From the UHGV virus genome UHGV-0073938: a stretch of DNA of 16,304 bases. The stretch is one strand, 5' to 3'. This stretch comes from a virus. Each line of letters opens with the position of its first letter. Position 1 is the first letter of the stretch. This document shows, one piece after another, positions 1 to 16,304 of this stretch. The translations under genes were made by a program, and so were the position numbers. The notes under the pieces were generated by a model. It was not told the origin of the DNA and made no database searches. It saw only the letters and a program-made list of their open reading frames with translations.

Positions 1-62
1 TGCAGAGGTGAGAGGCTGGAACGCCTGCCGCGCTGCAATGCTTCAGGGAAAAGGAGAGTGAT

Positions 63-329
63 ATGGCTATTGCCGCAAGTTACACAATGCATCTCTATTG
101 TGACTGCCGCCAGTGTACGGAAGGTGTATATCCAGTGCCAGACTTCGGTGAGTATATAGCGTTACTGATCCGCCAGGATGATGCACGCGTGCGCGGGCGT
201 ATAAAATCGATCAGCAGAAAATGTTGCGGTAAGTGCGGCGAGAGAGTTCCAGTTAATTCATGCCCGTGTAATGGTGACTCGCAATGCTGGGTGACTAAAG
301 GCTGGCATGAAACGAAATTAATAGTGTGA
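63..329 (+). CDS. hypothetical small Cys-rich protein (possible zinc-binding), 88 aa
   Basis: ATG at 63 preceded by AGGAG (53-57). ORF has paired cysteines (CDCRQC, CCGKCG, CPC). No clear His-Asn-His arrangement, so not called an HNH endonuclease. Confidence 0.5.
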   Translation: MAIAASYTMHLYCDCRQCTEGVYPVPDFGEYIALLIRQDDARVRGRIKSISRKCCGKCGERVPVNSCPCNGDSQCWVTKGWHETKLIV

Positions 330-378
330 CATGTCACGAGTAGATTATGCATGATGAATTTGATGGGGTTTGAATACT

Positions 379-404
379 GCCGCCAACTATGGCGGCTTTA
401 TTTT
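379..404 (+). terminator. intrinsic terminator-like hairpin upstream of terminase small subunit
   Basis: GCCGCC (379-384), loop AACTAT, GGCGGC (391-396), followed by TTTATTTT (397-404). Confidence 0.5.
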
Positions 405-408
405 GCAT

Positions 409-440
409 GGTACTATTACCACAACGGTAACTATTACCAC
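409..440 (+). repeat. tandem direct repeat of ACTATTACCAC in the terS 5' region
   Basis: ACTATTACCAC occurs exactly at 412-422 and 430-440, each preceded by GGT(A), ending 8 nt before the ATG at 448. Confidence 0.5.
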
Positions 441-447
441 GGTGGTT

Positions 448-1044
448 ATGATGCCTGCTGAACCTAAAACCTATAAACGCAAATCAACGCAATTTAAGCC
501 ACTAACAGCAATGCAGGAGGCTTATTGCCAGTCATACATCAAAACGCCTGAAAACCAGACTCAGGCAGCGATTAACGCAGGATTCTCCCCAAATACAGCG
601 GCAGTTAAAGCTAGTGTCATGATGCGCGATGAACGCATTCAAAAACGGATTGCCGAGTTGATGGAGGAGCGCAACAAACGAATGCGCGTCAGTGCTGATT
701 ACGTTCTCATGCGCCTGGTGGAGATCGACCAGATGGACGTGATCGACATCCTCAACGACGATGGGAGCCTTAAACCAATCCGTGAGTGGCCGAAAATCTG
801 GCGCACTACGCTTAGTGGCTTTGATCTGTCATCGACCATCATGAACATGAACGAGGATTCGATAGAGACAATCCTCAAAAAAATTAAATGGCCTGACAAG
901 GTGAAGAACCTTGAGCTGATTGGTAAGCATGTTGATGTCAACGCGTTCAAAGAACGTCTGGATGTTAATGTGAATGTGACAATTGCTGATCGCATAGCAG
1001 CAGCCAGGAAGCGACTCAAAGAACGTCAGGATGGTAATCAGTGA
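448..1044 (+). CDS. terminase small subunit
   Basis: The ORF-track start at 370 is TTG and would read through the 379-404 hairpin; the first in-frame ATG is 448. The N-terminal region (QEAYCQSYIKTPENQTQAAINAGFS...AAVKASVMMRDERIQKRIAEL) looks like the helix-turn-helix DNA-binding region typical of small terminase subunits. Stop overlaps the next start (ATGA at 1041-1044). Confidence 0.75.
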   Translation: MMPAEPKTYKRKSTQFKPLTAMQEAYCQSYIKTPENQTQAAINAGFSPNTAAVKASVMMRDERIQKRIAELMEERNKRMRVSADYVLMRLVEIDQMDVIDILNDDGSLKPIREWPKIWRTTLSGFDLSSTIMNMNEDSIETILKKIKWPDKVKNLELIGKHVDVNAFKERLDVNVNVTIADRIAAARKRLKERQDGNQ

Positions 1045-2510
1045 CAGATACAGCGTTATCTCCTGAAGAGCAGTTGATCGAGGATATTGCAGGGTTCACT
1101 CACGATCCGCTTGGCTATGCCCTCTATGCGTTCCCGTGGGGGGAAGAGGGTACTGAACTGGCACATGCCACCGGTCCACGTCAGTGGCAGGCCGATGCGT
1201 TCCGAGAGATACGTGATCACCTGCAGAATCCAGAGACGCGCTATCAGCCGCTTATGCTGGCACGCGCTTCTGGTCACGGTATTGGTAAATCCGCATTCAT
1301 CTCAATGCTGATCAACTGGGGCATGTCCACTTGCGAGGATTGTAAGGTCGTGGTGACCGCCAACACCGACAACCAGCTACGAACGAAGACCTGGCCGGAA
1401 ATTATCAAGTGGTCGAACCTTGCTATCACGAAAGACTGGTTTACCTGTACCGCTACTGCGATGTACAGCAATGATCCTGGGCACGACAAGCGGTGGCGAG
1501 CTGACGCAATCCCCTGGTCTGAGCACAACACTGAGGCATTCGCCGGACTACACAACGAGCGCAAACGCATCATCGTGGTATTCGATGAAGCGTCGAACAT
1601 TGCGGATCTGGTGTGGGAAGTTGCTGAGGGTGCGCTTACGGACGAAGACACTGAGATTATCTGGGTGGCGTTCGGAAACCCGACGCGTAATACCGGACGT
1701 TTCCGTGAATGTTTCCGCAAGTATAAACACCGCTGGAAAACTGCGCAGATTGACAGTCGGACGGTGGAAGGTACCAACAAACAGCAGTTGCAGAAATGGG
1801 TTGATGACTACGGGGAAGACAGCGACTTCGTTAAAATCCGTGTGCGTGGCATATTCCCTGATGCATCTGAATTGCAGTTTATCCCTACCGGTCTTACTGA
1901 CGAGGCAATGAAACGGGTGGTAACCGCTGCGCAGGTTGCACATGCTCCGGTGATAATCGGCGTTGACCCGGCATACTCCGGCGTTGATGACGCTGTGATA
2001 TACCTGCGGCAGGGGCTACACAGTAAGGTGCTGTGGACTGGCAACAAGACCACTGACGATCTGATAATGGCGAAGCGTATCGCTGACTTTGAAGACCAGT
2101 ACCAGGCTGACGCAGTGTTCATCGACTTCGGTTACGGAACTGGTCTGAAGTCAATCGGTGACGGCTGGGGTCGTACATGGCAACTTGTTCCGTTTGGTGG
2201 TGCGTCTACTGACCCGCAGATGCTCAACAAGCGTGGGGAGATGTTCAACTCATGCAAGACATGGCTGAGGCTGGGCGGCATGCTTGATGACCAGGAAACA
2301 GCGGACGACCTGTCGGCGGCAGAGTACAAAGTTCGAGTGGACGGTAAAATCGTTATCGAACCGAAGGAAGATATCAAGGAGCGGCTTGGGCGTTCTCCTG
2401 GTAAAGGCGATGCGCTACTGCTGACGTTTGCGTTCCCGGTAGCCAAGAAAACTAATGACCCACGGCAGCAGCAGGGCAGGGCTATAACAGACTATGACCC
2501 ATTTGAATGA
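1041..2510 (+). CDS. terminase large subunit
   Basis: 489 aa, translationally coupled to the preceding gene. Walker A-like P-loop (ARASGHGIGKS) near the N-terminus, followed by acidic motifs consistent with ATPase and nuclease domains. Confidence 0.85.
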   Translation: MTDTALSPEEQLIEDIAGFTHDPLGYALYAFPWGEEGTELAHATGPRQWQADAFREIRDHLQNPETRYQPLMLARASGHGIGKSAFISMLINWGMSTCEDCKVVVTANTDNQLRTKTWPEIIKWSNLAITKDWFTCTATAMYSNDPGHDKRWRADAIPWSEHNTEAFAGLHNERKRIIVVFDEASNIADLVWEVAEGALTDEDTEIIWVAFGNPTRNTGRFRECFRKYKHRWKTAQIDSRTVEGTNKQQLQKWVDDYGEDSDFVKIRVRGIFPDASELQFIPTGLTDEAMKRVVTAAQVAHAPVIIGVDPAYSGVDDAVIYLRQGLHSKVLWTGNKTTDDLIMAKRIADFEDQYQADAVFIDFGYGTGLKSIGDGWGRTWQLVPFGGASTDPQMLNKRGEMFNSCKTWLRLGGMLDDQETADDLSAAEYKVRVDGKIVIEPKEDIKERLGRSPGKGDALLLTFAFPVAKKTNDPRQQQGRAITDYDPFE

Positions 2511-2513
2511 TTT

Positions 2514-3362
2514 TTACTTTTGTGTTTTTGATTTTCTTTGATAGGTGGAATTTAAATCACCATTTATATTTACTAGAGGATTATTCAATAATGTACTGAT
2601 TTCTGGATTGTTAATTCCAGTAACGCCAAGTTTCTTTACGGACTCATTAAAGTCTTGTAATGATTTTAGACCTACAAGCCCATTAGCAATTGTATTATTT
2701 GTTGCCAAAGGAATGTTTTTCTTATAGGACTCATATTCGTTTTTTAAATTTTTGTGAGTTTTTTCTAGATTTTCTAGTTTAGATGTTGTTTCATCAATAA
2801 CCTTAGATAATTCTAAAATACGAGCTTGTGCTGCGCGCAGTTCTGTCTCCCTCTCTTTCAATTCAGATGTGAGTTGTCCCATTCTGTCTTTTGAAAGAAT
2901 TATTTCCTCTTTCATGTCTTGAATGTTTTTTTCAGCGCCTGTTTTTACTTTTTCGTAAGTAATGTCTTTTTTAGCCAGCAATCTCTGTAGCCGTGTTTCA
3001 CGTTGTATTTTTCTTGCCTTCCGGTGGTTTTCGATTGAGTCATTATTATCAAGAGGCTTTGCTTGCCATACGTTAATGATATTGTTTACCCATGGTAATA
3101 GGCAGCAGATAGTAATTACAGATAAGCATGGATAAAACATAACAGTTTTCCATGTGCTGTTATCTGAGATGTATGAAATTTTATCTATTATATTTGATTT
3201 GCTAAAAAATAGATAAAGAAGTGATTTCCAGTTGAAGGCGCACCAGGACATAACAAAAGCACCAAGCACAGGGTTTTTAGCTCGATGCACGGCAGTATTG
3301 GCAGTAGATGAAAACAGCTCTTTGAACGATTCGAACATACTAATTACCTTAAAGTTTTTCAT
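2514..3362 (-). CDS. hypothetical membrane-anchored coiled-coil protein (cargo gene; candidate exclusion/defence effector)
   Basis: Minus-strand ORF in a low-GC (about 30%) segment, versus about 50% in flanking phage genes. The track start at 3434 is TTG and overlaps a terminator. ATG at 3362 has AAGG 7 nt upstream; ATG at 3338 is an alternative start. Two hydrophobic segments (VLGAFVMSWCAFNWKSLLYLFF; VMFYPCLSVITICCLLPWV) precede about 100 aa of charged heptad-like sequence (KERETELRAAQARILELSKVIDETTSKLENLEK). Confidence 0.6.
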   Translation of the reverse strand: MKNFKVISMFESFKELFSSTANTAVHRAKNPVLGAFVMSWCAFNWKSLLYLFFSKSNIIDKISYISDNSTWKTVMFYPCLSVITICCLLPWVNNIINVWQAKPLDNNDSIENHRKARKIQRETRLQRLLAKKDITYEKVKTGAEKNIQDMKEEIILSKDRMGQLTSELKERETELRAAQARILELSKVIDETTSKLENLEKTHKNLKNEYESYKKNIPLATNNTIANGLVGLKSLQDFNESVKKLGVTGINNPEISTLLNNPLVNINGDLNSTYQRKSKTQK

Positions 3363-3363
3363 G

Positions 3364-3392
3364 ATTATACCTTTAAGGTAATTTGTGGTCAT
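3364..3392 (-). promoter_or_regulatory. possible sigma70-type promoter for the cargo gene
   Basis: Minus strand reads ATGACC (3392-3387), a 17 nt spacer, then TATAAT (3369-3364). A start here would favour the ATG at 3338, which has AAGG 8 nt upstream. Sequence-only guess. Confidence 0.3.
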
Positions 3393-3397
3393 CAGGC

Positions 3398-3421
3398 AAA
3401 AAATGCCCGGACGAACCGGGC
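3398..3421 (-). terminator. intrinsic terminator (minus strand)
   Basis: Minus strand reads GCCCGG-TTCGT-CCGGGC followed by ATTTTTT (hairpin 3405-3421, T-run 3398-3403). Confidence 0.5.
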
Positions 3422-3499
3422 GAACTGGAAGCAATGAGTTATGCCTTCCGTGGCTGTACTGGTTTACAGCATGAAGTCATCGCAATGGCGTCCTGCTGT

Positions 3500-3541
3500 A
3501 AAAAGGGCGGTGATAGTCCTTCAAGGGAAACCATCACCGCC
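3500..3541 (-). terminator. terminator-like hairpin downstream of the tRNA (minus strand)
   Basis: 9 bp stem (3506-3514 with 3533-3541) and an 18 nt loop, followed on the minus strand by CTTTTT (3500-3505). The loop is large for a typical terminator. Confidence 0.35.
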
Positions 3542-3584
3542 AAGCACCTGGAACTTCTGGCATCACGGTCCTTAGGCGTGATTC

Positions 3585-3661
3585 TGGCGTGGCATGCAGT
3601 ATTCGAACCTGCGACCAACCGCTTAGAAGGCGGTTGCTCTGTCCAACTGAGCTAATGCCAC
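3585..3661 (-). tRNA. tRNA-Arg (anticodon UCU)
   Basis: Minus strand folds as a cloverleaf by hand: acceptor GTGGCAT/ATGCCAC (7 bp), D-stem GCTC/GAGC, anticodon stem ACCGC/GCGGT with loop CTTCTAA (anticodon TCT), T-loop TTCGAAT, discriminator G and encoded CCA. The fifth T-stem pair is a G-A mismatch. Confidence 0.85.
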
Positions 3662-3960
3662 AACGCTGAGAGCACTTAGCCTGTTAAGGCGCCACACTTT
3701 GTCGCGGCTCCATAAATGCTCTCATCGTTGTACCCTCGTCTCTTCCGAGGCGTCACACCGAATCGCCGGGATGGTGAATCCCCGTGCGCGGAATAAAACC
3801 GCTCGACTTGCACATTCCGGCTACCTGGTTCGTTTGCCCGAGCAAGGGAGGGTGCCCCTTAAACGTATCCAGACCGCTATCGGCGCATGTGCCATACACC
3901 GTACTGCTCAAAATAAAAGCTCACCCCACCTGTTCAATTTAACGACAAGCCAGTCAGGTT
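3662..3960. other. GC-rich ORF-less segment; possible structured RNA, tRNA leader or recombination scar
   Basis: About 300 nt with no convincing ORF on either strand. The only track ORF (3699-3962) lacks an RBS and reads like noncoding translation. Several short GC-rich inverted repeats. No second cloverleaf found by hand. Confidence 0.3.
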
Positions 3961-4075
3961 AATAACCGGAATGAACTCTTTGCTTACCTGAAAGGTAATA
4001 ATTAGTGCGTTAAATGTCAAGTATCTACGATAAATAAATCATATGTGGTTAAATTGGTAATAATTTAATTGCGTA

Positions 4076-4087
4076 CGGAGTCATTGA
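4076..4087 (+). repeat. 12 nt direct repeat CGGAGTCATTGA, copy 1 (start context of the small ORF)
   Basis: Exact match to 4297-4308; both copies end 1 nt before an ATG. Confidence 0.4.
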
Positions 4088-4088
4088 T

Positions 4089-4295
4089 ATGTGCATGGGT
4101 AGCTCACCATCAGTGCCTGCAACACCAGAAGTTCAGGCAGCACCACAGGAGCAGGATGCCGCCGTTGTTGATGCCCGCGACGAAGAAACTCGTCGCCGTC
4201 GCGCTGCTGCTGGTCGTAGTTCTACGCTGCTTACCGGTTCTCAGGGCGACACATCAACCGCTAATACCAGCGGTAAAACGCTGCTTGGTCAGTAA
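4089..4295 (+). CDS. hypothetical small protein, 68 aa, predicted disordered and charged
   Basis: ATG at 4089 with GGAG 8 nt upstream. Codon usage resembles the neighbouring phage genes. Start context CGGAGTCATTGA is repeated at the portal start. Confidence 0.45.
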   Translation: MCMGSSPSVPATPEVQAAPQEQDAAVVDARDEETRRRRAAAGRSSTLLTGSQGDTSTANTSGKTLLGQ

Positions 4296-4296
4296 C

Positions 4297-4308
4297 CGGA
4301 GTCATTGA
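4297..4308 (+). repeat. 12 nt direct repeat CGGAGTCATTGA, copy 2 (start context of the portal gene)
   Basis: Exact match to 4076-4087. Confidence 0.4.
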
Positions 4309-4309
4309 A

Positions 4310-5989
4310 ATGGCGGAAACAACTAAAGAGCGATTGAACAAACAGTTCGCACAACTTGAAAGCGAGCGTCAGTCGTTCGAGCCGCACTGGCGCGAGTTGA
4401 GTGATTACATCAACCCGCGTGGTTCCCGCTTTCTGACTTCTGAGGTCAACCGTAACGATCGACGCAATACACGTATTATTGATTCGACCGGGACTATGGC
4501 GGCGCGCACTCTCGCCAGCGGCATGATGTCAGGCATCACAAGCCCCGCGCGTCCGTGGTTTCGCCTGGCTACGCCAGATCCTGAAATGATGGATTATGGC
4601 CCTGTTAAGTTGTGGCTTGAGGCGGTGCAGAACCGCATGAACGATATGTTCAATAATTCGAATCTCTATCAGTCGCTGCCGCAGTTATACGGAAGCCTCG
4701 GCACATACAGCACTGGTGCAATGGCAGTGCTGGAGGATGACGAGGACATCATTCGCACAATGCCATTCCCGATAGGCAGTTACTACCTGGCTAACTCACC
4801 TCGTGGCAGTGTGGACACCTGTTTTCGCAAGTTCTCTATGACTGTTCGTCAGCTTGTTCAGGAGTTCGGGCTAAATAACGTCAGCGAATCCGTAAAAAGC
4901 ATGTGGGAAAGCGGAACCTACGAGAAGTGGATTGAAGTGATGCATTCGGTTTACCCGAACATTGACCGCGATACATCGAAGCTGGATAGCAAGAACAAGC
5001 CATTCAAATCGGTTTATTACGAGGTTGGTGGCGATAACGACAAGTTGTTGCGTGAGTCCGGATTCGATGAGTTTCCAATTATGGCTCCGCGCTGGGAAGT
5101 TAACGGCGAAGATGTTTATGGATCATCATGCCCGGGTATGCTGGCGCTTGGACCTGTTAAGGCATTGCAGCTTCTCCAGAAGCGCAAGTCGCAGTTGATT
5201 GATAAAGCCACCAATCCGCCGATGGTTGCTCCGACTTCCCTCAAGAATCAGCGTGCCTCCCTTCTTCCTGGCGACATCACGTATATCGATCAGATTACTG
5301 GTCAGGATGGTTTCAGGCCTGCTTATCTGGTTAACCCCAGTACAGCAGATTTGGTGGCAGACATTCAGGACACCCGTCAAATCATTAACAGCGCCTACTT
5401 TGTCGATCTGTTCATGATGTTGCAGAACATCAATACCCGCTCGATGCCTGTTGAAGCGGTGATCGAAATGAAAGAAGAAAAACTTCTGATGTTGGGGCCG
5501 GTTCTGGAGCGTCTGAACGACGAATGTCTTAATCCTCTCATTGATCGCGCTTTCTCGATGATGGTGCGTAAAAACATGCTGCCGCCACCGCCTGACGCGA
5601 TGGAAGGTATGCCCCTGAAGGTCGAATACATTTCCGTCATGGCTCAGGCGCAGAAGTCTATCGGCCTGTCCAGTCTGGCGTCTACGGTCAACTTCATTGG
5701 TCAACTTGCGCAAGCGAAACCAGAAGCTCTCGACAAACTCAACGTTGATCAGGCGATCGATGCATTCGCTGATATGTCCGGAGTGTCTCCAACCGTCATT
5801 GTTCCGCAGGAACAGGTTGAGCAGGCTCGCCAGCAACGGGCACAGCAACAACAGCAGCAACAAATGATGGCGATGGGGATGGCGGCGGCACAGGGTGCCA
5901 AGACGCTAAGCGAAGCTAAAACTTCGGATCCGAGTGTTTTGTCAGCTATGGCGAATGCAGTTAGTGGTCAGGGTGGGCAATCACAATGA
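4310..5989 (+). CDS. portal protein
   Basis: 559 aa ORF as the first large gene after the terminase pair and before scaffold-like and capsid genes. GGAG-type RBS. Gln-rich C-terminal tail. Stop overlaps the next start (ATGA at 5986-5989). Call is by size and position; no diagnostic motif verified. Confidence 0.75.
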   Translation: MAETTKERLNKQFAQLESERQSFEPHWRELSDYINPRGSRFLTSEVNRNDRRNTRIIDSTGTMAARTLASGMMSGITSPARPWFRLATPDPEMMDYGPVKLWLEAVQNRMNDMFNNSNLYQSLPQLYGSLGTYSTGAMAVLEDDEDIIRTMPFPIGSYYLANSPRGSVDTCFRKFSMTVRQLVQEFGLNNVSESVKSMWESGTYEKWIEVMHSVYPNIDRDTSKLDSKNKPFKSVYYEVGGDNDKLLRESGFDEFPIMAPRWEVNGEDVYGSSCPGMLALGPVKALQLLQKRKSQLIDKATNPPMVAPTSLKNQRASLLPGDITYIDQITGQDGFRPAYLVNPSTADLVADIQDTRQIINSAYFVDLFMMLQNINTRSMPVEAVIEMKEEKLLMLGPVLERLNDECLNPLIDRAFSMMVRKNMLPPPPDAMEGMPLKVEYISVMAQAQKSIGLSSLASTVNFIGQLAQAKPEALDKLNVDQAIDAFADMSGVSPTVIVPQEQVEQARQQRAQQQQQQQMMAMGMAAAQGAKTLSEAKTSDPSVLSAMANAVSGQGGQSQ

Positions 5990-6282
5990 CAGATTACGAA
6001 GACGATCAACTGAAAGAAGAAAACGCCCGTAAGCAACGTGACATGGCACAGCGTGAAATTGATGACATTTGCTTTGTCATGAGCAGTGAACAGGGGCGTC
6101 GCGTTGTCTGGTCGGTGCTGGAGAAAGGCCGTGTGTTTTCCGCTATCTCACCGATGGACGCTATGGCAATGGCATTTAATGAGGGGCAACGCAATCTGGC
6201 GCTGGAACTGTTTCAGCGCGTTATGGCGCATTGCCCTGAACAGTATTTGAAGATGGCCAAAGAGGCCAGTGAACAGGAGTGA
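5986..6282 (+). CDS. hypothetical head-module protein, 98 aa
   Basis: Translationally coupled to the portal gene; sits between portal and scaffold-like genes. Confidence 0.55.
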   Translation: MTDYEDDQLKEENARKQRDMAQREIDDICFVMSSEQGRRVVWSVLEKGRVFSAISPMDAMAMAFNEGQRNLALELFQRVMAHCPEQYLKMAKEASEQE

Positions 6283-6284
6283 TC

Positions 6285-6980
6285 ATGAATTTATTTGAGC
6301 GTTTGCTGTATCGCCGTCTTTGCAATGAGCAACCAGTCGATGGTGGAGCAGCTCCGGCTGCGTCAGAACCGTCAGCGCCTGCAGGTGATAACCCTGCTCC
6401 AGTTGGTGATCCATCACAACAGGAAGGTGATAAGCCACAACCTGTTGCTGATGGCGATAAACCTGCTGATGACAAAAAGCCTGAAAACGATAAGCAGGAT
6501 GAAAAAAAGGACGGCGATAAACCAGAGGGTGCGCCAGAAAAGTACGAGTTTCAGGCTGCCGAAGGCGTAGAGCTGGATACAGAAGCGTTGAAGGAATTCG
6601 AGCCGGTGGCGCGAGAACTAAACCTGACCAACGAGCAAGCGCAAAAGCTGGTTGATGCTTATCCGAAGATTCTGGCAGGTGTTCAGCAGCGCCAGGCAGA
6701 AGCCTGGCAGAAAACAACCGAGCAGTGGGCTGCGGATGTAAAAGCCGACAAAGAAATCGGTGGCGACAAGTTGATTTCTAACCTTAGCGCCGCACAGCGT
6801 GCGCTTGACCAGTTCGGGACACCTGAACTCAAAGAATATCTGAACACCACCGGGCTGGGTAATCACCCTGATCTGGTCAAAACGTTCGTGAAAATCGGAA
6901 AGGCGATGTCTGAAGATGGCATGGTCACCGGTGGTAATGAAGGCCAGCGTAGTGCGGCCGAAGTGCTCTATGGCAAATAA
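6285..6980 (+). CDS. scaffolding-like protein (acidic, Pro/Ala/Asp-rich N-terminal region, helical C-terminal region)
   Basis: Track start at 6279 is GTG; the ATG at 6285 is preferred. Composition and position (after portal, directly before the capsid gene) fit a scaffold. Ends with SAAEVLYGK. Confidence 0.55.
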   Translation: MNLFERLLYRRLCNEQPVDGGAAPAASEPSAPAGDNPAPVGDPSQQEGDKPQPVADGDKPADDKKPENDKQDEKKDGDKPEGAPEKYEFQAAEGVELDTEALKEFEPVARELNLTNEQAQKLVDAYPKILAGVQQRQAEAWQKTTEQWAADVKADKEIGGDKLISNLSAAQRALDQFGTPELKEYLNTTGLGNHPDLVKTFVKIGKAMSEDGMVTGGNEGQRSAAEVLYGK

Positions 6981-6994
6981 GAGAGGAAATGACA

Positions 6995-7981
6995 ATGGCT
7001 GTTAAAGGCTTAACTGCGCTAACGCTGGCTGACTGGGGTAAGCGCGTCGATCCAAACGGGAAAGTCGATAAGATTATCGAGCTTCTCGGTCAAACTAACC
7101 CGATCCTTCAGGATATGCCTTTTGTCGAAGGGAACCTTCCTACCGGACACCGAACCACCATTCGTTCTGGTTTACCTTCAGCTACCTGGCGTTTGCTGAA
7201 CTATGGCGTACAGCCAAGCAAATCAACCACAGTGCAGGTAACCGATTCCGTTGGCATGCTGGAAACCTATGCGGAAGTCGATAAGTCACTGGCTGATCTG
7301 AACGGCAATACCGCCGAATTCCGCCTTTCTGAAGACCGCGCATTTATTGAAGCGATGAATCAGCAGATGGCGCAGACGCTGTTTTATGGTGATTCCAGCG
7401 TTAACCCTCAGCAGTTTATGGGACTGTCCTCCCGCTATTCCAGCCTGTCTGCGGGTAATGCTCAGAACATCATTGATGCTGGTGGCACGGGTACAGATAA
7501 CACCTCAATCTGGTTAGTGGTGTGGGGCGAAAACACCGTGCATGGCATCTTCCCGAAAGGGCAGAAGGCTGGCATCCAGATGGAAGATAAAGGCCAGGTG
7601 ACACTGGAAGATGCTAATGGCGGCAAGTACGAAGGCTATCGCACCCATTACAAATGGGATAACGGACTTGCTCTGCGTGACTGGCGTTATGTTGTTCGCA
7701 TTGCAAACATCGATGTCAGCAATCTTTCAGAACCATCCTCTGCCGCAAATATTGCGAAGTTGATGGTTAAAGCACTACATCGCATTCCAAACCGTGGCAT
7801 GGGCCGCCCGGTGTTCTACATGAACCGCACTGTAGGCCAGGCTCTTGATCTGCAGTCTCTGGAGAAAACATCTCTGGCTATCAGCGTAAAAGAGACAGAA
7901 GGCGAGTGGTGGACTTCATTCCGTGGTGTACCAATCCGTGAAACTGATGCGCTTCTGGAAACAGAAGCCCGCGTGGTGTAA
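6995..7981 (+). CDS. major capsid protein
   Basis: About 330 aa ORF immediately after the scaffold-like gene. AGAGG at 6982-6986 is 8 nt from the ATG at 6995; the in-frame ATG at 6989 is too close to the RBS. Confidence 0.75.
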   Translation: MAVKGLTALTLADWGKRVDPNGKVDKIIELLGQTNPILQDMPFVEGNLPTGHRTTIRSGLPSATWRLLNYGVQPSKSTTVQVTDSVGMLETYAEVDKSLADLNGNTAEFRLSEDRAFIEAMNQQMAQTLFYGDSSVNPQQFMGLSSRYSSLSAGNAQNIIDAGGTGTDNTSIWLVVWGENTVHGIFPKGQKAGIQMEDKGQVTLEDANGGKYEGYRTHYKWDNGLALRDWRYVVRIANIDVSNLSEPSSAANIAKLMVKALHRIPNRGMGRPVFYMNRTVGQALDLQSLEKTSLAISVKETEGEWWTSFRGVPIRETDALLETEARVV

Positions 7982-7997
7982 CGCCTGTTATTAACCT

Positions 7998-8017
7998 GTG
8001 GGTCGTAACAGACCCAC
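7998..8017 (+). promoter_or_regulatory. intergenic stem-loop after the capsid gene (possible attenuator or processing site)
   Basis: GTGGGTC (7998-8004), loop GTAACA, GACCCAC (8011-8017). No T-run follows; the next RBS GGAG is at 8022-8025. Confidence 0.3.
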
Positions 8018-8032
8018 TAATGGAGAAAGAAG

Positions 8033-8470
8033 ATGATCACCGACAAACTGTTGATGTTCTCCGAAGCACAGGCGGTAACTGATACCGCGGCTTCTACTGA
8101 CGTAATCGATCTCGGTCCAATTGACGGAAAACGTCGTGATATCGGCGTTGGTTACCCGCTTGAGTTTTGGGCGCTGGTTAACACAGCCGCCGCGGCAAGC
8201 GGTGATGCAACTGTAAACATCCAGTTGCAGACGAGTGAAAATAACAGCTCATGGACCACTATTTATGATAGTGGCGCACTGGCAAAGACCGCCCTGACAG
8301 CAGGTAAACGAGTTGTTTCTGCAAAGGTGCCTGCCGGTGTTCAGCGATATCTGCGTGTTAACTACTCCGTCGCAACTGGCCCACTAACGGCTGGCGAATT
8401 CACTGCTGGTATCAGTCTTGATGTTGATGCCAATACGCCGTATCCGATCCGCTCAAAAGTAACTGGTTAA
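8033..8470 (+). CDS. hypothetical head-associated protein, 145 aa (possible capsid decoration/accessory protein)
   Basis: GGAG RBS 8 nt upstream of the ATG. Gly/Ala/Thr-rich composition. Position directly after the major capsid gene. Confidence 0.55.
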   Translation: MITDKLLMFSEAQAVTDTAASTDVIDLGPIDGKRRDIGVGYPLEFWALVNTAAAASGDATVNIQLQTSENNSSWTTIYDSGALAKTALTAGKRVVSAKVPAGVQRYLRVNYSVATGPLTAGEFTAGISLDVDANTPYPIRSKVTG

Positions 8471-8480
8471 GGTGATATCG

Positions 8481-8816
8481 ATGTCAGGTGAGAAACCAAG
8501 ATACCTCGTTCTGCGCCTCTCTCATATCCATAACACTCTGTGGCCGGAGGGGGCAGAAATCGAATACGAAGGTGAGCCTGGTAGCGCACTGGAACCTGTT
8601 AACGATGCAGCCAGACAGGCAAAAGCAAAAGTTGCAGGAAAGGTGTCAATGGCAGCAACCAGCACCAAAATCATCAACGATGTGTCAGATGATGGTGAAC
8701 TGGATAAGCTCCGTGAAGAGTACGAATTGCTCTTTAACGAGAAGCCACACCATAACGCTAAAGCCGAAACGCTCCGCGAGAAGATCGCAGATAAGCGTAA
8801 AGAACTAGGCGTGTAA
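8481..8816 (+). CDS. hypothetical protein, about 112 aa
   Basis: Track start at 8472 is GTG; the ATG at 8481 has AAGGTG 7 nt upstream. Followed by a strong terminator-like hairpin. Confidence 0.55.
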   Translation: MSGEKPRYLVLRLSHIHNTLWPEGAEIEYEGEPGSALEPVNDAARQAKAKVAGKVSMAATSTKIINDVSDDGELDKLREEYELLFNEKPHHNAKAETLREKIADKRKELGV

Positions 8817-8833
8817 GCCTCGCGAATCCGACA

Positions 8834-8854
8834 AGGGGCTTCGGCCCCTTTATT
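8834..8854 (+). terminator. intrinsic terminator inside the structural gene block
   Basis: AGGGGC (8834-8839), loop TTCG, GCCCCT (8844-8849), followed by TTTATT. Confidence 0.6.
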
Positions 8855-8866
8855 GCAGGAGTGTAT

Positions 8867-9190
8867 ATGGAACTCGTAAACCTCAAAACCGGCACTGACA
8901 GCTACCAGGATGAGAGCGGAGAAACCAGAACTCGCGATGAATACCCGTGGGGGCTGTGCATCACTCTTAATAACGACACATTGAATAAGCTGAAGGCGCA
9001 ACCTCAGGGCGTCGGAACAGAAGTGATGATAACTGCAAAAGCTGTTATTCGAGGCCTGTCTGCCAGAGAAACTGACGATGGTGTTAATCGCAGCGCCGAT
9101 CTGCAGATCACTGATATGGCGATCGCTCCTGTTTCCGGTGATGTAGAAAAATCAGCGGCTGAAACCCTCTACGGTAACGGGGGTGAGTGA
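8867..9190 (+). CDS. hypothetical protein, about 108 aa
   Basis: ATG at 8867 with AGGAG (8856-8860) upstream; the track start at 8861 is GTG. C-terminus SAAETLYGNGGE resembles the scaffold-like protein C-terminus. Confidence 0.55.
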   Translation: MELVNLKTGTDSYQDESGETRTRDEYPWGLCITLNNDTLNKLKAQPQGVGTEVMITAKAVIRGLSARETDDGVNRSADLQITDMAIAPVSGDVEKSAAETLYGNGGE

Positions 9191-9633
9191 TGGCCTCTGT
9201 AGTAGAGATCTGTAATCGTGCGCTGTCCAATATTGGCAACAGCCGCAGCATTAACAGCCTGACGGAAGCCAGCAAGGAAGCAGGGGAATGTTCGCTGCAC
9301 TTTGAGGCCTGCCGTGATGCTGTGCTTTCTGATTTTGACTGGAACTTTGCTACCAAACGCGTGGCGCTTGCAGATACGAACAATCCACCGCCTGACTGGG
9401 AATATGCGTACCAGTACCCGTCCGATTGTCTGCGCATTACTGAAATTATGCTTCCTGGTGTACGCAATCCAACAGCAGCAATGCGCGTTCAGTACGAAGT
9501 TGGTGCAGACACCAACGGAACAGGAAAGTTGATCTACACAGACCAGCCGCAGGTTAATGCTGAACAGGATATTTTATCTCCCCAGCCCAGCCGCAGGCAT
9601 GGCTCAAGTATGTCTCTCGCGTTTCAGATGTGA
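9190..9633 (+). CDS. tail tubular protein A-like (gp11-like), N-terminal part; gene appears interrupted by a frameshift
   Basis: ATG at 9190 overlaps the previous stop (TGATG). It lies directly upstream of the 823 aa gp12-sized gene. The last about 17 residues (PQPSRRHGSSMSLAFQM) look like out-of-frame translation. Similarity to T7 gp11 is from synteny and rough recollection only. Confidence 0.5.
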   Translation: MASVVEICNRALSNIGNSRSINSLTEASKEAGECSLHFEACRDAVLSDFDWNFATKRVALADTNNPPPDWEYAYQYPSDCLRITEIMLPGVRNPTAAMRVQYEVGADTNGTGKLIYTDQPQVNAEQDILSPQPSRRHGSSMSLAFQM

Positions 9634-9839
9634 ACATGTTTGATGCCATTTTTATGGAGGCGTTGGCCTGGCGTCTTGCGGCAGCTATTAACATGGCGCT
9701 GACTGGGAATGCAGACCTCGGTACGTTTGCCCTCAATATGTACAATCGCGTGATTCTTAGTGCTGGCTCGCATAGCCAGAATGAATCACAGGAACCACAG
9801 CCACCGGTTGATGAGTTTACCATTGCGAGGTTGTCCTGA
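9630..9839 (+). CDS. C-terminal continuation of the gp11-like gene in another frame
   Basis: This frame is open from 9564 and reads plausible protein (AWLKYVSRVSDVNMFDAIFMEALAWRLAAAINMAL...). No convincing RBS for an independent start. Stop overlaps the next ATG at 9839. Confidence 0.45.
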   Translation: MNMFDAIFMEALAWRLAAAINMALTGNADLGTFALNMYNRVILSAGSHSQNESQEPQPPVDEFTIARLS

Positions 9840-12310
9840 TGGCTATCAGTTGGATCCAGCCCAGCTTTGCCGGTGGTGAGATTGGACCGTCGTTGTACGG
9901 GCGTATTGACATGGCGAAGTACCAGGTGGCATTGCGCAAGTGCGATAACTTTATCGTGCGGCAGTATGGCGGCGTTGAGAATCGACCTGGTACGCGTTTT
10001 GTCGGTGCCGCCAAATACCCAAATCGGAAATGCCGCCTGATCCCGTTCCAGTTCTCGACGGTTCAGACCTATGCTCTGGAGTTCGGACACCAGTACATGC
10101 GCGTTATCAAAGATGGTGCGTTGGTGCTGAACAGCAGCAATGTTATTTATGAAATTGCCACGCCATATACTGAAGCCGATCTGTTCCGAATTAAATTCAC
10201 GCAAAGCGCCGACGTGCTTACGCTGGTTCATCCGGCATACCCGCCGAAAGAGTTGCGTCGCTATGCGCATGACAACTGGCAACTGGTTGATGTGGTAACG
10301 AAGAACGGGCCATTTGAAGATATCAATATTGACGAGTCAGTGACGGTTTATGCCAGCGCCAGCACCGGGACAATTACGTTAACGGCAAGCGCCTCTATTT
10401 TTGGCGCGGAGCAGGTAGGCAAATTGTTCTATCTGGAACAGCCTGCAGTGGATTCTGTGCCGGTATGGGAAACCAGTAAGAGTACGTCGATTGGCGATAT
10501 TCGCCGTGCAGACAGTAACTACTATCGCGCCGTTACAGCAGGCAAAACAGGTACTTTGCGCCCTTCGCATACAGAAGGCACATCATGGGATGGCTGGGGC
10601 GGATCCGGTGATGATGATACTGGCATTGAGTGGGAGTATCTGCACAGTGGTTTTGGCATTGCCAGTATAACTGCTGTAAATGGCACTACTGCAACTGCTG
10701 AGGTGATTTCCTATATCCCTTCGCAGGTCGTTGGCGAGGATAATGCCAGCTATAAATGGGCTAAATATGCCTGGAACAGTGTTAATGGTTATCCTGGCAC
10801 TGTTGTTTATTATCAACAGCGTCTTTACTTCGCCGCATCGACTGCGTTCCCTCAGACTATCTGGGCCAGCCGTACCGGGGATTATAAGGATTTTGGCAAA
10901 AGCAATCCTACGCAGGATGACGACAGAATTATCTACACCTATGCCGGGCGTCAGGTTAATGAGATCCGCCACCTGATTGATGTTGGTTCTCTGGTGGCGC
11001 TGACTTCCGGAGGTGAGTACGTCATCACCGGCGACCAGAACAAAGTGTTAACCCCATCATCATTTGCATTCAGCTCTCAGGGATCAAATGGCTCGAGCAA
11101 TGTCCCACCAATTGCCGTGGCGAATATTGCTCTGTTCGTCCAGGAGAAAGGCAGTGTTGTCCGTGATCTGGCCTACTCATTCGATGTTGACGGCTATCAG
11201 GGGAACGACCTTACTATCCTTGCCAATCATCTTTTTCAGAAGCACAGCATTGTTGACTGGTGCTTCTCGATTGTCCCTTACTCCAGTGCCTTCTGCATTC
11301 GTGATGACGGTAAATTACTGGTGATGACCTATTTGCGTGATCAGCAGGTTTTTGCATGGGCACCACAATCCAGTACCGGAAAATATGAAAGCACATGCAG
11401 TATCAGCGAAGGCAATGAAGATGCGGTGTATTTCGTCGTTAACAGAACCGTTAACGGGCAAACAGTGAGATACATCGAGAGACTGTCCAGCCGTTTATTT
11501 ACCAGCGATGAAGATGCTTTCTTTGTTGATTCTGGCCTTAGCTATGATGGAAGAAATACGTCTGACAGAACGATGACCATCACTGGTGGTTCTGGCGAAT
11601 GGGATTACCGCGCGGAATATACAATCAGTGTTTCTGGTGGTGCGTACTTCACCAGTAGTGATGTCGGTGCGCAACTACAGTTCCCTTATACCGGAACTGC
11701 TCCTGATACTGGCGATGAAGTGTCAAAAGAATTACGTTGCGACATTATTTCTGTAACCAGCAATACCGCTGTAGTGGTTCGTGCTAACAGGAACGTCCCG
11801 CCATCCCTCAGGAATGTGGCCACCACGAACTGGCAGATGGCGCGCCGGACATTTGGAGGCCTGTCTCATCTTGAAGGCCAGACCGTAAACATTCTCTCTG
11901 ATGCGAACGTGGAACCACAGAAAGTGGTTTCCGGAGGTGCCGTCACGCTGGAATCTCCGGGGGCTGTAGTGCACATCGGCCTGCCAATAACTGCTGAATT
12001 CGAAACACTGGATATCAACATTAACGGACAGGAAACGCTGCTGGACAAAAAACAGGTGATCCCCTCCGTTACTCTGGTTGTGAATGCCAGTCGCGGCATC
12101 TGGGCGACTACGCCCGGCGGTAAATGGTACGAATATCCACAGCGTGAATTCGAGTTCTACGATGATCCTGTTGATGATGCTACCGGAAAAGTAGAAGTGA
12201 AACTGGACAGTAACTGGGGCAAAAACGGGCGTGTAAAAATCCGTCAGCTTGACCCGTTGCCGCTGTCTGTTCTTGCCGTTATTCCTCGCCTTACTGTTGG
12301 GGGATTCTGA
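9839..12310 (+). CDS. large tail protein, tail tubular protein B-like (gp12-like), 823 aa
   Basis: Size and position match gp12 in the T7-type order. Coupled to flanking genes by overlapping stop/start at both ends. Confidence 0.55.
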   Translation: MAISWIQPSFAGGEIGPSLYGRIDMAKYQVALRKCDNFIVRQYGGVENRPGTRFVGAAKYPNRKCRLIPFQFSTVQTYALEFGHQYMRVIKDGALVLNSSNVIYEIATPYTEADLFRIKFTQSADVLTLVHPAYPPKELRRYAHDNWQLVDVVTKNGPFEDINIDESVTVYASASTGTITLTASASIFGAEQVGKLFYLEQPAVDSVPVWETSKSTSIGDIRRADSNYYRAVTAGKTGTLRPSHTEGTSWDGWGGSGDDDTGIEWEYLHSGFGIASITAVNGTTATAEVISYIPSQVVGEDNASYKWAKYAWNSVNGYPGTVVYYQQRLYFAASTAFPQTIWASRTGDYKDFGKSNPTQDDDRIIYTYAGRQVNEIRHLIDVGSLVALTSGGEYVITGDQNKVLTPSSFAFSSQGSNGSSNVPPIAVANIALFVQEKGSVVRDLAYSFDVDGYQGNDLTILANHLFQKHSIVDWCFSIVPYSSAFCIRDDGKLLVMTYLRDQQVFAWAPQSSTGKYESTCSISEGNEDAVYFVVNRTVNGQTVRYIERLSSRLFTSDEDAFFVDSGLSYDGRNTSDRTMTITGGSGEWDYRAEYTISVSGGAYFTSSDVGAQLQFPYTGTAPDTGDEVSKELRCDIISVTSNTAVVVRANRNVPPSLRNVATTNWQMARRTFGGLSHLEGQTVNILSDANVEPQKVVSGGAVTLESPGAVVHIGLPITAEFETLDININGQETLLDKKQVIPSVTLVVNASRGIWATTPGGKWYEYPQREFEFYDDPVDDATGKVEVKLDSNWGKNGRVKIRQLDPLPLSVLAVIPRLTVGGF

Positions 12311-12774
12311 TGATCGATGTTCAAATTATTCCCGCTACCGAAGAGCATCTTCAGATGATTTTGCCGGATGTTCGTCAGGCTGATATTGACGAACTGTATG
12401 CGGTATCGCTGATGACTACCGAAGATGCGCTGCGCGTTGGTCTTCGCACTGCGACTATGGCCTGGTCAGGATTTGCGAACGGAGAACTGGTAACCATGTT
12501 TGGCGTATCTCCGGCGTCAATGATCGGTGGCAATGGTACGCCCTGGCTGGTCGGAACCAGCCGTATCGAAAAATATCAGAAGACATTTCTTCGCCACTGC
12601 CGCCCTGTATTGCAGCAGATGCTGGCAGTTTATCCGCGCCTGGAAAACTATGTCGACGAGCGAAACCATGTTGCCAAAGCATGGCTGCACTGGCTTGGAT
12701 TCAGGCTTGAAGAAGCCGCGCCTTATGGTGCTCTTGGTCTTAATTTCCACAGATTTCACATGGAGAGAAAATAA
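12310..12774 (+). CDS. hypothetical virion assembly protein (gp13-like position), 154 aa
   Basis: Overlapping stop/start at both ends (TGATG at 12308-12312, TAATG at 12772-12776). Call is by synteny only. Confidence 0.5.
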   Translation: MIDVQIIPATEEHLQMILPDVRQADIDELYAVSLMTTEDALRVGLRTATMAWSGFANGELVTMFGVSPASMIGGNGTPWLVGTSRIEKYQKTFLRHCRPVLQQMLAVYPRLENYVDERNHVAKAWLHWLGFRLEEAAPYGALGLNFHRFHMERK

Positions 12775-13349
12775 TGTGCGATCCGGTTATTGCTGGTGGC
12801 GCAATGCTCGCCATGAGTGGCATTCAGGCATACACCCAGTACCAACAGGGAAAGTATGCCTCGAAGGTTGCAGAAGCGAACGCAGATATAGCCACAGCTC
12901 AGGCAAATGATGCAATAAACAGAGGTAACGCTGAAGCTGAGCAACGGCGCAGAGAGACCCGACAGCGGCTTGGGACACAGGCGGCGACAATGGGGGCTAC
13001 CGGCGCTGATTTATCTACAGGTAACGCGCTGGATATATTTGGCGACACTGCCCAGTTTGGCGCTCTTGATTCGCTGACGACGGTGAATAACGCGCAACGC
13101 GAGGCTTACGGTTATCAGGTTCAGGCTGCCAACTATAAAGCAGAAGCCAGTTCAGCCCGTAAACAGGGGAATATGGGAGCAGCAACAACATTGCTCACTG
13201 CGCCTCTGAAGGCATACGGTGCGTACCAGATGTTTGGTGGGACGTGGAGTCCGTTCTCTAAAGGAAGTGCATCTGGTGGTGGAACGCCAATGTTATCTAA
13301 CTCAGGTTTTATGAATTCTGACTCCCGATTCAAAATAGGAGGTTACTGA
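12774..13349 (+). CDS. internal virion protein (gp14-like position), 191 aa
   Basis: Ala/Gly/Gln-rich sequence with a hydrophobic N-terminal segment; size close to T7 gp14. Stop overlaps the next start (TGATG). Confidence 0.5.
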   Translation: MCDPVIAGGAMLAMSGIQAYTQYQQGKYASKVAEANADIATAQANDAINRGNAEAEQRRRETRQRLGTQAATMGATGADLSTGNALDIFGDTAQFGALDSLTTVNNAQREAYGYQVQAANYKAEASSARKQGNMGAATTLLTAPLKAYGAYQMFGGTWSPFSKGSASGGGTPMLSNSGFMNSDSRFKIGGY

Positions 13350-16066
13350 TGCCTGTTGTTCCTACTACATCCGGACGCCAGGTGCAAAGTCGTGGTGTGC
13401 AAACCGGTGGTTTTCAGACCTTCGATGTTCCTCAAGCAGGTCAGGTGCTGGCGAATGTCGCAGATCAGTATGCGGTGGCATATGGTGAAGCCAGGCAGAA
13501 AGCGAATGTTGCATTGTCTCAGGATGCCATCCTTCAGCTTAATCAGCGCAGCAATGAACGTCTTTATAACCCTCAAACCGGTTTTTATGCACAACAAGGC
13601 AAAAATGCGATTGGTAAGGGGCAAGAGTACATATCTGGATTTGATCAGGATGTGGAAGAAATAGCTGCTTCATTGACTGATGAAGCAGCAAGAAATATGT
13701 TTTTGCAACAAGCCAGAACACAGAAAATTCAGTTCAGTACTGGAGTTCTCAGACATGAGATAGGGCAGACAAATGCCTATGAAGATGAGCAATATCAGGC
13801 AACGAGAAAATTATGGATACAAAATGAAGCGGATGCCTGGAATGACCCGCAAACTGCCACTTTAGCCAGAAATTCCAGAATGGTAGCCATTGCCAGATAT
13901 GGAGCTGCCAGGGGATGGTCACAAGAACGCATTCTGGAAGAAATAGAAAGTGATGATCGCAGTGCCACAGAAATGCGGGCGAAGAATTATGCCGCTGCTA
14001 ATCCGGAAGGATGGCTAAATGGTCTGTTTCAGAAAAATGATTCTGTAGGCATGGACATGCGTGCCATACGCCTTGTTGAATCAGGTGATCGTCATTTTAA
14101 TCCTGATGGTAGTATTCTTGAAGGACCGAAAACATCTTCTGGAGAGAGGGCCCAGGGGAAATACCAGTTAATGCCGGGCACAGGGAAAGAACTGGCGGCC
14201 AAGCGTGGCGTTGAATACAACCCTACGGACGAACAACAGCATGAAATGCTTGCCAGTGACTATGTAAATCAACTGTATGGTAAGTACGGCTCAGAAATAT
14301 TGACCGGAGCAGCATATAACTGGGGGATGGGTAACGTGGATAAACTGATCGCCAAAGTCGGTGATCCACGTAAAGGTGAAATATCAGAAGAAGAATTTAT
14401 CCGAAATCTTCCATCAGAAACACAAGGGTGGCTTTCCCGATATAGAAAAAATAAAACTGGAATGGATCCGCTGACTATTTATCAAATAGATAACCTTGCT
14501 AATAGTCAGATAGAAAAGCAAAGGAAGTTAATATTAGAACAGCTTGAGCCAGCTATTAATAACACCATGGCCCAGCTATATAACGGTGAGGTTCCAGATT
14601 ATATACCGGCTCAGGAGACCATCATCAGGGGGTATGGAAAAAACGCAGATAAAATAATCAATCAACTGGATATAGCGATTGATAACGCGAGAATATTCCA
14701 GGCAATTCAGTATTTGCCTCCTTCTCAGCAGCAAGAAGAAATGCAGAAAGTGAAGCCTGAGGTTAACGATCCTCACTATGCGTTAAAACTCGATGCTTAC
14801 GGAAAATTGTCTGCATTGCTTCAGAGATCAAATGAAGCAATTCAGGCGCAACGGGATTCACGCAGATTCAATGAGGCGCTGACAATAGGTGAAAAATTAG
14901 ACCCAAGCAACAAGTCAATGCAGAAAGCTGCTGATTACACAGAAATGGCGCAGAACTTTCGTATTAATGATGCCTCCACTCATGATGGGGTTGTTCGGCT
15001 TGTGGCTCAGACTGGCATAATGCCTTCGCAGGTCATCACGCAGCTTTCAGCAGTATCCCGATCCAGTAATCAGGAAGTGGTTAAAAATGCAGCGGAGCTG
15101 TTTAGTCGGTTATATGAAACAGACAATGCATCTATTGGAAATATGCCGAAGGATATGCAGGGTTTTTATCTGACTGTTAAGCAACTAACTGATTCTGGCA
15201 TGTCTGCTGATGCGGCTATCGAGCAGGCGCAGAACCTGACATACAACCAGACCGATGCTCTTAAAGCTCAATTGGCATCAACGCAGAGTTCAAAAGAGTA
15301 CAAAAATGATCGCAGCAAGGCGATGAATTCTGCTGTCAGCAATATGGCGCAGTGGTTCCGTTGGGATCCTTCTGCGGATGACCAGACGCCGGAAGCAGCT
15401 AGATTCCGTAATGACTATCAGACGCTGTATGACATTAACTACCGCGTTGCTGGTGGTAACGCTGACGTAGCGAAGCAAATGACCAACCAGCAGATAGCCC
15501 GCACCTGGAGTATCAGCGAGGTTAACGGAGATGCACAGTTTATGAAATATGCACCGGAGGCGCTTTATCAATATGGGCCGTCAGGCTGGCAGGCGGCGCA
15601 GTGGAAAGCTGAAAAAGAACGGCTGATGTACGGTGAGCGCAAAGAGATTATAACAACCAGTCCGACGTTGCTTGGGATCACGTCAGGTAATGCTCCTGTA
15701 GTTGAGACAAAAACCCCTGAGAGTCGTATTAATGGAGAATTATTCATAACCCCTGACGTGTTAACACCCCGTAATGGTGATTACGCCATTATGGTAAGAA
15801 CTAAGGATGAAAATGGCATCGATCGGGTCCAGCCGTTTTATAACAAACATGGGCGTCCTATGCGTTGGGAACCATCACTAGCAGATTGGGAACCTTATAA
15901 GAAAATGCAGCAGGAACGGGAGCAGTACGAGCAGGAAGAAATTATGCGTGGACAGGCTATACGAAACTTCAAAGACAAGCATCGCGCTCTGGATGAGCAG
16001 TATCAGCGCCTGCATAACGAACGTATGGACAAATTTAAAGATTACTTTTCGTGGGGATCTAAATAA
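13349..16066 (+). CDS. internal virion/ejection protein with lytic transglycosylase (SLT-like) domain, 905 aa
   Basis: AGGAGG RBS at 13336-13341. Residues about 235-335 (nt about 14050-14350) carry SLT-like motifs: LVESGD (candidate catalytic Glu-Ser), GKYQLMPGTG (GLMQ-like) and AAYNWGMGN (AYNxG-like). Confidence 0.75.
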   Translation: MPVVPTTSGRQVQSRGVQTGGFQTFDVPQAGQVLANVADQYAVAYGEARQKANVALSQDAILQLNQRSNERLYNPQTGFYAQQGKNAIGKGQEYISGFDQDVEEIAASLTDEAARNMFLQQARTQKIQFSTGVLRHEIGQTNAYEDEQYQATRKLWIQNEADAWNDPQTATLARNSRMVAIARYGAARGWSQERILEEIESDDRSATEMRAKNYAAANPEGWLNGLFQKNDSVGMDMRAIRLVESGDRHFNPDGSILEGPKTSSGERAQGKYQLMPGTGKELAAKRGVEYNPTDEQQHEMLASDYVNQLYGKYGSEILTGAAYNWGMGNVDKLIAKVGDPRKGEISEEEFIRNLPSETQGWLSRYRKNKTGMDPLTIYQIDNLANSQIEKQRKLILEQLEPAINNTMAQLYNGEVPDYIPAQETIIRGYGKNADKIINQLDIAIDNARIFQAIQYLPPSQQQEEMQKVKPEVNDPHYALKLDAYGKLSALLQRSNEAIQAQRDSRRFNEALTIGEKLDPSNKSMQKAADYTEMAQNFRINDASTHDGVVRLVAQTGIMPSQVITQLSAVSRSSNQEVVKNAAELFSRLYETDNASIGNMPKDMQGFYLTVKQLTDSGMSADAAIEQAQNLTYNQTDALKAQLASTQSSKEYKNDRSKAMNSAVSNMAQWFRWDPSADDQTPEAARFRNDYQTLYDINYRVAGGNADVAKQMTNQQIARTWSISEVNGDAQFMKYAPEALYQYGPSGWQAAQWKAEKERLMYGERKEIITTSPTLLGITSGNAPVVETKTPESRINGELFITPDVLTPRNGDYAIMVRTKDENGIDRVQPFYNKHGRPMRWEPSLADWEPYKKMQQEREQYEQEEIMRGQAIRNFKDKHRALDEQYQRLHNERMDKFKDYFSWGSK

Positions 16067-16304
16067 TGCCAGTTTATGCACAAGCTGAAGATCTTAATAA
16101 CGGACTGATCCCGTCAGGTAATGTTTTGCCGGAACAAACTGGGTTTGATGTTGCCCTTCCGGAAGGGGCTAATCCTGAGCCATTGCCACCTGAGCCTTCC
16201 GTATGGGGGGCTGCAATGCGACAGAACAATATTCTGGCTGGTTTTTTCCGCCCAGCCAGACAGTTTGAACCGGTCGAAGGTTATAACCCATATGCTGATA
16301 AAAA
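16066..16304 (+). CDS. hypothetical virion protein, 5' partial (runs off the window)
   Basis: ATG at 16066 overlaps the preceding TAA (TAATG). Open frame to the window end (MPVYAQAEDLNNGLIPSGNVLPEQTGFDVALPEG...). Confidence 0.5.
   Translation, partial: MPVYAQAEDLNNGLIPSGNVLPEQTGFDVALPEGANPEPLPPEPSVWGAAMRQNNILAGFFRPARQFEPVEGYNPYADK

Follow-up and report, generated by a model that had tools for sequence, protein, structure and literature searches.

A probable exchangeable cargo slot beside a conserved structured RNA and tRNA in the terminase-portal gap of an epsilon15-like Escherichia coli prophage

Introduction

What fills the gap between the large terminase gene (terL) and the portal gene of an epsilon15/phiV10-like E. 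coli prophage, and is it one acquired element or several? The question is raised by virus genome UHGV-0073938, of which a stretch of 16,304 nucleotides, here called the window, was analysed; all positions refer to it. A sequence-only reading had taken the whole of 2511-4308 for one acquired, low-GC accessory module expressed from the prophage, the tRNA and terminators included, at a kind of site where exclusion or anti-phage genes occur. The features that bear first on that reading are as follows.

1041-2510, plus strand: large terminase gene (terL), an ORF so annotated in TL-2011b, phiV10 and epsilon15
2441-3397, no strand: hypervariable accessory-gene slot, the true insert (GC 0.347 against 0.51 in the flanks; BLAST breakpoints 2440 and 3398)
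2514-3338, minus strand: cargo gene, 274 aa, PHROG 4780 (phrog_4780, E 1e-121)
4310-5989, plus strand: portal (head-to-tail connector) gene (PF12236, E 4e-187)

The reading favoured here, to which a probability of roughly 70% is given, is that the gap is composite, consisting of a swappable one-gene cargo slot and a conserved RNA/tRNA unit.

Boundaries and composition of the gap

Much of the anatomy described earlier is sound. The gap measures about 1.8 kb (from the terL end at 2510 to the portal start at 4310), the minus-strand ORF at 2514-3434 is the single credible gene on that strand of the window, and both minus-strand intrinsic terminators (3541-3506 and 3421-3405) and the minus-strand tRNA-Arg(UCU) at 3585-3661 (ARAGORN, Rfam) are confirmed. 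The compositional break is also evident, with 0.31-0.39 GC across 2401-3450 against ~0.5 on both flanks (300-nt windows).

The extent and inventory of the insert need amending. The low GC described for it is correct for 2441-3397 (0.347) and incorrect for 3398-4308 (0.514 overall), where an RNA of 0.57 GC lies beside a promoter region of 0.34 GC; the earlier figure of about 30% should be nearer 35%. Nor does the insert start at 2511, since similarity to phiV10 and phiv142-3 ends at 2440 (BLAST) and the variable segment begins at 2441, within the final ~70 nt of terL. The earlier list of features had also overlooked a structured RNA of ~245 nt at 3662-3905.

An exchangeable cargo slot

The terL-portal junction is present in 521 of 5,426 complete E. 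coli genomes, 18 of which carry the window's allele. The alternative contents of the slot, of which there are at least five including the empty state, include other alleles of the cargo family, a Gp49/Sf6-gp66 gene, a Tad2-like (Thoeris anti-defence 2-like) gene, phrog_13369 and phrog_3163, and the alternative cargos lie on the minus strand in every case. When the junction was inspected in relatives for a conserved core gene, other cargo or no cargo was found there. Two marks of a phage moron are therefore to be seen at this site, namely presence, absence or replacement at the same position in close relatives, and a composition unlike that of the host phage (GC 0.347 against 0.51, GC3 0.30 against ~0.5).

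These comparisons support the interpretation that 2441-3397 is a horizontally exchanged, recombinational accessory slot, which is a feature of an ordinary, textbook kind and here would hold a moron of one gene. Horizontal acquisition of an accessory module, as proposed for the entire 1.8 kb, accordingly survives for the exchanged slot and fails for the tRNA, the terminators and the rest. Accessory genes at variable positions have been described for P2 (PMC3573123); the neaT moron paper deals with P2-like slots and has no bearing on this junction. With 521 E. coli prophages and five or more alternative cargos, a Tad2-like gene among them, the slot is a well-sampled hotspot, and hence a convenient place for mining conflict genes and for testing a protein family of 316 clusters that is without annotation.

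A conserved block with a leftward transcription unit

Whereas the slot is filled otherwise or left empty, the remainder of the gap is kept in all relatives. It contains the following features.

3398-3421, minus strand: terminator t2 (stem 3421-3405, 6 G-C pairs; T run 3404-3398)
3496-3541, minus strand: terminator t1 (14-bp stem 3541-3506 and T run)
3585-3661, minus strand: tRNA-Arg, anticodon UCU (ARAGORN tct; Rfam RF00005, 62.9 bits against a threshold of 29)
3662-3905, minus strand: structured RNA of ~245 nt, core 3901-3730, abutting tRNA-Arg(UCU)
3984-3998: operator TTACCTGAAAGGTAA, a TTACC-N5-GGTAA palindrome over the leftward -10
3984-4018, minus strand: leftward promoter, -35 TTGACA 4018-4013 (perfect), 17-nt spacer, weak -10 TACCTT 3995-3990
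4089-4295, plus strand: small conserved ORF, 68 aa, homologue of epsilon15 gp3 (phrog_831, E 2e-36)

Identity over 3398-4308 is 98-99% across phiV10-type E. coli phages, in all of which the block starts at 3398 with the bases of t2, and the block is recognisable in relatives from Salmonella, Klebsiella and Enterobacter. The same t2 terminator is found in many related loci, and the gp3-homologue ORF is annotated in epsilon15, phiV10 and TL-2011b. Because the block is kept across relatives, t1, t2 and the tRNA are to be assigned to a conserved unit of the phage and not to the cargo.

The predicted leftward promoter, whose -10 is weak, was missed by a consensus promoter scan and was read directly from the sequence. 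Its -35, spacing and operator are kept in diverged relatives, and the homologous operator site was marked as a repressor site by the epsilon15 annotators. From this operator-controlled promoter a short untranslated unit would be transcribed, consisting of the RNA and tRNA-Arg(UCU) and closed by t1 and t2, and cleavage by RNase P at the tRNA 5' end would free the RNA. As judged from their positions, t1 and t2 would end this transcript upstream of the cargo gene, and would not terminate the cargo itself. The AGA codon is rare in E. coli, and a plausible task for the tRNA is the decoding of AGA in the tail/injection genes and the cargo gene, all of which are heavy users of it; the cargo gene has 14.6 AGA codons per 1000, against 6.2 per 1000 in the phage genes of the window.

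Conservation of 3398-4308 in relatives contradicts the view of the 1.8 kb as a single acquired module. That view draws on the opposite strand and low GC of the cargo gene, on the variable content of the slot and on the possession by the cargo of its own promoter, but it is at odds with the GC of 0.514 in the conserved block and with the location of the cargo gene downstream of both terminators. In addition, an operator palindrome overlaps the cargo -10, and PADLOC gave no match except coiled-coil noise. An exclusion or anti-phage module that spans all of 2511-4308 and is expressed from the prophage is thus regarded as improbable.

The cargo gene and its protein

The start of the cargo gene is the ATG at 3338 (M9), as in all homologues, and not the TTG at 3434 (alignment A1), and its stop codon lies 3 nt from the convergent terL stop. 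No convincing terminator of its own was found, the sole downstream minus-strand match being at 2475-2459, inside terL, with 5 pairs and a poor T tail. One homologue, in Cronobacter, stands by itself in the chromosome, outside any phage.

Hydropathy analysis reveals two hydrophobic segments, one clear and the other weaker, ahead of a long coiled coil. In the homologues of alignment A1 the N-terminal 165 amino acids are conserved and the C-terminus is hypervariable, and this variable C-terminus suggests an arms race. The family numbers 316 clusters at E<=1e-10 in an exhaustive profile search. The conserved N-terminal region would anchor the protein in the inner membrane, and the positive-inside rule makes a cytoplasmic location of the coiled coil probable. 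None of the eight longest family members scanned has a Pfam domain, and comparison of the cargo protein with Pfam, NCBIfam and PADLOC returned no domain and only coiled-coil noise. Among known defence systems, PADLOC-DB gave only weak coiled-coil matches (E >= 1e-4), to LmuB, DruC and JetC, and a profile search of PDB sequences for the cargo protein gave no match under E 0.06. The AlphaFold2 model is all-helical, and with a pLDDT of 65 and a pTM of 0.25 it is too poor for a fold search.

No anti-phage function can be assigned to this locus, the PADLOC result being coiled-coil noise. As there is no informative homologue, domain or confident fold, any role is a guess, and the best guess is a membrane-acting protein of phage-versus-phage or phage-versus-host conflict, of the exclusion/abortive-infection type.

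Operators and the timing of cargo expression

The following sites bear on whether the cargo is expressed from a prophage, as the sequence-only reading supposed.

416-448, plus strand: two more TTACC-N5-GGTAA operators, shortly after the TTG (370) with which the terS ORF opens
3364-3392, minus strand: cargo promoter, sigma-70-like, -35 ATGACC 3392-3387, 17-nt spacer, -10 TATAAT 3369-3364
3367-3381, minus strand: operator-like palindrome over the cargo -10 (palindrome search)

The cargo promoter matches the consensus at 10 of 12 positions, and in most of the other contexts examined the homologues are preceded by a conserved -10 and palindrome (A4). The promoter travels with the gene whether the context is epsilon15-like, lambdoid (nin region) or, there minus the palindrome, plain chromosomal. 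A third mark of a moron, its own promoter, is thus predicted in silico and kept beside the gene in four further contexts.

Four operator sites are present in the window, where 0.29 would be expected and none of 200 shuffles reaches four. In phiV10 there are 14 sites against 0.54 expected, including pairs that flank the repressor gene on both sides. Copies of the operator overlap the -10 of both the cargo promoter and the leftward RNA/tRNA promoter, an arrangement that suggests repression in the lysogen and early expression on infection or induction. Expression of the cargo from a repressed prophage is in doubt for this reason, since an operator over the -10 argues against it without settling the matter. 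Overlap of operator and promoter is in itself no proof of repression, as illustrated by phiV10 oac, which also has an operator site nearby and is annotated for superinfection immunity, and so is presumably expressed in the lysogen.

If the cargo is expressed only when repressor is lacking, as the operator over its -10 suggests, it might be an early counter-defence or host-takeover gene rather than one that serves the lysogen in defence or exclusion. A Tad2-like gene occupies the same slot in other prophages; in some P1-like elements, too, such a gene comes after the RNA. The cargo protein, however, resembles none of the known anti-defence proteins, and its Cronobacter homologue stands alone in the chromosome without a phage. 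A membrane anchor with a hypervariable coiled coil is, moreover, at least as typical of exclusion/abortive-infection proteins, so that the architecture fits that type equally well or better. The counter-defence interpretation is accordingly held only tentatively, and exclusion/abortive infection remains the best guess.

Anatomy of the structured RNA

The RNA that adjoins the tRNA has the following elements, all on the minus strand.

3901-3894/3888-3881: helix H1
3892-3889/3813-3810: pseudoknot PK1
3877-3870/3827-3820: helix H2, with a variable extension
3782-3778/3772-3768: helix H4
3776-3773/3759-3756: pseudoknot PK2
3750-3746/3738-3734: helix H5
3729-3662: long hairpin P6, which finishes at the tRNA 5' end

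In an alignment of copies from related phages, 96.3% of cells are paired and 12 pairs show double (compensatory) changes. Covariation is 0.221, compared with 0.104 after shuffling (0 of 500) and <=0.063 after sliding, a signal that owes something to the shared descent of the copies. CM R1 scores the window's RNA at 146 bits, and a stretch of 21 nt is invariant. The predicted PK1 is invariant in sequence and so shows no covariation, and an ungapped test of P6 captured 57 of 116 copies with little variation among them. The 5' part fits two mutually exclusive pairings, the local H1 hairpin or the long-range helix chosen by RNAalifold.

The possibility that 3662-3905 is no RNA gene at all, and instead encodes a protein or acts in DNA as a recombination or binding site, draws on the hypothetical ORFs that the annotators of mEp460 and phiV10 set over it or next to it. 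Any one reading frame, however, is open in at most 13 of 41 copies, and spacer lengths are not multiples of 3. The 12 compensatory pairs also speak against it, as do the many G-U pairs, which are possible in the minus-strand sense only, and the strand of the neighbouring tRNA, which agrees with that of the RNA in all 46 cases. This alternative is considered highly improbable, and conserved pairing, compensatory changes and a lack of coding potential mark the stretch as a structured non-coding RNA.

Searches of Rfam 15, which includes C4, GOLLD, ROOL and riboswitches, gave no match at E<=1 over 2300-4500, and at E<=10 over 3640-4000, the RNA region, only chance-level noise. Literature searches for literal strings of the RNA sequence found unrelated papers only. 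On the basis of Rfam 15 and this limited literature search, the family is apparently undescribed.

Distribution and genomic contexts of the RNA

The RNA occurs in 1,840 of 5,426 complete E. coli genomes (about one third), O104:H4 included, and in more than 120 copies in IMG/VR; nothing is annotated under the match in 39 of 40 sampled RefSeq E. coli records. According to the CM, there is a single copy per phage. At 67 of 155 loci a cI-type repressor gene of the same orientation stands immediately upstream of the RNA. In lambdoid prophages the order is cI, terminator, operators, RNA and early-left genes, and where these prophages have no recognisable N, ~35 nt separate the inferred pL start from the beginning of the RNA. 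In phage P1 it lies between tRNA-Ile and ban. The RNA appears to be a mobile module common to three lineages of temperate phage that are unrelated to one another, namely epsilon15-like podoviruses, lambdoid siphoviruses and P1-like phage-plasmids, and its placement would put it in an early, repressor-controlled transcript in every context.

Possible roles of the RNA

The role favoured for the RNA is that of a discrete, early-made regulator that would act in trans or on RNA polymerase, either as a free RNA or as a cis antiterminator. In the second form it would be a processive analogue of HK022 put, and would allow read-through of t1 and t2 into the cargo as a distal early-left gene. In the lambdoids and the window, though not in P1, the RNA does lie between an early promoter and terminators, close behind the promoter. 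In N-less lambdoids two terminator-like hairpins separate the RNA from the first early-left gene, and in the window, where the RNA precedes t1 and t2, every cargo variant is on the same strand. HK022 and HK639 have such RNAs at the equivalent position (PMC9378689).

Against antitermination, the single copy per phage leaves none after pR, and the cargo has its own conserved promoter. Phages with an empty slot would gain only antisense terL RNA from read-through, and in P1 the stretch from the RNA to ban yielded no terminator. Downstream terminators were counted in 49 of 118 cases in sense and 39 of 118 in antisense, in a crude survey whose strict finder missed visible large-loop terminators. 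The 3' arm of P6, AGUGCUCUyNNCGUUGUGG, is a further point in favour, as it bears what we take to be a resemblance to boxA/boxC. Antitermination with read-through into the cargo is a possible role, though a doubtful one.

Several known elements were compared with the RNA and set aside. The CM has no match to the putL-like region of HK639, and identity with HK639 put is rejected on this result (CM R1) and on differences in size and architecture (PMC9378689); the search was made against the HK639 region only, with HK022 put contrasted by size and architecture. A nut-like site, and with it an N/nut system, is not supported either: P6 is followed by a GGCUGA-loop hairpin in only 21 of 125 copies, and past pR there is no second copy. 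The prophage Pas sRNAs are ruled out by position, being beside capsid/tail structural genes (PasD: Q/LpxR).

It is conceivable, although less than an even chance is given to it, that the mobile, early-expressed and pseudoknotted RNA represents a new class, either as an antiterminator that needs no protein and has no relation to put, or as an RNA acting in trans on a conserved host machine. Should the RNA control transcription elongation, early-left expression would be explained for a large set of lambdoid prophages that lack N. Should it act in trans, it would add a new tool to those that phages use against their hosts. With its strong covariation, its absence from Rfam and its near-total lack of annotation, the RNA is a more valuable result than the slot.

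Comparison with known systems

The cargo slot is most readily compared to phage morons such as lambda bor/lom, which likewise are single genes of foreign composition with their own promoter, situated at a fixed site between essential genes, often on the opposite strand, and present, absent or swapped in close relatives. Unlike them, the window's cargo has no terminator of its own and carries a copy of the phage operator over its -10, and its expression in the prophage is only putative. As a small, phage-borne, membrane-anchored accessory protein it presumably resembles RexB/SieB of lambda, SieA/SieB of P22 and Imm of T4, but it shows no similarity to these membrane exclusion/Abi proteins in sequence or fold.

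The tRNA-Arg(UCU) is, as in other phages that encode one, a standard AGA-decoding tRNA; what sets it apart is that it is directly joined to, and putatively co-transcribed with, a large structured RNA. Other phage-borne structured RNAs that are often found beside tRNA genes are GOLLD and ROOL, known chiefly from Gram-positive bacteria and the phages of such hosts. The window RNA is severalfold smaller than these and has no Rfam match.

A closer parallel in processing may be offered by the C4 RNA of P1/P7 and the CI RNA of P4, phage regulatory RNAs that are cut by RNase P from a longer early transcript, as is proposed here. The P1 family is a further link, since P1 carries an RNA of the window type too, but this RNA has no Rfam C4 match and its P1 locus is the ban operon and not immI. 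In position, the closest counterparts are putL/putR of HK022 and the putL-like RNA of HK639, likewise structured RNAs right after pL in N-less lambdoids and before terminators. The put RNAs of HK022/HK639 are ~70 nt long with two stem-loops (PMC9378689), whereas the RNA described here is 170-245 nt long with at least five helices and two predicted pseudoknots, is found once per phage, and is also fused to tRNAs in podoviruses and in P1.

Extent of the gap between terL and the portal gene

The window comes from an E. coli podophage or prophage of the epsilon15/phiV10-like (Uetakevirus) type; over 93% of the window's length it is 98% identical to TL-2011b, and across the morphogenesis genes to phiV10, ZX5, HEMP4 and others. 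Head and tail genes follow the last of these features:

63-329: small regulator, start of the gene order
370-1044: terS
1041-2510: terL, followed by the gap
3541-3506 and 3421-3405, minus strand: terminators (t1, t2)
3585-3661, minus strand: tRNA-Arg(tct)
4089-4295: gp3 homologue, 68 aa
4310-5989: portal gene (PF12236)

The 63-329 product, an 88-aa phrog_536 regulator encoded directly before terS and a double operator, may be a late-gene regulator.

An earlier sequence-only reading took the gap for one acquired, low-GC cargo module, and the gap, its minus-strand ORF, the tRNA and the two terminators are all present as it described them. The GC dip is real, but is confined to the left half (0.347 in 2441-3397, 0.514 in 3398-4308, with flanks of 0.513 on the left and 0.497 on the right). 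When the junction was compared by BLAST with TL-2011b, phiV10 and phiv142-3, similarity ended at 2440 (for TL-2011b at 2500, with 86% identity) and restarted in all three exactly at 3398, continuing at 98.6-99.1% identity to the portal gene. The variable segment is therefore 2441-3397, including the final ~70 nt of terL, and its right edge is the T run of t2. The gap is two different things, a variable slot and a conserved block, from t2 through gp3, that by its alignment is phage backbone; the proposed insert thus corresponds to a real slot whose borders had been drawn too wide. The left recombination junction falls within terL (2441-2510), with the final ~23 codons exchanged along with the cargo (TerL is 489 aa here versus 491 aa in phiV10 and TL-2011b). 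The slot itself is an ordinary kind of feature with an uncharacterised gene, and the most interesting part of the interval is a structured RNA that the sequence-only reading had missed.

The cargo slot and its gene

The terL-tRNA junction is found in 521 of 5,426 complete E. coli genomes, only 18 of which carry the present cargo allele. As the comparison of this junction proposed earlier had envisaged, relatives hold different cargo or none: further alleles from this protein superfamily (phrog_13369, phrog_4780), a Gp49/Sf6-gp66 family gene (PF13876; in phiV10 and epsilon15 among others), a Tad2-like gene (PF11195), a phrog_3163 gene in TL-2011b, or an empty slot, in which 320 bp separate the tRNA from the terL stop. 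Every alternative cargo found is on the minus strand. The Tad2-like (Thoeris anti-defence 2-like) gene lies 3' of the RNA in epsilon15-like prophages (locus L163, 1508-1804, E. coli PD23), and at the corresponding position downstream of the RNA in some P1-like elements (L111 and others).

From 32 aligned homologues, the cargo start is assigned to ATG 3338, the ninth codon of the reading from ATG 3362, giving a protein of 274 aa. Its N-terminal ~165 residues are strongly conserved, and include one clear hydrophobic segment (about 64-90), a second, less pronounced segment at 23-45 and a conserved stretch of basic character; the rest is a coiled coil free to vary in sequence and length. The protein falls in PHROG 4780, a family without known function. 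No Pfam domain was identified in it, PADLOC and NCBIfam gave no real match, our search revealed no PDB relative, and the predicted structure is all-helical, with low confidence. At E<=1e-10 an exhaustive profile search returned 316 clusters; the eight longest members were scanned, and no extra recognisable domain turned up in any of them.

The gene moves as a one-gene unit. Other E. coli epsilon15-like prophages carry it in this slot, Klebsiella lambdoid phages have it in their nin region on the opposite strand, and in Cronobacter it stands alone, flanked by lacI and a dehydrogenase gene. A predicted promoter is conserved 5' of the gene in 5/5 contexts compared:

3392-3364: cargo promoter, ATGACC, 17-nt spacing, TATAAT

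By these sequence features the gene would have the attributes that define a moron, lack of a terminator excepted.

Repressor operators

Four copies of the palindrome TTACC-N5-GGTAA lie in the window (0.29 expected; 0/200 shuffles reached that number):

416-430 and 434-448
3367-3381, overlapping the -10 of the cargo promoter
3984-3998, overlapping the -10 of a predicted leftward promoter

In phiV10 (L166) there are 14 copies (0.54 expected), two of them in the interval that separates repressor gene p40 from the divergent cro-like gene and two more just 3' of p40, and most transcription units are preceded by single palindromes or pairs. The epsilon15 record annotates homologous sites as repressor sites. 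From copy number, placement and this annotation, we conclude that the palindrome is the putative operator of the phage repressor, in a dispersed, multi-operator layout like that of P1 C1, here in a podovirus. The leftward promoter has a perfect TTGACA (4018-4013), and its hexamer, spacing and operator are retained in diverged relatives. Since operators overlap both -10s, both promoters are suggested to be shut in the lysogen. Prophage expression of the cargo had been assumed, and is not favoured by this layout. However, phiV10 oac, annotated for superinfection immunity, also has an operator site nearby and is presumably expressed in the lysogen, so operator placement is no proof of repression.

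A conserved structured RNA

The GC-rich, ORF-free stretch 3658-3902 matches, at 76-82% identity, unannotated DNA of several unrelated phages, including the lambdoid phages mEp460, cdtI, and Stx2c and Stx2a phages, as well as P1, P7, D6, SJ46, RCS47, Klebsiella phage SopranoGao and Stenotrophomonas phages. Rfam gave no match, even at E<=10. An 18-nt invariant word is found at >120 IMG/VR loci and in 24 species-representative genomes, nearly all Enterobacterales. Copies consist of three near-invariant blocks with variable-length spacers, and the structure was derived on 41 sequences, none sharing 90% identity with another (RNA positions unless stated):

5-12/18-25: H1, local hairpin
14-17/93-96: PK1, H1 loop with invariant GUGC; invariance precludes a covariation test
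29-36/79-86: H2, with variable extension
about 104-118: H3, variable hairpin
124-128/134-138: H4, loop UCACC
130-133/147-150: PK2, H4 loop with downstream GGUG
156-160/168-172: H5, loop GAAGAGA
window 3729-3662: P6, long 3' hairpin

In this alignment 96.3% of cells are paired and in 12 of 33 pairs both partners change; covariation scores 0.221, versus 0.104 for shuffled alignments (0/500 attain it) and <=0.063 with partners slid. For instance, pair 9-21 is AU 21, GC 19, GU 1; pair 125-137 is CG 33, GC 6, GU 1, UA 1; and PK2 pair 130-150 is CG 38, AU 3. A minus-strand RNA is supported by G-U pairs that are abundant in that sense only, by adjoining tRNAs that lie on the RNA strand in 46/46 cases, and by the absence across copies of a conserved reading frame, spacer lengths disregarding the triplet rule.

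For the 5' part RNAalifold prefers an alternative, a long-range helix (14-19/101-106, 23-25/97-99, 6-8/109-111) that also fits all sequences. The two pairings are mutually exclusive (RNA 5-25 versus 93-111; window 3901-3881, 3813-3795) and both fully conserved; H1 shows covariation, the long-range helix wobble changes only. Because both are compatible with all sequences, both may exist, and they may form a conformational switch. The P6 3' arm (window 3662-3700), AGUGCUCUyNNCGUUGUGG, resembles boxA and boxC of rrn/nut sites, and the loop of H5 (window 3738-3750) includes the GAAGA of lambda boxB; either likeness may be chance. Directly 3' of P6, 21/125 copies have an RNA-sense hairpin with a conserved GGCUGA loop and covarying stem (L004 3248-3265, L008 2760-2777 and 19 other loci), of which the rightward operon has no second copy.

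The covariance model of the RNA matches the window exactly once, at 3720-3905 on the minus strand (146 bits), and phiV10 once. In epsilon15 (L002 2612-2725) tRNA-Arg is lost and the RNA largely deleted, leaving a 39-bit remnant whose 5' end and upstream leader are overlapped by the annotated 'RNaseIII' site. The RNA is present in 1,840/5,426 complete E. coli genomes (1,920 chromosomal and 554 plasmid places), with no annotated feature beneath the match in 39 of 40 sampled records. Two copies, one of them at 170 bits, lie on contigs (L146, L158) assigned to Oscillospiraceae and Bacillota MAGs; mis-binning of enterobacterial phage sequence is the probable explanation. Two annotated hypothetical ORFs, PhiV10p04 (L003 2672-2923; window 3383-3655, plus strand), antisense to the terminators and tRNA, and mEp460 gp37 (L004 2934-3302), antisense to the RNA, are probably not genes.

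Contexts and possible role of the RNA

In epsilon15-like phages the order is predicted operator-controlled promoter, RNA, tRNA-Arg, t1, t2, cargo slot, with P6 ending at the tRNA first base. For lambdoid prophages, 67 of 155 loci have a cI-type repressor gene (HTH and S24 peptidase) immediately 5' of the RNA and in its orientation; in mEp460 and an O104:H4 prophage the cI stop is followed by a terminator, two operator palindromes of the type at OR, the RNA with P6, two terminator-like hairpins and yfdQ/yfdR-type early-left genes. In P1 it is flanked by trnI and ban, within the C1-controlled ban operon. In every context it belongs to a repressor-controlled transcript, which we infer to be early.

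By the anatomy of the locus, a conserved short leftward unit would make the RNA and tRNA and be stopped by t1 and t2, with the swappable cargo gene beyond them driven by its own promoter. The tRNA may plausibly serve AGA decoding, given AGA use of 6.2 per 1000 codons in the phage genes of the window, where it is concentrated in tail and injection genes, and 14.6 in the cargo gene. For the RNA, the tight joining to tRNAs, dedicated terminators, pseudoknots and a 21-nt invariant stretch favour a discrete molecule, which would be freed by tRNA processing and act on a conserved partner. Slightly behind is a cis-acting antiterminator, an analogue of HK022 put (PMC9378689), which is favoured by the RNA's position, right after pL and ahead of terminators in N-less lambdoid phages. 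No relationship to the put-like RNA of HK639 was seen, no second copy follows pR, and the survey of loci showed no measurable downstream terminator enrichment.

Follow-up and report, generated by a model that had tools for sequence, protein, structure and literature searches.

Gene and start codon

The question addressed here is what is encoded by a single AT-rich gene that runs against its neighbours in a temperate phage genome. The sequence analysed (the window, i.e. the whole stretch of 16,304 nucleotides of the UHGV virus genome UHGV-0073938) is from a phiV10/epsilon15-like (Uetakevirus) prophage of E. coli, and the gene lies between the large terminase gene (terL) and the tRNA-Arg and portal genes, on the opposite strand to them. 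The initial annotation had described its product as a membrane-anchored coiled-coil protein and a candidate factor of superinfection exclusion or abortive infection (Abi).

The minus strand has an open reading frame at 2514..3362 with an ATG start (282 aa), as initially annotated, and the RefSeq entry WP_001555178.1 uses the same start (upstream ATG at 3362, 282 aa); the mechanical ORF reaches further, to a TTG at 3434. The reading frame was confirmed, but its start has more probably to be moved. The second ATG, at 3338, is most likely the true start codon, because the relatives and the PHROG 4780 profile begin at MFESFKE/MLESLKE, because the ATG at 3362 sits 1 nt past the -10 hexamer of the conserved promoter (see below), and because other alleles read CAG or another non-start sequence at the 3362 position. 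A purine-rich AAGG or AAGGG is found at the place equivalent to the putative Shine-Dalgarno sequence in most alleles. The residue numbers below start from the ATG at 3338 unless otherwise noted.

2514..3338, minus strand: preferred coding sequence (274 aa), beginning with MFESFKE; stop codon at 2514-2516
3347..3350, minus strand: putative Shine-Dalgarno sequence AAGG, read from the sequence, 8 nt upstream of the ATG at 3338

The gene is real, since it has more than 140 close homologues, a full-length match to PHROG 4780 (E = 1.3e-121, 406 bits; residues 9-282 of the 282-aa form on profile positions 1-269 of 275), and dN/dS values of 0.03-0.25 in its N-terminal domain. PHROG 4780 is a phage protein family without assigned function, to which PHROGs 13369 and 35327 are related. 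The GC content is 34% in the gene versus 50% in the rest of the window.

Transcription signals and the accessory slot

Upstream of the gene, the following elements were predicted.

3364..3392, minus strand: predicted sigma-70-type promoter (-35 ATGACC at 3392-3387, 17-nt spacer, -10 TATAAT at 3369-3364)
3367..3381, no strand assigned: dyad TTACCTTAAAGGTAt (TTACC-N5-GGTAA), which occupies the promoter spacer and extends into the -10
3398..3421, minus strand: intrinsic terminator (GCCCGG-TTCGT-CCGGGC plus a T-run), between the gene and the upstream tRNA-Arg unit

The predicted promoter scored 10/12 against the sigma-70 consensus in the promoter scan and is conserved ahead of the family gene in Uetakevirus-like prophages, lambdoid prophages and islands. 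The terminator, which is predicted to insulate the gene from the tRNA-Arg transcription unit upstream, stands before most alleles, those of lambdoid prophages among them. Both the promoter and the terminator are conserved with the gene across unrelated contexts. A terminator is not evident downstream, as 3 nt separate the end of the gene from the terL stop codon. As judged from these elements, the gene is a self-contained accessory cassette (moron) consisting of a terminator, a promoter/operator and a single gene. The morons of HK97/HK022 and P2 are autonomous transcription units inserted between core genes (PMC3573123), and the present gene resembles them in its own predicted promoter, upstream terminator, deviant base composition, patchy presence and counter-orientation, although the term denotes a structural class and not a function, and a downstream terminator is not evident here. 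The published work on phiV10 morons covers neaT/oac and not the present gene, and our literature search on the protein accession, PHROG 4780, phiV10 morons and epsilon15 operators found nothing on the protein or the dyad.

The exact cargo was present in 18 of the 521 E. coli genomes that matched the slot region. The gene is absent from phiV10, TL-2011b and further viable phages of the same type, and phiV10 and others carry different cargo in the slot. The initial view of the gene as prophage cargo is therefore well supported by the AT-richness, the counter-orientation, the predicted promoter of its own and this patchy presence (18/521). Another E. coli prophage has, in the same slot, a 296-aa cargo of PHROG 13369 with 32% identity. 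Sister prophages have there either a Tad2-like Thoeris anti-defence gene (L020; PF11195, E = 4.2e-24) or a gp49/66 gene; thus, slot membership alone does not indicate defence.

The halves of the dyad, TACC and GGTA, are invariant or near-invariant across alleles, whereas the remaining spacer varies. Four copies of TTACC-N5-GGTAA were found in the window (0.29 expected) and 14 in phiV10 (0.59 expected), where the repressor/cro intergenic region holds the dyad twice and most other promoters also have one. We infer from this distribution that the dyad is the operator of the phage master regulator, apparently the repressor. Expression in the stable lysogen is therefore not assured, and the dyad over the -10 could silence the gene in that state, making it an early lytic gene. 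The cassette might then encode an early lytic helper or counter-defence protein, switched on when the repressor is absent, which would neutralise a membrane-associated host defence or condition the cell and would leave the lysogen without protection. The use of the dyad in the phiV10 repressor/cro region and in most phage promoters and the Tad2-like gene in the slot of the sister prophages are in favour of this reading, which we regard as possible but on balance unlikely. Against it, the Tad2-like and gp49/66 cargos are expressed differently, as neither has a promoter of its own, and the dyad is an orphan in the lambdoid and island contexts. Also against it, oac, the other counter-oriented moron of phiV10-type phages, has the same design of a dyad plus a -10, and it is annotated as functional in lysogens (its GenBank record gives an action in superinfection immunity). 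The known anti-defence families (e.g. Tad2, PF11195) gave no Pfam match for the present protein.

Protein architecture and topology

The protein has a helical architecture, with the following parts (pLDDT values are those of the AlphaFold2 (AF2) models).

3273..3338, minus strand: N-terminal amphipathic helix, residues 1-22 (AF2 helix 2-20), predicted to be cytoplasmic and ending in R19
3201..3272, minus strand: transmembrane helix 1 (TM1), residues 23-46, with the signature NPxxGAFxxSWxxFNW and a predicted kink at N36
3144..3200, minus strand: short loop with a small helix, residues 47-65 (AF2 helix 50-60), predicted to be periplasmic
3063..3143, minus strand: transmembrane helix 2 (TM2), residues 66-92 (Kyte-Doolittle 2.02), with conserved P70 and P82-W83
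2889..3062, minus strand: conserved basic juxtamembrane stalk, residues 93-150, predicted to be cytoplasmic (pLDDT 87-95)
2715..2888, minus strand: hypervariable heptad coiled coil, residues 151-208 (heptad score 0.55-0.78, pLDDT 91-96)
2517..2714, minus strand: hypervariable Asn-rich tail, residues 209-274, of low predicted order, containing NNPEISTLLNNPLVNING and a Lys-rich end

Both hydrophobic segments noted initially in the first 100 residues were found again: the first (residues 31-54, numbered from 3362) is marginal, with a Kyte-Doolittle maximum of 1.19 (1.6-1.75 in relatives), and the second (residues 69-101 in the same numbering) is clearly transmembrane, with a maximum of 2.02. The charged, heptad-like stretch that had been read after them also held: 41% of residues 96-212 are charged, and the heptad a/d periodicity of residues 100-215 was 0.50 versus 0.26 +/- 0.05 in composition-matched shuffles (z = 4.8), with the signal peaking at approximately residues 134-205. 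The polar C-terminus is indeed Asn-rich (18% of the last 62 residues). In the AF2 model of residues 1-140 (pLDDT 82.7), residues 63 to 139 form a single unbroken helix; the full-length AF2 model is only moderate (pLDDT 69, pTM 0.27). Among 123 diverse relatives, P23, F28, W32, N36 and W37 are near-invariant, and R19 is kept in at least 90% of sequences. The motif of the stalk is KPLDNxDSIEN...TRLQRLxAKxDVTYxKVKTGAEKxIQxMKE.

The net charge based on K and R in the 123 relatives averaged +1.0 at the N-terminus, -0.8 in the loop and +2.3 in residues 93-117 after TM2. At least one relative (P0208) ends in a GerE/LuxR helix-turn-helix, which has to be cytoplasmic and thus supports a cytoplasmic C-terminal part. 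Taken with the models, the charge statistics and the relatives suggest a cytoplasmic N-terminus, a periplasmic loop and a cytoplasmic coiled coil.

The initial annotation had kept a spanin-like role as an alternative, and an N-terminal membrane anchor with a charged coiled coil behind it, at similar size, is superficially like the i-spanin Rz. A part in lysis (as an i-spanin, a holin or an antiholin-like protein) or a structural one (in the virion or as a tape-measure-like protein) is nevertheless very improbable, and the spanin-like or lysis role is effectively ruled out. Phages of the phiV10 type have their own complete cassette of holin, endolysin, Rz and Rz1 elsewhere (Rz/Rz1 at 26127-26609 in phiV10), and the present gene is dispensable because it is absent from phiV10, which has these lysis genes. 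Neither a lipobox in any frame on the gene's strand nor an embedded o-spanin was found, and the coiled coil is predicted to be on the cytoplasmic side; compared with Rz, the location, the partner gene and the predicted membrane side are all different. An Rz/Rz1 spanin was ruled out because the gene is outside the lysis cassette, with terL and the portal gene on either side and on the other strand, and because the lipobox is missing. As for a structural protein, the gene runs against the morphogenesis operon. A confident match to a known virion or lysis protein had been named initially as the result that would speak against an exclusion role, and no credible one was obtained: the weak PHROG tape-measure matches (residues 141-220, best E = 4.6e-6) cover approximately 80 residues of the coiled coil, although the profiles have lengths of 237-1606 positions. 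A tape-measure protein was ruled out on these grounds, given also the length of 274 aa, the position outside any tail module and the podovirus-type genome.

Modular evolution

Residues 1-120 share 93-96% identity with a sister allele of 272 aa; further along the protein the values drop to 43%, 20% and 3%, of which 43% and 20% belong to the coiled coil (residues 151-208). Several breakpoints were seen, and dS climbs from 0.09 to 1.6 before it saturates. In a comparison with an allele that is identical elsewhere, dS in the tail (residues 209-274) is 0.45 versus 0-0.06 upstream of it. The C-terminal modules are exchanged by recombination, which mainly accounts for their divergence, since dS rises there too. 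Purifying selection acts on the N-terminal 150 residues (dN/dS of the N-terminal domain as given above); across the recombinant alleles, the stalk keeps 83-96% identity with a dN of 0.047, though dS is up to approximately 1.6. No convincing dN/dS above 1 was seen in the search for positive selection. It should be noted that coiled coils diverge fast even without diversifying selection. Inhibitors that track variable host targets typically also have hypervariable binding modules, and this pattern can be accommodated by the counter-defence reading.

Homology searches and genomic contexts

Scans of the protein against Pfam, NCBIfam and PADLOC returned only coiled-coil noise (SMC, JetC, LmuB, ATG16 etc.), which bears out the initial remark that no enzymatic motif is present. 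In PADLOC-DB v2.0 (2023), the best matches were LmuB, DruC, PD-Lambda-1 and JetC, with E = 1e-4 to 1e-2 and only over the coiled-coil residues 105-250. The family-profile search of PDB sequences gave coiled coils only (E >= 0.047), and Foldseek with the full-length AF2 model against viral structures gave nothing (best E 1.1). In the Pfam scan of 150 diverse members, no domain was found on the N-terminal module, and GerE, seen in two members, was the only genuine extra domain.

The wider family comprises at least 281 clusters (50% identity, E < 1e-10) in Enterobacterales and Vibrio. In IMG/VR, approximately 60 of the 70 loci have the homologue as a single counter-oriented gene in the same slot, and the family gene is almost always transcribed against its neighbours. 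Homologues were also found in lambdoid prophages, on a phage-plasmid-like contig (adjoining ParA), and as solitary chromosomal copies in Cronobacter (beside lacI, with no phage genes nearby) and one other genome, with metabolic genes around. No conserved partner gene was found across the slot, lambdoid, phage-plasmid-like and solitary chromosomal copies. The profile scan of genome contigs with the family alignment gave no confirmed loci. The solitary copies without nearby phage genes argue further against a lysis or virion role.

A relative of 514 aa is, beside a 58-aa ORF, the only gene of any size between gpA and the portal gene gpQ of a P2-like prophage. This P2 hotspot carries old and tin, and anti-phage systems from it have been validated (PMC9122126), whereas anti-defence genes are rare in P2-like prophages (28/1511; PMC13586616). 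One further relative adjoins the PADLOC candidate-defence protein PDC-M40B (E = 1e-19), and another adjoins a TIR-like protein (E = 1.6e-7). The family occurs in only 5 of 50,697 phage records, all of them apparently temperate or prophage-derived. Its virtual absence from virulent phages, the solitary chromosomal copies and the relative in the gpA-gpQ hotspot all count against a counter-defence protein. For a role in exclusion or Abi, the P2 gpA-gpQ relative, the defence-gene neighbours and the solitary chromosomal copies lend circumstantial support.

The same solitary copies among metabolic genes could instead point to a membrane tether for lysogenic conversion or housekeeping, for example a scaffold recruiting or sequestering a cytoplasmic factor of the host (for cell division, envelope stress or transcription). 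EzrA and YhcB are host scaffolds with an N-terminal anchor and a cytoplasmic coiled coil, and the predicted architecture is similar to theirs by analogy; since a LuxR/GerE domain replaces the tail in at least one relative, the N-terminal module also looks like a generic tether or sensor. We consider a tether distinctly unlikely in view of the strong enrichment of the family in temperate phages and variable hotspots, the extreme recombinational turnover of the C-terminal half, and the low GC content, which indicates recent transfer; Pfam found no host scaffold family.

Comparison with known exclusion systems and proposed function

Among known systems, SieB of lambda and P22 (PF14163), an inner-membrane exclusion/Abi protein of prophages, is similar in its small size and accessory status, in its pair of hydrophobic helices at the N-terminus with a cytoplasmic part behind them, and in being encoded against the flow of the neighbouring genes, whereas it has neither the coiled coil nor the hypervariable tail. 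Homology to SieB was rejected, as there was no Pfam match at E <= 1 and the hhalign probability of the family profile against lambda SieB was 1.4%. RexB and the 2TM effectors of CBASS, Pycsar and retrons, which are effectors of Abi systems with an N-terminal transmembrane hairpin, couple a constant membrane-inserting module to a cytoplasmic sensing module. The present protein seems to follow the same idea of a membrane module plus a cytoplasmic module, and the conservation of a polar Asn and of aromatic residues within TM1 suggests, by analogy, oligomerisation; in contrast to these effectors, it is without a nucleotide-binding or partner sensor protein and without a PADLOC match. SNIPE (transmembrane segment - DUF4041 - GIY-YIG) is a nuclease anchored in the membrane that cleaves phage DNA as it is injected, and parts of it have diversified to bind phage or host proteins (PMC13190303). 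The elongated cytoplasmic projection is common to both proteins, but SNIPE has DUF4041, a nuclease effector, a single transmembrane segment and a periplasmic N-terminus, whereas the present protein has a two-helix hairpin and no enzymatic domain, and homology was not detected with Pfam or PADLOC.

The best explanation as a whole, which we favour tentatively, is that of a moron-encoded inner-membrane protein that serves in conflicts of phage against phage, through superinfection exclusion or abortive infection, and this is our leading hypothesis. The hairpin would consist of the two transmembrane helices, with their invariant Asn, Trp and Pro and the short periplasmic loop between them, and TM2 would run straight into a long cytoplasmic helical stalk made of the basic segment, the heptad coiled coil of approximately 70 residues and the Asn-rich tail. 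The protein would act on its own, at the inner membrane's cytoplasmic face: the recombining coiled coil and tail may be the specificity module, which binds a component of the incoming or replicating phage, and the conserved hairpin may be the constant working part, which oligomerises to perturb the membrane or to obstruct a site of DNA entry or assembly. The reality, accessory status, autonomy and modular evolution of the gene, the conservation of its promoter and the helical architecture are shown here, whereas what the protein targets, how it acts as an effector and even whether it serves defence or counter-defence are proposals. The restriction to temperate elements, the modular, arms-race-like pattern and the precedent of oac count for a role in conflict. 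Against exclusion or Abi count the lack of PADLOC model similarity beyond noise, the lack of homology to SieB, the Tad2-like and gp49/66 cargos of the same slot, the operator-like dyad over the -10, the fast divergence of coiled coils in general together with the absence of a clear dN/dS above 1, the lack of a recognisable effector domain and the moderate full-length AF2 model.

A more specific form of this proposal, which is improbable as it stands, is a new class of enzyme-free, single-protein exclusion/Abi factors, in which the coiled coil and tail would capture an invader protein, the hairpin would oligomerise to breach or block the membrane, and the Uetakevirus copies would be wired to the repressor operator. 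Derepression of the resident prophage or a fresh infection by the phage would then trigger the cassette, guarding the lytic cycle from competitors. In other elements, to which copies have escaped, the retained operator would be an orphan and expression would be constitutive.

If the protein is an exclusion or Abi factor, it adds a sizeable uncatalogued family (at least 281 clusters) to the anti-phage repertoire, with an unusually simple design that combines a hairpin in the membrane with a coiled-coil tail open to exchange and includes no enzyme; if it has no phenotype, it is an ordinary hypothetical moron. The experimental test is straightforward because the gene is a single unit, and the natural allele swaps, with the conserved N-terminal 150 residues and different tails, are ready-made specificity chimeras. 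The slot between terL and tRNA-Arg of phiV10-like prophages is a new accessory hotspot in which candidate defence and Tad2-like anti-defence cargos are mixed, and the TTACC-N5-GGTAA dyad offers a testable way to approach the regulatory circuit of a phage group that has been little studied.

Genomic context and the variable slot

The gene at 2514-3338 (minus strand) is real and under selection; it forms an autonomous, horizontally mobile cassette of one gene, has a conserved promoter and encodes a modular product. The window covers the packaging and head-tail region of an E. coli prophage of the phiV10/epsilon15 type (Uetakevirus), with the following features:

370-1044, small terminase gene (terS)
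1041-2510, large terminase gene (terL)
3585-3661, minus strand, tRNA-Arg(UCU)
4089-4295, small conserved ORF
4310-5989, portal gene, with the downstream virion genes after it

The minus-strand ORF ends 3 nt from the stop codon of terL, and its GC content is 34% (31-37% in 300-nt windows) as compared with about 50% in the remaining window. The phage-borne tRNA-Arg, which reads AGA, lies directly upstream on the same strand, separated by two terminator-like hairpins (3541-3506 and 3421-3405); AGA accounts for 4 of the 11 Arg codons of this AT-rich gene and AGG for one more. An unannotated stretch of about 245 nt (about 3658-3902) recurs at ~83% identity in a great number of E. coli chromosomes, in one case between yfdP and the XRE-type repressor gene of a lambdoid prophage (locus L026), and a shorter part of it also matches plasmids of about 95 kb; an Rfam search of the stretch gave no match.

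The terL-portal backbone was found in about 494 of 5426 complete E. coli genomes. The slot region was matched by 521 E. coli genomes, of which only 18 carry exactly this cargo. Family members could be recognised from the DNA sequence in about 62 genomes. The cargo was on the minus strand in every case. The family alleles in the slot were of 274, 272, 246 and 201 aa, together with a 32%-identical relative of 296 aa; other cargos were as follows:

L002/L027 (L027, phiV10) 2278-2649, minus strand, Phage_gp49_66 gene
L020 1567-1863, minus strand, Tad2-like Thoeris anti-defence gene (PF11195, E = 4e-24)
L018 1562-1909, minus strand, 115-aa repeat protein
L019 1467-2006, minus strand, two proteins of 60 and 93 aa as a pair

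The Tad2-like and gp49/66 genes lack a promoter; their Shine-Dalgarno sequence comes right after the terminator T-run, an arrangement implying that transcription runs on into them from the tRNA-Arg unit. The initial annotation had left room for a spanin-like role. This and an essential virion role were set aside, because phiV10 is viable with no family member and with its own holin, endolysin, Rz and Rz1, and because no lipobox was found in any frame of the target strand; a lysis or virion role is thus nearly excluded.

Start codon and promoter

The ATG at 3362, which is the start in RefSeq and had been adopted in the initial annotation, was replaced by the ATG at 3338 (274 aa), which we think is the true start judging from sequence comparison. 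The MFESFKE/MLESLKE equivalent is the start in the PHROG profile and in all relatives beyond the closest E. coli subgroup; the conserved -10 hexamer TATAAT (3369-3364) stops 1 nt short of the first ATG, so that a transcript from that -10 cannot contain it; other alleles have TCAGAAAAAA or similar, without ATG, at the position; and a Shine-Dalgarno sequence, AAGG, lies 8 nt upstream of 3338.

Family members from the Uetakevirus slot, lambdoid prophages and a Pluralibacter island share a conserved upstream unit, in which a G+C-rich terminator hairpin with a T-run is followed by ATGAC(C/T)-N5-TTACC-N5-GGTA-nAAT. In the promoter predicted by scan for the gene, the -35 and -10 elements fit sigma-70 (10/12, 17-nt spacer); TACC and GGTA of the spacer are invariant or near-invariant, and the remaining spacer bases vary. 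The dyad TTACC-N5-GGTAA was counted with one mismatch allowed, and occurred four times in the window (0.29 expected):

416-430 and 434-448, before the likely terS start
3367-3381, in the promoter of the cassette gene
3984-3998, upstream of the portal operon

The terS ORF, as called mechanically and in GenBank, begins with TTG at 370 and contains two dyads in its 5' end; the in-frame ATG ATG at 448-453 (MMPAEPK...) lies downstream of them and may be the real start, the dyads then being in the terS promoter. In phiV10, 14 dyads were found (0.59 expected), at regulatory sites: the 154-bp repressor/cro-like intergenic region holds two of them, a further two lie immediately past the repressor gene, and others precede terS, the portal operon, the tail fibre, oac/lysis, integrase and replication-side genes. 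In most transcription units the dyad overlaps the promoter spacer and the -10. A Cronobacter prophage of the phiV10 type (L098) has seven in 17 kb, one adjoining an HTH_3 repressor gene. The dyad is probably the operator of a Uetakevirus master regulator, most simply the repressor. In phage ZX5, the over-expressed repressor lowers holin and endolysin transcripts by >99.9%, with operators undefined there (PMC9782041). No description of the dyad was found in a literature search. The repressor-operator reading of the cassette promoter is complicated by two observations: in lambdoid prophages and islands the dyad is an orphan, found at the promoter of the family gene alone, and oac, which is annotated for superinfection immunity in lysogens, has the same layout of dyad plus -10. 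The operator-like dyad in this promoter, together with the Tad2-like anti-defence gene in the same slot of sister prophages, suggests an early-expressed counter-defence or host-conditioning protein, which we consider the main rival to a role in phage-phage conflict and rather unlikely.

Protein architecture and modular evolution

The three architectural features of the initial annotation were borne out. Of the two hydrophobic segments, the second peaks at 2.02 on the Kyte-Doolittle scale and the first is marginal (1.19; 1.6-1.75 in relatives); the heptad-like stretch is 41% charged, with a heptad periodicity of z = 4.8 against shuffles; and the polar tail is 18% Asn. The AF2 fold was all-helical. 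The full-length model had pLDDT 69 and pTM 0.27, with pLDDT 91-96 in the coiled coil (~residues 140-205) and <50 in the tail, and residues 1-140, modelled with a 123-sequence alignment, reached pLDDT 82.7. The modelled elements were as follows:

residues 2-20, amphipathic helix
residues 23-45, TM1, with a kink at N36
residues 50-60, short loop helix
residues 63-139, TM2, unbroken into the stalk

R19, P23, F28, W32, N36, W37, P70 and P82 are each kept in at least 90% of the superfamily sequences, and the conservation of these eight hairpin residues exceeds the needs of a passive anchor. The net charge across 123 relatives (+1.0 before TM1, -0.8 in the loop, +2.3 after TM2) and the cytoplasmic C-terminus needed by helix-turn-helix (HTH)-bearing relatives point to an N-in, loop-out, C-in topology, in which stalk and tail would be cytoplasmic. 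We infer an inner-membrane protein anchored by a hairpin, from which a coiled-coil stalk with an exchangeable tail extends into the cytoplasm. Short motifs of the form [S/N]P[T/A/E]-h-x-x-h recur in the tail (209-274) and in those of the family proteins P0146, P0163, P0170 and P0174 (for example, NNPEISTLLNNPLVNI; SPTVKAINNAINNPTIKSI; and NPTLQPDTLKRA in three copies), and hypervariable tails often finish in Lys/Asp-rich runs.

Identity to the 272-aa allele was 93-96% in residues 1-120, 83% in 121-150, and then 43%, 20% and 3% onward; dS against this allele was 0.09 in codons 1-95, about 1.6 in codons 96-150 and saturated beyond. Against another allele, dS stayed at 0-0.06 as far as codon 205 and reached 0.45 in the tail. 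Because dS jumps together with amino-acid divergence, the alignments indicate that the C-terminal modules are exchanged by recombination at several breakpoints, which is more than fast drift. Purifying selection acts on the N-terminal domain (dN/dS 0.03-0.25), and the allele comparisons gave no convincing case of dN/dS > 1.

Family assignment and candidate function

In line with the initial annotation, which recognised no enzymatic motif, no enzymatic or named domain was detectable: scans of the protein with Pfam, NCBIfam and PADLOC, and a profile search of PDB sequences, gave coiled-coil noise only. The protein is a full-length match (E = 1e-121) to PHROG 4780, an uncharacterised family, and PHROGs 13369 and 35327 are related; PHROG 4780 and its relatives are the only family membership that holds. 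A word-indexed search gave 142 proteins, every one labelled hypothetical, from Escherichia, Klebsiella, Enterobacter, Citrobacter, Salmonella, Cronobacter, Pluralibacter and others. An exhaustive profile search of 50%-identity clusters gave 281 at E < 1e-10; with E < 1e-3 the number rose to 1706, some of which are probably coiled-coil noise. The named members are from Enterobacterales and Vibrio. Among 150 diverse members scanned, none had a Pfam domain on the N-terminal module, and two had a genuine C-terminal GerE/LuxR HTH. One of them, P0208 (238 aa, Logan contig), shares the N-terminal membrane module but continues through a short coiled coil into the GerE/LuxR-type HTH, and looks like a membrane-tethered transcription factor on the same anchor.

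The earlier reading as a candidate exclusion or abortive-infection effector was partly supported: the architecture stood, the start codon did not, and exclusion or abortive infection stays a candidate role. Tentatively, such an inner-membrane role in phage-phage conflict is the best-supported function; specificity would come from the variable half, and the conserved hairpin would do the work. A membrane tether unrelated to conflict is, in our judgement, quite improbable. The mode of action may be likened to that of SieB-type and 2TM-effector abortive-infection proteins, and to the membrane-anchored, cytoplasm-facing defence of the nuclease SNIPE (PMC13190303), but the protein is a member of none of these: SieB homology was tested and failed, no PADLOC model fits, and it has no nuclease or nucleotide-binding domain. 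We regard it as a worthwhile and inexpensive candidate for experiment, not as a proven novelty.

Other elements carrying the family

The gene is convergent with terL in the slot in about 60 of 70 IMG/VR loci, the position being kept though terL is only 78-93% and portal only 59-84% identical; most of the remaining loci are single counter-oriented genes in lambdoid-like genomes. Single copies were found in a Klebsiella lambdoid prophage, next to ParA on a 111-kb phage-plasmid-like contig, and in a Vibrio island flanked by serine recombinases. Many Cronobacter isolates have a solitary chromosomal copy flanked by lacI and a dehydrogenase gene, and a second genome also has a solitary chromosomal copy. 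Two further relatives have a defence-like neighbour, in one case a protein matching the PADLOC candidate PDC-M40B (E = 1e-19) and in the other a TIR-like protein (E = 1.6e-7). The interval between gpA and the portal gene gpQ of a P2-like prophage from Pantoea (L099) has a 514-aa relative (8001-9545) as its only sizeable gene, next to a 58-aa ORF. This interval is a documented P2 hotspot that holds old and tin and from which anti-phage systems were validated (PMC9122126); recognised anti-defence genes are rare in P2-like prophages overall (28/1511; PMC13586616). The tail of the 514-aa relative contains alanine/serine-rich repeats (SAMSAAWAAATK...), and at the opposite end of the locus (1-1513) a NACHT/STAND NTPase gene adjoins the prophage CI repressor gene. 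Relatives occurred in only 5 of 50,697 sequenced phage genomes, all five of which appear temperate or prophage-derived. In a single locus (L095, 7995-8717, plus strand) the family member was co-oriented with its neighbours, inside the head-morphogenesis module between portal-like and putative capsid genes.

Follow-up and report, generated by a model that had tools for sequence, protein, structure and literature searches.

A single tRNA gene was called by ARAGORN in the window, by which we mean the whole 16,304-nucleotide stretch of the virus genome UHGV-0073938 analysed here. The call, a tRNA-Arg with the anticodon tct at 3585-3661 on the minus strand, coincides with the gene that an earlier sequence-only reading had placed there. 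The gene lies in a conserved layout that consists of terS and terL on the plus strand, a variable gene (the cargo gene) on the minus strand, the tRNA-Arg gene on the minus strand, and a small ORF followed by the portal gene on the plus strand. From 3398 onward, the match of the window to phiV10, TL-2011b, the O157 typing phages 9 and 10 and further Uetakeviruses is at 98-99%, and the region also matches prophages in about one fifth of complete E. coli genomes. The features of the region are collected in Table 1.

Table 1. Features of the region between terL and the portal gene, with the basis on which each was assigned
Feature	Position in the window	Strand	Basis
AT-rich cargo ORF, probable ATG start MFESFKELF..., 274 aa	2514..3338	-	phrog_4780
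Predicted cargo-specific sigma-70-like promoter ATGACC-17-TATAAT, overlaps operator-like palindrome ATTACCTTAAAGGTAT	3364..3392	-	prediction
Terminator-like hairpin T2, GCCCGG-TTCGT-CCGGGC then T-run	3398..3421	-	prediction, alignment
T1-T2 spacer, ~85 nt, two hairpins	3422..3499	-	conserved across genera
Terminator-like hairpin T1, 14-bp stem GGCGGTGAT.../...ATCACCGCC then CTTTTT	3500..3541	-	conservation
tRNA-Arg(UCU) gene, 77 nt, CCA encoded	3585..3661	-	ARAGORN, Rfam RF00005
Structured 5' leader, from predicted transcript start to tRNA	3662..3982	-	RNAalifold, fold z-score
Operator palindrome ATTACCTTTCAGGTAAG = ATTACC-N5-GGTAAG, overlaps -10	3999-3983	-	match to annotated operators
Predicted leader/tRNA promoter, -35 TTGACA (4020-4015), 17-nt spacer, -10 TACCTT (3997-3992)	3983..4020	-	conservation

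The window tRNA scored 62.9 bits against Rfam RF00005 (gathering score 29, E = 7e-12), and the alignment marks one non-standard pair, in the T stem. Read as the reverse complement, the gene forms the 7/4/5/5-bp cloverleaf of RF00005 with 20 of 21 stem pairs standard. The acceptor stem is paired at all seven positions (G1-C72, U2-A71, G3-C70, G4-C69, C5-G68, A6-U67, and U7-A66), the discriminator is G73 and is followed by the encoded CCA, and the anticodon loop is CUUCUAA. ARAGORN, RF00005 and the reverse complement therefore bear out the complete cloverleaf, the perfect 7-bp acceptor stem and the encoded CCA of the sequence-only reading. In addition, the tertiary nucleotides U8, A14, G18, G19, U54, U55, C56, and A58 are all present. 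The identity elements of ArgRS are A20, C35, U36, and A or G at position 73, and the window tRNA has A20, C35, U36, and G73. The exception is the fifth pair of the T stem. The T arm reads GCAGG-UUCGAAU-ACUGC, with G53 (window 3608) across from A61 (window 3600, a T on the plus strand), whereas the G53-C61 pair of bacterial elongator tRNAs is the consensus of the phage family. The window element is a genuine argU-type elongator tRNA-Arg(UCU) gene.

The tRNA-Arg gene is a known, annotated feature of the phiV10-like phages, and its presence here is ordinary. It occurs at the matching position in phiV10, E. coli prophages, SPN9TCW and two Klebsiella Uetakeviruses, and it is a shared backbone gene of one Uetakevirus subclade, made up of the E. 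coli phiV10-like, the Salmonella SPN1S-like and some Klebsiella phages. The phiV10 and window tRNAs share locus, strand and flanks and are identical at 76 of 77 bases, the sole change being C61 to A. A tRNA-Arg is already annotated in the E. coli O157 typing phages 9 and 10, phiv142-3, SPN9TCW, SPC32H/N and RefSeq E. coli prophages, and one tRNA has been reported for vB_EcoP_ZX5 (PMC9782041). In the GenBank record of phiV10, the tRNA is not listed as a feature, and its place is covered by a CDS of the opposite strand, PhiV10p04. This hypothetical CDS (L001:2672-2923, plus strand) corresponds to window 3383-3655 (plus strand) and is probably a mis-annotation. Literature on the function of the tRNA in phiV10, epsilon15 or SPN1S was searched for and none was found.

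No tRNA was found near the portal gene of epsilon15 and 17 more distant relatives, whose portals are 19-83% identical to that of the window; the genera of the tRNA-less relatives include Citrobacter, Kluyvera, Rahnella, and Providencia. Deep relatives gathered via the portal protein to extend the covariation analysis of the tRNA proved not to have the gene at all, which made its gain or loss, rather than its conservation, the question. The tRNA is also absent from locus L060, the portal of which is about 100% identical to that of the window. Because L060 carries an alternative module instead, the tRNA is dispensable and is swapped among close relatives.

The host gene argU encodes the E. coli tRNA-Arg(UCU) that decodes the rare codons AGA and AGG. 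The comparison with host argU-type genes, proposed in the sequence-only reading, gave 83% identity between argU and the phiV10/family tRNA, with 13 differences and every stem difference compensated. Ten of the 13 make up five fully compensated stem pairs (2-71, 4-69, 6-67, 29-41, and 30-40), and the remaining three lie in the D loop and the variable loop. The two tRNAs have in common the anticodon UCU, the loop CUUCUAA, the length, the encoded CCA and G73. The phage D arm is that of argU except for one D-loop base (position 20a), and the T arm of the family consensus is identical to the argU T arm, with A61 for C61 in the window copy. Unlike argU, the phage gene sits between terL and the portal gene.

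The next-best matches were the tRNA-Arg genes of Stx-converting lambdoid phages, which are about 82-84% identical over part of the gene; the tRNA genes upstream of stx in these phages are ileZ-argN-argO. Both cases concern a temperate E. coli phage with a rare-codon Arg tRNA beside accessory genes, whereas the Stx phage tRNAs lie in the lambdoid late-promoter region of another phage type and belong to another sequence lineage. A tRNA-Arg(UCU) about 80% identical is also present in the unrelated Klebsiella phage Kp4882-1 (L105:3416-3573), where it immediately follows a tRNA-Thr(UGU).

Across seven homologues, 146 of 147 stem cells were paired, the single failure being the 53-61 pair of the window. 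Six pairs showed double changes among these homologues, the observed covariation was reached in none of 500 shuffles, and the slid controls came nowhere near it. Within the near-identical population, pi was 0.0126 for the tRNA, compared to 0.030 for the third positions and 0.0019 for the first and second positions of the portal gene. Thirteen sites of the tRNA segregated, eight of them as singletons, several of which fell at A14, G18 or stem pairs; the common polymorphisms were located at D-loop positions 16 and 17 and in the change of U2-A71 to U2·G71. This pattern of diversity is that of purifying selection against damaging alleles, A61 among them, and the family tRNA is canonical, functional-looking and kept by such selection.

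The A61 allele itself is very rare. The comparison set comprised 80 IMG/VR loci gathered via the portal protein, together with phiV10, one E. coli prophage and SPN9TCW; C61 was observed in 81 of 82 tRNA copies of these related loci, and the window was the sole A61 copy. Among 520 tRNA copies in 508 complete E. coli genomes, none was identical to the window sequence and none had A61. Exact-pattern scans identified A61 in one IMG/VR contig and two metagenome contigs. One of the latter, OGRE01000029.1, is 100% identical to window 1-9553. The other, OGUM01000334.1 (L109), and the IMG/VR contig 3300045988_046364 (L084) are each about 99.9% identical to the window, and they are probably one contig, both being 40,891 bp long with a 99.99% match. 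The occurrence of the allele in other assemblies rules out a sequencing error as its origin, and C61 in 81 of 82 related copies, together with the lack of A61 in the 520 E. coli copies, rules out A61 as a trait of the phage tRNA family. Thus, the G-A pair noted in the sequence-only reading is present (G53·A61), but it is not a feature of the phage tRNA. A61 is a single C-to-A substitution that is real, heritable and private to one very narrow lineage.

The sister genomes bearing A61 diverge by about 0.1%, and since the allele persisted during this divergence it is not strongly counter-selected. Other single tRNA copies carry singletons of their own (A14G, G18A, C13G, G24C, G41A, and U43C, in L042, L068, L036, L044, L022, and L063), indicating that alleles with a damaging look appear again and again in prophage populations.

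The G53-C61 pair is strictly conserved; the N4 of C61 bonds to the phosphate of nucleotide 60, and C61 starts the continuous stack C61-A58-G18-R57-C56:G19, which builds the tRNA elbow (PMC7912444). The C61-to-A substitution breaks this pair, which closes the T stem and anchors the elbow between the T loop and the D loop. Against the Rfam tRNA model, A61 costs 10.4 bits (62.9 for the window, compared to 73.3 for phiV10). The predicted energy of the cloverleaf changes from -29.3 kcal/mol with C61 to -26.5 kcal/mol with A61, the predicted pairing probability of the T stem decreases from 0.94 to 0.17, and the T arm is absent from the minimum-free-energy fold of the A61 tRNA. Because of the broken G53-C61 pair, the window tRNA is most likely weakened or non-functional, as modelled here; a G·A pair at the end of a helix could retain partial function. 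A damaged allele would be tolerated, the tRNA being dispensable.

Elsewhere in the window, a 44-nt insertion at about 9556-9599 (plus strand), which ends in a repeat of CAGCCGCAGG, frameshifts an epsilon15 gp11-like tail gene. This gene encodes 201 aa in the relatives and is split into the ORFs 9187-9633 and 9630-9839 in the window. L002, L005, L051, and L084 do not have the insertion, nor does L110, the contig that otherwise equals window 1-9553, and the identity between the window and L110 falls here from 100% to 99.2%. The insertion may mark a junction of the assembly or be the scar of a recombination event. A decaying prophage as the cause of A61 is weakened as an explanation, as the frameshifting insertion is perhaps an assembly junction.

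Upstream of the tRNA, the sequence TTGACA-17-TACCTT of the predicted leader promoter was common to 15 of the 18 relative loci tested, from more than 10 host genera, and the predicted start of the leader/tRNA transcript lies near 3985. The overlapping palindrome, which contains the -10 element, matches the ATTACC-N5-GGTAAT sites that are annotated as repressor operators in epsilon15, and matching sites flank the repressor gene of phiV10. ATTACC-N5-GGTAAT is also located ahead of terS (window 416-430) and of the tail-fibre genes in phiV10 and epsilon15, which suggests that several late units may be under direct repressor control. The -10 element fits only three of the six consensus positions, and a stricter consensus promoter scan did not report the promoter at 3983-4020; a consensus scan found no sigma-70 promoter immediately upstream of the tRNA. 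We infer that the leader promoter is used.

The leader has a conserved core at about 3716-3905, and its last ~53 nt (3662-3714) belong to a tRNA-specific indel. RNAalifold on 10 relatives gave 42 pairs in the leader, 11 of them with compensatory changes, and the invariant G·U pairs fit the minus strand only. The z-score of the leader fold was -5.4. The elements seen on the minus strand at about 3716-3982 are a hairpin CGGYR-TATGGCACATG-YRCCG, a long-range helix GCGGTCYGG/CCRGGTAGCCG, and a hairpin CCTCGGAAGAGACGAGG.

In the closer tRNA-less relatives, namely epsilon15 and those loci whose portals are about 80% identical, the alignment shows that both flanks of the tRNA are kept and that window 3585-3714 (the tRNA and ~53 upstream nt) is replaced by unrelated inserts of ~70-300 nt. 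Where the tRNA has its acceptor stem, these alternative inserts have a closing stem GTTGTGGTG/CACCACAAC, and C-CCA comes after it. Structured inserts at the tRNA position were seen at L090:3823-3918 (minus strand) and also in L060, L087, L089, L097, and L098. Just upstream of the tRNA in SPN9TCW (L003, about 2900-3000, minus strand), there is a variable hairpin with the T-arm-like motifs GGTTCAATTCC and GTTCGATTC, which may be remnants of further tRNA genes. No Rfam family was found for the leader or the alternative modules, only sub-threshold matches: RyhB, matched in the T1-T2 spacer, was not significant (19 bits against a gathering score of 55, E = 0.83), and the L090 insert gave a weak full-length match to the orphan motif RF03011 (Methylophilales-1; 30 bits against a gathering score of 80, E = 0.045).

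Downstream of the tRNA, the hairpin T1 starts 44 nt from the 3' end of the gene and is kept in both tRNA-bearing and tRNA-less relatives. The hairpins themselves span 3541-3506 (T1) and 3421-3405 (T2). The homology between cargo types stops right after the T-run of T2, as seen in an alignment of 13 types and in the megablast boundary at 3398. Between the terL stop and T2 there is a hypervariable slot (window 2514-3398, with its equivalent in L001-L083). Across 81 loci, the portals of which are 99-100% identical, it holds 13 unrelated sequence types that range from 322 to 1477 bp. The type of the window occupies 6 of these 81 loci. A membrane/coiled-coil protein family fills the slot in the window, L012, L008, L013, and L028 types, the phiV10 type encodes a protein of the N4 gp49/Sf6 gp66 family, and the slot of L009 contains a Tad2-like (Thoeris anti-defence) protein. 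A DUF2829 protein is found in the slot of a Klebsiella relative.

The full ORF of the window cargo spans 2514-3434 and lies downstream of the tRNA on the minus strand; its relatives in RefSeq are called at 282 aa. Its GC content is 35%, compared to about 51% in the core. The protein has a hydrophobic N-terminal part and a coiled-coil C-terminal part and belongs to phrog_4780, a group of unknown function (E = 1e-121); no Pfam family scored above threshold. A defence annotation was considered and rejected, as the PADLOC matches (LmuB, JetC, and DruC) were weak (E = 9e-5 or worse) and covered the coiled-coil stretch only. The gene has the predicted signals of a moron, with a promoter-like sequence at 3392-3364, a hairpin at 2544-2561, a GC content of 35% and a patchy presence. 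Its promoter and palindrome are common to four related cargo types, including that of the window, which hints that these four may be under repressor control rather than expressed in the lysogen. In 61 of the 81 loci, the cargo Shine-Dalgarno sequence (AAGGTG) abuts the T-run of T2. Because this leaves no room for a promoter after T2, the cargo in these loci must be expressed through T1 and T2, which implies a regulated read-through of the two hairpins in most relatives.

As described in the sequence-only reading, the tRNA and the cargo gene are both on the minus strand and the Arg codons of the cargo include AGA; the full ORF has 4 AGA and 1 AGG among 13 Arg codons. AGA and AGG together amount to 16 per 1000 codons in the cargo and 9 in the core genes of the window (6.1 AGA and 2.9 AGG), compared to 20 in the tail gene at 13349-16066 (14.4 and 5.5), so that these codons are not peculiar to the cargo: they are concentrated in the tail genes, and this one is as dense in them or denser. 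In E. coli, AGA accounts for ~2 and AGG for ~1 per 1000 codons (about 3 together). The phage would thus use AGA (and AGG) at about three times the E. coli rate. phiV10 has 6.6 AGA and 5.5 AGG per 1000 codons (12.1), whereas the tRNA-less epsilon15 has 4.4 and 4.2 (8.6), a contrast in the expected direction that is small and based on one genome each.

These comparisons divide the earlier proposal that the tRNA supplies rare codons. A general supply of AGA/AGG decoding for the phage is plausible, but a supply specific to the cargo is weakly supported: the tRNA predates the cargo, it precedes 13 unrelated cargo types, and T1, T2 and the cargo's own promoter-like site intervene. Co-transcription of the tRNA and the window cargo as a rare-codon unit is unlikely, given the two terminator hairpins and the cargo promoter between them. 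The tRNA would instead be transcribed on the minus strand from the conserved promoter about 325 nt upstream and, with a repressor operator over that promoter, would be made mainly in lytic growth. Cleavage by RNase P and trimming of the 3' end would free the tRNA from the structured leader, and transcription would end at T1. Its likeliest role would be to provide extra decoding of AGA (and AGG), mainly in the tail genes. The tRNA is thus plausibly a backbone gene that helps the whole phage, not a companion of the AT-rich cargo.

Taken together, we consider it probable, with some reservation, that the window carries a real argU-type backbone tRNA gene, that the family copy is canonical and under selection and likely supplies AGA/AGG decoding, and that the A61 allele of the window is a weakened one.

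The context of the tRNA suggests, as a hypothesis, that it is an exchangeable part of a regulated leader, with a hotspot of accessory genes behind it. We put forward, tentatively and as an unlikely proposal at present, that Uetakeviruses have an undescribed leader RNA of ~570 nt with interchangeable acceptor-stem-plus-CCA modules, an operator-overlapped promoter and two terminators, which would control the accessory/anti-defence slot, and in which the tRNA would double as a cis-acting processing or insulating element. Such a leader might act by antitermination, in the manner of a put-like or attenuator-type device. The c4 RNA of P1/P7 and the CI RNA of P4 are phage regulatory RNAs that are processed by RNase P and embedded in leaders. 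Like these, the present locus has a tRNA-like or acceptor-stem-plus-CCA module in a leader, a predicted repressor-controlled promoter upstream and accessory genes downstream. Unlike these, it shows no sequence or Rfam match to them, yielded no target sites and has a complete, decodable tRNA.

Somewhat less likely still is that the tRNA is chiefly cis-acting, an interchangeable, RNase P-processed leader module that steers the read-through of T1 and T2, in which case a T-arm mutation would matter little because decoding would be secondary. The tRNA-less relatives that keep both flanks around other inserts with a stem and C-CCA, the swap among near-identical phages seen in L060, the covariation-supported minus-strand structure of the leader, and the 61 of 81 loci in which the position of the Shine-Dalgarno sequence points to expression via T1 and T2 all speak for it. 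However, the features for charging and decoding (the argU loop, the ArgRS elements and the compensated stems) are all kept, which would be needless for a processing signal. In addition, no antitermination factor or mechanism was identified and no Rfam family matched.

Our preferred reading, in which the tRNA decodes, also has to be weighed against a counter-defence device that replaces a host tRNA-Arg(UCU) depleted by a tRNA-cleaving defence system or toxin, an idea of the sequence-only reading to which we give a rather small chance. We know of no defence that is specific for tRNA-Arg(UCU) and of no cognate nuclease for the phage tRNA-Arg(UCU). No such defence was found in the literature examined, the OLD tRNase paper does not mention tRNA-Arg, and many relatives that infect similar hosts lack the tRNA. 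There are precedents among other phage tRNAs (PMC10264068; PMC11555353), the adjoining slot has the Tad2-like gene in L009 and the DUF2829 protein in the Klebsiella relative, and the leader promoter is predicted to be active in lytic growth. As with the evasion tRNAs of T5 and the mycobacteriophages, the window gene is a phage copy of a host tRNA species with probable lytic expression (PMC10264068; PMC11555353). Phage tRNAs that evade anticodon nucleases differ from the host isoacceptor in the anticodon loop (PMC10264068), whereas the anticodon loop of the window tRNA is unaltered. Loop-directed nucleases that cut argU would cut the phage tRNA as well, since both have the loop CUUCUAA, and this identity speaks against the replacement of a targeted host tRNA.

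That A61 is adaptive, through escape from a factor that recognizes the T loop or through conversion of the tRNA into a non-translating regulatory RNA, we regard as very improbable. The allele is in at least two distinct genomes and was thus transmitted, and the N6 of adenine could in principle replace the N4 of C61 as the hydrogen-bond donor to phosphate 60 (inferred from PMC7912444). Conversely, roughly 3 copies in more than 600 have it, which agree at about 99.9% across the compared kilobases, and no change accompanies it at G53 or elsewhere in the tRNA. The A14G, G18A and stem-mismatch singletons are scattered in other copies, as mutational noise predicts.

The least credible explanation is a former integration site, either an attP-type fragment or a host gene acquired by aberrant excision: the phage tRNA is argU-like and argU of E. 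coli K-12 hosts prophage integration, the cryptic prophage DLP12 beginning inside it, but the phage gene is full length, lies between terL and the portal gene ~24 kb from the phiV10 integrase (26927-28177), has neither an adjacent integrase nor a tRNA 3' fragment as crossover core, and differs from argU at 13 positions, which excludes a recent capture from E. coli. Moreover, the sibling phage ZX5 integrates at the 3' end of guaA via an attP adjoining its integrase (PMC9782041). The earlier suggestion of an old integration or recombination site is accordingly not supported for integration but partly right for recombination, as the conserved flank of a recombination hotspot includes the tRNA, which is exchanged as a module in its own right.

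With the decoding tRNA and its weakened window allele as our preferred reading, the finding of the tRNA adds little by itself, because sibling phages and hundreds of E. coli prophages already have the gene annotated, and the odd pair is a rare mutant allele. It is a caution that relatives should be consulted before a biological meaning is given to a non-canonical pair from one genome. The natural C61A variant could be used to test the dependence of a temperate phage on its own tRNA. Of greater importance are the surroundings: the gap between terL and the portal gene holds an unannotated structured RNA with swappable modules and, downstream of it, a slot with at least 13 unrelated small genes, where new phage accessory functions and a new RNA-based control element could conveniently be sought. 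Both the leader RNA and the hotspot of cargo genes merit a separate look.

Follow-up and report, generated by a model that had tools for sequence, protein, structure and literature searches.

A large family of structured RNAs in temperate phages of Enterobacteriaceae

Temperate phages of Enterobacteriaceae carry a large family of structured RNAs that is new to Rfam. One member has its conserved core at positions 3728-3902 (175 nt, minus strand) of the window, the 16,304-nt stretch of viral DNA (UHGV-0073938) analysed here; the core was delimited by nhmmer, a covariance model and pair counts. The original prediction had singled out 3662-3960 as a GC-rich segment beside a tRNA gene. This segment is the front part of a larger non-coding RNA, and the feature is bigger than had been described. 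It is best explained as the 5' domain of a non-coding transcription unit of about 600 nt on the minus strand. As a phage early-leader RNA element, it has a real chance of forming a new class of RNA antiterminator or of host-targeting RNA.

Layout of the non-coding unit in the window

The window comes from a phiV10/epsilon15-like (Uetakevirus) phage or prophage of E. coli; over 701 bases around the GC-rich segment it is 98.8% identical to phiV10 (BLAST). The genes for the small and large terminase are on the plus strand and end at 2510, and the portal operon begins near 4089. Between them lies a minus-strand block made up of an AT-rich ORF (2514-3362) and an ORF-less GC-rich stretch (approximately 3400-3950). 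GC content is 0.55-0.58 over 3600-3899, 0.36 at 3900-4099 and 0.33-0.38 at 3000-3399. The GC-rich block thus spans from about 3400 to about 3950, and takes in the tRNA and some 190 nt past it. The segment had been described as sharply different from AT-rich sequence on either side; this holds beyond 3900, but the tRNA side of 3662-3960 is not AT-rich. As predicted, the segment contains no credible ORF: there are only mechanical ORFs of 45-87 aa, and no frame is kept across the family. It also lies, as described, directly 5' of tRNA-Arg (anticodon UCU) at 3585-3661 on the minus strand (ARAGORN; 62.9 bits with the Rfam tRNA model). This is the sole tRNA, and the failure to find a second cloverleaf by hand in 3662-3960 was repeated with ARAGORN and with the Rfam tRNA model.

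The order of the unit is promoter/operator (~4020-3984), leader, core, hairpin P6, tRNA-Arg, further hairpins, two terminators (to ~3397) and the ORF. Its predicted promoter, read from the sequence, consists of a -35 hexamer TTGACA (4015-4020, minus strand) and a -10 hexamer TACCTT (3997-3992, minus strand) with a 17-nt spacer. A stricter promoter scan did not list this TTGACA-17-TACCTT promoter of the window. The hexamers are kept upstream of the element, at variable distance, in many epsilon15-like contexts, including epsilon15 itself. The 5' leader (3903-3985, minus strand), from the predicted start to the core, is conserved in epsilon15-like phages only. In several other contexts only 7-8 nt separate the -10 hexamer from the start of the core, so the leader is dispensable for the family.

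Overlapping the -10 hexamer is the operator palindrome TTACCTGAAAGGTAA (3984-3998), a perfect TTACCT-N3-AGGTAA. There are 15 such sites in phiV10 (0.87 expected), and the homologous site of epsilon15 is annotated as a repressor binding site. Among the phiV10 palindromes are pairs in the interval that separates the repressor and cro-like genes, and immediately past the repressor gene. The remainder are mostly intergenic: they are found before the integrase gene, near the tail-fibre gene and before p45, and also in the gap from oac to the membrane-protein gene that precedes the holin gene. This pattern suggests that a single regulator acts on many phiV10 promoters. A version of the palindrome with one mismatch, ATACCTTTAAGGTAA, is present in the window at 3367-3381, just upstream of the ATG of ORF 2514-3362.

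Past the tRNA, the 3' module starts with a conserved hairpin, AAUCACG-CCUAAGGAC-CGUGAU (3562-3582, minus strand), which could be aligned in epsilon15-like and many lambdoid contexts and is absent or unrecognisable in cdtI-type units. It is followed by a terminator-like hairpin at 3497-3541 (minus strand; terminator scan) with the stem GGCGGUG/CACCGCC, a loop containing UUCCCUUGA and then CUUUUUACAG. This hairpin ends in CCGCCCUUUUUACAG, and its sequence is itself conserved. It was found downstream of the core in 90 of the 146 instances listed, at a median distance of 226 nt; the distance ranges from 190 to 700 nt, an interval taken up by a whole tRNA or by variable inserts. The loop motif is common to this hairpin and the apical loop of helix P2 in the core. 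A second intrinsic terminator (3397-3452, hairpin 3421-3405, minus strand; terminator scan) often follows the first in units of the family. In epsilon15-like and lambdoid units alike, the core is separated from the first co-oriented ORF by one or two predicted intrinsic terminators, with no ORF in the interval.

The 3' end of the unit resembles a small RNA (...CUCAUUGCUUCCAGUUCGCCCGGUUCGUCCGGGCAUUUUUU; window 3397-3452, minus strand). Before the second terminator is the 12-nt RyhB-seed-like sequence AUUGCUUCCAGU, which equals the Rfam RyhB consensus and has its own terminator after it; the RyhB model itself gives a weak match (19.4 bits, E = 0.64). The motif is present in 31 of 142 instances listed, in epsilon15-like and related contexts. 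Judging from these likenesses, 3397-3452 may encode a phage-borne mimic of RyhB. Directly after the second terminator comes the AT-rich ORF (2514-3362, minus strand; 282 aa, GC ~0.29-0.38). It has no significant Pfam match and stands in the place of the unrelated PhiV10p03 of phiV10. An assignment as the O-acetyltransferase of phiV10 is wrong; oac is at 23.6 kb in that genome.

Structure and distribution of the core RNA

Instances of the core were pooled from an exact-pattern scan of IMG/VR and a pattern scan of one genome per bacterial species. There are at least 155 of them, at least 117 of which are distinct. The real genome matches in the one-genome-per-species scan are all in Enterobacteriaceae; outside this family, other pattern matches are at the level expected by chance for 18 specified bases. 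BLAST finds homologues of ~3655-3902 at about 80-83% identity in otherwise unrelated phages. Lambdoid carriers include cdtI, mEp460, 2H10, Ayreon and Stx2c- and Stx2a-converting phages, and the phage-plasmid carriers are P1, P7 and P1-like phage-plasmids. The element also occurs in epsilon15-like phages of Salmonella, Enterobacter and Klebsiella, in Klebsiella phage SopranoGao, in phage BUCT708 and in Lastavirus. Among complete E. coli genomes, 1840 of 5426 (34%) contain the core, at 2471 places, 554 of them on plasmids. None of these copies is annotated as such, which points to a gap in routine genome annotation.

E-values in the family reach 1e-54 among the matches listed. The core of the window scores 136.9 bits with nhmmer (E = 3e-40), and covariance model R1 matches 3719-3908 on the minus strand with 169 bits (E = 4e-53). 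The element occupies one place per phage genome; the covariance model has a single match in the window and a single match in the whole of phiV10. An Rfam search had been proposed as a check. With the 4227 models of Rfam 15, the tRNA is the only match in the window at gathering score, and nothing within 3662-3960 appears at E <= 10; a search of five homologous loci likewise placed no family on the element. Searchable literature of limited coverage (put and antitermination, structured-RNA surveys, prophage small RNAs, P1 transcriptomics) holds no description of it, and the invariant blocks, looked for as strings in full-text literature of limited coverage, led to no paper. The prophage small RNAs covered in that literature were AgvB, AsxR and the Pas RNAs; the last are encoded close to Q and the holin gene, among the late genes.

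The alignment consists of invariant blocks interrupted by variable hairpins. The blocks are, in order, AUGGCACAUG, AGCGGUC, GGUAGCCGGAAUGUGCAAG, UCACCA, GGCGAU, GGUGUGAC and GGAAGAGAC. Read along the minus strand, the core begins with helix P1 (3901-3896/3886-3881). Helix P2 (3872-3869/3828-3825) encloses a variable insert, and P3 (~3805-3785) is a variable hairpin. Helix P4 (3782-3778/3772-3768) is followed by P5 (3750-3746/3738-3734), which has the loop GAAGAGA. The P4 loop CACC (3776-3773) pairs with a downstream GGUG (3759-3756); 22 of 116 sequences have AACC/GGUU instead. One of the latter (L137) stands apart from the cdtI group, next to a close relative (L154) that keeps CACC/GGUG. By these compensating changes the pairing is taken to be an H-type pseudoknot, PK2. 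A further candidate pseudoknot, PK1, would join GCACAU (3892-3887) to AUGUGC (3815-3810); both strands of this pairing are invariant, so it is plausible but unproven.

Helices P1, P2, P4, P5 and P6 and the pseudoknot PK2 co-vary across independent contexts, which include phage P1, epsilon15-like phages, Lastavirus, and lambdoid phages whose cI proteins form five clusters at 60% identity. For the 30 pairs of a six-helix structure, standard base pairs are found in 95.1% of 3459 cells, compared with 26-46% when the partners are slid by 1-3 columns. Changes on both sides are seen in 14 of the 30 tested pairs, and the observed covariation score was reached by none of 500 shuffles. The short GC-rich inverted repeats of the original prediction are therefore real helices (P1, P2, P4, P5 and P6, with the two loop pairings) at a level far above chance. 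Comparative folding, also proposed as a check, gave conserved helices: from a model-based alignment, RNAalifold independently recovers PK1, P2, P4 and P5, and it adds a three-pair helix at alignment columns 108-110/151-153. G-U pairs are abundant (one pair in helix P1 is U-G in 113 of 116 sequences). These would be A-C mismatches on the plus strand, which places the RNA on the minus strand. Single-sequence folding is modestly unusual, with z = -2.3 on the minus strand and -2.6 on the plus strand. It cannot separate the strands and gives only a modest z, so the case rests on comparative evidence.

It had been proposed that the segment is a processed leader or a small RNA. A minus-strand RNA 5' of the tRNA is strongly supported by the covariation and the strand-specific G-U pairs, and the proposal comes near to the best explanation. 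The idea of a remnant of another RNA gene is not supported: the family is intact and under purifying selection, and there is no Rfam match. A protein-coding gene in decay, an attachment site and GC-rich sequence that arose by chance together have a negligible probability. Some records do annotate hypothetical ORFs over the element, mEp460_037 being an example. A pseudogenised coding fragment, which had been named as grounds for rejection, finds no support in the reading frames, and conservation is present. The best frame is stop-free in 39 of 114 family members, indels between the anchor blocks have lengths that are not multiples of three (the anchor spacings are not codon-sized), and the covariation is strand-specific; a protein-coding gene or pseudogene is refuted. 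An attachment site was suggested originally and is contradicted by the position of the phiV10 integrase gene, at 26.9 kb and about 24 kb from the element (2.9-3.2 kb). The attP of the close relative ZX5 lies beside int, at a distance of 190 bp, and its attB is at guaA (PMC9782041). Chance is opposed by the homologous instances, which number at least 155.

P6 and the tRNA slot

The core is followed by the long hairpin P6 (3662-3730, minus strand; CAACGAUGAGAGCA...UGCUCUCAGCGUU), which at its 3' end borders directly on G1 of the tRNA. P6 is found in 83 of the 129 distinct contexts listed. It always ends in xGUU, followed by GUG[GA], and in these 83 contexts its 3' end is located exactly at +1 of a tRNA or tRNA-like element. 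The stem has compensating changes (GAGAGCA/UGCUCUC, GGAAAAGGCG/CGCCGUUUCC and GAGAGUA/UACUCUC). The 3' strand of P6 was also considered as a boxA; this was ruled out, as the stretch varies with compensating changes in the manner of a helix.

The association with a tRNA that the original prediction drew is real, though not in the form implied: a tRNA lies within 400 nt of the core in 44 of 155 instances listed. tRNA-Arg(UCU) fills the slot after P6 in 26 instances listed, the window included, and the slot of L136 holds what is apparently the 3' part of a different tRNA. The other instances that bear P6 have a tRNA-like structure in the same slot, consisting of a 5' acceptor-like strand GUGGUGA, a D-arm-like hairpin, a variable insert and a T-arm-like hairpin. 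The last of these abuts a complementary CACCAC, and the pairing co-varies to GUGAU/GUCAC. Nearly all of the approximately 30 contexts of the GUGGUGA class have the T-arm-like hairpin and the acceptor complement; a few of the matches look spurious, and some of the real hairpins have the canonical GGUUCGACUCC loop. No tRNA-like element scores with the Rfam tRNA model at E below 0.5.

Genomic contexts in other phages

The element is always co-oriented with its neighbours. In 66 instances listed, the upstream same-strand neighbour belongs to one cluster of cI-like proteins, the representative of which has HTH and S24 peptidase domains. For members with the S24 motif, the stop codon lies 100-175 nt before the core in 46 of 49 cases; these proteins form five clusters at 60% identity. 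Phage cdtI has the order cI stop codon, terminator, near-consensus promoter (TTGACA-16-CATAAT) and, 52 nt later, the core. The promoter is overlapped by an operator-like 17-mer, and two copies of this 17-mer, 76% identical, are found between cI and cro. This arrangement corresponds to the position of pL/OL and would make the element the first RNA made from pL. With promoters predicted by consensus, the core is normally the first thing to be transcribed from a repressor-controlled early promoter, and it directly follows such promoters in three unrelated groups of phages.

In phage P1, the core is located between tRNA-Ile2, which is 15 nt upstream, and ban, within the C1-controlled ban operon. 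No terminator lies between the core and ban, which is 94 nt downstream, and P1-type copies are without the terminator module. Genes downstream of the element are unlike in function: besides the ban helicase gene and a tRNA gene, there are uncharacterised early-left genes, a gene resembling an excisionase gene and a Tad2-like gene. In the P1-like IMG/VR contig that has this last gene (L110), it encodes a Tad2-like (Thoeris anti-defence 2) domain, lies 265 nt downstream of the core and replaces ban. In one Stx2c phage (L178), there is no N-type antiterminator PHROG among the first five early-left ORFs.

Epsilon15 (2446-2541) retains only positions 1-50 of the core model, fused to the terminator hairpin. 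The sequence of this remnant looks like the product of a deletion between copies of the loop motif UUCCCUUGAUGCU, which is common to P2 and the terminator hairpin. An 'RNaseIII' site in the epsilon15 record, on the opposite strand, overlaps the 5' edge of the remnant.

Several other RNA matches and annotations were noted at these loci. Directly downstream of the element in BUCT708 (1855-1974, minus strand) is an RprA-like Rfam match that falls short of the gathering score (50.2 bits, with 70 required; E = 9e-4). Phage Tyrion has a match to the int-alpA RNA further down the same minus-strand block (950-1014, minus strand), and this one exceeds the gathering score (44 bits against 35.8). In cdtI, matches to isrK and C4 antisense RNA, above the gathering score, are present at 5280-5468 (plus strand) inside an annotated antirepressor gene; by these matches the region is classed as an immI-like RNA module in a lambdoid phage, on the pR side. 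Two annotated genes, PhiV10p04 of phiV10 (2672-2923) and mEp460_037 of mEp460 (2934-3302), are on the strand opposite the non-coding unit, and the latter spans the core. Both are probably spurious calls.

Possible mechanisms and known systems

The best-supported mechanism, by analogy with known systems, is that of a cis-acting RNA which would carry RNA polymerase past the downstream terminators. This preference is tentative and somewhat short of an even chance. The folded core would bind the polymerase that has just transcribed it, and the polymerase so bound would resist the terminators downstream, as well as Rho acting on a leader that is long and untranslated. Loss of the repressor would then allow expression of the tRNA, of the 3' small RNAs and of genes further on. 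The tRNA or tRNA-like structure after P6 would probably guide RNase P to free the core from the downstream transcript. Such a mechanism is favoured because in lambdoid carriers the stretch from pL to the early-left genes contains terminators and no gene, because no N gene is present at the position of lambda's N (in the ORFs of one Stx2c phage), and because the core is the sole conserved element upstream of the terminators. Since the core is about 80% identical across P1, lambdoid phages and podoviruses, a conserved host partner is likely. Several points weigh against the cis-acting mechanism. The element is single in each genome, whereas HK022 has put after both pL and pR, and in phage P1 no terminator intervenes between the core and ban. 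A general antiterminator does not need the sequence conservation seen in the first terminator-like hairpin, and the consistent junction with a tRNA or tRNA-like element is just as compatible with a free RNA being released.

Such a release is the basis of the main rival reading, in which the core and P6 would form a stable trans-acting RNA that binds a conserved host protein or RNA, once RNase P has cut where the tRNA or tRNA-like element begins. Its purpose would be to aid takeover or to counter defence, with the terminators merely closing a non-coding RNA operon; in P1, release would occur through 3' processing of the tRNA-Ile just upstream. This reading is only a little less probable than the cis-acting one, and much fits it. 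P6 meets +1 of the following element in all the contexts listed that have it, the T-arm-like hairpins stand by their acceptor complements, and the core of P1 begins so shortly past tRNA-Ile. The remainder of the unit is small-RNA-like, with the RyhB-seed-like 3' end in the window and the RprA-like match in BUCT708. The Tad2-like anti-defence neighbour of one P1-like variant and a complex fold suited to specific binding point the same way. Against this, the processing is read from sequence alone, the tRNA-like elements fail with the Rfam tRNA model, and a trans-acting RNA has no need of its near-constant place after an early promoter and before terminators and genes. The trans-acting and cis-acting readings are not mutually exclusive. 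It is possible, if rather doubtful, that the element adds to put and EAR a third class of processive antiterminator made of RNA only and unrelated to both, or else that RNase P, guided by the tRNA-like element, sets free a phage RNA whose target is a conserved host machine; in either case it would replace N/nut at pL in a large group of lambdoid phages.

An improbable alternative is that the core is a sensor or recruitment site which governs the conserved terminator, either as a nut-like site for a phage antiterminator protein or in the manner of a riboswitch. The conservation of the terminator-like hairpin, with the loop motif it has in common with the P2 apical loop, would suit such a role; the 5-bp hairpin P5 and its GAAGAGA loop recall lambda boxB, and the invariant junction nucleotides and two pseudoknots are aptamer-like. 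However, the terminator is 190-700 nt from the core, past a tRNA or inserts, and so does not fit a riboswitch expression platform. The downstream genes are functionally unrelated, the terminator module is missing from P1-type copies, and the boxA-like stretch of P6 is a compensating helix. A riboswitch was rejected on both the coupling of aptamer to platform and the coherence of downstream genes, neither of which is seen. More improbable still is that the core is a passive structural leader, serving either as a 5' cap against 5'-end-dependent decay or as an aid to the folding and processing of the tRNA or small RNA. Its 5'-terminal place, with the -10 hexamer so near the core in several contexts, and its linkage to tRNA and tRNA-like elements agree with this. 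However, some 175 nt with invariant loops and junctions and ~80% identity across unrelated phages exceed the needs of a protective hairpin, and the core of P1 is internal to an operon.

The cis-acting mechanism has its closest parallel in the put sites of phage HK022. put is a cis-acting, protein-independent processive antiterminator of a lambdoid phage that lacks N, with sites after pL and pR. Like putL and putR, the element is in the nascent transcript, just past a repressor-controlled pL, and has terminators before the early genes; its lambdoid carriers lack N at the position of lambda's N (checked in one Stx2c phage), and it is closely followed by a processing site, that of RNase III in the case of put and a putative one at the tRNA or tRNA-like element here. 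Confinement to enterobacterial phages, as with put, suggests that host RNA polymerase is the partner. Unlike put, which is about 70 nt long with two stems, the element has ~175-245 nt, six or more helices and either one pseudoknot or two; it is present in one copy, with none on the pR side, and occurs in P1 and epsilon15-like podoviruses too. The likeness is one of map position and layout. Homology with put was rejected: the family HMM and the covariance model give only chance matches in the HK022 genome, one of them in nun. Sloan et al. (2007) reportedly found put to be active after an RNase III cut just downstream; put RNA tolerates such a cut.

At the same map position (cI, OL/pL, leader), phage lambda has the nutL/N leader, and the 5-bp P5 with its purine-rich loop is boxB-like. 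Unlike lambda, the element has no N-type protein downstream (in one Stx2c phage) and no conserved boxA, and it is far larger and more conserved. A nut site of the lambda type was ruled out on the early-left ORFs of that phage and on the helix formed by the boxA-like stretch.

EAR is a multi-helix, pseudoknotted antiterminator located mid-operon. The EAR/epsC RNA of Bacillus (RF01735) is similar to the element in the complexity of its fold, with helices and a pseudoknot, and in being internal to an operon, as is the P1 copy. It differs in that the element has no Rfam match and EAR is found in a chromosomal exopolysaccharide operon of Firmicutes, not in phages. To our knowledge, very few examples of RNA-only control of transcription elongation have been described, and put has been regarded as a curiosity of one group of phages. 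The element is at the map position of put in many heteroimmune lambdoid phages that apparently lack N there; it also occurs in P1, a laboratory workhorse, and in Stx2-converting phages. It could explain read-through of the terminators ahead of the early-left genes, and would give structural studies a novel RNA ligand of RNA polymerase or of some other host machine.

Structured RNAs encoded by phages together with tRNAs are also known from T4, in which the stable species 1 and 2 RNAs belong to the phage tRNA cluster. These are likewise co-transcribed with tRNAs, but T4 is a different type of phage and its RNAs have no link to a repressor-controlled early promoter. Non-coding RNAs beside a tRNA or tRNA-like element that may set an end include the C4 RNA of P1/P7, the CI RNA of P4, the TMERs of MHV68 and MALAT1-mascRNA. 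The C4 model misses the element, and the C4 and isrK matches of cdtI lie elsewhere. Compared with the RNase P-processed phage RNAs C4 and CI, the tRNA-like element here would set the 3' end of the RNA, by a predicted cleavage. The regularity of this tRNA or tRNA-derived partner suggests that in bacterial viruses, as in herpesviruses, tRNA shapes serve to direct the processing of non-coding RNAs.

Follow-up and report, generated by a model that had tools for sequence, protein, structure and literature searches.

A Degenerate 44-Nucleotide Tandem Copy Splits the Tail Adaptor Gene on a Uetakevirus Prophage Contig, Most Probably as a Sequencing or Assembly Artefact

Introduction

The tail adaptor gene on a 16,304-nt contig of phage origin (hereafter the window, meaning the whole stretch of DNA that was analysed) is called as two overlapping open reading frames (ORFs), and the lesion that separates them is a block of 44 nucleotides: positions 9554–9597 repeat, with many errors, the 44 nt that stand just before them. 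Judged from sequence comparisons, the split is most probably an artefact of the sequencing or assembly of a low-coverage, short-read metagenome, and the gene itself would be a normal one of 606 nt. A sequence-only reading of the window had offered a sequencing or assembly indel as one possible cause of the split; an error origin does emerge as the best explanation, although the event is a 44-nt insertion and not a small indel.

The Interrupted Gene

The two ORFs and the native gene parts that they contain are given below; L036 denotes the reference used throughout, scaffold_11 of ERZ28564893, a 227-kb Escherichia coli scaffold from another assembly.

9190–9633, plus strand: ORF1 as called, with an ATG start, a TGA stop and 147 amino acids (aa); 121 native residues followed by 26 out-of-frame residues
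9630–9839, plus strand: ORF2 as called, with a GTG start, a TGA stop and 69 aa; native residues 133–201, the GTG of Val133 being taken as the start
9190–9553, plus strand: native 5' part of the adaptor gene, codons 1–121 and the first base of codon 122; 100% identity to L036:9396–9759
9598–9839, plus strand: native 3' part of the adaptor gene, from the rest of codon 122 to the stop; identical to L036

ORF1 and ORF2 overlap by 4 nt in the sequence context ATGTGA, and the frame of ORF2 is open from 9564, past a TGA at 9561–9563, just as the sequence-only reading had described. The same reading had seen sensible protein upstream of the nominal start of ORF2, which is borne out from about 9587, where this frame reads QPQAWLKYVSRVSD in agreement with the homologues. 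It had likewise suspected the end of ORF1 to be out of frame, and the last 26 residues of that ORF (VNAEQDILSPQPSRRHGSSMSLAFQM) find no match and are indeed translated out of frame. The native 5' part aligns to phiV10 p14, Tyrion gp12 and a Klebsiella phage homologue, and the native 3' part corresponds to homologue residues 122–201. The uninterrupted ORF of ~606 nt expected of a Uetakevirus p14/gp11 orthologue is not found in the window, where the gene occupies 650 nt and two ORFs, but it reappears once 9554–9597 are removed, and the 606-nt ORF so obtained is 100% identical to L036:9396–10001. The two ORFs are thus a single gene interrupted by a change of frame. When the ORF1 product is submitted to an exact look-up among ~15 billion proteins, it is found on a single contig.

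The 44-Nucleotide Insert

Alignment to phiV10 and Tyrion places one 44-nt insertion in the window, and the inserted nucleotides form a degenerate tandem copy of 9510–9553, identical to it at 31 of 44 positions. The elements of this arrangement are as follows.

9510–9553, plus strand: copy 1, the native 44-nt template, CACCAACGGAACAGGAAAGTTGATCTACACAGACCAGCCGCAGG; encodes TNGTGKLIYTDQPQ
9554–9597, plus strand: copy 2, the inserted 44 nt, TTAATGCTGAACAGGATATTTTATCTCCCCAGCCCAGCCGCAGG; shifts the downstream frame by +2 and is most likely not real DNA
9543–9553, plus strand: left copy of the 11-nt exact direct repeat CCAGCCGCAGG
9587–9597, plus strand: right copy of the 11-nt exact direct repeat CCAGCCGCAGG, the error-free end of copy 2
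9499–9516, no strand assigned: inverted repeat GTTGGTG/CACCAAC, perfect over 7 bp and enclosing a loop of 4 nt; its 3' arm is where the duplicated unit begins

Since 44 equals 3 × 14 + 2, the downstream frame is shifted and two ORFs are called; and because the 11-nt repeat is exact, the placement of the insertion is ambiguous within 9543–9597. The first 6 nt of the insert bear no resemblance to the template (TTAATG versus CACCAA) and the last 11 nt are exact. Compared in register, the two copies match at 31 of 38 positions (P ~4e-13), and independent repeat finding returned two 36-nt copies, 83% identical, at a spacing of 44 nt. Folding of DNA and RNA around the site is insignificant (z = -1.0 and -1.4).

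The frame switch had been sought by the sequence-only reading near the T-run and C-run ATTTTATCTCCCC (9571–9583). This motif lies inside the inserted copy, where the copy's own substitutions turned the native GGAAAGTTGATCTACACAG into GGATATTTTATCTCCCCAG. The lesion is thus a 44-nt degenerate tandem duplication and no indel of 1–2 nt, and a homopolymer slip at the motif was rejected on the same grounds.

At the protein level, copy 2 would place the peptide TGYFISPA where the homologues conserve the motif GTG[KR][LIV]I[YFL]T[DN], which is kept in more than 100 clusters ranging from Escherichia to Serratia and Proteus. TGYFISPA occurs in none of 120 homologue clusters, and all seven changes that copy 2 carries within its alignable 38 nt are non-synonymous; by its sequence, copy 2 would be no functional allele. 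The insert was not found in 50,697 phage records, 5,426 complete E. coli genomes, IMG/VR, GTDB species genomes or JGI metagenomes.

The Underlying Gene: A T7 gp11-Type Tail Adaptor

The gene underneath is the 201-aa tail adaptor ("connector") of T7 gp11 type of a phiV10/epsilon15-like Uetakevirus prophage. This region of the window is ~98% identical to phiV10, TL-2011b, ZX5 and other Uetakevirus phages, as well as to prophages of ~500 complete E. coli genomes. In all these relatives the corresponding gene is one ORF of 606 nt encoding 201 aa (phiV10 p14, TL-2011b gp33, Tyrion gp12), annotated as 'tail protein' or 'phage connector family protein'. The phiV10 p14, TL-2011b gp33 and epsilon15 gp11-type genes occupy the same position as the window gene at ~98% nucleotide identity, and the repaired window product differs from the representative of the phiV10-type cluster at 3 of 201 residues; unlike the window, with its 44 extra nucleotides at 9554–9597, every Uetakevirus relative examined has a single 606-nt gene. 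The homologues fall into more than 100 clusters, each represented by a single protein of 199–202 aa. Two separate conserved genes with the boundaries of the called ORFs, which would have spoken for a genuine gene pair, occur in none of them.

The order of genes is a gp10-like capsid staple gene, the adaptor gene and then a gene for 823 aa, followed by a T7_gp14-family gene and an SLT-domain gene.

9839–12310, plus strand: tail nozzle gene, 823 aa, intact; matches PDB 8ck1_A 'Tail Nozzle' (E 5.7e-217) and PHROG 376

The exact 823-aa nozzle protein is found in 619 blocks of the collection, and among the places shown its neighbour is everywhere an intact 201-aa protein.

For the 201-aa protein, searches gave a match to PHROG 394 (tail protein) and none in Pfam or NCBIfam. 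Against PDB it matches 8ck1_E, a 'Connector Protein', with an E value of 4e-26 alone and 1e-41 when a 25-sequence profile is used; this profile of 25 homologues matches only 8ck1_E and 9efk_T among PDB sequences, and T7 gp11 is not detected. An AlphaFold model of the intact homologue P0001 (pLDDT 85.8) was then compared by Foldseek, and it superimposes on 8ck1_E with a TM score of 0.83 and on T7 gp11 (7box) with a TM score of 0.57–0.59 (E 4e-6, probability 1.00). The T7 gp11 adaptor entries 7ey7 and 6r21 are likewise matched with a probability of 1.00, as is the tail tubular protein A (TTPA) of KP32 (5mu4; E 2e-5, probability 1.00). T7 gp11, KP32 TTPA and the connector of phage Carin-1 (PDB 8ck1_E) thus share a common adaptor fold with the model of the intact homologue, although identity in the structural alignments is 12–15%. 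In addition, the nozzle gene follows immediately on the adaptor gene, in the way that gene 12 follows gene 11 in T7. The label 'gp11-like/tail tubular protein A' therefore holds by predicted fold and by synteny, not by detectable sequence similarity. Going by the descriptions of the 8ck1 and 7box entries, the protein would form the adaptor ring between portal and nozzle in the virion; a full-text literature search for 8CK1 found no paper. One TTPA-like gene ahead of the 823-aa gene had been anticipated from the sequence, and both the fold and the pairing of connector and nozzle in 8ck1 agree with this; the combined length of about 216 aa suggested at the time does not stand, the intact protein having 201 aa (606 nt).

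The Source Contig and a Near-Identical Prophage

By exact look-up of the ORF1 product, the window proved to be the whole of contig ena:ERZ1745601:NODE_583_length_16304_cov_3.24278, with a k-mer coverage of ~3.2. Outside the insert it is identical to L036 at 16,259 of 16,260 positions: there are 0 mismatches over 1–9553 and one over 9598–16304.

12974, plus strand: sole other private difference from L036, T>G (TTGGT>TTGGG), synonymous at Gly67 of the T7-gp14-family gene 12774–13349

This substitution is probably a consensus base-call error of the same GGT>GGG kind as is met in copy 2. The insert differs from its template at 13 of 44 positions and the rest of the contig from L036 at 1 of 16,260 (Fisher P ~8e-34), and a duplication that diverged later is therefore excluded; the extra copy arose in a single step, errors included.

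The remainder of the contig is clean, with 29 scattered private differences relative to seven relatives, all other structural genes at full length, and no indels against the relatives other than the insert and one intergenic base. A generally poor assembly was accordingly rejected as the cause, given the identity to L036 at every position outside the insert but 12974 and this scarcity of indels. Nor is the prophage in decay, the setting in which an inactivating mutation had also been proposed from the sequence: the other genes have reference length, and the identity to an intact prophage is near-complete.

A few features elsewhere in the window deserve mention in their own right. At 3411, on the edge of a variable moron region, the window holds one A that TL-2011b and the E. 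coli 3908 prophage lack; since there is no difference from L036 at this point, it is natural variation and not an error. Between the large terminase gene and the tRNA and portal genes lies a 282-aa gene (2514–3362, minus strand) that belongs to PHROG 4780 (unknown function) and gives only weak matches of coiled-coil type (SMC, LmuB, JetC). E. coli TUM9803, L036 and L037 also carry this gene, and a Gp49-family gene takes its place in TL-2011b, E. coli 3908 and others; the locus is a swappable moron slot. Finally, a tRNA-Arg(TCT) gene at 3585–3661 (minus strand) alone accounts for the 64 Synechococcus phage (S-RIM2) records returned by BLAST of the whole window.

Error Spectrum and Proposed Origin of the Second Copy

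The differences between the copies have a marked spectrum and a direction. Within the alignable 38 nt there are seven, namely three A>C, three G>T and one A>T, with zero transitions; among natural differences between the contig and its relatives 62% are transitions, so that the probability of 0 in 7 is ~0.001. A>C and G>T dominate among the miscalls made in the final 50 bp of MiSeq reads (PMC4381044), and Illumina chemistry most often confuses A with C and G with T (PMC6053417). In reverse-strand orientation, the call reads CCTGCGGCTGG-GCTGGGGAGATAAAA... where the true sequence would be CCTGCGGCTGG-TCTGTGTAGATCAAC...; GCGGCTGG is followed by T>G, and this first error, GGT>GGG, lies 5 nt past a GGC. 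Errors per 11 nt then run 0, 3, 3, 7 in the same direction, up to the garbled end. The first five miscalls all equal one of the two preceding true bases; overall 8 of 13 do so against 5 expected, which is modestly above chance.

Dephasing that is triggered by GGC and inverted repeats and is specific to one direction has been described in Illumina reads (Nakamura 2011, PMC3141275), and GGT>GGG is a systematic Illumina error (Meacham 2011, PMC3295828). Copy 2 shows the published features of such error tails, namely a GGC less than ~10 nt upstream, GGT>GGG, copied preceding bases and rising errors, it being assumed from the SPAdes-style contig name that the platform was Illumina. As in these reports, GGC and an inverted repeat are nearby and the errors rise in one direction only. 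The published errors sit in reads, whereas here they stand in a consensus as a 44-nt pseudo-duplication, which would require an assembler step that we infer.

The proposed origin can be outlined as follows. Copy 2 would derive from an Illumina read of the reverse strand, as the reverse complement of its degraded 3' tail; that read would have passed GCGGCTGG correctly, made its first miscall at GGT>GGG and worsened to its end. This tail would have become a false 44-nt extension of the right-hand sequence, able to survive at ~3x coverage. The assembler would have missed the overlap of the tail with the left-hand sequence, at ~70% identity, and would have placed the two in series; the 44-nt tandem pseudo-duplication so formed would shift the frame by +2 and lead to the calling of two ORFs. 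It is nevertheless important to stress what speaks against an artefact. A contig from a de Bruijn graph needs k-mers across the junction of copy 1 and copy 2, and the junction GCAGG/TTAATG must come from at least one read or from a gap-closing step; we infer this joining step. Moreover, the first 6 nt of the insert match nothing.

Alternative Explanations

An unlikely alternative is that the insertion is real, the product of a one-step, templated and error-prone tandem duplication of 44 nt in a subpopulation of the phage or prophage, for example through template switching at the 9499–9516 hairpin; the adaptor would be inactivated and the prophage defective. The sequence has, after all, been deposited as part of a public contig, and an assembler does not normally follow a path for which the reads supply no k-mers. 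The look-up lists contig NODE_583 of ena:ERZ1745601 for '2 samples', and the insertion would be real if these were independent read sets. The unit also begins exactly at the 3' arm of the perfect 7-bp inverted repeat and ends in the 11-nt exact repeat. Furthermore, the adaptor gene is broken in other assemblies, by nonsense codons, by deletions of 1 nt and 5 nt and by an IS3-family insertion, and its loss in lysogens is therefore tolerated. However, true tandem duplications start exact, and a copy that departs from its template at 13 of 44 positions beside one change in the other 16,260 nt is hard to reconcile with such an event, as are the lack of transitions, the transversions of Illumina miscall type and the error gradient along one read direction. 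No second occurrence turned up in the collections searched, and we know of no bacterial mechanism that yields such a substitution spectrum.

The IS3-family element just mentioned is that of E. coli KTE130 (GCA_000408725.1; L017:3353–4762), which lies in the same adaptor gene, has the end TGAACCGCCCCGGG... and is represented by Ns in its middle. Its GAC target duplication falls at gene nt 353–355, 11 nt from the junction of copy 1 and copy 2, and this closeness is probably a coincidence.

That the insert was imported from elsewhere, as the footprint of a mobile element, a repeat of a diversity-generating type (DGR), an out-of-register gene conversion or a foreign chimera, is very improbable. 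An 11-nt exact direct repeat flanks 33 nt, as in a target duplication, but these 33 nt copy the adjacent sequence and are not element ends; an IS or transposon footprint with an 11-bp target duplication was rejected, the insert being 83% identical to the adjacent 36 nt and holding no element-like sequence. Four of the seven changes are at adenines, but three are at G, and a DGR variable repeat, in which differences would be confined to template adenines, was discarded in view of these G>T changes and of a tandem repeat of only 44 nt. A naturally occurring allele was rejected, as was gene conversion by a diverged homologue: the copy-2 peptide occurs in no homologue among the 120 clusters, and the changes are exclusively non-synonymous transversions. 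As to a chimera, the 22-mer GCAGGTTAATGCTGAACAGGAT across the copy junction has exact matches at L009:7295–7316, L010:945–966 and L011:12579–12600, in Candidatus Frackibacter sp. WG13 and in a pair of metagenome contigs from that organism. None of the matches extends beyond the 22 nt and all three stem from one organism, so that the similarity is judged to be due to chance.

Programmed recoding, either by a -1/+2 ribosomal frameshift within 9564–9633 or by a 44-nt bypass from CAG 9550–9552 to CAG 9594–9596, is extremely improbable. A translational frameshift had been among the causes proposed from the sequence, and the overlap of ORF1 and ORF2 by ATGTGA might seem to invite it, but ATGTGA is ordinary coding sequence in the intact homologues. 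No in-frame X XXY YYZ heptamer exists within 9564–9633, where the zero frame reads GAT ATT TTA TCT CCC CAG CCC AGC, and RNA folding of 9535–9640 is without significance (z = -1.4; 21 of 200 shuffles fold as well). For a bypass, the take-off and landing codons do match (CCG CAG ... CCG CAG), 44 nt apart and inside the exact 11-nt repeat. The coding gap of T4 gene 60, which also lies between identical codons, is 50 nt long against the 44 nt of the window; unlike gene 60, the site in the window lacks a stop codon after the take-off CAG (GTT comes next), a stimulatory hairpin and conservation, and it stands on one low-coverage contig. The arrangement is seen on that contig only, the gene being uninterrupted in identical prophages and in more than 100 homologue clusters; recoding thus appears effectively refuted by absent conservation. 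If the insert were real, the bypass product would span ...IYTDQPQAWLK... and the read-through product ...DQPQVNAEQDILSPQPSR...; that the insert is both real and bypassed from CAG to CAG, with the wild-type 201-aa adaptor still being made, has a vanishingly small probability. If true, a temperate podophage of E. coli would have a coding gap like that of gene 60.

Breaks in the Adaptor Gene in Other Assemblies

Other assemblies show interruptions in the same part of the gene. Two metagenome scaffolds that carry the same 69-aa ORF (L007 and L008) have 10-N gaps at the same spot, and about 10 contigs with a 67-aa C-terminal ORF are broken at reference nt 341–375. N-gaps that end at gene nt 345–361 are seen in L007, L008, L024, L026 and L023. 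At L022:1416–1440 (ena:ERZ28658778 scaffold_5711), six clustered substitutions that include a stop change GGAACAGGAAAGTTG to ACAACAGCAACGTAG, in the stretch that is garbled in copy 2. In L018 (ena:ERZ1714329 contig_2253) the adaptor reads GTGKVDLHRPARAW, with a frameshift that is compensated by another within 8 codons; the genes beside it are broken up as well (Bbp16 is split into 64 + 68 aa), and the indel-rich assembly has a long-read-type look.

These counts have to be read with the way of searching in mind, as look-ups by the 69-aa or 67-aa C-terminal product detect only breaks just upstream of that product. In an unbiased list of homologues, breaks are spread over residues 74–183, and the rare broken forms are each different. 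A hard-to-sequence spot may lie downstream of the 7-bp inverted repeat, a suggestion that is weak and unproven.

Implications

The case offers an example of how one degraded read tail in a metagenome contig of ~3x coverage may produce a pseudo-duplication, and with it a pair of spurious ORFs, and may leave an orphan protein in the databases. Such an artefact can mimic a 'frameshift', a 'pseudogene' or 'recoding', and it was exposed by two checks that can be reused: comparison with a near-identical relative, and the substitution spectrum, with its lack of transitions. For the biology of the phage itself the split carries little weight: the gene is an ordinary, well-conserved podophage adaptor gene in a prophage that is otherwise intact.
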